Source: a virus. Taken from it: 64,000 nucleotides of DNA. The notes under the pieces were generated by a model. The model searched no databases and was not told where the DNA came from. It saw only the letters and a program-made list of their open reading frames with translations. This document shows positions 1 to 64,000 of the stretch, piece by piece. The stretch covers positions 2,621-66,620 of IMG/VR virus record IMGVR_UViG_3300027973_000056; one strand, 5' to 3'. The first letter of the stretch is position 1. Every line of letters begins with the position of its first letter. The position numbers and the translations under genes were made by a program.

Positions 1-146
1 CATCTGCCTCAAGAATGGTTAGAGGACATTTAGCCCAAATTGTTAACGGTATTAAAGAAATAAAAAAATCGGGGGCCGAATATGAGGATATTCAAGACCA
101 CCCGATGGTTAAACGTCACATTGATAAGTTAGAAAATTTTATATAA
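1..146 (+). CDS. 3' end of hypothetical protein (partial)
   Basis: Open frame from the window edge (...SASRMVRGHLAQ...KLENFI*) to TAA 144-146. Confidence 0.6.
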   Translation, partial: SASRMVRGHLAQIVNGIKEIKKSGAEYEDIQDHPMVKRHIDKLENFI

Positions 147-981
147 CATACCTTTTCATTGGGTCATATTGTACTAATTCTTTGTAGTGTAATTTATATC
201 CTAATTCAGAAATCATTTTTCTACCCATTTCAATTCCATTAAAAACATCTTCAATTACAACATATTCATTTTTAGTATGATAATCGTAATATCCAATTGA
301 AAAATTAATACATGAGAAACTAAATTTGTTTCTCAAAGCATACACATCGGTATATGGGTGAACCATGTATTGCATGTCTTCATTAACCATACCTTCAGTT
401 AAAACTTTATCAATCTTTTCAAAGAATTCGCTATCTCTATCAAACAATACTTGCCCAAAACATTTTTCTGTAATCATCCAGTTTTCTGGTGCGTCAAATT
501 GGATTCCATATCCAACATTCTCAAAGAATGATTCATCTGCCTTTTTTGAACCGTGACATCCTGTTTCTTCAGAAACAAAAAATGATGCCTTTAAGTACGG
601 TAATTCTTTAAGTAAGGTTAAACAAGCGAAAACACCACATTTGTCATCTCCACCGATACCTGTTGGTAATCCGTGATGATTATATGCCTTTAAAGCATCT
701 TTAATATTCCCTTGAGCATTTGGTAATTGTTCTTCACGAATAAGAATGGTATCTAACTCATGGACTGTATCTGTATGGGCGATTACACATGGAAAATGGA
801 AATCTTCTGGTAATTCAGAATTTTCTTTTTTTGTGGCATAAACATTTTTATGTTTATCTACGTAGTGTTCAATATTATTCTCAGTCAACCAATTAACCAA
901 GAATTCGACCATAAGGTCTTCTTTGTATGTTTTACTAGGAACGCTAAGAACCTCCTTTAGTAAGTCTATATTTTGTGTCAT
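139..981 (-). CDS. M20/M28-family zinc metallopeptidase
   Basis: HTDTV, GGDDKCG, SEETG and C-terminal YH metal-binding motifs; TATCTTTG promoter element just upstream. Confidence 0.8.
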   Translation of the reverse strand: MTQNIDLLKEVLSVPSKTYKEDLMVEFLVNWLTENNIEHYVDKHKNVYATKKENSELPEDFHFPCVIAHTDTVHELDTILIREEQLPNAQGNIKDALKAYNHHGLPTGIGGDDKCGVFACLTLLKELPYLKASFFVSEETGCHGSKKADESFFENVGYGIQFDAPENWMITEKCFGQVLFDRDSEFFEKIDKVLTEGMVNEDMQYMVHPYTDVYALRNKFSFSCINFSIGYYDYHTKNEYVVIEDVFNGIEMGRKMISELGYKLHYKELVQYDPMKRYVI

Positions 982-1001
982 ACCACAAAGATAAGAAAAA
1001 A

Positions 1002-2042
1002 TTAGATTTCTTCCAAATTAAATAATGTTGGCTGATAAAGTAGATGGTAAAAATTTTCTTCACTTAACTTTAACTCTCTTTGTTGAAGTGCTTTAGAAAG
1101 TTTAACAATAATCTTATTTGGATTCATTTCAAAATTTTCAATATAAAATCTAACGTCTTTCTTTTTTGGTAAGTTATGCCATCTGCCGACCTCAAACTTT
1201 TTACTAACTCTATCCACCATATTAACATAATCTTGAATGTTAAAGTCTCCGTCATACCCTTCTTCAATTTTTTCAAGTATATCATCTAATTGACGTTCAA
1301 CATAATTATTGAATGATACACTATCAAATTTTTCAGAATCTTGATATTCATAACTATTTTCTTGCCATCCACCTATTGAACCTGAATTGGTTGAAAAAAT
1401 TTTAGGCAGTAATTCATCAATTGAAAGTTGTAATGAATTTTCCCTGATGTACCACATTACAAGATTTGCAACTGTTGTTGTGAATTCGTCATCGGCAACA
1501 TAAGTAAATCCAAAATCATTAAAATAGTCATTCAACTCTTTTTCAATTCTTTCTTGAGCAACTTGAGTCATTTCCCTATTTTTTTCGGTGTGGTAGTCAT
1601 CAAGAATATCTTGGGTTTGGCGTTTAAATGAAGTTAACAATTTTTCTGCAAATTCCGTTTTGAATTCTTCATTTTCTAAATTAAATTTTTTAGGAAAAAT
1701 GTATCTTGATATTTGTTTTAGTTTTTCAATATTATCTTCATTTAATTCATAAAAAATAATATACCCATTTTTAAAATCGTCAGTAACGCTATACGAATCC
1801 ATGAATTCATAATCTGAATAATGTGAGTTAATCATTTTTAAAAACCAAACATCATCTTCTCCTAAACCAACAGTCTTCCAAAATTTATCATCATTAAATC
1901 CTAATTTAATCACACTCATCCCACGATTAGACCTATCTTCTCTAACATGATAAATGTTAGAGTCAGAATCTTCTAATTCATATCTAGAAATCTTACCTTT
2001 AACGTAATCCCTCAAAGCCATAAATGTATCAAATGACGCCAT
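1002..2042 (-). CDS. hypothetical protein
   Basis: 346-aa ORF; TATTTAT motif upstream. Confidence 0.75.
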   Translation of the reverse strand: MASFDTFMALRDYVKGKISRYELEDSDSNIYHVREDRSNRGMSVIKLGFNDDKFWKTVGLGEDDVWFLKMINSHYSDYEFMDSYSVTDDFKNGYIIFYELNEDNIEKLKQISRYIFPKKFNLENEEFKTEFAEKLLTSFKRQTQDILDDYHTEKNREMTQVAQERIEKELNDYFNDFGFTYVADDEFTTTVANLVMWYIRENSLQLSIDELLPKIFSTNSGSIGGWQENSYEYQDSEKFDSVSFNNYVERQLDDILEKIEEGYDGDFNIQDYVNMVDRVSKKFEVGRWHNLPKKKDVRFYIENFEMNPNKIIVKLSKALQQRELKLSEENFYHLLYQPTLFNLEEI

Positions 2043-2088
2043 ATTGATAATAAATACACTTTCAGTTTGGTTTTACGATATTTATTCT

Positions 2089-2096
2089 TATCTTTG
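2089..2096 (+). promoter_or_regulatory. Bacteroidota-type -7 promoter element (TAnnTTTG) for tmRNA
   Basis: TATCTTTG about 20 nt upstream of the tmRNA 5' end, followed by boxA-like GTTCATTGAA. Confidence 0.7.
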
Positions 2097-2116
2097 TATC
2101 AGTTCATTGAAATTAT

Positions 2117-2530
2117 GGGGGTGTCCAGGTATTGATTGCAGTAGTTAGGGTAACCAGGCACGTAGTCAGAATTCATCTATGACTTAAATCTATGGTGAAG
2201 AAAATCAAACGGCAAAACTTTTGCTAAAATGGCTGCTTTAGGTTTAACTAGAGAAGCTGTTGTTGTTGGTGCTTAATTAGTACAGAACAACATTCGGGTC
2301 GATGTACATATAACCTAGGAACAGAAGTACTCAAGGTGTAATACCACCCAAAGATGTATTAGGAGTCTTGTTCAGGGGTCTACTCCAACACAAGTGAACC
2401 CGACACAGTTATTGGTTACGATGTCAAAATAGGAACCATTTATTTGTCAGTTGAGAACTAACTGAATAAACGTGTAGTCTGTTTATGTTAATATTGTAAG
2501 ACGCGGGTTCGATTCCCGCCACCTCCACCA
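2117..2530 (+). ncRNA. ssrA: tmRNA
   Basis: Acceptor GGGGGTG/CACCTCC-A-CCA with G3:U70, T-arm GCGGG-TTCGATT-CCCGC, tag ORF 2211-2276 (GKTFAKMAALGLTREAVVVGA*). Confidence 0.95.
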
Positions 2531-2569
2531 TAGGTTCACAGAGATGTGAACCTTATTTTTATTTTTATT

Positions 2570-2953
2570 ATGGGAACAGATTGTAATATATGTAGCAACA
2601 AATGCTATGGCGTACCAGGACAACACGGAGGTTGTTGTACTTTAGATGACAGAGATTTCATCATTGGGCCTCATCCTGATGCTGAAGAATTTATTGAGTC
2701 TTTATCTAAAAAATTAGGTAGGGATGTTAATTATCGAGAAGTTTTTGTGGACTATGAAGAAGGAAAAACTTTATTTCCAAATAGGTCTGCATGGCAAAAA
2801 CCAGATACATATCCAGCGTTCAGGGTAGATTTTTATAATCCAAGACTCCCATGTATTTTCTACAATACAAAAGTAAGAGCGTGTTCTATATATGACATTA
2901 GACCTAAAACTTGTCAAGAATATGAATGCGAATACCTAATTCAAAATACATAA
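2570..2953 (+). CDS. YkgJ-like cysteine-cluster (CxxCxxCC) protein
   Basis: CNIC..C..GCC and C-terminal CIFY..CSIY..RP..C motifs; ATG at 2570 preferred. Confidence 0.7.
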   Translation: MGTDCNICSNKCYGVPGQHGGCCTLDDRDFIIGPHPDAEEFIESLSKKLGRDVNYREVFVDYEEGKTLFPNRSAWQKPDTYPAFRVDFYNPRLPCIFYNTKVRACSIYDIRPKTCQEYECEYLIQNT

Positions 2954-2993
2954 ACTATATTTTTTGTCACAAAGTTTTACTATATTTGTGACA

Positions 2994-3344
2994 ATGAACA
3001 AGTTTTATATTGGGTTATTTATTTTTGTAGTATATACCATATCTCAGATTTTTACGTTTTATCAATTACAGGGTCACTTGTGGAATAAATGGATTAAAGA
3101 TAATCCACTTTTAATGACCATCCTTGGACTACCCATTGGTTATGTGGTAATACTAGCCAGCAGACAAATGGTTGAACTGTGGGGTGGCCAAACGTGGCCA
3201 AATAGGATTATAGGATTCTGTCTCGGAGTCATAGTTTTTAGTCTTATGTCTTGGTTTCTTTTAAAAGAACCTGTAACCCTTAAAACATCGGTTTGTCTCT
3301 TTTTAAGTTTTGTTATTCTTGGCATCCAATTGTTTTGGAAATAA
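2994..3344 (+). CDS. small multi-pass membrane protein (DMT/EamA-like)
   Basis: Four hydrophobic helices, LLKEPVT motif. Confidence 0.6.
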   Translation: MNKFYIGLFIFVVYTISQIFTFYQLQGHLWNKWIKDNPLLMTILGLPIGYVVILASRQMVELWGGQTWPNRIIGFCLGVIVFSLMSWFLLKEPVTLKTSVCLFLSFVILGIQLFWK

Positions 3345-3353
3345 AGGGTATTT

Positions 3354-4859
3354 ATGAATATGAAATTCATGAGTATTTTATTAACTGAAAGTAGAAAAGA
3401 AGATTTAAGAAAAAAATACGCCAAAAAGTTTGAAGGCGGTACTGGATTAGATTTTATTTTGAACATTGCCGACTTAGAAGATTTCAATCACAAATACACA
3501 GATTGGGTGCTTAAAAATGTAGACCCTGAATCCGATAATTTTGATGACGATGTTGAATATATCGTAGAATTGGTTAAAGATTTTGATAAATATTCAAGTC
3601 AATTTCCTAAAAAAGATATAAATCAATACGTATCCTTAATTGAACTTGAAAGTGTAGTCAATTTTGTAAGAACTAAAAACAAGGATAAAGAATTAGAATC
3701 ACAAGCAAAAAAGATTTACGAAAAGGGTGACTTTGTAGTTATCCAACCAAAAACTGAACAAGCTTCGTGTAAATACGGTTCAAATACAAAGTGGTGTGTT
3801 ACATCAAAAAATTCAGGTCATTTTGGTAGATATACCGCAGGTCGTCAAGGATTATATTTTATAATTAACAAAGCCAAGTCCACAAACAAAAATTACTCAA
3901 AAGTCGCAATCCATTTTGATGACCAAGGATTTATGAGATATTGGGACGCCCAAGATTCATCAATGAGTCAAAGGGAAATTGATGTATTTGAATATGCATT
4001 TCCTGAAATGATTGAAGCAATTAAAGATGACTATAAAGAATATGCGGGGTCAATGACGGATAAGTTTTTAACTCAGACATTTGACTCTATGGGGGAAAAC
4101 TCCAAAGAAAGTAAAAATTATTTAAACTCAAATTATAATTTATCAACTTATATAAGAGGATTTCAAAATAATCCTGATTTGGGATTTGGTCATTCGGAGG
4201 CTATTTTATCAATATCATTAAATTCAGATAAAGAAAATAACTTGATTGATGAATATCAAGTTTTTATCACTTACAAATCCAAAGATAAAAAAACATTTAC
4301 CGCCAGTATAGGATTTGCAGGCCCCGATAGTATGACCCCTGCAGAAGATTTTGAAGACCTTGGACTTGAGGAATGGGGAATTGATGTAACTTATAGTATT
4401 GGTAGAAATCCTGCGGAAACTGCCGAAAGTATTAGAAAACACATTGCATCCAGAGTATTGGACCATATTATAAACAATCCAAAATTAACTCAAAAAATTG
4501 CAGGAACGTCAAAAGTATGGAGACCAGATAGATTCAACTACGGTTATACTTTTGGAAAAAACAAAGGGTTTATTAAAAAATTGGTTGATTACTTAGACGC
4601 TGGTACTATAGGTACAAAATTAGATTTTTTAGAGTCTCTTGGTAAACTTAAAACAAAAAATGTTGATGGTAAAAAACTATACTCTCGTTCAAATGACAAT
4701 TATGTACCATCTTCTCAATTCAGAGGTCAGTTTTCATCTTTCTTTGCATCCGCAAAAATGGCAGGAATTTTAAATTATAGAAAAGTCGGTAAAGATTATT
4801 TCTTAGTTAAAGGTCCTAATTTTGAAGCGTTCAAATCAGGAGAACTCAAGGCACTTTAG
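3354..4859 (+). CDS. hypothetical phage protein with KYGxxTxWC motif
   Basis: 501 aa; shares a domain with 43339-44385; N-terminal ILLTES; TATTTAT upstream. Confidence 0.8.
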   Translation: MNMKFMSILLTESRKEDLRKKYAKKFEGGTGLDFILNIADLEDFNHKYTDWVLKNVDPESDNFDDDVEYIVELVKDFDKYSSQFPKKDINQYVSLIELESVVNFVRTKNKDKELESQAKKIYEKGDFVVIQPKTEQASCKYGSNTKWCVTSKNSGHFGRYTAGRQGLYFIINKAKSTNKNYSKVAIHFDDQGFMRYWDAQDSSMSQREIDVFEYAFPEMIEAIKDDYKEYAGSMTDKFLTQTFDSMGENSKESKNYLNSNYNLSTYIRGFQNNPDLGFGHSEAILSISLNSDKENNLIDEYQVFITYKSKDKKTFTASIGFAGPDSMTPAEDFEDLGLEEWGIDVTYSIGRNPAETAESIRKHIASRVLDHIINNPKLTQKIAGTSKVWRPDRFNYGYTFGKNKGFIKKLVDYLDAGTIGTKLDFLESLGKLKTKNVDGKKLYSRSNDNYVPSSQFRGQFSSFFASAKMAGILNYRKVGKDYFLVKGPNFEAFKSGELKAL

Positions 4860-4919
4860 AATATACTTTAATTTCTTCAACTTATTTTTTTTTTCAGATA
4901 AATTAACTATCTTTACGAT

Positions 4920-5534
4920 ATGAAAATAATCTTTTTAGATAATGATGGTGTGATATGCCTTTCCACTAATTGGGGTGGGCGTTCTAAAAAATGGGCTAAA
5001 TATCGCTCAGCAAATCCTGAAACAGTTAAATCAATGAGTGTTGCACCAGTTGACGTACGGTTTGATGATTTTGATACAAAAGCGATTAAGGTCCTGAATG
5101 AAATTTTAGAAGAAACAGGAGCTGAAATTGTTGTATCTTCTGATTGGAGATTTCATGCAAACTTAGAAGAATTAGGTGAATACTACACATCCCAAGGAAT
5201 CTCAAAGAAACCTATTGGATTCACAAAAAGATTAGGAGAATGTCATGTACCTGAAAACTTCATATGGTCTCGCCAGTGGGACTCAGAACAGACAAGGTCC
5301 TTAGAGATACTTCAATACCTTCGAGACCATCCAGAGGTCACAGAATGGGTTGCAGTAGATGATTTGAATATGGGTATCCCACAGACTCATGAAACTTGGG
5401 GGGAAATGGAGATGGATTGGGGATTAACCAATTTTGTGTTAACACCAAAAAGTAGTGAAGGAATTAAACAATCTGGAATAAAAGAAAAAATTGTCAAATA
5501 TTTAATTAATGACACTACTGAATCAAATAGTTAA
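4920..5534 (+). CDS. HAD phosphatase of the Swiss-Army-knife RNA-repair type (HAD_SAK_2-like)
   Basis: IIFLDNDGV, IVVSSDWR and WVAVDD motifs. Confidence 0.75.
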   Translation: MKIIFLDNDGVICLSTNWGGRSKKWAKYRSANPETVKSMSVAPVDVRFDDFDTKAIKVLNEILEETGAEIVVSSDWRFHANLEELGEYYTSQGISKKPIGFTKRLGECHVPENFIWSRQWDSEQTRSLEILQYLRDHPEVTEWVAVDDLNMGIPQTHETWGEMEMDWGLTNFVLTPKSSEGIKQSGIKEKIVKYLINDTTESNS

Positions 5535-5628
5535 TCTTATTATTGGACTTGGGTTAATAGTACTAATTATTATTGTTATTTTTAGTTTGGCTCTTTGGAT
5601 TGCAAAAAAATTAAATGAATATGATTGA
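5509..5628 (+). CDS. 39-aa single-pass membrane peptide
   Basis: MTLLNQIVNLIIGLGLIVLIIIVIFSLALWIAKKLNEYD*, bridges the flanking genes. Confidence 0.5.
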   Translation: MTLLNQIVNLIIGLGLIVLIIIVIFSLALWIAKKLNEYD

Positions 5629-5809
5629 TATATTAAAAATAATCAAAGAAGAAGGACCTATTAGAAAATTTGATGGAGTAGCACCTGAAGGATTTGTTTT
5701 AGTTCATGAAAATACTTTAGAAGAACTGAAAGATTTTGAAGTTTGGAAAGAGTGGAAACACAATCAAATTTCTATCAAAGAGTTAAACAATAAACACTTT
5801 GATAAGTAA
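5615..5809 (+). CDS. hypothetical protein
   Basis: 64-aa ORF in operon. Confidence 0.6.
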   Translation: MNMIDILKIIKEEGPIRKFDGVAPEGFVLVHENTLEELKDFEVWKEWKHNQISIKELNNKHFDK

Positions 5810-5840
5810 TAAAAAATTGTTACATTTGTAACACAATTAA

Positions 5841-5997
5841 AGGCGTTAGGTATATGTGAATTTGAATCGAGGTAGAACTTGACAAGGTAAACCATAAGAC
5901 CTTAACGTATGGTGGTCAAACTATTGTAGTTGCCTGCAGCGACGAACGGAAGTGCACTCTCAGGGGGTACCCCAATAGTCCCTGACCACCTTTTTTT
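5841..5997 (+). ncRNA. candidate structured ncRNA (two stems then U-tract)
   Basis: TACATTTG promoter at 5821; stems 5843-5851/5899-5908, 5911-5918/5983-5990 and 5920-5926/5973-5979; T7 tract. Confidence 0.55.
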
Positions 5998-6008
5998 ATT
6001 TTTAAACC

Positions 6009-6197
6009 ATGAAAAAACAATTATTAAGAAAAAGAGAATCCAGACTTGGAGGAGTTTGTGGAGGATTAGGAGAATATTTCAATATTGACAAAACTGTATT
6101 TCGTGCTCTTTTTTTAGTTGGTATTTTTACCCCTCTTCCCGCAATTTTTACATACCTTTTACTTTGGATTATAATTCCAAAAGAATCAAAATATTAA
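6009..6197 (+). CDS. PspC-domain protein
   Basis: LLRKRESRLGGVCGGLGEYFNID..R...YLLLWIIIP PspC signature. Confidence 0.85.
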   Translation: MKKQLLRKRESRLGGVCGGLGEYFNIDKTVFRALFLVGIFTPLPAIFTYLLLWIIIPKESKY

Positions 6198-6198
6198 T

Positions 6199-6594
6199 AT
6201 GAACAAAGTAATTAAGAACCCAACGCTATTTGTGGACATTGATGGTACTTTAGTTAAGTATAGAAAGTTTAGTGAACTTCAAGAATCAACAATAACACCA
6301 ATTCAAGATGTTATTGATTACGTGAATAGTCATCACGATGCTGGGTCAGTTGTTGTAATTACAACGGCTCGTCCTGAGAGTTACAGACTATTTACTAAAC
6401 AAGAACTTGAAAAACTGGATGTTAGATATAGCCAATTAATTATGGAAATGGGAAGAGGTACAAGAGTAATCTTGAATGACGTTGACCCTGAAAATCCAGA
6501 ACTACCGAGAGCAATTGGTATAAACTTAGAAAGAGATGGAGGATTGAAAGATATTGAAATCCCATCTTACATTAGTCCTTATGAATCAAATTAA
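6199..6594 (+). CDS. HAD-superfamily phosphatase (PNKP-phosphatase-like)
   Basis: FVDIDGTL, ITTARP and ND motifs. Confidence 0.7.
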   Translation: MNKVIKNPTLFVDIDGTLVKYRKFSELQESTITPIQDVIDYVNSHHDAGSVVVITTARPESYRLFTKQELEKLDVRYSQLIMEMGRGTRVILNDVDPENPELPRAIGINLERDGGLKDIEIPSYISPYESN

Positions 6595-6904
6595 AGTATC
6601 TGCCAAAAGACACTTGGCAAAAACAGTTAGTTACAGAATAATCAGTACCGCAGTTGGTTTTTTAATTATGTGGTGGGCGACAGGAAGTATAAAATTTGGA
6701 GCGGCCTTTGGAGTTGCCGAATTGATACTTAAACCAGTGATATATTATCTACACGAAAGATTTTGGTATAGACATATGAAATATGGTTTAGTCGGAGTTA
6801 AACCTATTAAAAAAGTTAAAGATTTGAAAGAAGAACCTCAAATTGTAGAACAACCTGAAAAACCAAAAATTAAAAGACTTACCTATACAAAGAAGGCCAA
6901 CTAA
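6581..6904 (+). CDS. DUF2061-like membrane protein
   Basis: RHLAKTVSYRI...YYLHERFW signature. Confidence 0.75.
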   Translation: MNQIKVSAKRHLAKTVSYRIISTAVGFLIMWWATGSIKFGAAFGVAELILKPVIYYLHERFWYRHMKYGLVGVKPIKKVKDLKEEPQIVEQPEKPKIKRLTYTKKAN

Positions 6905-6920
6905 TAGTTGGTCTTTTTTT
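6893..6920 (+). terminator. intrinsic terminator
   Basis: AAGGCCAACT/AGTTGGTCTT stem followed by T-tract. Confidence 0.7.
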
Positions 6921-6946
6921 ATTTAAGTTATGATATTTATTAATAC

Positions 6947-8242
6947 ATGAAAGTAAATAAAGACATATTATCGATATATGAAGAAATTCTAACTAACAAT
7001 AAGAATATCTTAAGTGAATTAGAGTTGGTTCAACTCAATGACACAAATTATAGTAATTTAAAATACGATAACGACGGAACTCAATCTGATTCAGTTAATA
7101 AACCGTTATTAGATGACATTGACGCAGCAGCAAAAGCTGCAGGTCTTACTGCAACAGTAACTACCGCAAGTACAGGACATCCTGCAAACACTGTTACAGG
7201 AAACCCTAGTAGACATGGTCAACAAACTGCTGTTGATATTGCAATCTTAAATGGTATTGGTGCGGGAGGTGCTACTAATTCGGCTGACGGTAATTCAGAA
7301 TTTAGGTCTCTTGGAAACAAACTATCTAAAGCCTTGGTTTCTATGGGTTATACATTAAACACTGAGTCAGGTAATAGTAAATCCGTCCTATGGCAAACAA
7401 ATACAGGTGGTAACCACTTCAACCATTTACACGTATCAAATAACTCAGGAGAGTCAGGAACTGCACCCACAGTGGATTCAAGCGCAAGTGACAAGGCATA
7501 TTCAGACGCAACAAAAACTTCAACGACACCAAAAAGTTTAAATCCGTTTAATGCCTCAGGTGTTGAAAAAGATGATTTTTTAACAAACGTAGCAAAAGGA
7601 TTAACAGGTCAAAAGGAAAGTATAGAAGAACAAAGAAATTTTGGTAAAGATATAAGTAATAGATATGGTAGAATTATAATTCCAAAAGATTCTAATCCAA
7701 AAATTAAAAGCCCAATATCAGGGGTTATCTATAATAAAAGATATTCATCCAGTTGTGTAAATCAAATTACAATACTAAACACGGATAATCAAAAAATTTA
7801 CATTCAATTTTGTGGAATAAGTTCTCCTAAAGTTAGGGACGGACAATCTATTTCGGTTGGAGATACATTAGGTAATACTGATTCTGATGTTGAAGTAACA
7901 ATGTATGATAGCTCATGGGGAAGAATTCCTATCGGTTCTGAAGGAGTTGACAAATACACTGAAAAGAAAAAAGATAATAGAGAAAAAGTTAATAAAAAAG
8001 ACGATACAAGCAAATATTATACCGACCCATTAACCGCTATTGCTGCAGGTGTTCCTGGAAAAATTTTAGATAAAATATTTGGTGACAAATATGATGAAAA
8101 AACAGGAGAGAGGACCCAAAAAAGATGGGGAGGAGTTGCAGACAAAAAACCTGTTGACCCATGGTTATTAGACTTAATTAAAAGTCCATTTAAAAGTAAA
8201 AAAGTTAACGAGAATATTGAAAGAATTAAAAAGTTATTATAA
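6947..8242 (+). CDS. putative virion-associated cell-wall peptidase (M15-like Zn motif plus degenerate M23-like domain)
   Basis: SRHGQQTAVDI and HFNHLHVS motifs; IKSPISGVI...VRDGQSISVGDTLG. Confidence 0.55.
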   Translation: MKVNKDILSIYEEILTNNKNILSELELVQLNDTNYSNLKYDNDGTQSDSVNKPLLDDIDAAAKAAGLTATVTTASTGHPANTVTGNPSRHGQQTAVDIAILNGIGAGGATNSADGNSEFRSLGNKLSKALVSMGYTLNTESGNSKSVLWQTNTGGNHFNHLHVSNNSGESGTAPTVDSSASDKAYSDATKTSTTPKSLNPFNASGVEKDDFLTNVAKGLTGQKESIEEQRNFGKDISNRYGRIIIPKDSNPKIKSPISGVIYNKRYSSSCVNQITILNTDNQKIYIQFCGISSPKVRDGQSISVGDTLGNTDSDVEVTMYDSSWGRIPIGSEGVDKYTEKKKDNREKVNKKDDTSKYYTDPLTAIAAGVPGKILDKIFGDKYDEKTGERTQKRWGGVADKKPVDPWLLDLIKSPFKSKKVNENIERIKKLL

Positions 8243-8289
8243 TAAAAAACCCACCAATAGGTGGGTTTTATTTTTCCAATAGAATGTAA

Positions 8290-8472
8290 TTATTTTTTTT
8301 CTTCTACTGATGCAGGTGCTTCAGCCTTTACAGAATCTACAGCTACTGCCGCTGAATCTACTTTTACTGAATCTACCGCTACTACAGTTGAGTCAGAGTT
8401 AACTTCAGTTGATTTTCCGTTACCACAAGAGGCCAATGCTACGATTGCAAAAATTGCTAATACTTTTTTCAT
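8290..8472 (-). CDS. small lipoprotein
   Basis: Signal peptide with lipobox LASC; VDS repeats typical of Bacteroidota. Confidence 0.7.
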   Translation of the reverse strand: MKKVLAIFAIVALASCGNGKSTEVNSDSTVVAVDSVKVDSAAVAVDSVKAEAPASVEEKK

Positions 8473-8562
8473 GTTTTTTTTTCTTTTTTTGTTTATTAAT
8501 TAATAGACTATAAATATAAGAAGGTTAATGTATTATGTCAACTTTTCAAATATTTTTTTCTG

Positions 8563-8647
8563 CGGAAAGTGAGAGACTCGAACTCTCGCATCATTTGATT
8601 GATGTACGGTTTAGCAAACCGCTGCATTACCACTCTGCCAACTTTCC
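8563..8647 (-). tRNA. tRNA-Ser(GCT)
   Basis: Cloverleaf, anticodon loop TTGCTAA, long variable arm. Confidence 0.9.
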
Positions 8648-8653
8648 AATATT

Positions 8654-8989
8654 TTACAATAATTGTAAAAGATAATAAGACAATTTATATCCCGCAAATG
8701 CCCCTAAGGCTGATGGTATTGGAAACACAATCATTCGTCCCAAATCTGTTACATATTTGGGACGGTTAACTATCTTACCCATAAAAAAGTAATATGTTAG
8801 ATAACCTAATAATACCGCAATATCCGCTCTTGTTGCAATAAACACAACAATAGTCGCACCAATAAACCCAAAAGTAAAATTATCCCTAACTCCTTCCCAA
8901 ATTTCTGAAGTAGTGGCATCTTTATACTCTTTTACAATTTTCTTAAACTTGGCTCTATTGCCAGTTTTCTTTTTAATTTCAGTTTCCAT
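8654..8989 (-). CDS. hypothetical membrane protein
   Basis: ATG at 8989 (the longer ORF call overlaps tRNA-Ile); hydrophobic segments. Confidence 0.7.
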   Translation of the reverse strand: METEIKKKTGNRAKFKKIVKEYKDATTSEIWEGVRDNFTFGFIGATIVVFIATRADIAVLLGYLTYYFFMGKIVNRPKYVTDLGRMIVFPIPSALGAFAGYKLSYYLLQLL

Positions 8990-8991
8990 TG

Positions 8992-9065
8992 TTGGAATAG
9001 ATGGACTCGAACCATCGACATTCACCGTATCAGGATGACGCTCTAACCAACTGAGCTATATTCCA
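8992..9065 (-). tRNA. tRNA-Ile(GAT)
   Basis: Cloverleaf, loop CTGATAC; own TATCTTTG promoter near 9078-9085. Confidence 0.9.
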
Positions 9066-9158
9066 TTGTTGTTGGTACAAAGATACTAATTTTATTTTAT
9101 AAAAAAAATCCCCCTGACTTTTAATCAGAGGGATTCAATATTAAATTTAAAAAATATA

Positions 9159-9608
9159 CTACTTTAAAAATCTTAATTTGTATATTGTTGAATAAATTAA
9201 TTCTTGAACCGTATCTATTTGGTTTTGAATAAACGATTCTTTAACTCCTTTTCTTACTTTTTCAATCATGTAGTCTAATGATTTAAAATAATTAATTACT
9301 TGGTCAACACTTTTATAATCCTCAGTTTTTGCTGAGTCATAATTTTTAACAAGGTCGTACTTACCTTGGTAACTTTCGATAATACCGTCCACTAATTTGT
9401 CTATACCCTCATAATATCCTTGTAATGCTTTATGTTCTGAATATGATTTGGTTTGTAAATGAAAAATATGAACTTGAGTTTGAGAATGTAATAGTGTTGA
9501 TACCATATTCTTAAATCCTGAGTTACTTTTAGTTTCAGACTTATTTTCCTGCTCATTCAAATGCATCACTTTGAATAGTTGTTCTTTTGTTAATGTTAAT
9601 TTATCCAT
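9159..9608 (-). CDS. ferritin/Dps-like protein (DUF5856-like)
   Basis: HIFHLQTKSYSEHKAL..YY...D..IESYQG four-helix-bundle signature; N-terminal extension ending LNEQ. Confidence 0.7.
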   Translation of the reverse strand: MDKLTLTKEQLFKVMHLNEQENKSETKSNSGFKNMVSTLLHSQTQVHIFHLQTKSYSEHKALQGYYEGIDKLVDGIIESYQGKYDLVKNYDSAKTEDYKSVDQVINYFKSLDYMIEKVRKGVKESFIQNQIDTVQELIYSTIYKLRFLK

Positions 9609-9643
9609 ACAGATAAATAGTCAACATATTCAAAAAATATTTG

Positions 9644-9715
9644 GGTCAACGGACGGTATCGAACCGTCTTCCCGAGCTCCACAAACTCGTGCTTCACCTT
9701 AAAGCTTCAAAGACC
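9644..9715 (-). tRNA. tRNA-His(GTG)
   Basis: Loop TTGTGGA, encoded G-1 and C73; mismatched acceptor stem. Confidence 0.8.
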
Positions 9716-9720
9716 ATATG

Positions 9721-9794
9721 TTGCGAGAGGCAGATTTGAACTGCCCACCTCAGGGTTATGAATCCTGCGCTCTCACCAAATGAGCTACCTCGCA
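9721..9794 (-). tRNA. tRNA-Met(CAT), initiator-like
   Basis: TGCGAGG/TCTCGCA acceptor, loop TTCATAA, T-loop TTCAAAT. Confidence 0.85.
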
Positions 9795-9800
9795 GTTTAG

Positions 9801-9872
9801 AGGTTCTATTAGGATTCGAACCTAAACTCCAAAATCCGTAGTTTTGTGTGCTATCCGTTACACCATAAAACC
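9801..9872 (-). tRNA. tRNA-Arg(ACG)
   Basis: Cloverleaf, loop CTACGGA. Confidence 0.9.
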
Positions 9873-9950
9873 TTAGTCACGGTCATTGTCCCATTTTACA
9901 ACAAGCATCAAAATAACCCATAATAATAATAACCACATATTTTTTTCCAT
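9873..9950 (-). CDS. 25-aa hydrophobic micropeptide between tRNAs
   Basis: MEKNMWLLLLWVILMLVVKWDNDRD* fills the Gln-Arg spacer exactly. Confidence 0.35.
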   Translation of the reverse strand: MEKNMWLLLLWVILMLVVKWDNDRD

Positions 9951-9954
9951 TTTG

Positions 9955-10025
9955 TTATCCGACCTGGATTCGAACCAGAAATGACAGTACCAAAAACTGT
10001 AGTGTTACCGTTACACCATCGGACA
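9955..10025 (-). tRNA. tRNA-Gln(TTG)
   Basis: Cloverleaf, loop TTTTGGT. Confidence 0.9.
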
Positions 10026-10030
10026 ATATG

Positions 10031-10104
10031 TGGACCAGATAGGAATCGAACCTATTACCTTCACATTATGAGTGTGCCGCTCTAACCGAATGAGCTACAA
10101 GTCC
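10031..10104 (-). tRNA. tRNA(CAT), probably Ile2 (lysidine) or elongator Met
   Basis: GGACTTG acceptor, loop CTCATAA. Confidence 0.85.
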
Positions 10105-10197
10105 ATGAAGCTAAACATTGCTTTCAGGGTTGAAATGGCTCACAGATAAATCCGAATCACCACCTACTGATTTTACAGTATCTTAGTTTAACTTTTG

Positions 10198-10279
10198 TGG
10201 GAGTAGCTGGACTCGAACCAACGAACTCGAAAGAGGGAAGATTTACAGTCTTCTGCCATTGCCACTAGGCGATACTCCC
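10198..10279 (-). tRNA. tRNA-Tyr(GTA)
   Basis: Loop CTGTAAA, long variable arm. Confidence 0.9.
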
Positions 10280-10282
10280 AAA

Positions 10283-10413
10283 AATCAGGAAAGAGGAAGA
10301 TGGTTCAGTGGACATCCTCTTTTACGATTGGCATTACTAATGGTAGTTTAAACTCCGACGATGTCTTATTCCAACCACTACCAGGTATTTACATCATCAT
10401 TCCCCAATCAACC
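10283..10413 (-). ncRNA. candidate structured RNA in tRNA spacer
   Basis: Nested stems GATTGG/CCAATC and TGGTAGT/ACTACCA, then AAAGAGG/CCTCTTT. Confidence 0.45.
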
Positions 10414-10418
10414 TTTAG

Positions 10419-10491
10419 CACGCACGAAAGGGGTCGAACCTCTGACACATAGTTTTGGAGACTACTGCTCTACCATCTGAGCTACGCACGT
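10419..10491 (-). tRNA. tRNA-Trp(CCA)
   Basis: Cloverleaf, loop CTCCAAA. Confidence 0.9.
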
Positions 10492-10497
10492 GTTTAC

Positions 10498-10743
10498 TTA
10501 ATTAATAAATTCTTCTGTGTTTATGTTATGTTCGTCTAATATTTCGTATATCTTTCCAAACACTAACTCTAAAGTTTCGTACTTATCAACATCTTTACCT
10601 TCTAAAGACCACTCTAAAGACTTTTTAGTATTATGGGTAATTTCCCATAATGCCATAGCCATATCAAAAGACTTAACCGCTCTTTTATGAGCAATTACTT
10701 CATCTTGGTCATTTAAATCAAATTCTAATATTCCTTTTGCCAT
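10498..10743 (-). CDS. hypothetical protein
   Basis: 81-aa ORF between tRNAs. Confidence 0.7.
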   Translation of the reverse strand: MAKGILEFDLNDQDEVIAHKRAVKSFDMAMALWEITHNTKKSLEWSLEGKDVDKYETLELVFGKIYEILDEHNINTEEFIN

Positions 10744-10757
10744 AATATATATTTTTG

Positions 10758-10829
10758 AGGTCGATACAGGATTCGAACCTGTGTAAATAGTTTTGCAGAC
10801 TACCGCCTAATCCACTCGGCCAATCGACC
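10758..10829 (-). tRNA. tRNA-Cys(GCA)
   Basis: Cloverleaf, loop CTGCAAA, U73. Confidence 0.9.
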
Positions 10830-11015
10830 ATTTAACGTTTCTTTAATTTTATATTTTTTACATCTTTTTTTAGGTATCTCAACATAATATGAACCAAATA
10901 CAGAAATAAAAAGTCCAACATAGTTTTCTCCTTGTTCACTAACTTCTTGTAAAACGGTTCCTTCATATAAATGAGGAAAAATATCCGCGCTATCTTTTTT
11001 TACAACTACTTTCAT
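10800..11015 (-). CDS. hypothetical protein (3' end runs into tRNA-Cys)
   Basis: 71-aa ORF; last 10 codons lie within the tRNA. Confidence 0.55.
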   Translation of the reverse strand: MKVVVKKDSADIFPHLYEGTVLQEVSEQGENYVGLFISVFGSYYVEIPKKRCKKYKIKETLNGRLAEWIRR

Positions 11016-11027
11016 TTTAATTTATTT

Positions 11028-11246
11028 TTAATGTGTTCCGTTTGTTAATGAAATCCCATGCCTTACTCCTGTAATGAAATCTTCAATTTCTTCTTCGGTC
11101 ATATTGTTATATCTCTTACCGACAGTATGTCCAATCTCATTACCACAATCACTTAAATCTCCTTCGTATATTGTTACATCTGATTTTCCTTTCAAAGATA
11201 CAGAAATCCAAGATAAATCACTACTGTTAAATGTTCTTTTTTCCAT
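11028..11246 (-). CDS. hypothetical protein
   Basis: 72-aa ORF. Confidence 0.65.
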   Translation of the reverse strand: MEKRTFNSSDLSWISVSLKGKSDVTIYEGDLSDCGNEIGHTVGKRYNNMTEEEIEDFITGVRHGISLTNGTH

Positions 11247-11251
11247 ATTTT

Positions 11252-11875
11252 TTAATTTAATGAATTTGGGTAATACAATAATGTCGGGTTCTTTTTTTGG
11301 ATATCAACCTCGGGATATCTTTCCTTAAATTTCATCACATTAAAAGGTTGAGTTATAATATGGAACCCACTTCTTGTTTTAATAAAAGTCATTCCTTGTT
11401 CTTTTCCCGCCTCTTTCTGTAACTCGTTTATATATTCTCTCATTTTAATTTGACTTGGAGAATGGTTAAATCCATCAATGGATACATTATCAATATCAAT
11501 AATCCATCTTTTCTCTTGAGTCTTTATCTGTCCCACAACCGAGTCAAATAACCCCTTTTGGTTCTGAACTCCATTCTTAATTCTCTCAGCCAAACTTGCC
11601 AACATATCCAAAGACACATCTCTGTGATTTTGTTTCTGAACATGAATGTAAGCTCTTGCCTTGAACATCTCACATAATTGCATCACCTCATCATATCTCC
11701 TTTCCAAATGGTCAACTGATTCAATGCAATATGTTTTAATAGTTCTAACCGACTGATGGTTATCTCTTTCTCCTTCAGGTTGGTCTTTCTTACGTTTGAA
11801 AACATACAGCATATAGAAGTCACCCTTCTCCTCAAAGTTCAATAATGGTTTTATTATGTCTATATTGTTTATCAT
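11252..11875 (-). CDS. AEP (primase-polymerase)-fold-like protein
   Basis: hhDhD (WIIDID) and TRSGFH motifs; ATG at 11875 preferred. Confidence 0.5.
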   Translation of the reverse strand: MINNIDIIKPLLNFEEKGDFYMLYVFKRKKDQPEGERDNHQSVRTIKTYCIESVDHLERRYDEVMQLCEMFKARAYIHVQKQNHRDVSLDMLASLAERIKNGVQNQKGLFDSVVGQIKTQEKRWIIDIDNVSIDGFNHSPSQIKMREYINELQKEAGKEQGMTFIKTRSGFHIITQPFNVMKFKERYPEVDIQKKNPTLLYYPNSLN

Positions 11876-11889
11876 ATCATTTTTTTTTG

Positions 11890-11992
11890 TTGTTAAGGTG
11901 GGATTCGAACCCACAACGTAGTCTCGTAAAGAGAATCATCACCGTTTCGACTTACCGAGCCCTGTGCTCGTTTACATATCTACTACTTAACT
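11890..11992 (-). ncRNA. tRNA-like RNA with rearranged core
   Basis: GTTAAG/CTTAAC acceptor-like stem and perfect T-arm GTGGG-TTCGAAT-CCCAC; no canonical D or anticodon arm. Confidence 0.55.
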
Positions 11993-12330
11993 TCCTACCC
12001 CACTTCACCAGCTTAACGGACTGGCTGCCATATGGGAGTGGGGGTTTCCCGTTAATTCGGGACTCCGCGATGTTGCGGGAATCGAACCCACTCGATGAAC
12101 TACTTGTGATATGCACCAACCATTTGCTCCAATCCTAGTATTAAGGAGTGTTACCTACAAATCACCATCATTCAACCCTTTAACACCAAATTTGACTACT
12201 GACTGACTCCTTTCGAACTTTGAGGGTTTGTATCATTCAATATCAGTAGTCCAAGGCTGTAGGAGCTCATCTTTACACTTAGGCTCTTTGTCTTCTCATG
12301 TTGCAACATTTACGACCGTAGCGTCACCTT
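11993..12330 (-). ncRNA. candidate structured ncRNA(s)
   Basis: GC-rich, no credible ORF; T-arm motif 12075-12091; stems CCCCACT/AGTGGGG, GACTACTGA/TCAGTAGTC, CCTACA/TGTAGG. Confidence 0.5.
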
Positions 12331-12335
12331 GTTTG

Positions 12336-12408
12336 TGGTACGAGGTGGGTTCGAACCACCGACAACTTGTTCTTCAGACAAGCACTCTACCAACTGAGTT
12401 ATCGCACC
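12336..12408 (-). tRNA. tRNA-Phe(GAA)
   Basis: Cloverleaf, loop CTGAAGA. Confidence 0.9.
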
Positions 12409-12411
12409 AAG

Positions 12412-12484
12412 TTTAAAGTTAAAGTCGCCCACACTTGTTCGGGGCGGGACCTTTCGGTCACCTTCGACATCCCCTCAACTTTAA
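12412..12484 (-). ncRNA. candidate small structured RNA
   Basis: TTAAAGTTGA/TTAACTTTAA closing stem with GACC-GAAA-GGTC and CGCCC/GGGCG hairpins. Confidence 0.45.
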
Positions 12485-12696
12485 TTCACTTCAATATCTT
12501 CCAAAGGTACATCTTCTCCCTGAGTATGTTTATAAACTGTATTAAAAAACTCTCCTAACAATCTATAGTCCTCAGGAATCATATGACAAAAATCAAATGC
12601 AGGAATTGCACCATGAATTTGACCTTGTACTACCTTATCAAACTTATCATCTGGTTTGTACTCAAACACAGTATGTCCTCTAAAAATATATTTCAT
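12481..12696 (-). CDS. hypothetical protein
   Basis: 71-aa ORF. Confidence 0.6.
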   Translation of the reverse strand: MKYIFRGHTVFEYKPDDKFDKVVQGQIHGAIPAFDFCHMIPEDYRLLGEFFNTVYKHTQGEDVPLEDIEVN

Positions 12697-12697
12697 A

Positions 12698-12798
12698 ACT
12701 TCCGATTTTGTCTTGTTTTTACTTCCGAATTTGGACGGGTTTTACTTCCGACTTTGTCACTGCTCACATTTGAGGAAGTTTACTGCTCAAATTTGAGA
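12698..12798. repeat. degenerate tandem repeats, 23-bp period
   Basis: ACTTCCGAnTTTG at 12698, 12721, 12744; ACTGCTCAnATTTGAG at 12759, 12782. Confidence 0.75.
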
Positions 12799-12804
12799 TT
12801 TATG

Positions 12805-12877
12805 TAGTCCCTGTAGGAATCGAACCTACGACAACTTGCATGTAAGGCAAGTGCTCTTCCAACTGAGCTAAGAGACT
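12805..12877 (-). tRNA. tRNA-Val(TAC)
   Basis: Cloverleaf, loop CTTACAT. Confidence 0.9.
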
Positions 12878-12882
12878 AAATG

Positions 12883-12956
12883 TATCGCGTACGGGGCTCG
12901 AACCCGTAATCTTCATCGTGAAAGGATGACGACTTAACCAATTTGTCCAACGCGAC
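12883..12956 (-). tRNA. tRNA-Glu(TTC)
   Basis: Cloverleaf, loop CTTTCAC. Confidence 0.9.
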
Positions 12957-12966
12957 ATTTGTTTCA

Positions 12967-12998
12967 CAAAGATACAACCAATATTTCAAAGAGCCAAA
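12967..12998 (-). promoter_or_regulatory. Bacteroidota-type promoter directly upstream of tRNA-Glu
   Basis: TTTG (12998-12995)-N20-TATCTTTG (12974-12967); the spacer contains boxA-like GCTCTTTGAA. Confidence 0.6.
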
Positions 12999-13001
12999 AA
13001 C

Positions 13002-13036
13002 AAAAAACCCTGAACTTCATTTCTGTAGTTCAGGGT
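13002..13036 (-). terminator. attenuator terminator A
   Basis: ACCCTGAACT-N10-AGTTCAGGGT followed by T-tract; 5' arm can alternatively pair with 13097-13088. Confidence 0.8.
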
Positions 13037-13058
13037 ATATAAAAAATTTGGTTTATTT

Positions 13059-13169
13059 TTAGTTTAAAAAATTATTCAAAATTATATCCGAACTACATGA
13101 CTGCATACGCTCATACCAACAAGTTTCTTGTTGTTGACTAAAGACTGTATGTTTTATTGTAGTTCTCAT
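13059..13169 (-). CDS. putative attenuator leader peptide A (36 aa)
   Basis: MRTTIKHTVFSQQQETCWYERMQSCSSDIILNNFLN*; codons match the downstream tRNAs; contains the antiterminator segment. Confidence 0.75.
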   Translation of the reverse strand: MRTTIKHTVFSQQQETCWYERMQSCSSDIILNNFLN

Positions 13170-13187
13170 TGTTTCTAATATATAGTT

Positions 13188-13218
13188 CAAAGATATGAAA
13201 AAATCTTTGAGTGTCAAA
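13188..13218 (-). promoter_or_regulatory. Bacteroidota-type promoter for leader A
   Basis: TTTG (13218-13215)-N19-TATCTTTG (13195-13188), 18 nt before the leader ATG. Confidence 0.7.
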
Positions 13219-13243
13219 TATTTTTCCAAGTATTTATAAAAAG

Positions 13244-13663
13244 ATGAAGACATTAAGAGAAATTATTAAAGAAAATTTATTAGTTGAGAAAAGAATAACT
13301 CAAGTTAACTCATCTTTAGAAGTTTTATTTGTATTTGATGTGAATAGAACCAGTCATGCGTTCGATAGAGATACTAGAGATGATATTGAAGGATATAACA
13401 TAAGAGCGATTGAGAATGATGAAATCAGAGAAATTATCAGTAAGGTAAAAAAAGAAATCTCCGAAAAAATAGTAACAAGAGAAATTGTACCTGAAGAAGA
13501 TTTTGTCGTAAAATCTTTAAAGTGGGAATTGGCAATGGCGATAACTCCTGTTCATATGGGAGGAACCTATTGGCAACTAATCATCAAAACAGTATTTAGA
13601 GAATCCAATCATAACCCTTTTAGAGTTGGTAAAAATCAATTGGTTATTTATTCTGACATCTAA
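13244..13663 (+). CDS. hypothetical protein (late-type, LREIIKENLLVE N-terminus)
   Basis: ATG 13244 after TATTTAT 13231-13237. Confidence 0.7.
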   Translation: MKTLREIIKENLLVEKRITQVNSSLEVLFVFDVNRTSHAFDRDTRDDIEGYNIRAIENDEIREIISKVKKEISEKIVTREIVPEEDFVVKSLKWELAMAITPVHMGGTYWQLIIKTVFRESNHNPFRVGKNQLVIYSDI

Positions 13664-13664
13664 T

Positions 13665-13754
13665 AAAAAAGGGTAACACTAGTATCTGAATCGTTCCCGT
13701 GTTACCCAGTTTGTAATTGAGCTTGTGTATCTAAATCGTGCTCCTCAATCACAA
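13665..13754 (-). ncRNA. candidate sRNA with two hairpins carrying the same loop motif
   Basis: TATCTTTG promoter 13764-13757; ACGATTYAGATAC in both loops; ends GGGTAACAC/GTGTTACCC plus T6. Confidence 0.6.
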
Positions 13755-13816
13755 TACAAAGATACAAAAATATTTTGGTTTACAAAATCTATTGTATTTT
13801 TTTTTTATAAATATTG

Positions 13817-13897
13817 TACCCCAAGTCGGACTCGAACCGACACGACTTACGTCACAAGTTCCTAAAACTTGAGTGTCTACCATTCCACCATCGGGGT
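13817..13897 (-). tRNA. tRNA-Leu(TAG)
   Basis: Loop TTTAGGA, variable arm. Confidence 0.9.
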
Positions 13898-13902
13898 ATA
13901 CA

Positions 13903-13994
13903 TTATCATCGCTCCAGCCACATCGAGGAACACGCCGCCCCCGCGTTGTTTAAGTGTATGAATTGCGCCGTATCTCACTGAGTTACGATGATAA
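13903..13994 (-). ncRNA. candidate structured RNA between tRNA-Arg and tRNA-Leu
   Basis: Closing stem TTATCATCG/CGATGATAA, inner CTTCAGT/GCTGGAG, GC-rich core. Confidence 0.45.
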
Positions 13995-13997
13995 TTG

Positions 13998-14071
13998 TGA
14001 TTCGGAAAGGATTCGAACCTTTGACCCCAAACTTAGAAGGTTTGTGCTCTATCCAGCTGAGCTACCGAACC
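13998..14071 (-). tRNA. tRNA-Arg(TCT)
   Basis: Cloverleaf, loop CTTCTAA. Confidence 0.9.
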
Positions 14072-14279
14072 AAATTTCCCCACCTGAAATCCCAGTGAGT
14101 AGATATTCGCAGTTTTTCGTATTGAAAAACCCAACGCGTCTTACCGCTTAAAAAGTCAAACATACTCGGTGGCGTTGTTACGACCATTCTCCGAGACCCC
14201 CTCTTAAGGCCGTGGTAGGAAACAACCATAACATCTTTAAAGAACGTTACCAAACTTGATGAGTACTTCTAACTCATTG

Positions 14280-14361
14280 TATCAGAGGTGGGACTCGAAC
14301 CCACACGAGCAAAGCTCAACAGATTTTAAGTCTGTCTTGTATACCATTCCAACACTCTGAC
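14280..14361 (-). tRNA. tRNA-Leu(TAA)
   Basis: Loop CTTAAAA, variable arm; TATCTTTG promoter at 14378-14371. Confidence 0.9.
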
Positions 14362-14401
14362 ATTGTTTTACAAAGATAGTGAATATCTTTAATAAAGTCA
14401 T

Positions 14402-14434
14402 AAAAAAACCCCGAACTTTTTTAGTCGGGGTTTT
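14402..14434 (-). terminator. intrinsic terminator
   Basis: AAAACCCCGA/TCGGGGTTTT stem with T-tract. Confidence 0.7.
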
Positions 14435-14451
14435 AATTATAATAATTATTA

Positions 14452-15171
14452 TTAATCATTAAAACTTTCCTCGTAATAAGTATCGCTTGCGTTATCTTCT
14501 ATATTTTCTGTATGAACCAATTCGATTGTCATATCATGAAAATTGAATATAAATTGTCCATCAGAACCTTCATTAATTTCCCAACCACTATAGTTATCAC
14601 TAAGCTCTCTGTAACACCAATCTTCAATTGCAGCTGGAACTCCATCACCTGTTTCATTAAAACTACTTTCAAGATATCCCGAATCACCAGAACCATTATA
14701 TGTTACTATTAAAATCCCATCGTCAGGAATTGTAAGGTCTTCTAATACTCCACTTTCTTCCCATTCTTCAAATAGCTCCTTTCCTTGTTCATCCTCCCAA
14801 GTAACTGAACTACCTTCTCCTCTAGTATAAAAAGACCACCAACGAGTAAAACTAATTTTTTTAGAATCTACGTCAATGTCGTATTCAAGTCTTTGATAAT
14901 TCGTATCATCATTATCAGGTTCTCTAATTAAATTATTATCATCGCAATATTTCATAATTTTTTGAAGTATTGGAATCAATCCTGATGGAATATCTGCATT
15001 GTAGTTATTAGTGAAATGGGTTACATAATCCCAATCAACATTGTCATAATCAAATTCCTCTTGATTATCCATATCAATTTCAATGTTGCCGTCTTGCATT
15101 CCCATTGAACCTAAGTAATTGGATATTCTTCTTAAATATTGTTTTTCTTCTGGTGTTAAAATTCCTTTCAT
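14452..15171 (-). CDS. DUF6878-like protein
   Basis: YNGSGDSG...GWEINEGSDG motif. Confidence 0.6.
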   Translation of the reverse strand: MKGILTPEEKQYLRRISNYLGSMGMQDGNIEIDMDNQEEFDYDNVDWDYVTHFTNNYNADIPSGLIPILQKIMKYCDDNNLIREPDNDDTNYQRLEYDIDVDSKKISFTRWWSFYTRGEGSSVTWEDEQGKELFEEWEESGVLEDLTIPDDGILIVTYNGSGDSGYLESSFNETGDGVPAAIEDWCYRELSDNYSGWEINEGSDGQFIFNFHDMTIELVHTENIEDNASDTYYEESFND

Positions 15172-15182
15172 ACTTATAAATA

Positions 15183-15536
15183 TCAGTCGTTGAACTCTAG
15201 TTTAATTGTTTTTAACATCCATTGAGGACGTTGATTTGTTGATACGTTATTTATCCATTCTTTGGCAGATGGAATGTAGTTATTACAATCTTCTTTAACA
15301 TGTTGTTCTCCAACATATCTGGTGTAGACTGTAGTCCCGTCGCTATTCTTAAATTCGGCCCCAAATCTTTTTTCCATTTCAAAAATACCCTCACTATGAT
15401 GTCTAAACATTCTATGAAGTGAATCTCCAAACCATCCTTTAGTCTCATCTAACCATTCATGTAGATGAATATAGTCTTCAGGTTTTCCACCAAATTTTTT
15501 GGCGGATGATTTTGCATGTAAGTTAGGGTGTGCCAT
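15183..15536 (-). CDS. DUF6915-like protein
   Basis: MAHP..HAKSSAKKFGG..EDY..HEWLD..HR..RHH..G..EQHV.ED signature. Confidence 0.7.
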   Translation of the reverse strand: MAHPNLHAKSSAKKFGGKPEDYIHLHEWLDETKGWFGDSLHRMFRHHSEGIFEMEKRFGAEFKNSDGTTVYTRYVGEQHVKEDCNNYIPSAKEWINNVSTNQRPQWMLKTIKLEFND

Positions 15537-16101
15537 TTTTCCAAGAGTCTTTATTGTAGTTAAAATATACGAAATCTTCTTCTAAATAAGAATAAACATA
15601 ATCAGCCAAATCTTGGTCATAATATTCTTTATAATCATATCCTGATGAATAACCGTTGTTTAAAATGTTATCATACACAATATCAAAAAGTTCATGTGAA
15701 TCATCCATAAAAAATGGAAGTTTTAATATGTCTGAGTATAAATTCTCAACTCTAATTAATAAATCAGGAGTTTTGGTAATCCTTTTTTTTAAAAAAAATT
15801 CATAATCCAAAGTTTTGCCAGGAAATTTTATTTCTTCATGCAATTTTTGTCTAATCCAACTATTAAAGTCATTAGGAATTAAATTAGAGTGTATACAAAA
15901 AAGATGATATATTGAAATCATTCTGATATATGGATTTCTTGTATTTAAAACAAAAAAATATTCTTCTTTACCTTTTGGAATTTGCAAACCATGTAGTCCA
16001 ATAACGTCAAATTCAAAGTATGTTTGAATAGGCATGCATGACCTTGCTGCCGTTCTAATAGGTGTTGCCCACAATACTTTATATTTGTCAGAATAATTCA
16101 T
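15523..16101 (-). CDS. sulfotransferase-family (Sulfotransfer_2-like) protein
   Basis: P.RTA.RS and RNPY.RMIS PAPS-binding-like motifs; EDF..FNY tail. Confidence 0.6.
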   Translation of the reverse strand: MNYSDKYKVLWATPIRTAARSCMPIQTYFEFDVIGLHGLQIPKGKEEYFFVLNTRNPYIRMISIYHLFCIHSNLIPNDFNSWIRQKLHEEIKFPGKTLDYEFFLKKRITKTPDLLIRVENLYSDILKLPFFMDDSHELFDIVYDNILNNGYSSGYDYKEYYDQDLADYVYSYLEEDFVYFNYNKDSWKNGTP

Positions 16102-16334
16102 TATAAAATCTTTTCTTGTCTTCTTCTTGCCATTTCAGCGTCTTTGTACCATCTAATCCAAGTTAAAGACACATCAATTGGTGCTAACACCCAAGCCATA
16201 ACCATAACCATAATAGTATCTAATTCAGGAGACCCACCTGTTGGGTCATCACTATACCTTTTACTAAGGTTTTTAAATAACTGATAGAAACAATATATTA
16301 CACATACAAGGTAATATCCAATAAACATACTCAT
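16101..16334 (-). CDS. small membrane protein
   Basis: ATG 16334; two hydrophobic segments. Confidence 0.6.
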   Translation of the reverse strand: MSMFIGYYLVCVIYCFYQLFKNLSKRYSDDPTGGSPELDTIMVMVMAWVLAPIDVSLTWIRWYKDAEMARRRQEKIL

Positions 16335-16349
16335 AAATAAAAATTTTTG

Positions 16350-16422
16350 AGCCTCCTGTCGGACTCGAACCAACGACCACTTGTTTACAAAACAAGAGCT
16401 CTACCAACTGAGCTAAGGAGGC
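16350..16422 (-). tRNA. tRNA-Thr(TGT)
   Basis: Cloverleaf, loop TTTGTAA. Confidence 0.9.
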
Positions 16423-16425
16423 TTA

Positions 16426-16500
16426 TGGAGCAGATGAGAGGAATCGAACCTCCGTCTCCTACTTGGAAGGAAGGAGTAATGACCATTATACGACATCTGC
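16426..16500 (-). tRNA. tRNA-Gly(TCC)
   Basis: Loop CTTCCAA, encoded CCA. Confidence 0.9.
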
Positions 16501-16556
16501 GTGGAGTGCAGTGGGAGGTACCTTCCCTGTGGTTACTACACATTTTATCCACTTTG

Positions 16557-16629
16557 CGGTCCCGACGGGATTCGAACCCGTATCTCGCACCGTGACAGGG
16601 TGGAATTGTAACCATTCAACCACGGAACC
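16557..16629 (-). tRNA. tRNA-Asp(GTC)
   Basis: Cloverleaf, loop CTGTCAC. Confidence 0.9.
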
Positions 16630-16656
16630 GTGTATGGGGAGTTTCACCCCAAACTT

Positions 16657-17145
16657 TTACTCAACAAAGATATGATTATATTCCAATATTCTTCGTTTTA
16701 ATTTATTAACATATTGTGGGTCCTCGGCATAAACTTTACCGAGTAATGCAAAATATTGTTTTTTTGTCATATCATTACGTGATTTTAACATGTGGTCTTG
16801 CCACAATGAGTAATCATACACGCTATACCCCCAATCTTCGTATTTTGAGTAACCACTTTGGGTTTCCCCAATCTTTGCGGATTCTCTTTTACTTGGAACT
16901 TTCATTCCAAAAAGATTATTAGCTGATTTGAACAACTTTGATGTAAACTCTCCTGATTCTAATATAGCTTGTGCAAACACAATATCAGGAAATTTTATAC
17001 CATACTTAATTATCTGCTCATACAAACTTTCTTTTGAGATACTCTCTTGAGTATTTGATTCAATCTGTACTTGCTTCTCTTGTGCTTTGGTTGCCATTGT
17101 TCCTAACAATAACATCCCAGTCAATAAGAATGTTTTTAACTTCAT
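16657..17145 (-). CDS. GH73/FlgJ-like glucosaminidase with signal peptide
   Basis: AQAILESG, NNLFGMK and YAEDPQY motifs. Confidence 0.85.
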   Translation of the reverse strand: MKLKTFLLTGMLLLGTMATKAQEKQVQIESNTQESISKESLYEQIIKYGIKFPDIVFAQAILESGEFTSKLFKSANNLFGMKVPSKRESAKIGETQSGYSKYEDWGYSVYDYSLWQDHMLKSRNDMTKKQYFALLGKVYAEDPQYVNKLKRRILEYNHIFVE

Positions 17146-17225
17146 TTCTTTCTTTTTGTCTGTTTATGCTTCAGGATTGCTCCATCCACGATACTACAAC
17201 ATTGGAATTTTTCCACCTACCGCAG

Positions 17226-17297
17226 AGGCCCCTGTAGGATTTGAACCTACGACCAGTTGATTAACAGTCAACTGCTCTACCACTGAGCTAAAGGGCC
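17226..17297 (-). tRNA. tRNA-Asn(GTT)
   Basis: Cloverleaf, loop CTGTTAA. Confidence 0.9.
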
Positions 17298-17337
17298 TTA
17301 TAATAATAAATAAAATTTCCAATAAAGGAAACTTTTG

Positions 17338-17411
17338 TCGGGATGGCTGGATTCGAACCAACGGCCTCCACGTCCCAAACGTGGCGCGATACCTGACTAC
17401 GCTACATCCCG
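17338..17411 (-). tRNA. tRNA-Pro(TGG)
   Basis: C1-G72, loop TTTGGGA. Confidence 0.9.
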
Positions 17412-17416
17412 TAAAT

Positions 17417-17447
17417 AAAAAAACCCTGAAGGATAAGTTCAGGGTTT
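17417..17447 (-). terminator. attenuator terminator B
   Basis: AAACCCTGAA-CTTATCC-TTCAGGGTTT then T-tract ending 5 nt before tRNA-Pro; can alternatively pair with 17494-17486. Confidence 0.8.
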
Positions 17448-17468
17448 AAATAATTGGCTATAATATTG

Positions 17469-17567
17469 TTACCAACCACTCGCTTCTGAACTTACGCATA
17501 TAGTGCCCCCATCTCCATTAGGAGTTGTCGGCGTGTCTAAATTTGTATTTGTGTTCATAGTTTTCAT
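17469..17567 (-). CDS. putative attenuator leader peptide B (32 aa)
   Basis: MKTMNTNTNLDTPTTPNGDGGTICVSSEASGW*; 18 of the first 22 codons are T/N/D/P/G, the downstream tRNA set; TATTTAT at 17588-17582. Confidence 0.8.
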   Translation of the reverse strand: MKTMNTNTNLDTPTTPNGDGGTICVSSEASGW

Positions 17568-17622
17568 AGTACAATATTACAATAAATATATTCAAAATCA
17601 AATAAATCCCTATTTTAGTTTT

Positions 17623-18342
17623 TTAAGGTAATGTGTTACTACCTTTCAGGTAAAAGTCACCTACAACTTTTGGTCTTAATTCTGTACCTGAGTACGTACT
17701 ATAAACTCTGTATTCCCCAACAGGAATACGAGTTCCCGTGTAATTTAAAACATAATCAGATAATGTAGAATTAGTATTGAAAGGAGTTCTATATATCATA
17801 TTGGTATGCGCACTAGACATTCTTGATTGTCTCCAATTTGGGTTAGGTGTTGCATTCACAGGAATTAATACCATAATCCACACAAATTGATTATTAACTA
17901 AAGGACCATTAATTTTAACCGTTCCAAAATTATACACACCTGCCGAAGTTTGTGTAATATTTGATTGAATGACTGTAGGTAATGTTCCATTATACCAATA
18001 CGGCATATCAATATAATTTAACAAATCAGTATAATTTGTTGATTTGATTGGTGACCCAGTAAAAAAACCATAAAATGGAGTGTTTGTCGGGGTTTGTGTA
18101 CTACGAGGTCTTGTCTTTAAATAACTCACAATCATATTGAGTTTTGACTGAGGCTCAACAAAAATATAAACCTTTGGTCCAACTGATGAAACAGTCGGAG
18201 ATGTTGACATTGTTCTTAAGTCTTCTCCTTGAGTTGATTCAATTGAAGTTTGTTTAACTGGGTCATACACGTCGTCTTTTGTACAAGATACAAATAATAC
18301 CGATGTTGCGAAAATTGCAAGAAATAATTGTTTTAGTTTCAT
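17623..18342 (-). CDS. lipoprotein of unknown function
   Basis: Signal peptide with FVSC lipobox; TATCTTTG upstream. Confidence 0.75.
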   Translation of the reverse strand: MKLKQLFLAIFATSVLFVSCTKDDVYDPVKQTSIESTQGEDLRTMSTSPTVSSVGPKVYIFVEPQSKLNMIVSYLKTRPRSTQTPTNTPFYGFFTGSPIKSTNYTDLLNYIDMPYWYNGTLPTVIQSNITQTSAGVYNFGTVKINGPLVNNQFVWIMVLIPVNATPNPNWRQSRMSSAHTNMIYRTPFNTNSTLSDYVLNYTGTRIPVGEYRVYSTYSGTELRPKVVGDFYLKGSNTLP

Positions 18343-18411
18343 AGTTGTCTTTTTTTACAAAGATAATAAAATAATTTGATTTTGAAAATTATTTACAGAT
18401 ATTTATTCTTG

Positions 18412-18513
18412 ATGATAGACAATAATATTACGTGTCTTTTGGGAATTAACCAAAAATATGAGAACTCGGGAACGTTGAGATGTGGAAAACCTCGAACCAT
18501 AAACTATTGCTAA
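18412..18513 (+). CDS. 33-aa micropeptide or sRNA
   Basis: TATTTAT at 18400; MIDNNITCLLGINQKYENSGTLRCGKPRTINYC*; terminator 18531-18557. Confidence 0.35.
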   Translation: MIDNNITCLLGINQKYENSGTLRCGKPRTINYC

Positions 18514-18660
18514 ATCATTGGGATATTTTAAAGGGGTCGAAGTTCGTCCCCTTTTTTGTTTTTATCATCCAAATAAACTATGTTTGTAAAAATTGGATAA
18601 AATGTTTAGTAGACTAAATCCAAATATATATAAAAACATTACCGTCTAAACAATTACAGA

Positions 18661-21402
18661 ATGAGAGAAATTAAATCTTTTGATATTTTTGATACTTTAA
18701 TATCAAGAACTGTTGAAAATCCGATTGATATTTTTGACATTGTTGAAAAACAATTCCCGTATAATAATTTTAAAAATTTACGAATTCAGTCACAAAATCA
18801 ATCAAACCACACAATGGATTCAATTTATAATGAATTTAAAAATATCACAAATGAATCTGATGAAACCATAAATAAGTTAAGAGAATTTGAACTAATTACG
18901 GAAATGGAAAATACCATACCAATTTTTAGTAATATTTCAAAAATAAAAGACGGTGATATATTTGTTTCTGATATGTACCTGTCTTCAAATGAAATACGTA
19001 AATTACTTGATTATCATAATATAAATAAAAATACGGAGTTATTTGTTTCATCTGGAGGTAAATCAGATGGTACAATGTGGGAGGCTCTTACACAAACATA
19101 TAAAATTAATTCTCATTATGGTGACAATTATCATTCTGATATAATGATGGCCTCAAGATATGGAATAAAAGGGGTTTACACAGAAGCCTATAAATTCACA
19201 GTTTTAGAATCATATCTTATTCGAAATAATGAATTTGAGTTATGTCAACAAATAAGAAAATTTAGACTTGCAAATCCATATGATGAAAATACTATAGAAT
19301 ACAAAATATACGAACAACAAATTTCTTATAATATACCAATACTATTATTTATTTGTAATAAACTAGATGAAATTTTAATAAATGAAAATCGTAATACTGT
19401 ATTATTTCATTCAAGAGATGGGTGCTTATTAATAAAATTATTTTCTTACTTATACCCACAATATAAATCAATATATTTACATTCTAGCAGAATTATTAAT
19501 AATGATTATACCGATGACTATATTTCATATTTAAAAGAAAATTATGATAAAGATAGTTGTGTTTTATTTGATTTACATGGTTCATTAAACAGTGGGAAAA
19601 AACTTTTTACATCACTTTTTGAACATTTGCCTAGAATATTTATTTTTGACCTTTCTTATATTGAAAATTATATTAGTGAAATAACATATATCACAAATTA
19701 CTCAAGTAAAATAGAGGAGTTTAATCATGATTATAAAGGAACATTAGTTCAATTTATAAAGAATGAAGATATACGTACCCCAACTGAGCATCCTCTAAAA
19801 TATATTGATATAATTCATAGTATTTTTGATTCTTTTATAAAATATTTTGATGTAAATTTGAAAAAAAATCCAATATTGAACAATAATGATTTTTTTAAAA
19901 AATATTATGTAGAAACTGTATGTAAATCTGAAACTATTTTAAAAAACCAATTTGAATTTTTGAATCTTACCAAATTAGCAAACAAATATAACTCAGACAA
20001 AGGAAACCTTTTTTTGTGTGCTCACCATTACTCTATAAAGTACGAACAAATATTCAATGATATATTAAATTTTAAATTAGGAAGAAAAGATTTTTCTACA
20101 TTTGATTTATTAGAAATTGGATTAAATATATCAACCACAGAAGAATCAATCCCATCATTAATGATATGGAATGATTATTTTAATAAAAATATAAATATTA
20201 CAGGATTTGATATAGATAATCGTTTTTCAAAATTAAATATAGACCAAAATATAGATATTAAAATTGGTGACCAATCAAGTGAAAAGGACTTATTACAATT
20301 AAAAAATAAAAACTATGACATGATAATTGATGATGGTTATCATGCGTCAAAACATCAACAAATTACATTTAAAACATTGTGGCAAAACGTAAAACCAGGA
20401 GGATATTTTATTATTGAGGATTTACATTACCAACCAGAGCCAGAAACGTGCATAAAAACAAAAGAGTTATTTGAAAATTGGAAGAGCGATAATTGGATAG
20501 AAACTGAGTATATTAACTCAGATGAAATACAAATCATCAAAAAGGATATTGAAAGTATTGAATTTTATGACTCAAGCTCAAAAAATTGGGGGGATTCCGT
20601 AAAAAACGCGTTTGTGTATATTAAAAAAAAAGAAAGAATGAATATTATAAATGAAAACACTATGAATGAAATTATACAATATGAATTTCCAGTACCATCA
20701 CAGGCGGAAGAAAAATATTATTACACAGATAAATCAGCGATTTTGAATATCAGAAACATTTTAAGTAAAAATGGTAAGTATAATTATTGTGAAATTGGTT
20801 CTTATTTAGGAGGTTCATTAGTCCCCTTTTTAAGAGACCCTCAATGTGAGTATATACTATCAGTTGATGATAGAGGTAATATACAACCAGATGAAAGGGG
20901 TATTAGTTATGATTACAGGCATATTTCAACCCAAACTATGTTAGATACATTATCAAAGCATAGTTTAGATTTAACAAAATTAGAAACATTTGATGGTTCT
21001 GTACATGAATTAAATAAAAACATCAATAAATTTGATTTAGTTTTTATAGATGGTGAACATACCGATTATGCATGTTTTAGAGACTTTATGTATTCTCAAA
21101 AATACCTAAAAGAAAATTCAGTTGTTATGTTTCATGATAGTACTTTAGTATATAAATCATTAAAAATAATACAAGAATATCTGACATGTAATAATATAGT
21201 TCATAAATTTATTAAAATTCCAAATTCATCAGTAACGTTTATTTTTTTTGGTGATTATATTTCTTTGTGTACTGAATTTGAATCAGAAGATGTTGAAATT
21301 TTTTATAATAAGTCAGAAGAAGAGGTTCTTTACCATGTTATACAAAATAGAGTAGAGGGAAGTTTTATTATTAAAAATAAAACATACACAATAGGTGGGT
21401 AA
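18661..21402 (+). CDS. multidomain HAD-like hydrolase with two class I SAM methyltransferase domains
   Basis: SFDIFDTL/HYGDN..SD HAD motifs; LEIG..IIDDGYH..KPGG..IED; YCEIGSYLGGS..FIDGEH..FHD. Confidence 0.75.
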   Translation: MREIKSFDIFDTLISRTVENPIDIFDIVEKQFPYNNFKNLRIQSQNQSNHTMDSIYNEFKNITNESDETINKLREFELITEMENTIPIFSNISKIKDGDIFVSDMYLSSNEIRKLLDYHNINKNTELFVSSGGKSDGTMWEALTQTYKINSHYGDNYHSDIMMASRYGIKGVYTEAYKFTVLESYLIRNNEFELCQQIRKFRLANPYDENTIEYKIYEQQISYNIPILLFICNKLDEILINENRNTVLFHSRDGCLLIKLFSYLYPQYKSIYLHSSRIINNDYTDDYISYLKENYDKDSCVLFDLHGSLNSGKKLFTSLFEHLPRIFIFDLSYIENYISEITYITNYSSKIEEFNHDYKGTLVQFIKNEDIRTPTEHPLKYIDIIHSIFDSFIKYFDVNLKKNPILNNNDFFKKYYVETVCKSETILKNQFEFLNLTKLANKYNSDKGNLFLCAHHYSIKYEQIFNDILNFKLGRKDFSTFDLLEIGLNISTTEESIPSLMIWNDYFNKNINITGFDIDNRFSKLNIDQNIDIKIGDQSSEKDLLQLKNKNYDMIIDDGYHASKHQQITFKTLWQNVKPGGYFIIEDLHYQPEPETCIKTKELFENWKSDNWIETEYINSDEIQIIKKDIESIEFYDSSSKNWGDSVKNAFVYIKKKERMNIINENTMNEIIQYEFPVPSQAEEKYYYTDKSAILNIRNILSKNGKYNYCEIGSYLGGSLVPFLRDPQCEYILSVDDRGNIQPDERGISYDYRHISTQTMLDTLSKHSLDLTKLETFDGSVHELNKNINKFDLVFIDGEHTDYACFRDFMYSQKYLKENSVVMFHDSTLVYKSLKIIQEYLTCNNIVHKFIKIPNSSVTFIFFGDYISLCTEFESEDVEIFYNKSEEEVLYHVIQNRVEGSFIIKNKTYTIGG

Positions 21403-21465
21403 CATCTAAAAAAGATTCAATAAAATTTATATAAAAATTTCTTATCTTTGATAAAAGCGGATAAA

Positions 21466-21954
21466 ATGAGTACGGTATTGGTATTAAATTATGATTACAC
21501 CCCCCTAAATGTTACAACTATAAGGAGAGGGTTTGTATTGGTAGATAAGGGTAAGGCAGAGGTTGTTAAATCAGATGAATCACCTATTATGACTAGTTAT
21601 AAGATATACATACGCCCTGTAATCATCCGACTTTTAAAATACATCAAATATCAAACAAGAGGATTAAGAGCCAATAGAACAAGAATATATAAAAGAGATA
21701 GTTATGAATGTGTTTATTGTGGTTCAAAAAAAGATTTGACATTAGACCATGTTTTACCTAAATCAAGAGGTGGTGGAAACGAATGGACCAATCTTGTAAC
21801 ATCTTGTTTTAAATGTAATCTTAAAAAAGGTAGTAAAACACCTGATGAAGCCAAGATGACGATGAAACATAGACCTTTCGCTCCAACATTAATTAATGAG
21901 AACGTAGGAATGCAAAAGATTTGGAATGATTATCAAAAATCATTTGTTTATTAG
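21466..21954 (+). CDS. HNH endonuclease
   Basis: RDSYECVYCG..LTLDHVLPKSRGG..W.NLVTSC..CN..KG. Confidence 0.9.
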   Translation: MSTVLVLNYDYTPLNVTTIRRGFVLVDKGKAEVVKSDESPIMTSYKIYIRPVIIRLLKYIKYQTRGLRANRTRIYKRDSYECVYCGSKKDLTLDHVLPKSRGGGNEWTNLVTSCFKCNLKKGSKTPDEAKMTMKHRPFAPTLINENVGMQKIWNDYQKSFVY

Positions 21955-21983
21955 AATTTTTTACTAAAATTAAAAATACAGTT

Positions 21984-22256
21984 ATGTCAATAGAAACTAA
22001 ATTAAGGGGATTTTTGGTGTTATCAATTTTAATACTATTATGGGAAATGGTTATGTGGAATAATAGTATCATAACCGTGAAAGAACAAAAAAGTAAAATT
22101 GATAGTTTAACAAATATATCTGATAGTCTCCGTGATGAATCATTTGTCAATTCTATTGAAGCCAGTAGATATGAAATTGCCTTAGAAATTTATAAAGAAA
22201 AAAATCCTAAAGCAGTTGAAGAAATTGAATTAATAAAAACAACACAAACAGAATAA
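21984..22256 (+). CDS. hypothetical membrane-anchored protein
   Basis: N-terminal TM helix plus coiled coil. Confidence 0.65.
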   Translation: MSIETKLRGFLVLSILILLWEMVMWNNSIITVKEQKSKIDSLTNISDSLRDESFVNSIEASRYEIALEIYKEKNPKAVEEIELIKTTQTE

Positions 22257-22257
22257 A

Positions 22258-22563
22258 ATGCAAGAAGTAAATTACACAAATCCAGAAAAAGCAGGTGTAG
22301 GACAAAATCCTCAAGACCTAATGAACGCATCTTTAATTTTCGCAAGAGCTTTAGGATTAATCTTAAAGGATGGCGAAGGTATTGTAGTTGATGTCGTAGG
22401 TGATATCAATTTAGGTGAAGAAGTTAAAAAAGTGATTGTATTTGAACACAAAGACCAAGTACACATTTATAAATGTGAAGAAGATTTGGTTGAGGGGACT
22501 GCAGTAAACATGGACACAAATGAAAAAGGTCCTGAAACGACTGAAGTAGCTGAGGAGGCATAA
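22258..22563 (+). CDS. hypothetical protein
   Basis: 101-aa ORF in operon. Confidence 0.7.
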   Translation: MQEVNYTNPEKAGVGQNPQDLMNASLIFARALGLILKDGEGIVVDVVGDINLGEEVKKVIVFEHKDQVHIYKCEEDLVEGTAVNMDTNEKGPETTEVAEEA

Positions 22564-22584
22564 TCTTTTTTAAAAATATATAAA

Positions 22585-24252
22585 ATGAGGGTACTAGGAT
22601 TTTCGGTAGGCCATGATAAAGGCGCGGTTATTATTGAGAACGGAAAAGTTGTTGTTGGGATAACCCAAGAAAGACTTTCCAGAATAAAGCATGATGGTGC
22701 ATATCAAGGTGGCGTAATACCATTTGAATCAATAAATTATTGTCTAAGCTCTATGGGTATTACACATAGAGATATTGACTATTATGTTTATAGTACAACA
22801 GAAGTTGAAGATACTGTTTTTAGGCAGTTTTTTGCCAAGTATAGCGACCTTAGAAAAGAAATCTTATATTTCATTCCTCACCATTTAGCTCACGCATATT
22901 CAGCATTTTTTAGTTCAGGTCTTGAAGAATCTGCAGTTGTTGTTGCGGACGCCTCAGGAAGTATTTTAACCTTTAAAAACAAATTAAATCTTTGGTATGA
23001 AAAAACCAGAGATGGGTTAGATACCAATGAAGATTGGGCTGAAGGTATATCTATTTTTAAATTTAATAAAACGGAGCATAATGAAGTTTATAAAAAATGG
23101 ATAAAATACCCCGTTCCTCTTGAAACCGATGAATCAACCTCTTTAGGTACAATGTATTCAACAGGTTCATTACAGTTAATTTATGAACCTAATAGTCAGA
23201 CTTGGCCAGCAGGTAAATTAATGGGATTAGCATCTTATGCCGATATGGATATTGTTAATGAAGCTCCTCAATTTGTTCAAGAATTAGAAGATGATATTTT
23301 TATTTCAAATCATAAAATTTATCCAAAAGTTTCTTGGAAATCTGATTTCTTCTCAAGAGCTTGTGTTGCAGGAATTTACCAAAGGGAACAAGAAAGAGCC
23401 TCAATGATTTTAGCTAAAATGGCTAAAAAGTTCACTGATTCAAAAAATATTTGTGTTGTTGGTGGTTCTTTTTTAAACTGTAATTCAAATGAATTAATTT
23501 TAAACTCAGGATTATTTGAGAATTGTTACTTCATACCTCCTAGTGATGATAGTGGTATACCATTAGGATGTGCGTGGTACGCATATCAAAAAATAACCGA
23601 TATTGAATCTACAGAACAATTAATCCCATATTTTGGTAAATCTTACGATAAAGAAGATATTTTTACGGCATTAAATCAATTTCCAAATTTAAAGTACACT
23701 GAGTATCAGAACTTTGAAGATTTAACTGAAGAAATTTCATATTCTTTAACTCAAAATAGAGTAGTTGGATGGTTCCAAGGAGGGTCTGAAATTGGCCCAA
23801 GAGCATTAGGTAATCGTTCAATATTAGCGTCACCAATACAATCTTGGATGACAGGCCATATCAATAGTGATATTAAAAAAAGAGAGTGGTATCGACCATT
23901 TGCACCTGCTGTAATGTTTGAACACCAATCTGAAATTTTTGAGTCTTCAGATTATTCTCCTTATATGTTAGTAACAACAACAGTTAAAGAAGAATGGAGA
24001 AATAAAATTCCTGCAGTTACTCACATCGATAATTCCGCAAGACACCAATCAGTTACTGAACAAAATAATCTAAAGTTTTATTCTTTAATTAATAAATTTT
24101 ATGATAAGACAGGAGTACCTGTATTACTTAATACAAGTTTTAATGGGCCATCGGAACCTATTGTTGAAACGCCTTTAGACGCTATTAATACATTTTTGGA
24201 AACAAATTTAGACATCTTAGTTATTAATAATATTGTTATTATCCGTGAGTAA
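22585..24252 (+). CDS. carbamoyltransferase (NodU/CmcH family)
   Basis: HD..A, ERLSRIKH, HHLAHA, GKLMGLA, GPRALGNRS, RPFAP, LLNTSFN. Confidence 0.92.
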   Translation: MRVLGFSVGHDKGAVIIENGKVVVGITQERLSRIKHDGAYQGGVIPFESINYCLSSMGITHRDIDYYVYSTTEVEDTVFRQFFAKYSDLRKEILYFIPHHLAHAYSAFFSSGLEESAVVVADASGSILTFKNKLNLWYEKTRDGLDTNEDWAEGISIFKFNKTEHNEVYKKWIKYPVPLETDESTSLGTMYSTGSLQLIYEPNSQTWPAGKLMGLASYADMDIVNEAPQFVQELEDDIFISNHKIYPKVSWKSDFFSRACVAGIYQREQERASMILAKMAKKFTDSKNICVVGGSFLNCNSNELILNSGLFENCYFIPPSDDSGIPLGCAWYAYQKITDIESTEQLIPYFGKSYDKEDIFTALNQFPNLKYTEYQNFEDLTEEISYSLTQNRVVGWFQGGSEIGPRALGNRSILASPIQSWMTGHINSDIKKREWYRPFAPAVMFEHQSEIFESSDYSPYMLVTTTVKEEWRNKIPAVTHIDNSARHQSVTEQNNLKFYSLINKFYDKTGVPVLLNTSFNGPSEPIVETPLDAINTFLETNLDILVINNIVIIRE

Positions 24253-24315
24253 TATTTTTTTAGTAAATGTTGTGGGTTTAAATTAAAATTACTACATTTG
24301 TAAAAAATAAAATAC

Positions 24316-24996
24316 ATGAATATAGGACAAGATTTTCAAAACTACTACGTAAAACATTTAGGTAAGTCTTCATTAGACATACACAACTTTTCAAACCATA
24401 TTGAGTCTTCTATGACTCCGTATATTCTTGAAGAAAGAGAATTAAGAGCAACTCAAATTGACATCTTTTCAAGATTAATGAGAGATAGAATTTTATGGGT
24501 TGCAGGTCCTGTTAATGACCACATGTCCACCATTGTTCAAGCTCAATTAATGTTCTTGGATTCAAACGACAAAGCCGATATCACAATGCATATCGATTCT
24601 CCTGGTGGAAGTGTTAAATCAGGGTTATCTATGGTTGATGTAATGAATTATATCGCTTGTGATATTAAAACAATTAATACAGGTATGGCGGCTTCTATGG
24701 GTTCTGTATTATTAGGAGCAGGGACTAAAGGTAAAAGAAGTTCATTGAAATTCTCAAGGACTATGTTACACCAATCTTCTGGTGGAGCTGGAGGTAATAT
24801 TCAGGACGCAAGAGTTTCATTTAAAGAGTGGGAGAAAATAAACGACACTTTATTTGACTTATTAGGAGAATATTGTGGTAAGACATCTGAACAAGTTAAA
24901 CTTGACGCAACTCGTGATTTATGGTTGGATAGTCAAGAGGCTTTAGATTATGGTATTATTGACGAAATCGTTAAAACAAAAAAGAAGGGTATTTAA
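24316..24996 (+). CDS. clpP: ATP-dependent Clp protease proteolytic subunit
   Basis: DIFSRL, SPGGSV, AASMG (Ser), MLHQ (His), RD, YGIID. Confidence 0.95.
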   Translation: MNIGQDFQNYYVKHLGKSSLDIHNFSNHIESSMTPYILEERELRATQIDIFSRLMRDRILWVAGPVNDHMSTIVQAQLMFLDSNDKADITMHIDSPGGSVKSGLSMVDVMNYIACDIKTINTGMAASMGSVLLGAGTKGKRSSLKFSRTMLHQSSGGAGGNIQDARVSFKEWEKINDTLFDLLGEYCGKTSEQVKLDATRDLWLDSQEALDYGIIDEIVKTKKKGI

Positions 24997-25082
24997 CCCT
25001 TCTTTTTTTAGACTTTAGAACACCCCCTTTTTTCTTTTTGTTCACCAGTTTATGAAAATAACTTTTTAATGTTATTTTGGCA

Positions 25083-25802
25083 TTAAGATGTAGCGACTGC
25101 AGGTGTTAATGCTTTTTTACCAGCATCTAATAATCCACCAAGTCCACCTCCACTAGAAATATCAGTTTTTAACTTACCATAAACATCTGAAGCCTTATCG
25201 TTAATTTTTCCAAAAAGACTACAAACAGTAGAACTAAGTTGTTTTTCTAAACTTTCAATAAATTTATAATCTTTAACCGCTCCACCTAAAGCATTTCTAA
25301 TAAAAGTATAACCTTGACCCGATAATCCTTTTTCTCTTTGAATCATCATGGCAACAGCCTCAGTTAATGATTCAGCAATTAATTTAGTTAACTCTTCACA
25401 ACTTTTAAGTGCTTTTGCAAGTCTTAACGGATTTGAAGTTATAAATGAAACTAAGAAATCTTTAAAATATCCACCAAGTCCTATTGAACTTAAAAGTGAA
25501 TTAACTAAAGGTTCAACAATTGTTTGAGCAATGCCTCCTAATGAATTTCCAAAGATTTTACCTAAAAAATCCCATACTTGTTCATTCATTAAACCTTGTT
25601 CTTCAAGATAACCAATTTCTTCAAAAAGAGCATAAGCCATTTTTTGTTGCTTTTCTTCAGATAATCTTTTGAATTTTTTGATATTATCTTTTGATTCAAT
25701 AATCATCATGATTCTACTTTCAACTAATTTTTGCTCAATTAAAAGTTTCTCTTTTCTTTCTTTGGTCTCTAAAATAGACTTCTTTATTTCTTTTTTTAAC
25801 AT
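25083..25802 (-). CDS. hypothetical (probable virion) protein
   Basis: ATG 25802; IKKSILE/LLIEQ-type N-terminus. Confidence 0.7.
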   Translation of the reverse strand: MLKKEIKKSILETKERKEKLLIEQKLVESRIMMIIESKDNIKKFKRLSEEKQQKMAYALFEEIGYLEEQGLMNEQVWDFLGKIFGNSLGGIAQTIVEPLVNSLLSSIGLGGYFKDFLVSFITSNPLRLAKALKSCEELTKLIAESLTEAVAMMIQREKGLSGQGYTFIRNALGGAVKDYKFIESLEKQLSSTVCSLFGKINDKASDVYGKLKTDISSGGGLGGLLDAGKKALTPAVATS

Positions 25803-25812
25803 TGTCTTTTTT

Positions 25813-26814
25813 TTACTGTATTCTCCATTTAGAATCATCACCGTATGACGTTGGGCCACCTTCTTTAACTCCTCTAAGAATGTCAACGTAATTGTCAATC
25901 TTACTTAAAACTCCTCCCCACTTACCATTAAACTCATTCGCACATGCCTGAACTTTTTCTTTCATCGGTTCAAATGCGTTAGGTTGAATTCTTTTTTTAG
26001 TGATGTAAGCTTGGTAATACGCTTCAATAGTATTTTTACAATCTCCTTTACTTGATGGAGTTTGACTTGATACTGCGAGATTAAATTGTTGTTCAATACT
26101 TGAACCGTTTGCACCCACGACATTTTCAGGTGGGAAATACATTACTAAATCTTGAGAGAAATATCCTTCACTTGCAGGACTAACGACTCTTGAACTCCAT
26201 GTCTTTGCCTCTTCAGGGTCTAATTCTTTTCTTAATTTAGCTCCTTTGCCTTTCCATTTTTCAATTACTTTAGTTTGGTCAGGAGTTAATCCTCCCGTAA
26301 TTCCACTGCCAGGAACACTTCTATATAATGTCACACCATTAACAACTTTCTTTTCAAACATTAATGGGTTTTCTAAATTTTCACGAGTTGTTTTAATGTC
26401 TTTAGCTTCTTGCCATCCACCTTCTTGTTGTATTAAAGAAGTATCCGCAGCATTTGCAGCTGCTGTCGCAGCATTTGCTGCTGCTGCAGTTGCTTGTTGA
26501 ACTTCTGAACAATCTAATTTACCTGGAAGGAATTGAAATTTGCCACTTCCGTCAAAAATACCTGCTCTTCCGTCTGCAAAGAAATATCTAACTTTTCCTG
26601 GTGTTTTAGTACTCTCTTGTTTAATTGCAAACTGTAATGCAGGATTCTTAGTTTGCATTGTCACAATTTTACCATTCTTTACACATCCATCTGATATTAT
26701 TTTATTTAATTTACTTTTTAAATCAGAGTCAACTTGTTCTGAAATTAAAGATTTTTTCATTTTGGAATGCATTTCCAAAATTGATTCTTTATCTATTTGA
26801 GTGATATTATACAT
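25813..26814 (-). CDS. hypothetical (probable virion) protein
   Basis: 333 aa; ILEMH..LISEQ N-terminus, Ala-rich linker. Confidence 0.75.
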   Translation of the reverse strand: MYNITQIDKESILEMHSKMKKSLISEQVDSDLKSKLNKIISDGCVKNGKIVTMQTKNPALQFAIKQESTKTPGKVRYFFADGRAGIFDGSGKFQFLPGKLDCSEVQQATAAAANAATAAANAADTSLIQQEGGWQEAKDIKTTRENLENPLMFEKKVVNGVTLYRSVPGSGITGGLTPDQTKVIEKWKGKGAKLRKELDPEEAKTWSSRVVSPASEGYFSQDLVMYFPPENVVGANGSSIEQQFNLAVSSQTPSSKGDCKNTIEAYYQAYITKKRIQPNAFEPMKEKVQACANEFNGKWGGVLSKIDNYVDILRGVKEGGPTSYGDDSKWRIQ

Positions 26815-26832
26815 TTTTATATTTTTTTTAAT

Positions 26833-27786
26833 TTAGAAATCATTGCCGTTGATACGTTCTTCTTCCCCTGAAATCTCAGGTTCAACTACAGCCTTTTCAC
26901 ATATTTTAGTTACGTCAGCATCTGTAAATGTTGTAAATCCTTTACCACTTAATGCCGCTTGAGTTTTTGGACCAAATTTACCATCAGTAACTAACCCTAA
27001 ACATCCTTGTACTTTAGCAATTACATCAGACTTACATCCTTTTGAGTAAGTTCCTGAACAAGATTTATATCCACCTCCTGAGTTACCACCATCAGTTTTT
27101 TTCTGTTCTTCAGGAGTTAATACTATTTCAGTATCTTCAATCATTCCCGCTAAAGGTCTTGTAAACATTTTCCATTCATCAGGACTATCAGTTAAATCAT
27201 CTAAAAATTTTAAAAGTCCGCCAGTCACTTTTTTATCTAAAGCACATAAGTCAGGAATTGATTCAACTTTTTGTAATGTAGACACAATAGCATCTTCATC
27301 ATCATTCCAGTTACCTTTGGCGTCTTCAATTTGAAAAGCTAAAGTTCGTATCTCACTTTTTGACATTTTAGGGACCAATTTAGATACTCCAGGTGCTTGA
27401 CAAACACTTATTACTTGAGCAAATCCATCTTTACCCTTATCTCCATTTACCATCCAATCAACAAGTTTATATAATCCATAAGCAGCGACTGCACCTACAG
27501 CCGCGGGACCTAAGATACCTACGCTCAATAAAGCACCTCCACCAGCACTAAGTCCAGCTAAAGTTCCTGCACCTCCAGCGAGACCAGCTGCATTTGCCGC
27601 TGCTGCCGCTCCACCTGCCAAAGCTCCACCTGTCAAAGCTCCTCCTGTTACCGCTCCAACTTCACCTGGTGAAGGTTGTTCGGAAATTATTTGTCTATTT
27701 TCATTCAAAGTTTTTGATGAATCATATTTCATCATTAACTTCATTTTCTCTAAAGCCTCTTCAGGGCTATATTTTGGTTGTACCAT
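26833..27786 (-). CDS. probable virion protein with Gly/Ala-rich hydrophobic segment and C-terminal PG-binding-like domain
   Basis: TLNEN..ISEQ N-terminus; KVQGCLGLVTDGKFGPKT motif. Confidence 0.65.
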   Translation of the reverse strand: MVQPKYSPEEALEKMKLMMKYDSSKTLNENRQIISEQPSPGEVGAVTGGALTGGALAGGAAAAANAAGLAGGAGTLAGLSAGGGALLSVGILGPAAVGAVAAYGLYKLVDWMVNGDKGKDGFAQVISVCQAPGVSKLVPKMSKSEIRTLAFQIEDAKGNWNDDEDAIVSTLQKVESIPDLCALDKKVTGGLLKFLDDLTDSPDEWKMFTRPLAGMIEDTEIVLTPEEQKKTDGGNSGGGYKSCSGTYSKGCKSDVIAKVQGCLGLVTDGKFGPKTQAALSGKGFTTFTDADVTKICEKAVVEPEISGEEERINGNDF

Positions 27787-27818
27787 GTGATGTATTTTAT
27801 ATTATAAATATGTTAATT

Positions 27819-28067
27819 CTACCAAATTTTATTTGCGGCTCCTCTATTAAGGCCAGTTTCCCATTTTTCACCTGCAAGTCCTAATTTGTTTGCTTTACCT
27901 CTTGTTAGAGTGTAAGTGTCAGCCCACTTTGGAATTGAGCCTCCTCCACCTCCTGTTGAGGGTGCTGGTGAGGACGCCGCAGCGTCTTGTTCTCCCATTT
28001 CTCCTTTACTATCTTCGTTAGTGTGCTTCTTAAAAAAATCAATAAGGAAATCTACGTCTAATATCAT
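27819..28067 (-). CDS. hypothetical protein
   Basis: 82 aa; TRGKAN/NRGAAN repeats; TATTTAT upstream. Confidence 0.65.
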   Translation of the reverse strand: MILDVDFLIDFFKKHTNEDSKGEMGEQDAAASSPAPSTGGGGGSIPKWADTYTLTRGKANKLGLAGEKWETGLNRGAANKIW

Positions 28068-28115
28068 AGTTATAAATATTTTGTAGTTTGTAAAAAAAAA
28101 TATTATATTTGCGAT

Positions 28116-28649
28116 ATGAAAAAACTCTTTTTATTATTGCTCGTTTTAGTTCTAACCTCTTGTGAAAGATATGTTACAGAGATTAGAGATTTATCCTTAA
28201 GCGGAAAATATGTTGTCTCAAAATTGGAGATTACAAATGTTGACCAAAACGAAACAAGAGATTCGTTGTACCTTCTTGGTACAACCTATAATAATACTTT
28301 ATTACCAAAACCATTTGATAATATTAGAATTAATAATTTTTATGTTCATATGGATTATTCAACCATTAGAATGAAACTATTAGGTGTAACCCAATCAGGA
28401 CAAGACATTTGGAAATACGGTTCAAATAATGACCCAATTTTTTACAACACATTTGGAGCAACACCATTTAGTTTTGGGTATATGCAATTCAACTACATCA
28501 CTGATGATGGCTCATCAAGAACAGTAACATTTTTAATTGAAGACGACGGTTTTGAGACTCTTCAATTGAAAAGTTCTGGCGCATGGTTTAATGGAAAATT
28601 TGGTCAAAAACAAGTTATGACTTTATCCTTAACAAGAGTGGGTCCTTAA
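28116..28649 (+). CDS. lipoprotein (lipocalin-like beta protein)
   Basis: LTSC lipobox, LSGKYVVS motif; TATATTTG promoter. Confidence 0.7.
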   Translation: MKKLFLLLLVLVLTSCERYVTEIRDLSLSGKYVVSKLEITNVDQNETRDSLYLLGTTYNNTLLPKPFDNIRINNFYVHMDYSTIRMKLLGVTQSGQDIWKYGSNNDPIFYNTFGATPFSFGYMQFNYITDDGSSRTVTFLIEDDGFETLQLKSSGAWFNGKFGQKQVMTLSLTRVGP

Positions 28650-28951
28650 TAGAACTCACTCTTTGGTAATGCGTCTGGATTAATAGTATAATATTCGTTC
28701 AAGAATATAATCAACTCTTCCTCATCTAACTCAATTTTATCTTCCCCTTCCAAGATTTCATCATCTGCGAAATCGTCGTCAAAAAAATCAAAGGATTCTG
28801 ACACAAGGTCAAAACCATAATCTTCAACATGAGTATAATCAATGTTGTCAGTTCTCAATACTTCTTCACTATCTTCAATCGTTCTAAACGAAACATCCAA
28901 AACATTGGTGCTAGGGTTTAAGAAGTAGGATATAATTTCTTTAATTTCCAT
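28646..28951 (-). CDS. acidic hypothetical protein
   Basis: 101-aa ORF. Confidence 0.7.
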   Translation of the reverse strand: MEIKEIISYFLNPSTNVLDVSFRTIEDSEEVLRTDNIDYTHVEDYGFDLVSESFDFFDDDFADDEILEGEDKIELDEEELIIFLNEYYTINPDALPKSEFY

Positions 28952-29067
28952 AATAAGTTAATTTATAAACAAATATGCTTAAACATAGCGAAAGTCATAA
29001 AATTAATCAATAATTATCATTTTTATTTTTCTATTTATGGTTATAATTTATTTATAAATTAAAATAT

Positions 29068-29649
29068 ATGAGATTTAATTCATTAACAATCGACAATTTT
29101 TACGCTAACCCAATGGAGGTTAGAGAGTTTGCCCTTAAACAAGAATTTAAAGTTAGAGGAAACTACCCAGGTCAAAGAACTGAGTCATTTTTAAATGATG
29201 GTATTAAAAAAAGATTAAGAGATATTTTATTTCCATTTGCTGGTGAGATTACTTGGTGGGGAGGTGATTATACAGGGTCATTCCAATATACTACCGCAGC
29301 AGATAGGTCTTGGATTCATGCCGATTCAACAACCGATTGGGCAGCCGTATGTTATTTAACCCCTGACGCTCCTGTTAGTGCAGGTACTGGAATTTTCAGG
29401 CATAAGAAAACAGGTTGGATGAATTACGATTATAAAAGAGAAAGTGAGCCAGGATATAAAGAATCGGCTCCTTCAGGTGATGATACACAAGATTATACTA
29501 AATGGGAAATGGTTGATAGAGTAGGAAATATTTTTAATAGATTAATTATGTATCGTGCAGACAACTATCATGTGTCATTAGACTATTTTGGGAAAGATAA
29601 AGAAGATGGAAGATTATTTCAGGTCTTCTTCTTCAACACTGAGAGATAA
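29068..29649 (+). CDS. 2OG-Fe(II) oxygenase (DUF6445-like)
   Basis: IDNFY.NP, YPG.RT, HxD (WIHAD), FNRL..Y....H, RL.QVFF. Confidence 0.75.
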   Translation: MRFNSLTIDNFYANPMEVREFALKQEFKVRGNYPGQRTESFLNDGIKKRLRDILFPFAGEITWWGGDYTGSFQYTTAADRSWIHADSTTDWAAVCYLTPDAPVSAGTGIFRHKKTGWMNYDYKRESEPGYKESAPSGDDTQDYTKWEMVDRVGNIFNRLIMYRADNYHVSLDYFGKDKEDGRLFQVFFFNTER

Positions 29650-30078
29650 TAAAAACTCAGGATTTAATGATGCAATAACTTCAAGAACACCTTCTGTACA
29701 ATAACATGAATCTAAAGTACTGAAAACTTTATTAAATTTTTTAAACCCAACTAATACTGGGTTAAAAAGAAAATTAGAATTAGTAACAACTTTAGGTTTT
29801 GGGGGATTCCATAATCTACTATAGTGATAACCAAGTCCATGTATAAAATCAATACTGTCTTCGACATAAGATTCATAATATGGTATCTCTAATTGGTCTA
29901 CTATAGTTTTAATATAGTTTATTTCGTTTTCTCTATTTTCAAAATATGAATACATTGTTATAGATGCACCCATTATAGAATTTTTATATTGTTCTTTTTG
30001 CAAAAAATGCCACAAGAAATATTCATTATTTCTTGCGACATCTCTAAAGTCTTTGATTGTAATAATTTTTCTATCCAT
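29614..30078 (-). CDS. hypothetical protein
   Basis: 154-aa ORF. Confidence 0.65.
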   Translation of the reverse strand: MDRKIITIKDFRDVARNNEYFLWHFLQKEQYKNSIMGASITMYSYFENRENEINYIKTIVDQLEIPYYESYVEDSIDFIHGLGYHYSRLWNPPKPKVVTNSNFLFNPVLVGFKKFNKVFSTLDSCYCTEGVLEVIASLNPEFLLSLSVEEEDLK

Positions 30079-30677
30079 TATCTAAAATTAGCACCTGCAA
30101 TCCAAGTTACTAATGATTTTCTTACACCTGAGGTTAATGGGGTTACTCGATGTAATAAAAATGAAGGAAAGAAACAAAGTGTCCCTAATCCTTTTGGAAC
30201 TGAAATTACTCCACCTCCTGGATTCATTTCTAAGTCACCACCTTCATACTCTTCGGGTGTTGATAATTGTAAAACACAAGATAGTTTTCTATTTGAAATT
30301 CCCGCTCCTAAATCAGCGTGCCAGTCGTAATGACCACCATTTCCGTAATACTTAGTATACTGTAGACTATCGTAATAATCCCAAAGGTCAAAATTCCACA
30401 TTTCTTTATTTGCAATTTTTGCGTAATGTGCTAATTTTTCATAAATCCATTGTGCTTCGGGGATATCGTTAATCCACGAAATTTCGCTAAGTCTATAGTC
30501 ACTAACTGTTGACCCCAATTCGTTACTTACGGTAGTTCCTGACTGTTTTACTTGGCTTTCACCAATATCAATGATTTTCACAATCTCTTCAGGAGTAAAT
30601 GCGTTAGTGAAATAATAGTAGTTCAAATGATTTACATTTGTTCTTTGTTCTGCTAAAAAATAGTTTGGTGATGACAT
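30078..30677 (-). CDS. 2OG-Fe(II) oxygenase (prolyl-hydroxylase-like)
   Basis: YDWHAD, RKLS..LQL, YEGG, FPSFLLHRVTP..G.RKSLV.W. Confidence 0.88.
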   Translation of the reverse strand: MSSPNYFLAEQRTNVNHLNYYYFTNAFTPEEIVKIIDIGESQVKQSGTTVSNELGSTVSDYRLSEISWINDIPEAQWIYEKLAHYAKIANKEMWNFDLWDYYDSLQYTKYYGNGGHYDWHADLGAGISNRKLSCVLQLSTPEEYEGGDLEMNPGGGVISVPKGLGTLCFFPSFLLHRVTPLTSGVRKSLVTWIAGANFR

Positions 30678-30746
30678 TTTGAATTAATTTTATATCTTTA
30701 ATTATAGATAAACAAAATCCGATATTCAATAGAAATTTTTAAATTA

Positions 30747-31907
30747 ATGAAAAAACATAAAATAATCGATACCATATTTTTTTATGATGAAATAGACATG
30801 TTATTGTTTAGACTTACCGAATTAAACGAATATGTTGACCATTTTATCATTATGGAGTCAAACATTGATTTTTTAGGAAATTTAAAACCTCTTTTCTTTT
30901 TGGAAAATCAAAACTTATTTGAAAATTGGAAGGATAAAATTACATATTTACCGACTTCAAATATTACTTCAGATACCATTTCATCTCTACATGATGAATT
31001 GAAAAAGGCCAGATGTGGTAGTAATTTTACATTATCAATAAACAGAGATAATATACAACTTACCCAATTAAATAATTTAAAAAATTATTTGCTGTCAACT
31101 GACTTATCTTTTGAAGATTTAATATTAATATCTGATGTTGATGAAATTCCAAATTTATCTGATTATCATATCATTTTAAATAAACTAAAATTTAACCCTG
31201 TCATTTTACGACAAAAAAATTTCCAATGGTCCAAAGACTATATTAATACCAAACCTCATTTGGGTACTTGTTGTCTATTATTTACAAGTATAATAACAAC
31301 CCTACCACATTTTTTTAAGCTTTATTTTATTCGAAATGACATACATTCTCAATTGTATGAGATTATTGATTCTGGGTATCACTTTTCACATTTTTCATCA
31401 ATGGATAAAACCAAAGAAAAATTATCATTATTAAATCCTGAAATTTCAGAATCATACATAAAATATTGTTGGGATAATTTAATTTCTTTAACGACCGACG
31501 AAACCAAAAGAAAATATAGTTTGATTGAATATGACGGAGAACTACCAAAAAATATTAAATTAATTCAAAGTCAAAAAATTAGCCGAAATTTTTCAAAAAA
31601 ATACACAATAACATTAGACTATAACAAAGTTGAATCGACATTTAGTTTAAACGTGCATTGTGAGGAAAATAATCAATTTGATATTCTATTGCCAACATCA
31701 AAATATTATGATATTTTAATAGAGGAGAATACTCTTGAGAATTTTCAAAAGATGTACTGCGTTAATGAAATTAAAAAAATAATAAATTCTTTTAACCCAT
31801 TAAGCCGAGACCTATTTAAGTTTGTTAATGATGGCAAATTTATAGAATATTCGTGGGCAGAATTAAAAAATGAATTTATTTACGATAGAATTAAAGATAT
31901 CCTATAA
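30747..31907 (+). CDS. GT17-like glycosyltransferase
   Basis: FFYDE.DML..RL.EL..VD.FII.ES, SDVDEIP, G.HFS. Confidence 0.75.
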   Translation: MKKHKIIDTIFFYDEIDMLLFRLTELNEYVDHFIIMESNIDFLGNLKPLFFLENQNLFENWKDKITYLPTSNITSDTISSLHDELKKARCGSNFTLSINRDNIQLTQLNNLKNYLLSTDLSFEDLILISDVDEIPNLSDYHIILNKLKFNPVILRQKNFQWSKDYINTKPHLGTCCLLFTSIITTLPHFFKLYFIRNDIHSQLYEIIDSGYHFSHFSSMDKTKEKLSLLNPEISESYIKYCWDNLISLTTDETKRKYSLIEYDGELPKNIKLIQSQKISRNFSKKYTITLDYNKVESTFSLNVHCEENNQFDILLPTSKYYDILIEENTLENFQKMYCVNEIKKIINSFNPLSRDLFKFVNDGKFIEYSWAELKNEFIYDRIKDIL

Positions 31908-31937
31908 AAAAACCCCTCCGTTAAGAGGGGTTTGTTA

Positions 31938-33503
31938 TTAATTGTATTTGTTAAATCTGTTAAACATTTCCATGATTTTGTTTTTCTGAGTTTGAAATGA
32001 CTCTTGTAAGTCTTCATCAATTTCACTCCAATCAGTATCACCAAAATGAGACTTAATATCTTCCCATGAACTCATCGCATCTAAACCTTCGTAATCTGAT
32101 GGGTCAAATTCATCATCGTCAAAATCTTCTCCCTTATCTTTAGCATCTTGTTGTCTTTTCATCTTTTTCCACGCATGTGCTGGTAAATATTGTTCGTCAG
32201 TTTCACCTTCATATGAAAATTCTTGATAAGGTCCCGCTTTACCTGGCCCTTCACTATCAAAATCAAATGCTGGGTCCATATCACTATAAACACCCTGAGA
32301 ACCTGAAATATCTACTTCATCAATTTCATCTGCCCAAGCTGATTCCATTGGTTCCCAACATTCTTCACATTCTCCATCTTCATTTACAGGATAAACTGAA
32401 TCTGGCCCGTTTGATTCAAAATCGTAAGCTGGTTCAACATCATCAACATCCATGTCATAAGAATTTCCACCTTGTTCATCTAAGTTATCAACAAATCTCT
32501 CAATATGTTTTCCTGGCATTAAATGAGACATTGAATCTTTACCTTTAAAATGATACATTTTTTCTCCATGATTTTTATCCTCATGTTCATCATCAAATTC
32601 AATTTCATCCTCAAAACTTGGTGTACTATATCTGTATTTTCTACCTTTTTCTAATTCATGAGTACCTAATTCGTCTATTTCGCCATTACTTGATTTCTCA
32701 AGGTCAACTAACCCAAGGTCAACTAATCTTTTTGTAAAAACTTTTCTTGGTAATTTTCTTAAGTATCTAATAACAATTGGTGGAATATCATCGCCATATT
32801 GACCAAAAAGTTTTGCTAAAATGTCTTTTTCTTTTGGAGTTGGTTCAAAGCTAGCTCTTGCACGAGAAGCTTTCATTCCAAATTTACCTTTTTCGTACGG
32901 TTTGTCGTCTGTTTCATCTTCACCCATTTCTGCACTATTTAAATCTTCAAATCCGTCATCTTCATTATCAGGGTCTTCAAAATTATCATTATAATTTACA
33001 AAATCATCTGATTCGTCTTCTCGATATAAATTTTTGTACATTCCTTCAAATGTATCTACATCATTACCACCACCTTCAACATAGTCAAAATCGCCATGTT
33101 TTAAGTTAAGGTCTTTAACTTTATAAATGTCATCTAAATGACCTGTCTCTTCTTCTAATCCATCCATTAAAGTTGCATCCCAATCAGAATCATCTTCTTC
33201 TGACATGCCATCTTTATAACCACATTCCATACATTCACCTTCGTACATTTCTCCACCACACTCACACATAGATTTTTTAGAAACTTGTTCGTTAATTCCC
33301 ATGTTTGTATATTTCTTAACCTCACCTTTATTATTAACCACTAATCCTTCTTTGTCTCCAGCAAAATCATATACAGTTAATGGTTGAGTATTTGATACTT
33401 GCGGTTGCATTGTTTGGTAACCGTTATATACACTTTTATGTTGGTCTAATATATCTGACTTCTCAGTTGCAGATAATTGACCTAATCCAAAATAACCTCT
33501 CAT
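31938..33503 (-). CDS. highly acidic protein, possibly head core/scaffold
   Basis: 521 aa, D/E-rich, many (I/L/M)xE sites, duplicated PAYDFES.GP motif; TATTTAT upstream. Confidence 0.7.
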   Translation of the reverse strand: MRGYFGLGQLSATEKSDILDQHKSVYNGYQTMQPQVSNTQPLTVYDFAGDKEGLVVNNKGEVKKYTNMGINEQVSKKSMCECGGEMYEGECMECGYKDGMSEEDDSDWDATLMDGLEEETGHLDDIYKVKDLNLKHGDFDYVEGGGNDVDTFEGMYKNLYREDESDDFVNYNDNFEDPDNEDDGFEDLNSAEMGEDETDDKPYEKGKFGMKASRARASFEPTPKEKDILAKLFGQYGDDIPPIVIRYLRKLPRKVFTKRLVDLGLVDLEKSSNGEIDELGTHELEKGRKYRYSTPSFEDEIEFDDEHEDKNHGEKMYHFKGKDSMSHLMPGKHIERFVDNLDEQGGNSYDMDVDDVEPAYDFESNGPDSVYPVNEDGECEECWEPMESAWADEIDEVDISGSQGVYSDMDPAFDFDSEGPGKAGPYQEFSYEGETDEQYLPAHAWKKMKRQQDAKDKGEDFDDDEFDPSDYEGLDAMSSWEDIKSHFGDTDWSEIDEDLQESFQTQKNKIMEMFNRFNKYN

Positions 33504-33584
33504 AATAATATTTTTATTATAAATAGTTTGAAATTCTTCTTTTTTTAGTTTGACTTATTGCAGAAGGAATTCTATTATTTTGAT

Positions 33585-33666
33585 TAGGGGGAGGTCCAAC
33601 TTCATTTTGATAGTATCTTGGTAATTTACTTATCGCCTTCATTTTGGATTTCTCCCTATTTTTTTT
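33585..33666 (+). ncRNA. candidate trans-acting antisense sRNA
   Basis: 15-bp stem 33585-33599/33644-33658 with G:U pairs, T8 tract; 44-nt loop complementary to start regions at 51757-51780 and 59020-59034. Confidence 0.65.
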
Positions 33667-33921
33667 ATGACAATTTCAATCGACGATATTAACGAACAAG
33701 CTGAAGGGGCCGTATTATTAGACGGTCTTAATGACGCAATTATTGGAATTGTTGAGGAATTCGGCAACGGACCGAGAATCCTATACTCCAAAAACAAAGT
33801 TCTTCAGATTCTTGAAGACCGAGACGGAATGACTCCACTCGAAGCAGTTGAATTCTACGAATACAATATTTTAGGTTTATTCGCTGGAGACCAAAATCCC
33901 ATTTTTTTAATTACAGAATAA
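33667..33921 (+). CDS. hypothetical phage protein
   Basis: LDG..DAIIG...YS...EA.EF..YNI.G...P pattern. Confidence 0.75.
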   Translation: MTISIDDINEQAEGAVLLDGLNDAIIGIVEEFGNGPRILYSKNKVLQILEDRDGMTPLEAVEFYEYNILGLFAGDQNPIFLITE

Positions 33922-33937
33922 TTCTTATCTTTGTCGT

Positions 33938-34615
33938 ATGATAAAAGTACCTGTAGATACCAAAAATATCCCAGAAGTTAATGTATGGATTACTTCTGAC
34001 ACCCACTATTCTCACAAGAATATATGTAGGGGTGTAACCAGTTGGAGAACACCATCAGGTGAAATTCCTGTGTCTCAAACTCGTGACTTTTCCACAATAG
34101 AAAAAATGAATGCCTCAATTGTTAATAACATTAATGAAGTTGTTGGTCAAGATGATATGTTAATTCACCTTGGTGACTGGTCTTTTGGTGGAAACGAACA
34201 AATACGTGAATTTTGGGATAGAATCATATGTAAAAATATTCACTTAGTGTTAGGAAACCACGACCACCACATCGAAAACAATAGAGATGGATGTCAGGGT
34301 TTATTTAAATCTGTTTCTCACTACAATACACTTGAAATGGGACAGTTTAAGTTCCGTTTGATGCACTACCCTATAAGTTCATGGGATGGTCTTGGTAAAG
34401 GTGTAATGCACTTACACGGTCACTGCCACTTACCAAACAATTTAAAACTTAGTAAAGGTCAAAGAATGGATGTGGGTATGGATGGTCACCTTGAGTTTAG
34501 ACCATACAATGTTTATAGGGAAATTGTTCCATTACTTAGAAACAGACCTAAAGTTTCTGAAATAGGTGAATATGACCATCATTTAGATAATATTCAAAAT
34601 AAGGATAATGGATAA
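33938..34615 (+). CDS. calcineurin-like metallophosphoesterase
   Basis: SDTH, HLGD, GNHD, HYP, HGHCH. Confidence 0.88.
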   Translation: MIKVPVDTKNIPEVNVWITSDTHYSHKNICRGVTSWRTPSGEIPVSQTRDFSTIEKMNASIVNNINEVVGQDDMLIHLGDWSFGGNEQIREFWDRIICKNIHLVLGNHDHHIENNRDGCQGLFKSVSHYNTLEMGQFKFRLMHYPISSWDGLGKGVMHLHGHCHLPNNLKLSKGQRMDVGMDGHLEFRPYNVYREIVPLLRNRPKVSEIGEYDHHLDNIQNKDNG

Positions 34616-34928
34616 GTCAGTTAAATTATTTTATACTCCTCCAAAAGATGAATGCTTTGAAGAATTACGAACAATTTGCATTCGTTTTTGGAGGACTTTT
34701 GATGAGGTTGAATATGTAGATGAGAAAATTAATAGAATAAAAAATTTAAAAAATGAAGGTTGTAATTTTGTGATGATGATTCAAATGATTCATGCAGTAA
34801 GTAGGGAATTTATTGCAAAAGCATTATCTTTGGAGACTCGAAATGAAATTAGTATGAGGTTACATGGGTGGGAAAAAGAAAACGAATTTGATTTTTTCAA
34901 TATATGGAATATAAACAATAATTTATGA
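34608..34928 (+). CDS. hypothetical protein
   Basis: 106-aa ORF in operon. Confidence 0.65.
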   Translation: MDKSVKLFYTPPKDECFEELRTICIRFWRTFDEVEYVDEKINRIKNLKNEGCNFVMMIQMIHAVSREFIAKALSLETRNEISMRLHGWEKENEFDFFNIWNINNNL

Positions 34929-35338
34929 ATGGAGTATTATTTTTAGTAAGAGGTTTACCTGGTTCAGGTAAGACATCATTTGCATCGGCTATTTGGAATG
35001 AATATGCTGTATGTGAAGCAGACAAATTTTTTTACGATAAAGAAGGGAACTACAATTTTGACGTGTCAAAGTTAAAGGAGGCACATACTTGGTGTAAAAA
35101 TCAAGTTGAGACCAAAATGATTGACCATCAAAATAACCAACAATATTATCCTGAAATTGCAGTTTCAAATACCTTTACCCAAGAATGGGAAATGGAAGAT
35201 TATTTCAAATTAGCAGAAAAATATGGATATAAAGTAGTATCTTTGATTATTGAAAATAGACATGGTGGACAGAACGTTCATGGAGTACCAGAAGACAAAC
35301 TCCAAATAATGAAAGATAGATTTCAAATTAAATTATAA
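34925..35338 (+). CDS. P-loop polynucleotide-kinase-like protein (AAA_33)
   Basis: RGLPGSGKT, EAD.FF, VSNTF, N.HGVP. Confidence 0.85.
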   Translation: MNGVLFLVRGLPGSGKTSFASAIWNEYAVCEADKFFYDKEGNYNFDVSKLKEAHTWCKNQVETKMIDHQNNQQYYPEIAVSNTFTQEWEMEDYFKLAEKYGYKVVSLIIENRHGGQNVHGVPEDKLQIMKDRFQIKL

Positions 35339-35342
35339 TATT

Positions 35343-35576
35343 ATGATAAGTCCATTTTGTTATATTGCAATACACAACTGGGAATACCGTAGAGAGAAAC
35401 ATAAAGTAGAGAATCATCCATTAGGTAGAGACGTAATCAGAGTAGTGGTTAGGGAATGCAAATGGTGCGGACATAGAGAACATCATACCTTGCCAAGAGT
35501 TGGTAAAAAATTTACTTTTTGGAGAAATTTTGATACTATTGGTAAAGACGACACAATAAAATTTGAACAATTATAA
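35343..35576 (+). CDS. hypothetical protein (DUF1660-like Cys/His)
   Basis: C...HNW...ECKWCG. Confidence 0.55.
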   Translation: MISPFCYIAIHNWEYRREKHKVENHPLGRDVIRVVVRECKWCGHREHHTLPRVGKKFTFWRNFDTIGKDDTIKFEQL

Positions 35577-35587
35577 AAAACAATCAC

Positions 35588-35806
35588 ATGCAAACATTAG
35601 TATTTAACACATCAACAAAATCAGTAAAACTTTATGAAGGAAATGAGTCATCTCCAATCCTTTATACTTTTGACTCAGTACCAACCGTAAAAATTGAAGT
35701 CGGTTATTATCAAGTAATGCAAGTAGACGGAGCATCAACAGAAGACAAAAGAGTACCTGTCGCCCGTTTCCCTGTATCAAACACAAACATGTTAATTAAG
35801 AAATAA
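35588..35806 (+). CDS. hypothetical protein
   Basis: 72-aa ORF in operon. Confidence 0.65.
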   Translation: MQTLVFNTSTKSVKLYEGNESSPILYTFDSVPTVKIEVGYYQVMQVDGASTEDKRVPVARFPVSNTNMLIKK

Positions 35807-35807
35807 A

Positions 35808-36896
35808 TTGAATTTAGATATAAACATATTGAACGAATACCTTGAGAAGGGTTTGGTGGTTAAAAATGACCATCCAACCCTTCCATTGTCTATTTGGAAT
35901 TATTCTCGTACTTGCCAGTATGAGAATAAGTGGGATGATATTACCAAAATGTGCCGAGGTCTTATCTTGGATAGAGAAGGTAATGTTATTGCTAAAGCGT
36001 TCAATAAGTTTTTTAACTACGAAGAATTAACTTTAAACGATATACCTGAAGAATCTTTTGAGGTATTTGAAAAATTGGATGGTTCTTTAGGTATTTTATT
36101 TTGGTATCAAGGCAAATGGATATTAGCAAGTAAAGGTTCGTTTACTTCAGACCAATCAATTAAGGGTAGAGATATTTTAAATAAAAAATACAACGTAGAA
36201 GTATTACCAAAAGGATATACTACCGTTGTTGAAATTATTTACCCTGAAAATCGTATTGTTTGCGATTACGGTGTTGATGAAGAATTGGTTGTACTGTCTA
36301 TGGTGAGTAACGCAAATGGTAAAGAATTGGACTACGATTCTATGTTGTCAATCAACGAAGTAAGTGGATTTCCAACCATTAAGAAATATGATGGTATCAC
36401 AGATTATGATACCCTTAAAGATAAGATTAACGGTAACAGAGAAGGATATGTAATTCGTTTTAAGAATGGATTTAGAATGAAAATAAAAGGAGAAGAATAC
36501 GTTCGTCTTCACAGAATCTTAACTGGATTTTCAAATGTGGATATATGGGAATACCTTAAAGACGGAAAAAATATCGATGAATTACTTGACAGGGTTCCTG
36601 ATGAATTTGATAAGTGGGTTAAAACCACAATTCGAGATTTAAAATATGAATGTTTTCAATTGAGGGAGAGAGCAGGAAAACTTCACGATGGATTCCGTTA
36701 TGGAAAATATGGTGATGTAGACCCTGAACCATCTAAAAAAGAATTTGCAGAATTTGTTATGAAACAACAAGAAGTTTTACATGCAATTATGTTTGCGATG
36801 TGGGACCATAACAACGAAAAAGTTGACGATATTATTTGGAAATTAGTTAAACCAAAATATTCAAAACCATTTTGGCAAAAAGAAATTGAACCATGA
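35808..36896 (+). CDS. RNA ligase, T4 Rnl1-like
   Basis: CRGLI, KFFN, EKLDGS (adenylated Lys), EGYV, KIK..EY. Confidence 0.88.
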   Translation: MNLDINILNEYLEKGLVVKNDHPTLPLSIWNYSRTCQYENKWDDITKMCRGLILDREGNVIAKAFNKFFNYEELTLNDIPEESFEVFEKLDGSLGILFWYQGKWILASKGSFTSDQSIKGRDILNKKYNVEVLPKGYTTVVEIIYPENRIVCDYGVDEELVVLSMVSNANGKELDYDSMLSINEVSGFPTIKKYDGITDYDTLKDKINGNREGYVIRFKNGFRMKIKGEEYVRLHRILTGFSNVDIWEYLKDGKNIDELLDRVPDEFDKWVKTTIRDLKYECFQLRERAGKLHDGFRYGKYGDVDPEPSKKEFAEFVMKQQEVLHAIMFAMWDHNNEKVDDIIWKLVKPKYSKPFWQKEIEP

Positions 36897-37138
36897 AAAA
36901 TAAAATAGACAAAATCTACGAATCAAAAATCGTACATACTTCATTCTTAGATAAAGAATCCATTGTTGATGCAATGATGGATTCTTATATCTTAGGATTA
37001 AACGAATCAGAAGAAAAATACAATAAACTTAAATTAGCTTTTGAATCTTTATTAGATTATTGGGGTGATTATGGAAACTATAACTCGTCAAGAAATCATA
37101 TGGAAGAAGATTGGAAAAAAGAAGGAGGATTAATATGA
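36893..37138 (+). CDS. hypothetical protein
   Basis: 81-aa ORF in operon. Confidence 0.6.
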   Translation: MKNKIDKIYESKIVHTSFLDKESIVDAMMDSYILGLNESEEKYNKLKLAFESLLDYWGDYGNYNSSRNHMEEDWKKEGGLI

Positions 37139-38460
37139 ACAATATAGATAAACAATACACAGAGTTACTTCAAGACATTCTTGATAATGGAGTGGAGAAA
37201 AAAGATAGAACAGGTACTGGCACAATTTCAGTATTTGGTCGTCAAATACGCCATAACATGAATGAAGGGTTTCCTTTACTTACGACCAAGAAAATGGCGT
37301 GGAAGACTATGGTTGTCGAGTTGTTATGGTTCTTAAGAGGTGATACTAACATCAAGTTCCTATTAGATTATGATTGTCACATTTGGGATGGAGATGCATA
37401 TAAGAATTATTGTAAATTTATTGAGTCAGATGTAAGTCAGAATAATAAACTTGAAATAGTAAAAATACCCGAATCAAAGGAAATATTTATCAAAACTATC
37501 AAATGTGATGATGAGATTGTAAGAAAAATGGGTAAAAGATATTGTGATGAGTTTGCAAAACAATGGGGAGACCTTGGACCAATATACGGTAAACAATGGA
37601 GAAGTTGGACTAAAAAGAAAATGTATCTATCAACAGATGGTTTATATGAAAACATCTATGATGAGACAGACCAAACTGTTATTGACCAAATATCTAGTTT
37701 AATCAACGAACTAAAAACAAATCCAGACTCAAGACGATTAATGGTTTCAGCTTGGAATGTTGGAGAATTAGACCAAATGGTTCTTCCACCTTGTCATTAT
37801 GGATTTCAAGTTTATACAACTGAATTAAGTGATTTAAGAAGATATAATATTTGGTTTAATAACAACTACGAAACAGGTATGGAAAGGTTCTTTGACCCTA
37901 AAAACTTACCTGATTTTGATAACCCGTATTATACTCCAACCCCAAAGAGAGCAATCTCCTTAATGTGGAATCAACGTTCAGTGGATACATTTTTAGGTCT
38001 TCCATTCAATATTGCATCTTATGCGTTGTTATTGAATATCATTGCAGAAGAAGTTAATATGGTTCCTGATGAATTGATTGGTAATTTAGGTGACGTTCAT
38101 TTATATTCAAACCATATTGAACAAGCAAAAGAACAGATTGGTAGAACGTTAACTTTCGATGAAAGATATGCTTTGTATACAGGACATGATAAAACATGGG
38201 AAGAAGATGGTGGAAATTCGTATGGTAAAATTAATGGGTTGGATATGATGGATGATAGAGGAATACCAACCAGAACAAGAGAACCATATCCATTACCGTC
38301 AGTTAAAATAACTCATAGAGAATGGTATCAACATGAAAAAGTTAAAGAACATTTAGGTGAAAAAACTTTTAATGAAAAAATATTATCATTAAGACCTGAT
38401 TGTTTTGAATTATTAAATTATAAATCTCATCCACCAATTAAAGCGCCCTTATCAAACTAA
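37135..38460 (+). CDS. thyA: thymidylate synthase (with insertions)
   Basis: DRTGTGT, FPLLTTKK, ELLWFLRG, LPPCH, QRSVD.FLGLPFNIASY, GDVHLY.NH. Confidence 0.95.
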   Translation: MNNIDKQYTELLQDILDNGVEKKDRTGTGTISVFGRQIRHNMNEGFPLLTTKKMAWKTMVVELLWFLRGDTNIKFLLDYDCHIWDGDAYKNYCKFIESDVSQNNKLEIVKIPESKEIFIKTIKCDDEIVRKMGKRYCDEFAKQWGDLGPIYGKQWRSWTKKKMYLSTDGLYENIYDETDQTVIDQISSLINELKTNPDSRRLMVSAWNVGELDQMVLPPCHYGFQVYTTELSDLRRYNIWFNNNYETGMERFFDPKNLPDFDNPYYTPTPKRAISLMWNQRSVDTFLGLPFNIASYALLLNIIAEEVNMVPDELIGNLGDVHLYSNHIEQAKEQIGRTLTFDERYALYTGHDKTWEEDGGNSYGKINGLDMMDDRGIPTRTREPYPLPSVKITHREWYQHEKVKEHLGEKTFNEKILSLRPDCFELLNYKSHPPIKAPLSN

Positions 38461-38681
38461 TGGAATACGAAATTATATTACCCGAAATAATCGGTGACGA
38501 ATGGCATAATATTGGAATTGATTTTGCGCCTCAAACAATTACTGGAGTCATCCGAGGTGAAGATAAGGATAAAACAATTATTGATTTAAAAAAATATTGT
38601 CTTTCATTAGACAATCGTTTTTTAAAAAATTACAAAATAATAAAGAAAGAAGATAAAACGATAATTCAAATTACTGTTTAA
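38460..38681 (+). CDS. hypothetical protein
   Basis: 73-aa ORF. Confidence 0.6.
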   Translation: MEYEIILPEIIGDEWHNIGIDFAPQTITGVIRGEDKDKTIIDLKKYCLSLDNRFLKNYKIIKKEDKTIIQITV

Positions 38682-39112
38682 TGAAAAAATACGGAATAAC
38701 ATCAATGTACGGAAACCCAATCCATCCAGGACATATAGAATGTCTTATGTTGTCTAAAGAACTTGTGGACGAATTATGGGTAATTGTGAACAACGATAAA
38801 CAAGCAGAATTAAAAAGAGGAATACCTTCTTTTCAAGATGAGGAATATCGTAAAGTGGTTATTGAATCAATCAGATATGTTGACCACGCTGAAATCGCTA
38901 TCGACCAAGATGGTAGTGTTTGTGAAACAATCAAATTATTTTACGATAAGATTAAATCATTAGACTCTAAGTCTGAAATTATTTTCACAAAGGGAGGAGA
39001 CCGATTTGCGAACGAAATCCCTGAGAAAGTAGTTTGCGATTCATTAGGAATAAAAATAGTTGACGGATTAGGGTTAAAAACTCACAACTCAAGTGATATG
39101 ATTAATCGTTAA
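38681..39112 (+). CDS. HxGH cytidylyltransferase-like protein
   Basis: PIHPGH, VNND, KGGDR. Confidence 0.85.
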   Translation: MKKYGITSMYGNPIHPGHIECLMLSKELVDELWVIVNNDKQAELKRGIPSFQDEEYRKVVIESIRYVDHAEIAIDQDGSVCETIKLFYDKIKSLDSKSEIIFTKGGDRFANEIPEKVVCDSLGIKIVDGLGLKTHNSSDMINR

Positions 39113-39720
39113 GCAAACGTCATATAGAGTTGGACTATTTTGTTGGCAAATTTTTCAGCCAAATGGTTCACTCTACTCATATCATCCATATCTATTTTTT
39201 TAGATTCCATGTATTTCATAAGACCTTGTATCAATTTCATTTTAGATTCTTCTGCCATTTCTAAAACTTCCTGAAATGATTCATTATCTTCTTGATTTTC
39301 TCCATGGTATCTATCAATCCATTCTTTACCTGAATATAAAAATGGATGGGCTTGAAACATATTTACAACACTTGATTCTCTAAGTTTGTTAAGAAATTCT
39401 CTAAAAAATCTCCAATCAAAGTTTTCAAATACTTCAGGATTTTTAGCGAAAAAATCATAGTGACGGTCACCTGTAGTTGCACTTTCTTGAACTCTCTCTT
39501 TTGGTTTTTTCCACGCATCTGTAGATGAAACCAATGCTAACGTACTTCCATTATCCCAAATAACCTCAATGATTGATTCATCACCATTTGACTCAAATGG
39601 GTCTCTACTAACTCTTCTAACAGTTCCTTTAGTACCAGGAGGTACTCCTGTTTCACCATCCATGTGGTAACAAATTACCTTATCTCCTTCTTTTAATTTT
39701 GGATTTAATTCACCTTTCAT
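39109..39720 (-). CDS. DUF4314-like domain protein
   Basis: GDKV....M....VPPGTKGTV...V.WDNGS.LAL...D; C-terminal LRES..VNMF. Confidence 0.65.
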   Translation of the reverse strand: MKGELNPKLKEGDKVICYHMDGETGVPPGTKGTVRRVSRDPFESNGDESIIEVIWDNGSTLALVSSTDAWKKPKERVQESATTGDRHYDFFAKNPEVFENFDWRFFREFLNKLRESSVVNMFQAHPFLYSGKEWIDRYHGENQEDNESFQEVLEMAEESKMKLIQGLMKYMESKKIDMDDMSRVNHLAEKFANKIVQLYMTFA

Positions 39721-39753
39721 AACAATAAATATATGCGGTATATTTATTGTCAT

Positions 39754-40374
39754 ATGGATTTTTTAATTAACGAATCTCAATTGAGAATAATTTTACAGGA
39801 ACAAGATGAATCAAAAATGACTGATTACATGAAAACCATGTATTCATTCACTAAAAATCTTGCAAATAGAGTTAGTAAAGTTTATGGTCTTAACGTTAAA
39901 ATGTTAATGACTTGGGCTACATCCGTTGGTGGTTTAGTAATGCCGTTAGATAAATTTATTAGAGACGGTAATTTTGAACTAACTGATGACCAAAGATATT
40001 TGGTTTTAGCAGGTATTGCATTTATAATGTTTTATGAAAACAAAAAAGGATTAGTTAAAATTTTAAGTAAAATTAAAGAGGAAGGTCTTGAGGATACATT
40101 TCGTTTAGTATTAGAAAAAGCTAAGGATTTAAAATCAGCATTTAAAGGATTCCTTTCATCATTAAAAATTACTGTAAGTACTTTTATGGATACGGTAGCA
40201 TATTCATTTTTAATACCAATTATTATGGATATTCAAGATATCGCATATAGAACATCAAATCCTAAAGAAAGTGCCATATTAATTGCCGAAAGATTGATTG
40301 CGTCGGGAGGTGTCCTAATAACAGCTCAAGTTTTATCTCAAGTAATCAAAAAAATCATCGAAAAAATTAAGTAA
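39754..40374 (+). CDS. hypothetical (probable virion) protein
   Basis: MDFLINESQLRIILQEQ N-terminus after TATTTAT. Confidence 0.7.
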   Translation: MDFLINESQLRIILQEQDESKMTDYMKTMYSFTKNLANRVSKVYGLNVKMLMTWATSVGGLVMPLDKFIRDGNFELTDDQRYLVLAGIAFIMFYENKKGLVKILSKIKEEGLEDTFRLVLEKAKDLKSAFKGFLSSLKITVSTFMDTVAYSFLIPIIMDIQDIAYRTSNPKESAILIAERLIASGGVLITAQVLSQVIKKIIEKIK

Positions 40375-41116
40375 ACATATCGGGTTCTAAATCGTAATAA
40401 TTACCCCACTTTTGAGTAATTTCAAACCCATCCATTTTAATAATAAAGTATCGTGCTTGATAATATAAGTCATCAATACCGATAATATCAATCTCATTAC
40501 CCATTACATCATAAAGTACATTATTAATCTCATCTCTTAGGTAATCAGTATCGTACATCACATTCAAAATAGCGCCAGCAACATCGTCCGCAATTTTCAA
40601 ATTAGGTACTACATAATGACTATCAAACATGAAGTTAGATATTTCAATGTTAAAATTAAAATCAATATATACGTCATCTAAGTAGTAGAATTCTTCCATA
40701 GGTCTCCAATATATATCAAAAGTCAATGGACCTATTGCGGTTCTTAAGGTTACTTCTTTAACTTCTTTTCTCATCGTAAATAAAACCTCTCTTTGTTTCT
40801 CAGAGGAAATAAAAATACCTTTATTAATAGGTTCTTTACCATCAACCAATATTTTCTCTGAATATGAAAAATTACTACCTACGTATTTCCAAATATTAGT
40901 AAGAATGTCGTGAATATGACCACTGAATACTGGAGTCGCATATGATTGACCTTTTTTAGGTAAAACAACATTTACCACAATATTGTAACTCCATCCTTTC
41001 GCATCATCTGGTTCTATGGATAAAAAATGATATTCATATCCATCTTTATCAAAGGAGTGTTCCATTAATACCTTACGAAATATTTTTAATTCCCTATCCT
41101 TTAATTCTGTATTCAT
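40367..41116 (-). CDS. hypothetical protein
   Basis: 249-aa ORF. Confidence 0.7.
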   Translation of the reverse strand: MNTELKDRELKIFRKVLMEHSFDKDGYEYHFLSIEPDDAKGWSYNIVVNVVLPKKGQSYATPVFSGHIHDILTNIWKYVGSNFSYSEKILVDGKEPINKGIFISSEKQREVLFTMRKEVKEVTLRTAIGPLTFDIYWRPMEEFYYLDDVYIDFNFNIEISNFMFDSHYVVPNLKIADDVAGAILNVMYDTDYLRDEINNVLYDVMGNEIDIIGIDDLYYQARYFIIKMDGFEITQKWGNYYDLEPDMFT

Positions 41117-42093
41117 TACTTCTGTAAAATTTGTTGGATTACTTTTTCCTGTTGTTTTGGATTCAAAGTATGCTTATGTGGATTTTTTTGAAACCAAGTT
41201 CTAACTAAAGTTTCAAAATCCGCTTTTTCAGATTTGGCTCTTTTATTAAATCCAGCTCTTTGGGCTTCCAATTCGTGTTGTTGGGTATAATACTTTTCAG
41301 GGGACTTTGGCTCTTTATTTGGAAACTTATATCCTTGTTCGTGTTGTTTAATATGTTCTAATTCATGGCGAATAACCTCGTTTAGTTCTTTGGTTAATTC
41401 ATCAAGTATTGTATATCCCGCATTTGGATTAGAGATGATTGTAAGGTACATTAAATCATCGTCATAATATAACTCCCCATCTACATCAACAGTCTCTACA
41501 TCGTCACTTAATTGCAAATCTAAGAAGATACTAAACCCGTTAAATTCAGGATAAGTATAAACCATTTCATCTTTACCCAAATCTTCAGGTAATCCAAATT
41601 CTCCTTGTCTTTGGTGTTTGAAAAATTGTACAACATCTTGTACCAATTTTCTGGTAAGTTTGTCTAATTGACCTTCAACTATTAACGATTCGTTTATTTT
41701 TTTTGGTTCTACTTCATTTATAACTTTTGTAACCATTGATGATGGTAATGAAAAATATTTTAATATCTCATCCACTTTTCCTTGTGTGACCCACACAAGA
41801 TTTTGATAAGGTCCAGTATCATATGTTTCAATTTTTGTTTCACGACCAAAATGAAACCTCATAATTGAATTATGAGCGTCAGATAATTCGCTTGAAGGTA
41901 AGATATACAATGTAAGAGTAACATAATCTTTCTTATCTCCCATTGAGATATATTCCCTTACTCCTGTGATTTCAACTTTAATGTTAGTAGGCGTAGGATA
42001 TTCACCATCCCCATCTTGAAGATAATATATTTCAAATGTGTGGCCTTCAAAAAATCTATTAACCCTATCTATTATTGCCTGTTCTTGATTCAT
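41116..42093 (-). CDS. protein with HExxH zincin-like motif
   Basis: IRHELEH..Q...ELEA; internal INESLIVE. Confidence 0.6.
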   Translation of the reverse strand: MNQEQAIIDRVNRFFEGHTFEIYYLQDGDGEYPTPTNIKVEITGVREYISMGDKKDYVTLTLYILPSSELSDAHNSIMRFHFGRETKIETYDTGPYQNLVWVTQGKVDEILKYFSLPSSMVTKVINEVEPKKINESLIVEGQLDKLTRKLVQDVVQFFKHQRQGEFGLPEDLGKDEMVYTYPEFNGFSIFLDLQLSDDVETVDVDGELYYDDDLMYLTIISNPNAGYTILDELTKELNEVIRHELEHIKQHEQGYKFPNKEPKSPEKYYTQQHELEAQRAGFNKRAKSEKADFETLVRTWFQKNPHKHTLNPKQQEKVIQQILQK

Positions 42094-42107
42094 TAACTAT
42101 AAATACA

Positions 42108-42530
42108 TCAAAATGGAATTGATAACCCAAAACCGTATCTAATTCCTTTCATGAAATTTATGCCAACAGTAAAATCAGGTCCACGTTTAGTATTGGTTAA
42201 TATTCTTAATGGATATACCTTAACCCAAACATCTGGTTTAAAATCAACTCCATCAACATGAGTTTCACCAAAAACACCTCCCATAATAGAAAATTTATGA
42301 TTGGTTAAACTAAGTCCAATTCTATTCATTCTTGATTGAGGTGTTGTATAGATATATGGTTGAGGAAACGTTGTTGTAACGTATGCTCCGATATAATAAC
42401 CAAATCCATTATAATTATTGTTGTACGTGACTACCAAACTTTTTTCTTTTGGAATATACATAATGTCAGAAGTCTGACTTTTGCCAACAAAAGAAATAAA
42501 TAATAAAAAGAGTGCGAGTGTTGTTTTCAT
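42108..42530 (-). CDS. small outer-membrane beta-barrel-like protein
   Basis: Signal peptide, alternating beta strands, C-terminal F. Confidence 0.55.
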   Translation of the reverse strand: MKTTLALFLLFISFVGKSQTSDIMYIPKEKSLVVTYNNNYNGFGYYIGAYVTTTFPQPYIYTTPQSRMNRIGLSLTNHKFSIMGGVFGETHVDGVDFKPDVWVKVYPLRILTNTKRGPDFTVGINFMKGIRYGFGLSIPF

Positions 42531-42585
42531 AACACAAATATACTACTTTTGTGTCAATATAAAAAGACTATTAAATAAAACACAC

Positions 42586-42798
42586 ATGAACGAAAAATTG
42601 ATTACCATGTTGAGACTATCTGCAGAGTCAGATAAAGCAAAAGCATTATTAACTTTAGACCTATTGGGGAATAAAGGTGTCGGTATCGGTGACCACTCAA
42701 CTAAAGACTTCTACAGCAACGCTGAAGAAGCGTTACAAATGTTGGTAGACGCTGAAGATAGGTTAAAGGTTATTGAGAAGTATTTTGGTGGAAAATAA
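42586..42798 (+). CDS. hypothetical protein
   Basis: ATG 42586; VGIGDH motif. Confidence 0.7.
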   Translation: MNEKLITMLRLSAESDKAKALLTLDLLGNKGVGIGDHSTKDFYSNAEEALQMLVDAEDRLKVIEKYFGGK

Positions 42799-42810
42799 AG
42801 TTTTAAAATA

Positions 42811-42895
42811 GGAAGCTTGCCAGAGTGGTTGAATGGAACGGTCTTGAAAACCGTCATACTGAAAGGTATCTGGGGTTCGAATCCCTGAGCTTCCG
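42811..42895 (+). tRNA. tRNA-Ser(TGA)
   Basis: Loop CTTGAAA, long variable arm. Confidence 0.92.
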
Positions 42896-42991
42896 CAAAC
42901 TTGGAGTACGAGGAACTAACATAAACGGAGTACTTAACCCATAAGTTTATTAAATTAAATTATAAGGTTTCCAGTGAGTTAGTTCAAATAT

Positions 42992-43161
42992 TGTAAGGTG
43001 GCGAAATTGGGTTGTCTCTGTTATGACCTTGGCATACGCACCCACCTGTCTCGTGGGCGAGGACAAAGAAATAGATTAATAATATGGGGTAGACCACCAG
43101 CTTGCAAGCGTTCTGTTATTAATTGAATCTCCTCTTGAAGGTTCGACTCCTTCCCTTACAG
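42992..43161 (+). ncRNA. extended tRNA-like RNA (170 nt, GTC anticodon position)
   Basis: TGTAAGG/CCTTACA acceptor, GAAGG-TTCGACT-CCTTC T-arm, CCCAC-CTGTCTC-GTGGG arm, D-loop insertion and ~80-nt variable arm. Confidence 0.65.
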
Positions 43162-43263
43162 CATGTGTTACCCAAAGGGTAACTCAATGGTATGAGACTT
43201 GTTCTCTCAAACTCAATACCTAAAGTTGAGCATCTTCTCTACGGGAGAGGATTTAAGTTATTA

Positions 43264-43295
43264 ACATTCAGTAGAAATACTGAATGTTTTTTTTT
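43264..43295 (+). terminator. intrinsic terminator
   Basis: AACATTCAGTA/TACTGAATGTT followed by T-tract. Confidence 0.75.
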
Positions 43296-43338
43296 GACTA
43301 ATATTTTTATTTAACTTATCTTTTAAAAAAACAAAAAT

Positions 43339-44385
43339 ATGTCTCGTATAAATGAATTAAAAAAACAATATCCTGAATTGAATATTACAATGTTTGATTT
43401 AATGGTTAGATTAGATACCACTAAAACTCACAAATACCTTCCTTTAATGTGTAAAATTTTTGGAAAAAGATTTGATGTAAAAGAAATGTGGCGTAAAGAT
43501 GAATTATCAATTGGCATATTGGAAATTCAATCAAATTTAATTAATAAAGGAATTTCAACTGATGGACTTACAGATAATCAAATGTTTTATTTGTCAAACT
43601 ATATTACTGAAAATTTCACTACTGAAACATATCATACTTTAAACTTATTCATGGAATACATGGATAAAAATATGATTGAAAAAAATGATGTTACAAGTTA
43701 TAAAGATATTGATGATATTAGAGGTGCCGTAACATTAGCTACCATGAAAGAGCTTACAAAAGAACTTGAGGGTCAGGTTGTCAAAGAATATGAAGATGAA
43801 AAGTGGGTTGTTGTTAGACCTTTAACATTTTCAGCATCGGCAAAATATGGTTCATCAACAAGATGGTGTACAACATATCAAAAAGAAAAAAACTATTTTG
43901 AAAAATATTGGAGACGAGGTATTTTGGCATATTTTATCAATAAAGAAACAGGATATAAGTTTGCGGGTTACAAAGGATTAGATGGTGATTCAGAATTTAG
44001 TTTTTGGAATGCTGAAGATAGTAGAGTTGATTACCTTGATGTTGATGCTGATGATTATCTATTCCCTATTGTTAGAAAAATATTCAAATCCGAATTTACA
44101 AACAAAAATTTATGTTCAGATGAAATTCAACAACAAGTTTATACAGAATGTATAAGTGTTCACGAAAAAATGAGAATTGAATTTAGTGATGAGACAATTC
44201 CACTCAATGAACAACCGACGGAGGTATCAATGGAACAACCAGAATTACCCGTTCATAATTATCAAAGAGAAATGGACACAATACGCGAATTACTTAGTGA
44301 AACAGAAAATGACATTGTTCCAGGAGAAAGACAAGTTCGAGAATTATTATCTGAATTCACAGATGTTCCAACAATGAGGGCCTAA
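43339..44385 (+). CDS. hypothetical protein with KYGxxTxWC motif
   Basis: SAKYGSSTRWCTT..YFINK..FWNAED, paralogous to 3354-4859. Confidence 0.8.
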   Translation: MSRINELKKQYPELNITMFDLMVRLDTTKTHKYLPLMCKIFGKRFDVKEMWRKDELSIGILEIQSNLINKGISTDGLTDNQMFYLSNYITENFTTETYHTLNLFMEYMDKNMIEKNDVTSYKDIDDIRGAVTLATMKELTKELEGQVVKEYEDEKWVVVRPLTFSASAKYGSSTRWCTTYQKEKNYFEKYWRRGILAYFINKETGYKFAGYKGLDGDSEFSFWNAEDSRVDYLDVDADDYLFPIVRKIFKSEFTNKNLCSDEIQQQVYTECISVHEKMRIEFSDETIPLNEQPTEVSMEQPELPVHNYQREMDTIRELLSETENDIVPGERQVRELLSEFTDVPTMRA

Positions 44386-44479
44386 GATTTCCTTCTCTCC
44401 TAATAACTTGATGCCAAACAAATTTTAAAATTGAAATTTGTTTGGCATTTCACAATTTGTTTGGCACGGATAAATTATA

Positions 44480-44773
44480 TTAAAATAACGGTCTTTTATT
44501 CCAATAGATATGTAGATTTTTATCGACTCCTAACATTCTAAAAAATCCTGAAATATCAGAATTAATTTTATTAGTAAAACTACCTTTGGACCAATCTGGG
44601 TCCATATCTAAGAAAAAATTTATTCTATTTGGATTTGATTCTCCAAAATTAATCTTATATATGGTGATTCTTATTGGTTCATCGTCATCACCAACCAATT
44701 CGTTATTAATTTCTGGTATTATAACGTCATCAATATATACTTGTAAGTATTTTTCAATTTTATCAATATTCAT
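44480..44773 (-). CDS. hypothetical protein
   Basis: 97-aa ORF. Confidence 0.65.
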   Translation of the reverse strand: MNIDKIEKYLQVYIDDVIIPEINNELVGDDDEPIRITIYKINFGESNPNRINFFLDMDPDWSKGSFTNKINSDISGFFRMLGVDKNLHIYWNKRPLF

Positions 44774-44775
44774 TA

Positions 44776-45318
44776 CTAATAATTTGAAGAGGAAAGTCCA
44801 AGTTGTTTAGAATATCTACCAAGATTACAAGACCAATATCCTGCGGTTGTTCTATCTGTTTTTTGAGAACACTTGCGGTTCTCTTTAACTATTAATATAG
44901 AATTACCAAAAGTTATTTTTTTAACTCCTTCAGTTTTACTCTTAGTATAAACTGCGAATTTCTTAGGATTTCTTGGAGTTTTACCTTCCGTTAAAATATC
45001 ATCTTCTGTTTCGTAGATGTAAGGAGCATCTAAATAAACATATTCCTTACCAATTTTAACTTTAATACCTAAATCAGATTCAACCATCAATCTATCCTTT
45101 TTATTAAGGTCAATTTTTCCCTGATTAAATAACTCTCTAACTTCATTAACCAAATTAAAATAACCTTCAGAATAAAACATAAATGCATTTTCAGCTAAGG
45201 TCATTTCATTATCAATATGATATTGTAACGCGTTTGAAATTTTAACATTCTCTTTCAATATTAAAGATTTGTCTAACTGTTTCTCTAATGTTTCTTTAAT
45301 TAATTCACGCAAATCCAT
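44776..45318 (-). CDS. hypothetical (probable virion) protein
   Basis: LRELIKE..ILKE N-terminus; KKFAVY..KKITFG..AGYWSC motif. Confidence 0.7.
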   Translation of the reverse strand: MDLRELIKETLEKQLDKSLILKENVKISNALQYHIDNEMTLAENAFMFYSEGYFNLVNEVRELFNQGKIDLNKKDRLMVESDLGIKVKIGKEYVYLDAPYIYETEDDILTEGKTPRNPKKFAVYTKSKTEGVKKITFGNSILIVKENRKCSQKTDRTTAGYWSCNLGRYSKQLGLSSSNY

Positions 45319-45342
45319 GAGATTATTTTTTATATAAATAGT

Positions 45343-45963
45343 CTAATCTTTTTTAACTTTAATTTTCCAATAAATCCCGCCATTAATATACGGTGTGAAT
45401 TCTCCTGATATTCCGTCTGTAGTTCTATTTGCAACTCCAACACCTACTTGATATAAATGGTCTTTTTTAGTTTTTAATATTAATCCCATCCCTAAAGAGT
45501 TAACCCAATCTTTTTGACTCCAAGAACCATCAACACCAATAAACATTTGATTTTTAATTGGTGGCAAAGGAGGAGCTGATTCTCTAACAATTTTTGGTTT
45601 AATCGATGCCGACCATTCTCTGGATATTATTTTATTTTGAGAGATACTATCAGACAAGTATAGAAATCCTTGATTATTATTCAACTTAATAGTGTCCATA
45701 TTAATCATTTTAGCATAAAAATTTTTAAGAATTTCTGCGGTATCTACATGTACTAATGTTGGCACATAGATTGTAGTATCATGATAAATGTCACTACCTT
45801 GAATATATTCAGGGTATGAAATTGTAATGGTATCATGAACCGATTCTCCAGGGATTTCTTTAACCACTTCTTTAATCACTGTACGATTGTCTCCGTCTAA
45901 AAAAAGCACCGCAACAATTAAAGCAAGAATTATAAAATGTCTAATGTCTAATATTTTTTTCAT
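45343..45963 (-). CDS. membrane-anchored hypothetical protein
   Basis: N-terminal TM, HDTI repeats, C-terminal beta strands ending YWKI. Confidence 0.7.
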   Translation of the reverse strand: MKKILDIRHFIILALIVAVLFLDGDNRTVIKEVVKEIPGESVHDTITISYPEYIQGSDIYHDTTIYVPTLVHVDTAEILKNFYAKMINMDTIKLNNNQGFLYLSDSISQNKIISREWSASIKPKIVRESAPPLPPIKNQMFIGVDGSWSQKDWVNSLGMGLILKTKKDHLYQVGVGVANRTTDGISGEFTPYINGGIYWKIKVKKD

Positions 45964-45967
45964 AGTT

Positions 45968-47257
45968 TTACAGCATTAATCTTGAACCAATCAAGAAGTT
46001 ATTAAGAATCGGTGTCTCTTTTTGAGTAGACGCCGAAACTTTATAGTTTAGGCTTAAACCAAATCGTTTACTGATTTTATAATCAAACGACGAACCAACT
46101 AAAAATCCAAATTGTCTATTAACTGTCGTTTCACCAGTTTTTGAATTCCAACTTAGTGGTGAATTCATAACAAATACTTGTGGAGATAAAACTATTTTTG
46201 GACTAACAGGGAATGGTTTAGTCCAAAACCCAACCACAGATGTTGAAAATGAAACATTAAAAATATCTCTCATCTCTCCTGTCTTTACATTAACCAACTC
46301 TTTATCTTGTAATAATAAAGTAATTGCACCTATATTATATCCATATGTTCCGTATTTTGGATTTGGTATAATGTGGGTATATCCAACAAGATTCATATAA
46401 TTTCCGTCCAAATAAGCGGCAGTCATAGAATATGAATTAATAGATTCTAACTTACCATTTTTAAAATCCATTTTAGTATATCCACCACTTAACGCAAATT
46501 GTTTTAATGTACTCCAAATCATACCATTTGCACTCCAACTTTCATTACCCGCCATTGAAGCTTTACTAACACCAAATGACGCAATTACACTATACTTTAA
46601 ATCAGGCCCTTGTGTTGTAGTTAAGTCCGATGCAAATAACATTGGGTTTGCACTAATCGCTTTCTTTTTTTCTTCTTTCTTTTTCTCGTCAGATTTTTTT
46701 TCTTCTTTCTTTTCTTCACTTTTACTCTCAGACTTACTTTCTGATTTGCTTTCTGAAGTTTCTCCTTTTGAATCTCCAGACCCACCCTCCGATGAGGATG
46801 ATTCCCCAGAAGATGATGACGATTGGGAGGATGACGATGAAGATGAAGAGGAGGGTTGAGGTTGTGAGGATGCCGATGAGCTTGCGGCCGAACCAGCTGC
46901 GGAACTTGCTGCCGATGATGCGGCTGAAGAAGCTGCCGCACTTGCCGCTGCAGATACTGCCTGAGTCACTGTTGTTGCTACTGTTTGAGTTACTACTGTT
47001 GTTGATGGACATGGTGTTGCAAATATTGAATTAACCCATCTGTCTACTTCCCCACTTGCAAATTGAGAATATGTAAAAATTTTAGAGGTTCCTCTAATAA
47101 TAACTAATACTCCTGTTGTAGATTGAATCGGTATTGATACGACATAGGTCTTTAAATCACAAGGGTCCAGGTAGGTTTGAGTTACTACCTGTCCTTGCGA
47201 CCTGTGGGTGAGGAAAACCACAAATAAGATACTTAATAATATTTTTAGACCTTTCAA
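45968..47257 (-). CDS. secreted protein with Ser/Ala/Glu-Lys linker and C-terminal beta-barrel-like domain
   Basis: Signal peptide, low-complexity linker, amphipathic beta strands. Confidence 0.7.
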   Translation of the reverse strand: MKGLKILLSILFVVFLTHRSQGQVVTQTYLDPCDLKTYVVSIPIQSTTGVLVIIRGTSKIFTYSQFASGEVDRWVNSIFATPCPSTTVVTQTVATTVTQAVSAAASAAASSAASSAASSAAGSAASSSASSQPQPSSSSSSSSSQSSSSSGESSSSEGGSGDSKGETSESKSESKSESKSEEKKEEKKSDEKKKEEKKKAISANPMLFASDLTTTQGPDLKYSVIASFGVSKASMAGNESWSANGMIWSTLKQFALSGGYTKMDFKNGKLESINSYSMTAAYLDGNYMNLVGYTHIIPNPKYGTYGYNIGAITLLLQDKELVNVKTGEMRDIFNVSFSTSVVGFWTKPFPVSPKIVLSPQVFVMNSPLSWNSKTGETTVNRQFGFLVGSSFDYKISKRFGLSLNYKVSASTQKETPILNNFLIGSRLML

Positions 47258-47269
47258 TTATATTGTATC

Positions 47270-47986
47270 TTATTTGGTGTAAATTCCTTTTTTAATCATC
47301 CTATCTAAGATTCTAGCACAAGCAATATCAAGAGCTTTTTTAGTTGCAATTGATATTGTTGATTGATTGAATTTAACTGGGTCTACGGTTGCGTCTGATA
47401 ATAAAGTTAGTTCTCTTGTTGTCTTTGCTTCACCTAATCCTGATGCTCCAAATACAACTCCTGTTTCTGCATTTGTGAATCTTACTTGTAAACCAATACG
47501 GGTAACCATTAAATTTTTAACCCCATTTTGTAAATTAACGGTTTCATCTTCGGACACAGAATAATCGTAACACTCAATTGTTACAAAGTATTGTGCCAAG
47601 TTAATTTTACCTCTACCGTCTAATTTATTCTCAGAAATTCCTGCTTGTGATGCTTGGAATTGCTTAACCATTCTATTCTTAATTTCTGTTTTATCTTCTG
47701 TGAATTTAAAACGATTAAGATTTTCAAGGTATTCCATTGAAATATTTGCAACCCCTAACCCAACTCTTTTTTCTTTAAGTTCAGGATACATCTCATACAT
47801 TTCGTCTGAGATTCCCGCCTTTAATATTTGTATTGGTATTTGTGGTCCATCGTAATCCAAAAACCGACTAATATCTATTGCGGTCTCAAAAGATGCTTTA
47901 TATTGTTCTGTCTGAGTTTTACCTATAGTTTGGCCATAGGAAGCCATTGAGACTAAAAGTCCCGCCATTAATAATATCTTTTTCAT
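47270..47986 (-). CDS. CsgG/HfaB-like protein
   Basis: Signal peptide; L.NLNRF..TE, G.INLAQY.VT, GLQVRF.NAETG. Confidence 0.6.
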   Translation of the reverse strand: MKKILLMAGLLVSMASYGQTIGKTQTEQYKASFETAIDISRFLDYDGPQIPIQILKAGISDEMYEMYPELKEKRVGLGVANISMEYLENLNRFKFTEDKTEIKNRMVKQFQASQAGISENKLDGRGKINLAQYFVTIECYDYSVSEDETVNLQNGVKNLMVTRIGLQVRFTNAETGVVFGASGLGEAKTTRELTLLSDATVDPVKFNQSTISIATKKALDIACARILDRMIKKGIYTK

Positions 47987-47993
47987 ATGTTGA

Positions 47994-48203
47994 TTAATAT
48001 CTTTTAGGCCATCTCCAGTCTTTTTTTCTACTGTACAGACCTAATAATGTTCCTAACGTAAAGAACTGTATAATCCAAAGAGGTCCCATCCAATCTGTAG
48101 TTCTCATTTCGTTATCAAAATAGAACATAAATCCGATTAGATAGATGATTGATGAGCAAAACAAGATTACTTGTTCAAACTCTTGATAGAATTTTTTAAT
48201 CAT
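47994..48203 (-). CDS. small two-TM protein
   Basis: 69 aa, hydrophobic. Confidence 0.6.
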   Translation of the reverse strand: MIKKFYQEFEQVILFCSSIIYLIGFMFYFDNEMRTTDWMGPLWIIQFFTLGTLLGLYSRKKDWRWPKRY

Positions 48204-48433
48204 TATTTCTTACCCCCTTCATACCAAATATTATCAGGATTGTCCTTGAACGTTCCGTCTATTTTCCATTCTATCTCATTTACAATGTTTCTTATTCTTT
48301 CGTCTTGACTTGTGAATTGTAAATAAAGAAAAAATACTTGTGTTGATAATGCGAACGCAAGCCATACTCCGACAAATCCCAAGTATGATTTGAACATTAC
48401 ATCACCGATTTTTTGAAAGTTAATTTTTTTCAT
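48203..48433 (-). CDS. small membrane protein
   Basis: 76 aa, one TM. Confidence 0.6.
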   Translation of the reverse strand: MKKINFQKIGDVMFKSYLGFVGVWLAFALSTQVFFLYLQFTSQDERIRNIVNEIEWKIDGTFKDNPDNIWYEGGKK

Positions 48434-48457
48434 TTTTCCTCAATTTTTATTTTTATT

Positions 48458-48775
48458 TTACCATTTTGGAGCTTCTTCCTTGAATTCGTCTCCTTCTTTT
48501 TTCTTAGGTTTAGGTGCCACTGTTGCAGGTGCACTAGATTTTTCTTTAATGATTATTGTTTTTCCGCCACCCGCAGCTTGTTGTTGAGTTTGAGTGTTAT
48601 TGATGTTAATCACAGGTGCCGCTTGTTGTGTTGCAGGTTTTTCTTCCTCTCCACCAATTAGTTTAGTTGTAACCACACCACCAGCACCTAATACGATAGT
48701 TGTGACCAATCCAATGATTGTTTTTTTAAGACCTGACCATGTACCGTCATTATGGTCTTGTGTTTCCTCTGACAT
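48458..48775 (-). CDS. membrane-anchored protein
   Basis: TM segment followed by Q/N-rich tail. Confidence 0.7.
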   Translation of the reverse strand: MSEETQDHNDGTWSGLKKTIIGLVTTIVLGAGGVVTTKLIGGEEEKPATQQAAPVININNTQTQQQAAGGGKTIIIKEKSSAPATVAPKPKKKEGDEFKEEAPKW

Positions 48776-48798
48776 AAAATTTGTTTTTTATTTTTAGT

Positions 48799-49155
48799 TT
48801 ATTTTATTATAATTGGGTACTTCACCTCTTTACCATTAATGTCGATAAAGATAAAATCGTAGTCCTTTTTAGGTAATCCTGACAAGTCATAAGTTTTTTG
48901 AGTTGTCAATTCATTAGCAGTGAACCCGTCTTTTTTAACTGGTTCTTCACTTCCAAAAGGAACGATTTGTACCGAATATTTTGAACCAACAGTTGTTTCA
49001 AAAACTGCCGTTACAATGTTATTAGTTTGATTTATTGATTTAATTGCCGTTGACGTTGACTTAACTCCTAAGTCAATTGTTACAGGTTCAGGTAATTCTA
49101 TTTTTGTACAACCCGCCAATACGATTAAGACTAATGCGATAATTGTTTTTTTCAT
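48799..49155 (-). CDS. lipoprotein (Ig-like)
   Basis: LAGC lipobox. Confidence 0.7.
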   Translation of the reverse strand: MKKTIIALVLIVLAGCTKIELPEPVTIDLGVKSTSTAIKSINQTNNIVTAVFETTVGSKYSVQIVPFGSEEPVKKDGFTANELTTQKTYDLSGLPKKDYDFIFIDINGKEVKYPIIIK

Positions 49156-49156
49156 T

Positions 49157-51268
49157 TTAAAAATTTTTATATCCTGTTAATTTTATTTGTGTGGTATTCA
49201 AGTTAATGCCTAATTGAGTTCCATTGGAACTACTAGCGTCCATTGTTGGAGAAACTTTAACAGATGTTAAAATATCAACACCACTTCCTATTGTTGAAAA
49301 CTTTAATTTGAATGGTGTTAAATTTCCCTTAATTGAAATTTTATTATTTTGGTCAATTGCTCCGAATTTAACTTTACCTTCTTTTGAATTAACAAAAATG
49401 TACCAAGAATTTGGAACCTCTGATTTTAGTTCTTCAAATTTGATTTTTGAATTGTCATAATTAAATTCAAATTGTAATCCTCCCACACTATTTCCATTTG
49501 TATTAAGTGTTATAGGTATTTCAACGTTATTTGACGTTACAGTTACATTAGATAGATTAATATCGATAGATGAAATTTCATTTGGTGTATTAATAAATGA
49601 TGTTGATTGTGTTGCCATAGTTCTAAATGCGGTATTAGTCATTAAACTATTTACAGCATTTGTTTGAATAGTACTTGTACCATTTATACTAGTTACAACT
49701 TGTGAAGAATGTGAACGATTTACATCTCCCCATAAAAGGTATTTTAAATCAACAATTTCATTTGTTCCTAATACACCTGTTTTAACATATGTTCTAGGAT
49801 ATGTAATATCTTTCCAATTTGCGGATGTTACTGAACCCCATGAATTAGAAGGATTTGTATTAAATGTAAATTCAGCTTTAATACCATAATCGTTATTACC
49901 TGAACTTCTTATGTAAGGGGTAAATGTTGAAGTTGACACTGTTGTAAAGCTTGATGGTACTTTGTAGAAAGCCCAGTTAGCATCTTTACTAACAAATTCA
50001 ACAGGTCCTGAATACAAGTCAAATAATTGTAAACTTTTAATATCTTCAGGTAATATATTTAACCCGTTAAATTCTCTCAAATCAATATATACTCTTGACT
50101 GACCTGAACCATATCCGTCAACATTAACAACACACCATTCAACTTGACCTGCGACACTTGTTGCGTCTGTTGTTCTCCAAGTAGGTAAACTCATATAACC
50201 ATTACTGCCCATAACATATCCTGTTGGTACAGTTACAAGTGTGTCTAATCCAACAACCTGAGCCAATAATCTTGGTAGGTCTCCTCCATCTATGATTTTA
50301 TTTCTGTTTATGTCGGCCGCGTATAAAGATTGACCCGTTTTTAAAATTTGACCGTTACTACCATCTAATCCCATTGATGTAAATTCACCTTGTGCTGTAG
50401 TAAAATCTGATATTGTGATTGCTCCGTTATATATCGCATTTGTTTTATCTATGTTGTGCATTACAGTCACTTCATAAATTTTATTTTCAGATAATAATGA
50501 TTGATTAATATCTACATTACCATTAGATAAAACATTGAATAATTGTCCAGTATTACTAACAGTATCTCTAAAAGAAACTTTAACATCTGATATTGCAAGT
50601 AAATTAGAACTAATATCAACTTTAGCGGTTAAAAGTTTGCCTGTATTTTGGTTCATTATAACCTCAGTTGATAATGGGGTGTCCATAAATGTTGCAACTC
50701 CGATACCTTGAGCGTTCCATCCAGCAACAAAGTTTAATTTAACAGGATTAAACGAATTTGATGTTGACGCAGCCTTTAATCTAAACCTTACAATTAACAT
50801 TCTATCATAAGATGTGTATGGCATTGATGAAGTTGTTGCCCAAGTTATTGTAGCCCTAAGAATTGCATTAGACCCAGTAGGGTTATATACGTAAGTTGCG
50901 TTAGCCGTATATCTTTGAGTGCCGTTTGTGTAAGTACTATTTCCCCCATAAGAATAATTCGGGTAATTCTGCCATGATAGTTGTATATTAGAACCTGATG
51001 GAAGTATTCCTCCGTTTCCACCTGTACCTGTATGGTTAATTGAAACTACCTCAAAGTTTGTTTGGTCATATTGGAAATCAAACATTAACTGCCTTGTAAC
51101 CGCATCACTATTACCATTTGCATGGACTATAACATCAAATTGGTCTCCTCTATCAATAACTCCACCGTTAATATCGGTAAGAACTCTTGTGTCAGGGAAC
51201 TTAAATTTAATTTGACTAAATGATGTTAAGGACAATAGTAAAAGTCCTATTGTTAAAAGTTTTTTCAT
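49157..51268 (-). CDS. secreted protein with cohesin-like domains and a dockerin/EF-hand-like motif
   Basis: Signal peptide; VEIPITL...GGLQFEFNYD and FDFQYD cohesin-like strands; AADINRNKIIDGGD. Confidence 0.65.
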   Translation of the reverse strand: MKKLLTIGLLLLSLTSFSQIKFKFPDTRVLTDINGGVIDRGDQFDVIVHANGNSDAVTRQLMFDFQYDQTNFEVVSINHTGTGGNGGILPSGSNIQLSWQNYPNYSYGGNSTYTNGTQRYTANATYVYNPTGSNAILRATITWATTSSMPYTSYDRMLIVRFRLKAASTSNSFNPVKLNFVAGWNAQGIGVATFMDTPLSTEVIMNQNTGKLLTAKVDISSNLLAISDVKVSFRDTVSNTGQLFNVLSNGNVDINQSLLSENKIYEVTVMHNIDKTNAIYNGAITISDFTTAQGEFTSMGLDGSNGQILKTGQSLYAADINRNKIIDGGDLPRLLAQVVGLDTLVTVPTGYVMGSNGYMSLPTWRTTDATSVAGQVEWCVVNVDGYGSGQSRVYIDLREFNGLNILPEDIKSLQLFDLYSGPVEFVSKDANWAFYKVPSSFTTVSTSTFTPYIRSSGNNDYGIKAEFTFNTNPSNSWGSVTSANWKDITYPRTYVKTGVLGTNEIVDLKYLLWGDVNRSHSSQVVTSINGTSTIQTNAVNSLMTNTAFRTMATQSTSFINTPNEISSIDINLSNVTVTSNNVEIPITLNTNGNSVGGLQFEFNYDNSKIKFEELKSEVPNSWYIFVNSKEGKVKFGAIDQNNKISIKGNLTPFKLKFSTIGSGVDILTSVKVSPTMDASSSNGTQLGINLNTTQIKLTGYKNF

Positions 51269-51269
51269 T

Positions 51270-51761
51270 TTATTTTATTTCAAATAATTTATTTACCAAT
51301 TTGTTACTAGATTTTTTTAACGCATTACTTAATGATTGCTGGTTAAAATTACCACCATTATCAATCGCCAATGTTGACATTGATATTTCTGAAGATTCCT
51401 CTTCAACAATAACTTCTTTGATTTTTTTACCGTCGTGTTTTAAAATTCCTTTAAGTCGGATTACAACGGATTCTGCGTCCTTGTGAAAAACAGAAAGATT
51501 TGATTTGGTTTTTAATACATCTAAATAAATGATGTCAATTGTAACTTTATCCTTTGATTCTGGATTAAGTTCAAAATCTTTCTCTTGTAAAAATTCTTCT
51601 ACTACGTTTTTTACACCAAACTCAAGGTTACGGTTACCCGCAAGGTTTCCTATTTGAATCTTGTTAGAAACAGATTCAACCCATATTTCTTTTGTTTGGT
51701 CTAAATTGTTTGATGATAGAGTGAGCATTCCGCACACTACTAGTAGTAGAAGTTTGTTCAT
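51270..51761 (-). CDS. secreted alpha/beta protein (CsgG/LptE-like fold possible)
   Basis: Signal peptide; first gene of the operon; TATTTAT upstream. Confidence 0.6.
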   Translation of the reverse strand: MNKLLLLVVCGMLTLSSNNLDQTKEIWVESVSNKIQIGNLAGNRNLEFGVKNVVEEFLQEKDFELNPESKDKVTIDIIYLDVLKTKSNLSVFHKDAESVVIRLKGILKHDGKKIKEVIVEEESSEISMSTLAIDNGGNFNQQSLSNALKKSSNKLVNKLFEIK

Positions 51762-51828
51762 TTTAATTAGTATCTTGGTATCTATAAATACTAACTAACT
51801 GCCTATTTATTACTAAAGATTTAAAATT

Positions 51829-52932
51829 ATGTCGGTCCTTAATGAAGAATTAGATAAAATATTGTCGGTAATGAAAATAGTTTCAGAGCAGGAAGATTCA
51901 AATGAACAAATGAATGTTAATTTGAAAAAAACTGTGGAAGTATTAAAATATCTTAGATTATATTCTAAAAATATTGAAAAAATGTTGGTGGAAATCAGCG
52001 TCATGGGTACATCTCAAATTATAGATTTTCATTTATTAGAAAGAGGTCTTAAAACAGTATTACTTAAAAAAGGAGATAAAAAGAAAAACGTTGAAGAATA
52101 TTTTAATAAAATTATTTCATCATTAAAATTAAGAGATAAATCAGGATATGGTCCTGATTCAGATGATGATTATGGATTTGAAGTTGAGGAACCTTCTATT
52201 GTACCTAAAAAGGTATATAGAAAAGAAATATTTGAATTACAAGTAGAGCTATTAAAAATGCAAGAATGGTTGAAAGAATCAAATAGAACCGTAATTATCG
52301 TGTTTGAAGGTAGAGATTCTGCGGGTAAAGGAAGTACAATTAAAAAATTTACAGAAAATCTTAATCCAAGATATTATAATATTATCGCATTAGGAGTCCC
52401 AACTCCTGAAGATAGACAAGATTGGTGGAACAGATATAAAAAAGAAATTAAACCAGGAATGATTAATCTATTTGACAGAAGTTGGTATAATAGAGGTTTA
52501 GTTGAGCCAGTAATGGGGTATGGTAGTCCTGAAGAATATGAAGATTTTATGAAGAATGTAGAAGGATTTGAAATGGATTTGGTTAAAGAAGGAGATTACC
52601 TTTTTAAATTATGGTTTTCAATTGACAAAGGAACACAAAAAAGAAGATTTGATATTAGACAACAATCTCCATTAAAATATTGGAAATATTCGCCAAACGA
52701 TTCTAAAATGCAAGATTTATGGGATAGATTTACAGAATTTAAAGAAAAACTATTCGATAAAACTTCTACAATTAATCACCCATGGGTTATTGTTGACGCT
52801 GAAGACAAAAGAGTTTCAGGTTTAAACGCAATTAGATATATTCTACAAAATTTACCTTATAAAGGTAAAGACGAGAAGGTTTTAGACAAATCTTACCCTG
52901 AAGCATTAGCAGTTTTAAGACCAAAATCATAA
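51829..52932 (+). CDS. ppk2: polyphosphate kinase 2 with ~120-aa N-terminal extension
   Basis: LQVELLK.Q, FEGRDSAGKG, FDRSWYNR..VEPVMG, KLWFSI. Confidence 0.92.
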   Translation: MSVLNEELDKILSVMKIVSEQEDSNEQMNVNLKKTVEVLKYLRLYSKNIEKMLVEISVMGTSQIIDFHLLERGLKTVLLKKGDKKKNVEEYFNKIISSLKLRDKSGYGPDSDDDYGFEVEEPSIVPKKVYRKEIFELQVELLKMQEWLKESNRTVIIVFEGRDSAGKGSTIKKFTENLNPRYYNIIALGVPTPEDRQDWWNRYKKEIKPGMINLFDRSWYNRGLVEPVMGYGSPEEYEDFMKNVEGFEMDLVKEGDYLFKLWFSIDKGTQKRRFDIRQQSPLKYWKYSPNDSKMQDLWDRFTEFKEKLFDKTSTINHPWVIVDAEDKRVSGLNAIRYILQNLPYKGKDEKVLDKSYPEALAVLRPKS

Positions 52933-52987
52933 TAAATTAAGCAATCTTTTAATTAAAAAGTATTTATAGTAATAAACTTAAATTACT

Positions 52988-53824
52988 ATGATACTAAAAA
53001 TTGGCTCTTCAGGAGAAGACGTAAAAAAACTCCAATCAAAATTAGGTTTGAACGCTGATGGCGTATTTGGACCAGGAACTGAAACTGCCGTTAAAAAATG
53101 GCAAATAGATAATGATTTAGCCGCTGACGGAATTGTTGGTGAAGGAACTTGGGGTAAAATGTTCCCACAACAATTAATTACCGAACCAGCTCCTGTTAAA
53201 TCATCAACTCCATCAGGTAGTGGATTTAAATTAGAGAATCTAAAAGGTCACATACCTGATTCAGTAATTGCTCAAATTCCTGATACCGCTAAAAAGTTTA
53301 ACATAACAACACCATTAAGATTAGCACACTTTTTAGCTCAGTGTGGACACGAATCAGGTGGTTTTAAAGCAGTACAGGAAAATTTAAACTATTCTGCAAC
53401 TGGTCTTAAAGGTACTTTTTCAAAATACTTTAAAGAGGCTGGTTTGGCGGAATCATATCAAAGAAATCCACAAAAAATTGCAAGTCGAGTTTATGGTGGA
53501 AGAATGGGTAATGGTCCTGAGTCTACTGGAGATGGATATAAATTCCGTGGAAGAGGTTACATTCAATTAACAGGAAAAGACAATTATACAAACTTTGCCA
53601 AATTTATCGGTGAAGACACAATTGCTAATCCTGATTTAGTTGCAACAAAATATCCATTAGCATCAGCAGCGTTTTTTTTCGATTCAAATAAACTTTGGTC
53701 TATTTGTGATAAAGGGGCTGATGTCGCAACAGTAACTGCTGTAACTAAAAGAGTTAATGGTGGAACTATAGGCTTACCTGATAGAATTAAGCACTTCCAA
53801 GAATATTATCATTTACTATCATAA
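52988..53824 (+). CDS. endolysin: PG-binding domain plus GH19 domain
   Basis: DGVFGPGTE.AVK.WQ; FLAQCGHESG, ENLNYS, RGRGYIQLTG, VNGG..GL.DR. Confidence 0.9.
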   Translation: MILKIGSSGEDVKKLQSKLGLNADGVFGPGTETAVKKWQIDNDLAADGIVGEGTWGKMFPQQLITEPAPVKSSTPSGSGFKLENLKGHIPDSVIAQIPDTAKKFNITTPLRLAHFLAQCGHESGGFKAVQENLNYSATGLKGTFSKYFKEAGLAESYQRNPQKIASRVYGGRMGNGPESTGDGYKFRGRGYIQLTGKDNYTNFAKFIGEDTIANPDLVATKYPLASAAFFFDSNKLWSICDKGADVATVTAVTKRVNGGTIGLPDRIKHFQEYYHLLS

Positions 53825-53867
53825 TTTTGTAATTAATAGAATTAATACTATTTTTGAAAAAGAAATT

Positions 53868-54098
53868 ATGTTAATAAAAGCGAGTATTGCAAAAGCAATT
53901 TATGATTTTGAGTGGGTTTTAAGAGTATTAGAATCTTCAAGAGACGAAAGTCATATGGACTGTACATTGAAGTGCTTTTATTTGTGGGAAAAAAAATATT
54001 CTAGTTCAAAAGAAAAAAAATTAATCATAAAATTAAAAAGTAATTTTTGGGTTTTATTTAAAAATAAAAACATACATGTCAGACCATATATCATATAA
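53868..54098 (+). CDS. hypothetical protein
   Basis: 76-aa ORF. Confidence 0.55.
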   Translation: MLIKASIAKAIYDFEWVLRVLESSRDESHMDCTLKCFYLWEKKYSSSKEKKLIIKLKSNFWVLFKNKNIHVRPYII

Positions 54099-54495
54099 TA
54101 GTGAATTTTTACCAAGTATAACCATCTTTGTTGTTTTTTCAGACGACCCACAGTACGAACAACTTAAACCATTATTTGAAGAATATGGGTATGGGTTTAT
54201 GGTTCCAAATAAAAATATAATTTTAATTGATGGGGAAATTCTTTTGGAAAATGGGAATACTGAGGATTTGTTAAAATTCATAGAAGCTCATGAAATTGCA
54301 CATGTTATTTTAAATCATGATGGCCCAAGAGATGAAGATGAAGAATTAGATGCTGATTTAGGTGCGTATTTATTACTATCCCGAAATAATAACATAAGAG
54401 CAATAAAACCTTTATTAAAACATTTTAAAGAACGTCATGGTATTAAATTTGATGAAAAATTATTAGATAGAGTAAAAAAACACTTTCCAGACTAG
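54076..54495 (+). CDS. HExxH metallopeptidase-like protein
   Basis: AHEIAH...E..AD. Confidence 0.7.
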   Translation: MSDHISYNSEFLPSITIFVVFSDDPQYEQLKPLFEEYGYGFMVPNKNIILIDGEILLENGNTEDLLKFIEAHEIAHVILNHDGPRDEDEELDADLGAYLLLSRNNNIRAIKPLLKHFKERHGIKFDEKLLDRVKKHFPD

Positions 54496-54646
54496 CTCAA
54501 ACTTGACTTTTTTAAACTAATATCATATTTATTTGTACACATCGCTCCACAAGGAGTGTTCTCATATATCCCTTTTCCAAAAGACCCGCGAAATTTATTT
54601 TGTCGGGTCTTATTTTTTTATTATATTTGTAGAAATATTTAGAAAA

Positions 54647-55282
54647 ATGGAACCAGAGAAAGACATATTTGACGAGTGGGATGAGGACAGACTTAAATCC
54701 CCATGGATTGTAAGAAAATTAGAATTTATTCCATTATGGTGGAATCATGAAGGTAGGTATCTACATAGAAACGTTTGGACAGGGATAAAGAATATTTGGT
54801 ATTGGTTACCAATTATTTGGAAAGACAGAAATTGGGACTCTCACTACATCTTTGAGATTATGATGCATAAACTCAAAGCTCAATCAAAATATATTGGAGG
54901 TAGAGGTATTCATTTACGTGCTGAAAGAGATGCTGAAGTTATGATGACATGTGTCAAATTGATGAAATTTATTCAAGATGACTTTTATAGCTCAGAGTAC
55001 TCAGATTATCATAAAACAAAACATTGGTTTGAAGATGTACCAGGAAAAGAAGGTTATAGCTCTTGGGAGTCTAGACTTTTAGAAGAAAACTTTGACGATT
55101 ATTTTAAGAAATACCCTCTAATTTACAAGAAAGTCCTAAATGGAGAAGGTATGTTTAAAAGAAAAGGTCGTGAAGATGATAAACAGGTTATTGCGATGAA
55201 TATTGCTCATATTAATCATGACAGAGCAAGAAAGTTACTATTCAAGTTAATGGAAGAAAATATTGAACGTTGGTGGGATTAA
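54647..55282 (+). CDS. hypothetical phage protein
   Basis: ATG 54647; W.DR.WD and C-terminal WWD; TATATTTG promoter. Confidence 0.75.
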   Translation: MEPEKDIFDEWDEDRLKSPWIVRKLEFIPLWWNHEGRYLHRNVWTGIKNIWYWLPIIWKDRNWDSHYIFEIMMHKLKAQSKYIGGRGIHLRAERDAEVMMTCVKLMKFIQDDFYSSEYSDYHKTKHWFEDVPGKEGYSSWESRLLEENFDDYFKKYPLIYKKVLNGEGMFKRKGREDDKQVIAMNIAHINHDRARKLLFKLMEENIERWWD

Positions 55283-55297
55283 TAAAATTTAAAAATT

Positions 55298-55453
55298 ATG
55301 TGGAAAGTTTATCTATTAATGGTTATTGTAGTCGGAATTATTTCGTATCTTTGGGTTCGAGGAATTGACTACATGAAAGAAAATCATCCTGACTATAAGG
55401 GGGATGACTTATTTGGAAAATTTGAAGAAGACGATAAAGACAATATATTATGA
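55298..55453 (+). CDS. 51-aa membrane peptide
   Basis: MWKVYLLMVIVVGIISYLWVRGIDYMKENHPDYKG... Confidence 0.6.
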   Translation: MWKVYLLMVIVVGIISYLWVRGIDYMKENHPDYKGDDLFGKFEEDDKDNIL

Positions 55454-56124
55454 AAATAACATTCATCAGCGACACGCACAACAAACACAACCACCTTACA
55501 AGTAAGGGGATGGGAAATATATTGGGTAGTGGAGACGTTTTAGTTCACGCTGGTGATTGTACCAGTATGGGTAAGAGTCATGAAATTACAAAATTCTTGA
55601 ATTGGTTTGGTATGACCGATTTTAAACATAAAATCTTTATTGCTGGTAACCACGATTTTGGTTTTGAGATGCATACTGACATTGCTGAAGAATTCAAAGA
55701 AAAAGGTATCATCTATCTTTTTGATAGTGAAGTTGTAATTGATGGTGTGAAGTTCTACGGTAGTCCTTGGCAACCTGAATTCTACGATTGGGCATTCAAC
55801 CTACCAAGAGGAGAAAAACTTGCTGAGAAGTGGGCTAAAATCCCTGGTAATACCGATATCTTAATCACTCACGGTCCTGCTCACGGAATGTTAGATTGGA
55901 CTATGTCAGGACAAAGAGTTGGTTGTGAAGATTTGTTTCACAGAATTATGGAAGTTCAACCAAAAATTCATGTTTGTGGACATATCCATTGTGCTTACGG
56001 TCAAAAAACCTTTAATGGTGTTGAATTCTTAAATGCATCTGTTCTTGATGAAAGATATGATTATGCAAACAAACCAATTGTTATAGATTTTGATATTGAA
56101 ACAAAAGAAATTAATTATCCATGA
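55450..56124 (+). CDS. metallophosphoesterase
   Basis: SDTH, HAGD, GNHD, THGP, GHIH. Confidence 0.9.
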   Translation: MKITFISDTHNKHNHLTSKGMGNILGSGDVLVHAGDCTSMGKSHEITKFLNWFGMTDFKHKIFIAGNHDFGFEMHTDIAEEFKEKGIIYLFDSEVVIDGVKFYGSPWQPEFYDWAFNLPRGEKLAEKWAKIPGNTDILITHGPAHGMLDWTMSGQRVGCEDLFHRIMEVQPKIHVCGHIHCAYGQKTFNGVEFLNASVLDERYDYANKPIVIDFDIETKEINYP

Positions 56125-56333
56125 AAAATAAGATAAACGATGGCCATTATTTAGAATTAATGGATAGATTACATGTACAAACATGTATGATAGATGACCA
56201 CTTAGTAAGTCATCCATTAACAAAAAAAATAAAAAAGGCTAAAAAACTTATTGATAGTGCGGTAATGTCTTTAGCTGAAGCATATCAAATTGTAGGTAAT
56301 GAATCTTATAAAAAAATAAAGAAAAATGATTAA
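56121..56333 (+). CDS. hypothetical protein
   Basis: 70-aa ORF. Confidence 0.65.
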   Translation: MKNKINDGHYLELMDRLHVQTCMIDDHLVSHPLTKKIKKAKKLIDSAVMSLAEAYQIVGNESYKKIKKND

Positions 56334-56730
56334 AATTTATTTAGATGATGTAAGAACTCCTGTGGATAAAGATTGGATTATCGTAAGAGATTACGAACAA
56401 TTTGTATCTAAAATTCAAGACATTGGATTGGAAAACATTGAGTTAATTTCTTTGGACCATGACTTGGGGGACACTGCAATGTCTGAATGGCATAAAAATG
56501 TTTATCACAACTATACTTTAAATTACGATAACATTTTAGAAAAAACAGGAATGGATTGCACCAAGTGGTTAGTAGAACAATGGTTAGATGGAAAACCTGT
56601 GGTAGATGTGGTAGTTCATTCTGCAAATGCAATTGGAAGTGCTAACATGATGGGATATATTAACAATTATCGACACATAAATAGATTACCTCAAAATTGT
56701 GTTAGAGTGAGAATAGAACATACCGTATAA
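56326..56730 (+). CDS. cyclic-phosphate-processing receiver-domain protein
   Basis: IYLDD.R, ISLDHDLG, TG.D, HSAN..G. Confidence 0.8.
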   Translation: MIKIYLDDVRTPVDKDWIIVRDYEQFVSKIQDIGLENIELISLDHDLGDTAMSEWHKNVYHNYTLNYDNILEKTGMDCTKWLVEQWLDGKPVVDVVVHSANAIGSANMMGYINNYRHINRLPQNCVRVRIEHTV

Positions 56731-56770
56731 TAAAAGGTGGAGAAATCCACCTTTTTTGGTATTTATTAAT

Positions 56771-57424
56771 ATGGGTGCAGAACAAAGTCAATTTTCAAGA
56801 TTACCAAAAAAACAATTAGTATTTATTTCTGAAAAGTTAGTCGACCAAGAATTTCCTATCGGGAACCCTTATGATGGTTTTGAAAGTGCTTATATTACTT
56901 TACAAGAAGTTTCAAGATATTTTAGTATTGAAGCCGTTCAAGAAGATGTTGAATTTTTTGCAAAATTTTTAGAATTAAATGAAAACATCATTGCAGACCT
57001 TTTCGCAAACAACAGGAAACAAATGAATAACAGGCAACTGATTGAACAATTAGAAATACCTGTTGCAAAGAGTTACGATTTACATTTTGAAACAAATGGC
57101 ACCTGTACTTATACTGAATATAAATCTCAAGAATTTGATTGCTACGATAAAGATTGGGTAAGAGATTCCGCATCACAACAAAGAGATGACGGTAATTGGA
57201 ATATGTGGGATAGTAATGATATTCATCCAACAGAATATGAAAATTACGAAGAAAGCGATTATGAGTTTGGTGATGTATCTGAAATTGATGAAACTGAAAT
57301 TAAAACTGAATCTATTTTAGATAGACTTGTAATTGAAAATACATCGGATGTTATTAAATGTTTAGACAAAAAAACTTTAATTAAATTAAAGTCTATTATT
57401 GAATCAAGACTTAGAATTATTTAA
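56771..57424 (+). CDS. hypothetical protein
   Basis: ATG 56771 after TATTTAT. Confidence 0.7.
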   Translation: MGAEQSQFSRLPKKQLVFISEKLVDQEFPIGNPYDGFESAYITLQEVSRYFSIEAVQEDVEFFAKFLELNENIIADLFANNRKQMNNRQLIEQLEIPVAKSYDLHFETNGTCTYTEYKSQEFDCYDKDWVRDSASQQRDDGNWNMWDSNDIHPTEYENYEESDYEFGDVSEIDETEIKTESILDRLVIENTSDVIKCLDKKTLIKLKSIIESRLRII

Positions 57425-57646
57425 TTTAGATTCTTTTCGAGCCTGTTTCGCCAATTCACCCAAAGTGTTCTTTTTCTTATCTAACGGATGAACGTAACCT
57501 CTCTTATATTTCTGTTCAACTTCTACAGGTCCTGCGGTAGTTATTTTTGAATTATATCTCCAAATGGATATACATTCATCATCTTCGTATACAACCTCCC
57601 ATTTGGTAGGTTTTACTGGTATTTTTGAATTAACGGGTATTGCCAT
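57404..57646 (-). CDS. hypothetical protein
   Basis: 80 aa; TACCTTTG promoter upstream. Confidence 0.65.
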   Translation of the reverse strand: MAIPVNSKIPVKPTKWEVVYEDDECISIWRYNSKITTAGPVEVEQKYKRGYVHPLDKKKNTLGELAKQARKESKLNNSKS

Positions 57647-57667
57647 AAAACAAAGGTACGTCTATTT

Positions 57668-58705
57668 TTAATCTTCTCCAAATTCTTCTTGCTCGCCAGA
57701 AGAGTAACAGAACTCATGTTGATTATATTGATTAGGATTACCATGAACATTTAAGAATGTGGTTTGGTCCAATTCTATTGTCTTACATTGTTTTTTGGAT
57801 TTAACCATTTTTTCCCCATCATAAACTCTAATGTTAAAATATTTGGATTCGTTTGAAACACACCAGTTTTCACACATATGTTGTCTCGCATATTTGATAG
57901 TCGTATCATCGCAACCTCCAACATATTTTTTAACTTGTACTGGAACCCAAATACCTTCAGGATTTTTCACTAACATATCAATACCAATCATATCCATAAA
58001 TGAATAATCTCCAGCATATACTACAACATTTTCAGAACCAATCTGCTCTGAAATATATTCATAAAATTTTTCTTCTATTATTGAACCTTCTTTTGTTTTT
58101 TGGGCAATTGTTTGATTAATTTTTTCTCTAATTTCTTTCTTATTATCGAGTTCAATTCTACCCATAAATTCTTCAAATGGTGTTACACCTGTGTTATTTT
58201 TATGGTTAAAAAAATATTCTAAAGCATTTTCAAATGATACACTATTTTTATAATGTTCAGGTAATTCTGAAGTCATCATATATGCCGCCGCAGTATAATT
58301 TGTGTTTAATTTATTTAATAAATCGTATTGTTTTTCTTCATTCCAAATAACATATTGTTCAGTGAACTTAATCATTCTATCAATAATATATTTTCTAAGT
58401 TTTGGACAAGAAGTAACAAACTTATTTAAAGCACTCACGACCATTTCTCTTCTTTCCGAAAAGAACTCATGTTCTTTGTCATATTTAACCGCTCTAATTC
58501 CTGTAGTATAGGTAGACAAATATTCTATAACATAATTGTCCATGGCTTGTTTTACCTTTCTCGTATTCCTCATTAACTTGTTTTCGGCAAATTTACACCA
58601 TCTATAGTCATTGGTATCTTGTGAGAAAAAGTCACACCCAACCATAACTTTTTTAGAATTTTTTTGTTCTATTAAAACTTGTTTTATTTTTGTACGAATA
58701 TCCAT
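57668..58705 (-). CDS. hypothetical protein with PD-(D/E)xK-like motif
   Basis: E...GIDMLV...PVQVK; IKQVLIEQ N-terminus. Confidence 0.55.
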   Translation of the reverse strand: MDIRTKIKQVLIEQKNSKKVMVGCDFFSQDTNDYRWCKFAENKLMRNTRKVKQAMDNYVIEYLSTYTTGIRAVKYDKEHEFFSERREMVVSALNKFVTSCPKLRKYIIDRMIKFTEQYVIWNEEKQYDLLNKLNTNYTAAAYMMTSELPEHYKNSVSFENALEYFFNHKNNTGVTPFEEFMGRIELDNKKEIREKINQTIAQKTKEGSIIEEKFYEYISEQIGSENVVVYAGDYSFMDMIGIDMLVKNPEGIWVPVQVKKYVGGCDDTTIKYARQHMCENWCVSNESKYFNIRVYDGEKMVKSKKQCKTIELDQTTFLNVHGNPNQYNQHEFCYSSGEQEEFGED

Positions 58706-58762
58706 TGTGTATAAATATCTGTAATAAATAAAAACCCCCTCTTTTGGAGGGGGTTAGTTAAT

Positions 58763-59014
58763 TTACTCTTCTGTTGAGTCAGACTTTCCTTTATTAATCC
58801 ATTTGTCGATGGAACCGATTCCAAAAGACCCTAAAACTAACCATAAGAATGCATTAAAAATGAATTCGTTGATTACTAGGTCTTTCCCTAATGAACCTGT
58901 AACAATGTCTGCAATTGCAAACGCTGTCATCATAATAAAAGCTAAAAAGCCTACAACAGATTTCTCGTTGATTGTGTTGTTGTCGTTAAACAACTGTGCA
59001 AAGAATTTTTTCAT
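58763..59014 (-). CDS. two-TM holin-like protein
   Basis: ATG 59014; two TM helices, charged C-terminal tail; late-type motif upstream. Confidence 0.55.
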   Translation of the reverse strand: MKKFFAQLFNDNNTINEKSVVGFLAFIMMTAFAIADIVTGSLGKDLVINEFIFNAFLWLVLGSFGIGSIDKWINKGKSDSTEE

Positions 59015-59056
59015 AATATTTGGTAATTTACTTACCAATAAATATCTAAAACTTTA

Positions 59057-61156
59057 CTAAGATACTACAACATTGATTGATGTTCCTGAAACAAATTGTG
59101 TTGATGCTGCTTGAATCATTTGTGCCGACCTAGTCACCACAAGACGAATTAAACTAGCAGTTCCAACATAATCTGCGGAAGTTCCTGAGTAAATCGCTGT
59201 ACTACTTCCTTGACTTATTGTTATTGTTCCGCCCGAATTATCTAATGTTGAGAATTGTGACGCGTAACTTGTTCCAACTGTATTAATATTATTAAAGCTT
59301 AAGTTTAATGTTCCACCAGTATAGTTTGGATTGTACACTGATTTACCCAAACCATTATAAAATGCTGTTTCACCATTGTTATTTGGCGCTCTTGTTATAG
59401 TTGCACCATTAGCAAAAAAGAAGAACCAACCTCCTCCTGGTGTCGGAGTTGGAGTAGGAGTTCCTGTTGTTGTCACTGTCGGTGTTACCGATGCAGTTCT
59501 TGTTGGTGTTTGAGTATTAGTAGGAGTTAGTGTTGGTGTTGGTGTTGGTAATGAAGCTTCACAATCATCACAATTCGAATAGAAAGTTAGTGGTGAGCCT
59601 GTATCTGTTGGGGTAGCAACAATCTTATTGACGATTCTATAACATCCACTTGGCGTTGCTCCTGTAAATGTCATGTTGAATACATCACCTGGTGCAAATG
59701 CTCCTGGTCCTAAATCAGCGACTAATACATTCAAAGTAGTACATCCTGAAATTGTGTAAGTTGTGGTTGTTCCGTCAATACAATCGGCACAATTAGGATA
59801 GGAAGATATTGGGTTACCACCATCTGTAGGTGTTGCGTTGATTTTATTGATAATTGTGTAACATTCAGTTGCAGTCGCTCCTGTAAAGTCCAAATAGAAT
59901 GTATCACCAGGGAAAAATGCTCCTGGTCCTAAATCAGCGACAATAACATTTGAACTACTACATCCTGAGATGGTGTAAGTGGTAATCGTACTTAAATCAG
60001 TTGAAGTTGGTGTTTGTGTTAATGTTGGTGTAACTGATGGTGTTTGAGTATTTGTTACACTTGGCGTAGGTGTAATTGTATTAGTTGGTGTTTGAGTATT
60101 AGTAGGTGTCGGTGTTGGCGTTACCGCTACTGATGTTTCTGTTGGAGTTGGAGTTGGTGATGGTCCATAACCGTATCTTGATTTAGTTGTGTTATAGATT
60201 CCTAAAATTTCTGCTGATGTTAATCCTCTGTCATAAATTGATACTTCCCCTACATTACCGTTCAAAAACTCATTACCACCAGTTTTTGCAATCTGCAATG
60301 CACTTGTAACAACATTATGTCCGACAGGAGTATCCGAACCAACTGAAGTACCATTAACATATATACTTCTTGTTGTACCATCATAAGTTGCAACAACATT
60401 AAACCAATCTGTCGCTGAAACAGAAGTAACCCCCACTAAATCATTAGCCCACCAATAATTTAACAACACACCAGTTGCCGCTGTTCTAAGTGCGTTTGAT
60501 TGATTTGTAGTACCAAATGACCCAATACTCATAAGTCCACTACCACCCCAATTAGAACCAAGTTGAACCCATATTATAAAAGTATAATTTTCATTTCCTA
60601 TAGGTAGATTGGAACCTGATGGATTATTAAACCAACCGTTTGCTCCTGTTGAAAAATAAACAGGTGATGAATTATTCCAAGCAATACTACCTGAATTTAC
60701 CATTGTGACATCGTTTCCATTACCACTTATATCATACCAAGTGGTTCCTGTACCAGGATAGCTTGATAAATTATTGGCATCCAAATATAAAACAGGTCCA
60801 CCATACGAATTCCAATAACCATTATTTGTTAACCATGTACTAGCCTCTGTTGCAGACGTAAAATTTTGATTAAACTCATTATTTGTTAACTGAAGAAAAG
60901 AAATATCAGTCAAATCTGTTGACTTAAAAAATCCAACTGATGCGGTTACTCCTGAGATTGGTGTTGGTTGAGTATTTCCTGAAACAGGAACGGCAATAAC
61001 ATACCCATCTGATTCTTCGGGTCCCATCCACCAAGTAACTCCTCCTGGTTCTATACTATAATCTTGGTCAGCTATTCCAACCGCCAAACTTCCTACTTGT
61101 GTTGTTCCCGCAATTGGTGACGCACTTGGGTTATACGATAAAGGTGTTGTTGCCAT
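59057..61156 (-). CDS. virion fibre/adhesin-like protein (LamG domain, PT repeats, duplicated Cys module)
   Basis: LYLDA...SYPGTGTTWYDISG, LamG strands, (TP)n linkers, two TTYTISGC..ADLGPGAF.PGD repeats. Confidence 0.75.
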   Translation of the reverse strand: MATTPLSYNPSASPIAGTTQVGSLAVGIADQDYSIEPGGVTWWMGPEESDGYVIAVPVSGNTQPTPISGVTASVGFFKSTDLTDISFLQLTNNEFNQNFTSATEASTWLTNNGYWNSYGGPVLYLDANNLSSYPGTGTTWYDISGNGNDVTMVNSGSIAWNNSSPVYFSTGANGWFNNPSGSNLPIGNENYTFIIWVQLGSNWGGSGLMSIGSFGTTNQSNALRTAATGVLLNYWWANDLVGVTSVSATDWFNVVATYDGTTRSIYVNGTSVGSDTPVGHNVVTSALQIAKTGGNEFLNGNVGEVSIYDRGLTSAEILGIYNTTKSRYGYGPSPTPTPTETSVAVTPTPTPTNTQTPTNTITPTPSVTNTQTPSVTPTLTQTPTSTDLSTITTYTISGCSSSNVIVADLGPGAFFPGDTFYLDFTGATATECYTIINKINATPTDGGNPISSYPNCADCIDGTTTTYTISGCTTLNVLVADLGPGAFAPGDVFNMTFTGATPSGCYRIVNKIVATPTDTGSPLTFYSNCDDCEASLPTPTPTLTPTNTQTPTRTASVTPTVTTTGTPTPTPTPGGGWFFFFANGATITRAPNNNGETAFYNGLGKSVYNPNYTGGTLNLSFNNINTVGTSYASQFSTLDNSGGTITISQGSSTAIYSGTSADYVGTASLIRLVVTRSAQMIQAASTQFVSGTSINVVVS

Positions 61157-61189
61157 TTTTCTTTTTTCTTATAAATAGTTAAATGGCAC

Positions 61190-61491
61190 AAAAAAAGGAG
61201 ACACCGTCGCGTCTCCTTCAAAGTCCCCGTCAGGACTATATGTGTGGTGTTCTTGATTAGGTAGGGAGTACACACCGAGACCCCGTAAAATTGGACATTT
61301 TTTATTTTTCTGAATTGTGAAAAATACCTAAAAAAGACAAGGTGAGTTTAGATTTATCCTGGAAAATCTGAGAGAACCACTCATTAAAAACCGCCCGTGT
61401 TTGATTTAACAATTTTCTAATTTATAACGCGGAGAAGAAATTGTTTGGGTGAGTATGGGGAACCACCACTAAAAAACATTCCGCTGTCCAT
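61190..61491 (-). ncRNA. candidate ~300-nt structured ncRNA
   Basis: No credible ORF; TGGACA/TGTCCA stem; twice GTGGTTC...ACTCACC; terminator AAGGAGAC/GTCTCCTT plus T-tract. Confidence 0.45.
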
Positions 61492-61571
61492 TTTTTATAA
61501 AGATAAGAAAGATTTTAATGCCTTCCAAATCTTTTGATGAAAATTCCGAAAATAAATTTCGGGGACTTCCG

Positions 61572-61661
61572 TGGTTGGGATTGGAGTCGAACCAATGGCA
61601 CATTACTTTTCAGATAATTGCTCTACCGTGAATCTTAAAGGATTCCTGAGCTACCACAACC
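61572..61661 (-). tRNA. atypical tRNA-Phe(GAA) with hairpin insertion in the D-loop
   Basis: Loop CTGAAAA, T-arm ATTGG-TTCGACT-CCAAT, GAATC/GATTC insert, bulged acceptor stem; promoter TATCTTTG near 61686-61693. Confidence 0.65.
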
Positions 61662-61800
61662 ATATATTAAAGAACTTTTGTTTCACAAAGATAAGAAGAA
61701 TTTTTCAAACCATCAAATCTTTTTTTTTCAGAATTTGGATACCGAGTATCTTTCATTACCTATAGGTTCCAAACTCTTTTACAAAGATATAAATAACTTT

Positions 61801-62055
61801 TTACATTGACAACATCCATCCCATTTTATTTTGCTCCTGATATTGGGAATAGGTACACTTACGCATCGACTTATAATCAGGTCTCAACTTTGAGTTCTTT
61901 GGGTACTTCTCCTCATGAGATTTTTGCTCTCTCATAACACGAGCATATGCCTCAGTTTTGCTTGGAGCCCACACGTCATTAAACCCACCGCCAATCCAAT
62001 TAAACAAGTAAAGGTAATCACCATTAACACTTCTGTATAACTTCTCTTTTGCCAT
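61801..62055 (-). CDS. hypothetical protein
   Basis: 84 aa; TACATTTG promoter upstream. Confidence 0.7.
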   Translation of the reverse strand: MAKEKLYRSVNGDYLYLFNWIGGGFNDVWAPSKTEAYARVMREQKSHEEKYPKNSKLRPDYKSMRKCTYSQYQEQNKMGWMLSM

Positions 62056-62230
62056 ATCGTTTATCGTTTTGTGAATACAAATGTAAGAAACTTTTTTTAT
62101 TCTGCCAAACTATTTATTAGAAAATAAGCCTCCTTTAATTAGGGACTTTTAGGACCATTCCAGTTATGGAACAAACTAGAGAACGATTCGCTACCGTTCT
62201 CTTTTTTTTAAAAACTCGTATATTTCTATT

Positions 62231-62518
62231 ATGTTAGACAAGAAACAGAGACTCTTTCGCCTGATTGAAAATTATATCAATGATTTTCAAGGAGAATCTG
62301 TTCAAAAACTATATGGGGAGGGAGCACGAATTAAAGTTCATTCTATGAGTGATAGTTACTCCGAAAAATCTATTCTATTTGAAATCGTAATTATATTAGG
62401 TGATACAATTAATGAATCTGTAATGGATAAGGCTCTTGCAAATGTTTTAATTCAAGACGCTCTTGTATATTTCTTCCCTGACCAAAAAGTTAAAACTTAC
62501 GTTAGATTTGATGTATAA
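62231..62518 (+). CDS. hypothetical protein
   Basis: 95-aa ORF followed by a bidirectional terminator at 62518-62544. Confidence 0.65.
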   Translation: MLDKKQRLFRLIENYINDFQGESVQKLYGEGARIKVHSMSDSYSEKSILFEIVIILGDTINESVMDKALANVLIQDALVYFFPDQKVKTYVRFDV

Positions 62519-62551
62519 AAAAAACCCTCAAAAGAGGGTTTTTATATTTTA

Positions 62552-63826
62552 TTAACTAAACGGGTTAAAACTAAATCCTTTTTTTTCAGGTTGTTGTGGT
62601 ATGAATCTTGGATTTTCTGCCGCCTGTGCAACTGTATTATCACTTACAACCCATACTATCATGTCTTCAGAATTTTTATTCAACATTTGAGTTGCTGGAG
62701 TTGCGATATGAGTACCATGAACGTTATGAATAATTACAGGAACTCCGTTTTTAATCGCCCCAACAAATCCAACGTGACTATTAAATGTGAATGGGTCTTT
62801 ATCTTTAACATTTCCGCTATTATCAAGACCTCTTTTTAACGCTCTTTGACAAAATGCCATACCTTTATTACCTGAATCTTTATGATATAATCCAACTATG
62901 TCACCTAATTTTAATGATGAAATATTTACCTTTGGTGATGATGGGACGTTGTTTGTTACTATTGATGGAACCGCACTACCAATTTGTTTGTCAGCATCTT
63001 CGGATGCTGCGTGTTTTTCACAAACAGATTTACTTACTTTATTTTTTACAAGTTGTGACCATATATTATTCCAATTAATTTCACCACTTGTAAACGCATT
63101 ATATTTTACTGACCCTCCACTTTTAACATTGTTAAAAACATCCCAAGCATTTCCACCATATAATTCACTATCATATTGACTCAAACATTTAACCATATAT
63201 GCAGAACATCTTTTTTCAGATTTGTCACTACTAATTACAACAGGTTTTGTTGAACTAATTTTACTACATTCTTCTTTAGATATTGCAATACATCTTTCAC
63301 TTTCTTTAGTAACTACAGGTTTTTTAGTTATGGGCTCAACTTTTGTTTTTTGAGGTATTGGTTTTTTAGTTATAGGGTCAATTTTAATTGGTTGTGTAGT
63401 AACTGGGTTTTTTCTTGTTCCTTGTTTTCCAACAAATGTAACCCCTTTCATTGGCTCAGCATCTAATAAAGGAGCCGTAACTGTTCCAACCCAACCTGTT
63501 TGTTTAATTCCATTTTTTCTTTGGAAATCTTTGATTGCCATTAATGTACGTCTACCATAATTTCCGTCAACTCCATCTTTATTTGGACCAAAGGTACCTA
63601 AATTATATCCTAATTCTTTCAATTTTGATTGAATTAGTTTCATGTTTTGTTTTTGGTCTGATGGTGCATTTTGATTGAAATTATTAATTTCAACATTAAC
63701 AGTTTCTTGAGAACCGTCTAAATCTTCTGCATCCGACTCAATTTCATTAATCAAAGAACTTTCTTTAAGAACTTTCTTAACAATTTTTTCTAAATCAGAT
63801 TCTGTTAATTTTATAATTTTTTTCAT
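62552..63826 (-). CDS. probable virion protein: PG-binding domain plus Cys/His (CHAP/NlpC-like) amidase domain
   Basis: MKKIIKLTESDL..IVKKVLKE N-terminus; DGNYG..T..AIKDFQ; CSAY..GNAW..GDIV..HVG. Confidence 0.65.
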   Translation of the reverse strand: MKKIIKLTESDLEKIVKKVLKESSLINEIESDAEDLDGSQETVNVEINNFNQNAPSDQKQNMKLIQSKLKELGYNLGTFGPNKDGVDGNYGRRTLMAIKDFQRKNGIKQTGWVGTVTAPLLDAEPMKGVTFVGKQGTRKNPVTTQPIKIDPITKKPIPQKTKVEPITKKPVVTKESERCIAISKEECSKISSTKPVVISSDKSEKRCSAYMVKCLSQYDSELYGGNAWDVFNNVKSGGSVKYNAFTSGEINWNNIWSQLVKNKVSKSVCEKHAASEDADKQIGSAVPSIVTNNVPSSPKVNISSLKLGDIVGLYHKDSGNKGMAFCQRALKRGLDNSGNVKDKDPFTFNSHVGFVGAIKNGVPVIIHNVHGTHIATPATQMLNKNSEDMIVWVVSDNTVAQAAENPRFIPQQPEKKGFSFNPFS

Positions 63827-63888
63827 TTTTCAGTATTATCCAATAAATAGTCGTATATTTGACTTTGTAACTCAAAAAAAAAAACATT

Positions 63889-64000
63889 ATGAAAATATTC
63901 CTATCTCTACTTTTTATTTTTTTCTTGACATCGGCTTCAAAAAACTATATCTATCCATTTTTCAAAATATCCGAAAAAAAAGATAACATTACGATTAATC
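63889..64000 (+). CDS. 5' end of secreted hypothetical protein (partial)
   Basis: MKIFLSLLFIFFLTSAS... open to the window end. Confidence 0.5.
   Translation, partial: MKIFLSLLFIFFLTSASKNYIYPFFKISEKKDNITIN

Follow-up and report, generated by a model that had tools for sequence, protein, structure and literature searches.

In a giant phage of lake bacteria, a hairpin is encoded in the gap where a 521-aa protein gene on the − strand and an 84-aa protein gene on the + strand diverge. Does it give rise to a small RNA that acts on distant genes of the same phage? The window analyzed here, a stretch of 64 kb that is part of a 66.6-kb virus contig, has a G+C content of 32% and carries 22 tRNA genes, a tmRNA, RNA-repair genes and genes for thymidylate synthase, PPK2 and ClpP. 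A blastn search of phage sequences in GenBank returned only distant Flavobacterium and Aeromonas phage matches, all to the genes neighboring the hairpin. The relatives used below are giant phages with Bacteroidota-type promoters. A preliminary description had proposed that the hairpin belongs to a + strand RNA and that its loop is antisense to the start regions of two late genes far from it, and covariation of the structure, conserved blocks, compensatory changes and co-occurrence in relatives all speak for that proposal. We put the chance at about three in four that the element is an early, trans-acting antisense RNA that would pair at the 5′ ends of a late mRNA for a secreted lipoprotein-like protein and of another for a holin-like protein.

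The hairpin and two complementary leaders

The features of the locus and of its two predicted targets are collected in Table 1. The outer stem, P1, contains 15 bp, including 3 G:U pairs, and closes a loop of 44 nt (33600–33643), inside which GAUAGUA pairs with UAC-U-UAUC to form a second helix, P2. When the sequence was read, the hairpin and both loop matches of the preliminary description turned out to be real, with its 3′ arm one base off. The + strand folds at −25.7 kcal/mol (z −3.98), a value that none of 200 shuffles equaled, and the − strand at −16.0 kcal/mol (z −2.38). Among relatives, the mean folding energies are −21.9 (+) and −18.6 (−), and a strand call on energies is undecisive, the − strand being equal or better in 4 of 25. 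The covariance models of Rfam 15 gave no match at gathering score in the hairpin region, and at E ≤ 10 the interval 33400–33800 drew only three unrelated weak hits, to bxd_7, snoR53 and SAM_alpha. A 41-aa open reading frame on the − strand (33517–33642) was considered as coding and rejected: a GGAG-like box precedes its ATG, yet the frame is lost in relatives and its third-codon positions are invariant. The region 33585–33666 is likely a small RNA gene on the + strand, with a predicted product of about 75–80 nt.

Table 1. Coordinates of the hairpin locus and of its predicted targets in the window
Feature	Positions	Strand	Basis or remark
521-aa acidic protein gene	31938–33503	−	divergent neighbor of hairpin
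Putative RNA promoter: TTTG/TTGACT (33549–33555) and TATTATTTTG (33573–33582)	33549–33582	+	motif match
P1 5′ arm (UAGGGGGAGGUCCAA)	33585–33599	+	fold; covariation
5′ internal loop (CUUCAUUUU), predicted anti-AUG extension of target 1 pairing	33600–33608	+	8-nt block equals 51757–51764
P2 helix	33609–33615 with 33627–33634, one bulge	+	fold; alignments
Seed A (GAUAGUAUCUUGGUA), complementary to target 1 mRNA	33609–33623	+	RNA–target pairs in relatives
Apical loop (UCUUGGUAAUU), 11 nt	33616–33626	+	nearly invariant in relatives
Seed B (UUGGUAAUUUACUUA), complementary to target 2 mRNA	33618–33632	+	RNA–target pairs in relatives
P1 3′ arm (UUGGAUUUCUCCCUA)	33644–33658	+	fold; covariation
U8 tract abutting P1, likely intrinsic terminator	33659–33666	+	immediately 5′ of ATG 33667
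84-aa gene, phrog_13182 (unknown function)	33667–33921	+	downstream neighbor of hairpin
Target 1: 5′ UTR and start (UACCAAGAUACUAAUUAAAAUGAA) of 163-aa gene 51270–51761	51757–51780	−	complementarity; relatives
TATTTAT, putative late-type promoter motif of target 1	51784–51790	−	motif enrichment; 3-nt spacing to module fixed in 29 loci
Target 2: entire 5′ UTR and AUG (UAAGUAAAUUACCAAAUAUUAUG) of 83-aa gene 58763–59014	59012–59034	−	complementarity; relatives
TATTTAT, putative late-type promoter motif of target 2	59038–59044	−	motif match; relatives

Exact copies of the 13-mer TAGTATCTTGGTA occur at 33611 and 51768, and exact copies of the 15-mer TTGGTAATTTACTTA at 33618 and 59020. The loop thereby matches target 1 over 51757–51780 in blocks of 8 and 13 nt (TTCATTTT at 51757–51764 and the 13-mer at 51768–51780) and target 2 over 59020–59034 at 15 of 15 positions. 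Both matches are antisense to the 5′ ends of − strand genes, with ATG codons at 51761–51759 and 59014–59012, that lie 18.1 and 25.4 kb from the hairpin. Read on the − strand, target 1 is GTATTTAT-AGA-TACCAAGATACTA-ATTAAA-ATG and target 2 is ATATTTAT-TGG-TAAGTAAATTACCAA-ATATT-ATG, and in both the complementarity to the loop begins 3 nt past TATTTAT and runs up to the AUG. The spacers between promoter motif and ATG, at 22 and 23 nt, are the longest of the TATTTAT class in the window. The two target blocks have only TACCAA in common, yet both are contiguous in the RNA loop. A second anti-AUG block of the preliminary description, CTTCATTTTG at 33637, is present in the window and, among relatives, only in the close ones; the anti-AUG block of the internal loop is likewise lineage-specific, the G003/G004 group having UUUUCAUCC in its place.

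The gene of target 1 encodes a lipoprotein-like product with a signal peptide and opens a − strand cluster that includes a cohesin-domain protein. The earlier CsgG label of this operon was not confirmed, Pfam finding no CsgG; the sole family signal of the target 1 protein is a sub-threshold hit to Lipoprotein_16. The target 2 protein, judged from its translation, has two hydrophobic segments (two-TM) and a charged C-terminus. Holin-like here means only a small two-TM protein with no family match.

Taken on its own, the window is only suggestive. Allowing up to 2 mismatches, the 13-mer has 11 matches in the window against 2.24 expected, a number reached in none of 100 shuffles, and most of the surplus consists of the ordinary promoter box TA(G/T)TATCTTTGTA. 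For the 15-mer with up to 3 mismatches there are 14 matches against 10.1 expected, and 16 of 100 shuffles reach 14. When 400 random 45-mers of the window were drawn, 4.5% had an exact match of at least 15 nt elsewhere and 33% one of at least 13 nt. The matches are marginally beyond chance, and because these statistics are weak the weight of the argument falls on related sequences.

These same figures lend some credit to the idea that the 13-mer is a weak variant of a host-type −7 box (TAGTATCTTGGTA vs. TAGTATCTTTGTA) firing on the + strand, or that the repeats are functionless products of chance or gene conversion. The likeness is indeed close and counts against an antisense reading, with 12 of 13 positions identical to the box before the tRNA-Ile at 9076, and such boxes are common in the window. 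The hairpin copies do not behave like boxes, however: all 35 in 77 related loci read TGG where the box has TTG, the + strand genes beside target 1 have TATTTAT promoters of their own, and in most lineages the target 2 block occurs without a box. In a complete 326-kb relative (G004), only 3 sites lie within 1 mismatch of the 15-mer, and chance repeats would not be expected to stay invariant across lineages whose flanks are saturated with change. This explanation is highly improbable. Two related proposals were also set aside. The 13-mer as + strand promoter of the genes at 33667 and 51829 fails on their own TATTTAT motifs and on a block that is invariant as TTGG, and the module as a general late promoter of the − strand fails on the scarcity of its sites in the complete genome.

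The preliminary description had suggested comparing the loop with all phage 5′ regions and with shuffled controls, and pairing energies were computed between the loop and the region from −35 to +15 of each gene. Among the 97 window genes, the two targets hold the top two places (−29.4 and −27.8), followed by a third at −20.7, the median being −10.0; the best of 100 shuffled loops in the window gives −26.7 and so reaches neither value. Among 369 genes of the complete relative, their orthologues again come out on top (−41.7 and −28.1). Cofolding with the full hairpin still favors the duplexes: the window targets gain −9.0 and −4.1 and those of the relative −17.7 and −5.5, compared with −2.5 at best for shuffled targets.

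Structure, complementarity and co-occurrence in relatives

Comparison of related sequences documents that structure and complementarity are conserved, that changes are compensated and that RNA and target occur together, while we infer expression, early timing and the direction of effect (repression). With the 84-aa protein as query, 77 related viral loci were gathered; the hairpin lies upstream of the 84-aa gene in 35 of them and in other contexts elsewhere, recurring as 40 distinct versions and with one hairpin per genome. The outer stem differs wholly between lineages (GGGGGAGGUCC, ACAAGUGAG, AAGUGGGGUUCU, ACAGGUUGGUC and others), yet it always pairs, and the loop core GATAGTATCTTGGTAATTTAYTTATCGCC is almost invariant. 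When 23 sequences were aligned with MAFFT, without fitting to a model, 88.3% of the cells were paired, a share that drops to 34–51% when the partners are slid. An alignment of 41 matches (40 distinct) fitted to, and so biased toward, its own model has 91.8% standard pairs against 35–47%; in it, 10 of 18 pairs change on both sides, with a covariation score that none of 500 shuffles reached. In P1, 10 of the 11 pairs change on both sides among the 40 distinct sequences, whereas P2 is paired in 93.7% of cells with one-sided changes only (G-C to G:U in 13 sequences). One relative, G010 (L035/L036), has the promoter fused straight to the ATG and no hairpin; it is a fragment that carries neither target gene.

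The target blocks are just as constrained. For target 1, 80 loci encode a relative of the protein, and 29 of them, all close orthologues, have the pattern TATTTAT-NNN-(T/A)ACCAAGATACT(A/G)-N4-6-ATG, to which the window's block TACCAAGATACTA conforms. The 51 loci outside the exact pattern include truncated loci, distant homologues with other N-termini and two close orthologues, which keep the block behind a late motif TATTTATA-CAA/GAA with a 4-nt spacer. For target 2, TATTTAT-NNN-TAAGTAAATTACCAA-N3-6-ATG is found in 47 of 78 loci. Counted by unique upstream sequences, the block is present in 31 of 51 (28 exact, 3 with one change); 12 others have TATTTAT and a short plain leader, and 8 have neither. 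Variation is free in the NNN spacer and between block and ATG, whereas the 13-nt and 15-nt blocks are invariant. A TTGGTAA/TTACCAA hairpin reported earlier at target 2 depends on the 3 variable nucleotides of the spacer, which are TGG in 20 of the 28 unique exact-module sequences, and is thus no general feature.

Where the seeds do change, some partners change with them. In G036 and G037, GTTAGTAACTTGGTA in the RNA faces TACCAAGTTACTAAC in a late leader at a distance of 7.8 kb, with two U-A pairs swapped to A-U; the natural pair in G036 is GTTAGTAAC in the RNA and GTTACTAAC in the target. G006 keeps its pairing through one G-C to A-U swap, and two changes that separate G042 from G036 give two G:U pairs. 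Across the 8 unique target 1 pairs with seed A (16 records), there are 113 Watson–Crick, 3 G:U and 4 mismatched cells, and across the 9 unique target 2 pairs with seed B (22 records), 122, 5 and 8, respectively. Most of the target 2 mismatches oppose the first two target bases, which may precede the transcript start. The co-variation of loop and targets that the preliminary description had asked for is therefore present as swapped pairs that keep complementarity in two lineages, but weak in the flanks beyond the invariant cores: duplexes average −29.3 within genomes against −27.7 across genomes, 145 of 5000 permutations being as low, and the RNA's own target is its best partner in only 2 of 9 cases.

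The complete genome G013 lacks both the gene and the block of target 1 and retains the target 2 block intact; the four changes in its RNA are confined to seed A (TAGTTCACTGGTA), and 13 nt of seed B persist. RNA and target also tend to occur together. When 50 of the 80 target 2 records were searched with the RNA model, 26 had both block and RNA, 15 had neither and none had the RNA where the block is absent; a further 8 had the block alone, all fragments 11–49% complete, and 1 had the RNA with an unreadable block. If only records with a completeness of 90% or more are counted, all 4 that have the block carry the RNA and none of the 5 that lack the block does. This co-occurrence falls in few clades, so that a single gain may explain it. 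G007, G008 and G012 have RNA and target on one and the same DNA strand, whereas the window has them on opposite strands; antisense at the level of RNA is kept in all of these. In G007 and G008, a TACCAAGATACT block after TATTTAT-NNN precedes genes for a 103-aa TM/coiled-coil protein and a PAS-repeat protein.

Could the three sites, in the hairpin and in the two leaders, instead be double-stranded DNA binding sites of one phage regulator, with an operator overlapping the late start at the targets? The fixed position of the blocks, 3 nt after TATTTAT, is where an operator would be placed, and the same changes in both G036 copies would be expected if the specificity of the protein had shifted; identical changes in two DNA copies could also reflect gene conversion or a co-evolving, shared DNA-binding protein. 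One protein motif is insufficient for the two blocks, however, with TACCAAGATACTA and TAAGTAAATTACCAA having only 6 nt in common, and the covariation of P1 around the hairpin site has no role in such a scheme. Most differences between copies can be accommodated as G:U pairs when read from RNA to mRNA (8 G:U vs. 2 A-C cells), and seed A decays where target 1 alone is lost. An operator is quite unlikely on this evidence. What the relatives do contain, namely a conserved seed facing conserved sites in unlinked mRNAs, with compensatory change, is what would be expected of a trans-encoded base-pairing sRNA.

Promoters and a probable independent RNA gene

Two promoter classes are relevant to the timing of this system. 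The first is TAnnTTTG, mostly in the form TATCTTTGTA, which occurs 5–23 nt before tRNAs, the tmRNA and several genes, and which we take to be the Bacteroidota −7 box. The preliminary description had noted the hexamers TTGACT (33550–33555) and TATTAT (33573–33578), spaced by 17 nt, before the hairpin, and they are there. As a σ70-like site, however, this is one of 36 in 31000–36000, against 26.6 ± 4.6 in shuffles, and is not significant alone; it is better read as a promoter of the Bacteroidota −33/−7 type (TTTG ... TAnnTTTG). Its TTGAC is near-invariant in 26 aligned relatives, and the −7 region is a perfect TAnnTTTG in four related lineages (L302, L320/L321, L325), although imperfect in the window. 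The conserved pair, TTTGAC ... TAnnTTTG-like, ends 2–8 nt before P1, a motif match that points to a promoter belonging to the hairpin itself.

The second class was derived from the complete relative, in which 369 greedy ORFs were called. The most enriched upstream 8-mers, ATATTTAT and TATTTATA, each stand before 47 genes where about 3.4 would be expected. Of the 369 genes, 88 have TATTTAT in the 80 nt upstream, 70 of these at 0–19 nt from the ATG, and in the window the motif precedes 20 of 97 genes, 16 of them at 0–19 nt. Among 71 proteins of the relative that were scanned behind TATTTAT, PHROG matches include tail fibers, a baseplate wedge subunit, a head-tail adaptor, a head maturation protease and several endolysins, while most have no PHROG match. 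The motif derived here and the genes behind it suggest a late-type phage promoter, and it is in this inferred sense that the targets can be called late, as they had been. A host-type TAnnTTTG box and a phage-type TATTTAT motif 4–22 nt before the ATG should help to annotate these phages. The 521-aa gene has its own TATTTAT motif 15 nt upstream of the ATG, so that − strand transcription need not traverse the hairpin. The PPK2 gene has one too, and neither gene therefore requires a promoter inside the hairpin or a transcript that reads across it.

A more serious challenge is that the hairpin might be only the 5′ leader of an early mRNA, either purely cis-acting or bound by the late mRNAs so that the early transcript is shut off or destabilized. 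Both in the window and in 33 related loci, the hairpin is directly followed by the ATG of the 84-aa gene. A T run of at least 6 after P1 is found in 15 of 27 unique versions and is absent in 12, mostly of one lineage; the large L013 group has no U-run, and in such lineages the element may act within an mRNA leader. Four of five metatranscriptome runs identified were compared and yielded only low-depth contigs without strand or end information, and none from this phage covers the hairpin, the contigs of X1 and X2 (at least 99%) covering only the 521-aa gene, up to 33477. In the RNA library of one relative, a contig covers the loop core and continues into the 84-aa gene, as could be the case for a leader and a small RNA alike.

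Copies that stand alone argue the other way. In G011/G012, G013, L322–L324, L330 and L331, a host-type promoter is followed by the hairpin, by T8–T11 and then by a separate TAnnTTTG promoter of a different gene; in G013, the hairpin promoter reads TTGACA-N17-TATATTTGTA. The 84-aa gene is missing at the hairpin locus in G012 and G013, which answers the objection, raised in advance by the preliminary description, that the hairpin is only the 5′ UTR of gene 33667. The downstream gene is the 84-aa gene in the window, a metallophosphoesterase gene in G013, other small ORFs in G012 and an MQT... gene in L322–L324, whereas a riboswitch or other cis-acting leader would be expected always to precede the same gene or pathway. 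The constant neighbor is rather the divergent gene for the acidic protein. Stand-alone copies with differing downstream genes indicate that the element is an independent gene, and a purely cis-acting role would not account for a complementarity to two 5′ UTRs far away that is conserved and co-varies. We regard the leader explanation as unlikely and return to the antisense RNA.

Predicted action and relation to known systems

An antisense RNA at this locus would be transcribed by host RNA polymerase from the Bacteroidota-type promoter and would, by that token, be early. The transcript is predicted to fold into a long hairpin in which P1 is variable in sequence but paired and P2 exposes the apical loop, and to end at the U8 tract in this phage, with some read-through into gene 33667 possible. 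Two overlapping seeds would be available in the loop region. Seed A, together with the anti-AUG stretch, would pair with the first ~24 nt of a late mRNA starting at 51780, and seed B, in a duplex that extends to about 22 bp and includes one bulge, with the entire 5′ leader of the holin-like mRNA, whose start would lie near 59034. Both mRNAs presumably arise from phage TATTTAT promoters, the complementarity starting 3 nt after the motif, at about the transcript start. UUGGUA, the hexamer common to both seeds, lies in the apical loop, and pairing may nucleate there and spread 5′-ward for target 1 and 3′-ward for target 2. As the duplexes would reach across the short leaders as far as the AUG, the most likely outcome is that translation is blocked or that the duplex leads to decay. 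The secreted protein cluster and the holin-like protein would then be held back until late mRNA outnumbers the RNA. Bacteroidota are not known to depend on Shine–Dalgarno pairing for translation initiation or to possess Hfq.

A bolder version, offered tentatively and with the odds somewhat against it, is that the RNA serves as a clock for phage lysis and envelope functions. Host polymerase would make the RNA from the first minute and so set a threshold that late mRNAs must exceed, while TATTTAT-NNN followed by the complement of a seed would be a portable tag that enrolls new genes, for which the G007 and G008 blocks could be examples. Action would take place at the extreme 5′ end of very short leaders. 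If the antisense reading is true, uncultured giant phages of lake bacteria possess a conserved regulon under a trans-acting RNA that links early and late programs and probably the timing of lysis. Natural variants suited to tests are at hand, namely the swapped pairs, the lineage minus one target and the lineages without the system.

How does such an RNA compare with known systems? The c4 antisense RNA of phages P1 and P7 is processed from the operon transcript of its own target and controls one antirepressor for immunity. Like the RNA proposed here, it is a structured, phage-encoded RNA whose exposed loops pair in trans with a phage mRNA and block the downstream gene, an effect that is a prediction in the present case. 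Here, however, a virulent-type giant phage with Bacteroidota-type promoters would have the RNA as a separate early gene, and the two late targets are unlinked to it, at distances of 18 and 25 kb. The PeSL cassettes of T4-type phages are many near-identical promoter–stem-loop copies thought to drive recombination, and they resemble the present element as short, conserved units of promoter and hairpin in phage intergenic regions. They differ in that there is one hairpin per genome here, and the targets are complementary 5′ UTR blocks rather than copies of the hairpin.

Type I RNA antitoxins are, as a rule, encoded adjoining or overlapping the toxin gene. The holin-like gene, a small hydrophobic membrane protein gene as in type I pairs, lies 25 kb from the RNA in the window and about 18 kb from it in the complete relative. 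In pairs with a separately transcribed RNA antitoxin, such as IstR-1/tisB (PMC2887945), an sRNA represses a small hydrophobic membrane protein through pairing with the 5′ region, as predicted here; apart from the 25 kb distance, the present case has a second target that is not a toxin, and its membrane protein is presumably a phage lysis protein. The RNAs OOP and aQ of lambda (aQ: PMC12197685, accessible text) and sar of P22 also tune the timing of phage expression by antisense pairing, as is predicted here, but they are transcribed opposite their targets and are fully complementary to them, whereas this RNA would be trans-encoded with seeds of 13–27 nt; no conserved gene lies opposite the hairpin, as a cis-antisense RNA would demand. 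DicF and Esr41 (PMC12197685, accessible text) offer a parallel as short trans-acting RNAs with their own promoter and terminator that pair with the 5′ regions of several mRNAs, all of which is predicted here. Those prophage-encoded RNAs act on host mRNAs with Hfq in enterobacteria, according to the same text, while the predicted targets here are the phage's own late mRNAs.

The phage sRNAs described in the accessible part of that review are either cis-antisense RNAs of temperate coliphages or prophage RNAs acting on host genes, and the words "holin" and "Bacteroid" are absent from the review. In the literature searched on phage sRNAs, holins and the late genes of jumbo or Flavobacterium phages, as far as its text was accessible, no such RNA is described, and neither an sRNA that controls a holin nor one in a Bacteroidota phage is mentioned. 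The mechanism would be an ordinary one for antisense RNAs, while the family, the host group and the regulon appear to be new.

Presence or absence of the hairpin in close relatives

Between close relatives, the whole hairpin of the putative small RNA gene, some 75 nt, is cleanly present or absent (loci L035/L036 versus L033). In both cases the same promoter lies on one side of the variable segment and the start codon (ATG) of the 84-aa gene on the other, and the hairpin behaves like a discrete unit that is inserted or deleted.

Probable late-type promoter motif and the region of site 3

The phage-specific, promoter-like motif [AG]TATTTAT[AT] lies 4–22 nt 5′ of the ATG in 20 of 97 ORFs of the window and in 88 of 369 ORFs of G004, the complete 326-kb relative (loci L095–L111). 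The leaders of many genes behind it would be very short or absent.

Beside site 3, the RNA's predicted target at the holin-like gene, the seed, that is, the loop segment complementary to late-mRNA 5′ ends, is nearly copied in the same sense as TAGTATCTTAGTA (59055–59067, minus strand). This near-copy forms the final codons and stop of a 699-aa Laminin_G-domain gene, just 5′ of the site-3 late promoter, and is also retained in three related loci (L206, L209 and L120).

Other RNA genes and RNA repair

The phage encodes a tmRNA and 22 tRNA genes, most of the latter in a single minus-strand cluster, and TATCTTTGTA boxes occur immediately 5′ of several of them. The 91-nt tRNA-SeC-like gene scores 25.7 bits with the Rfam tRNA model, below the 29-bit threshold, and could be a UGA-reading tRNA or else a tRNA-like RNA; under the standard code, the ORFs of the window appear open. 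Within 13650–13767 (minus strand), the roughly 100 nt that follow the strong TTGTATCTTTGTA box carry neither an ORF nor a tRNA call, and this stretch may be a further small RNA. The RNA-repair set includes, besides a cyclic-phosphate receiver domain, an AAA_33 kinase-like protein, a T4 Rnl1-type RNA ligase and HAD/PNKP-like phosphatases, and the hairpin RNA gene heads one of its clusters.

RNA-related features of the window
Feature	Position	Strand	Remark
tmRNA, phage-encoded	2117–2530	+	Rfam RF00023, 93.9 bits
Promoter box TATCTTTG	2089–2096		ahead of tmRNA
tRNA genes (n = 22)	8562–17411; 42811–42896	−; +	
tRNA-SeC-like gene	61571–61661	−	ARAGORN call, anticodon TCA
TATCTTTG boxes (n = 2)	61686–61693; 61782–61789		shortly upstream of tRNA-SeC-like gene
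Strong promoter box TTGTATCTTTGTA	13755–13767	−	
RNA-repair gene set	34925–36896; 4920–5534; 6199–6594	+	
Cyclic-phosphate receiver domain	56326–56730		RNA-repair set
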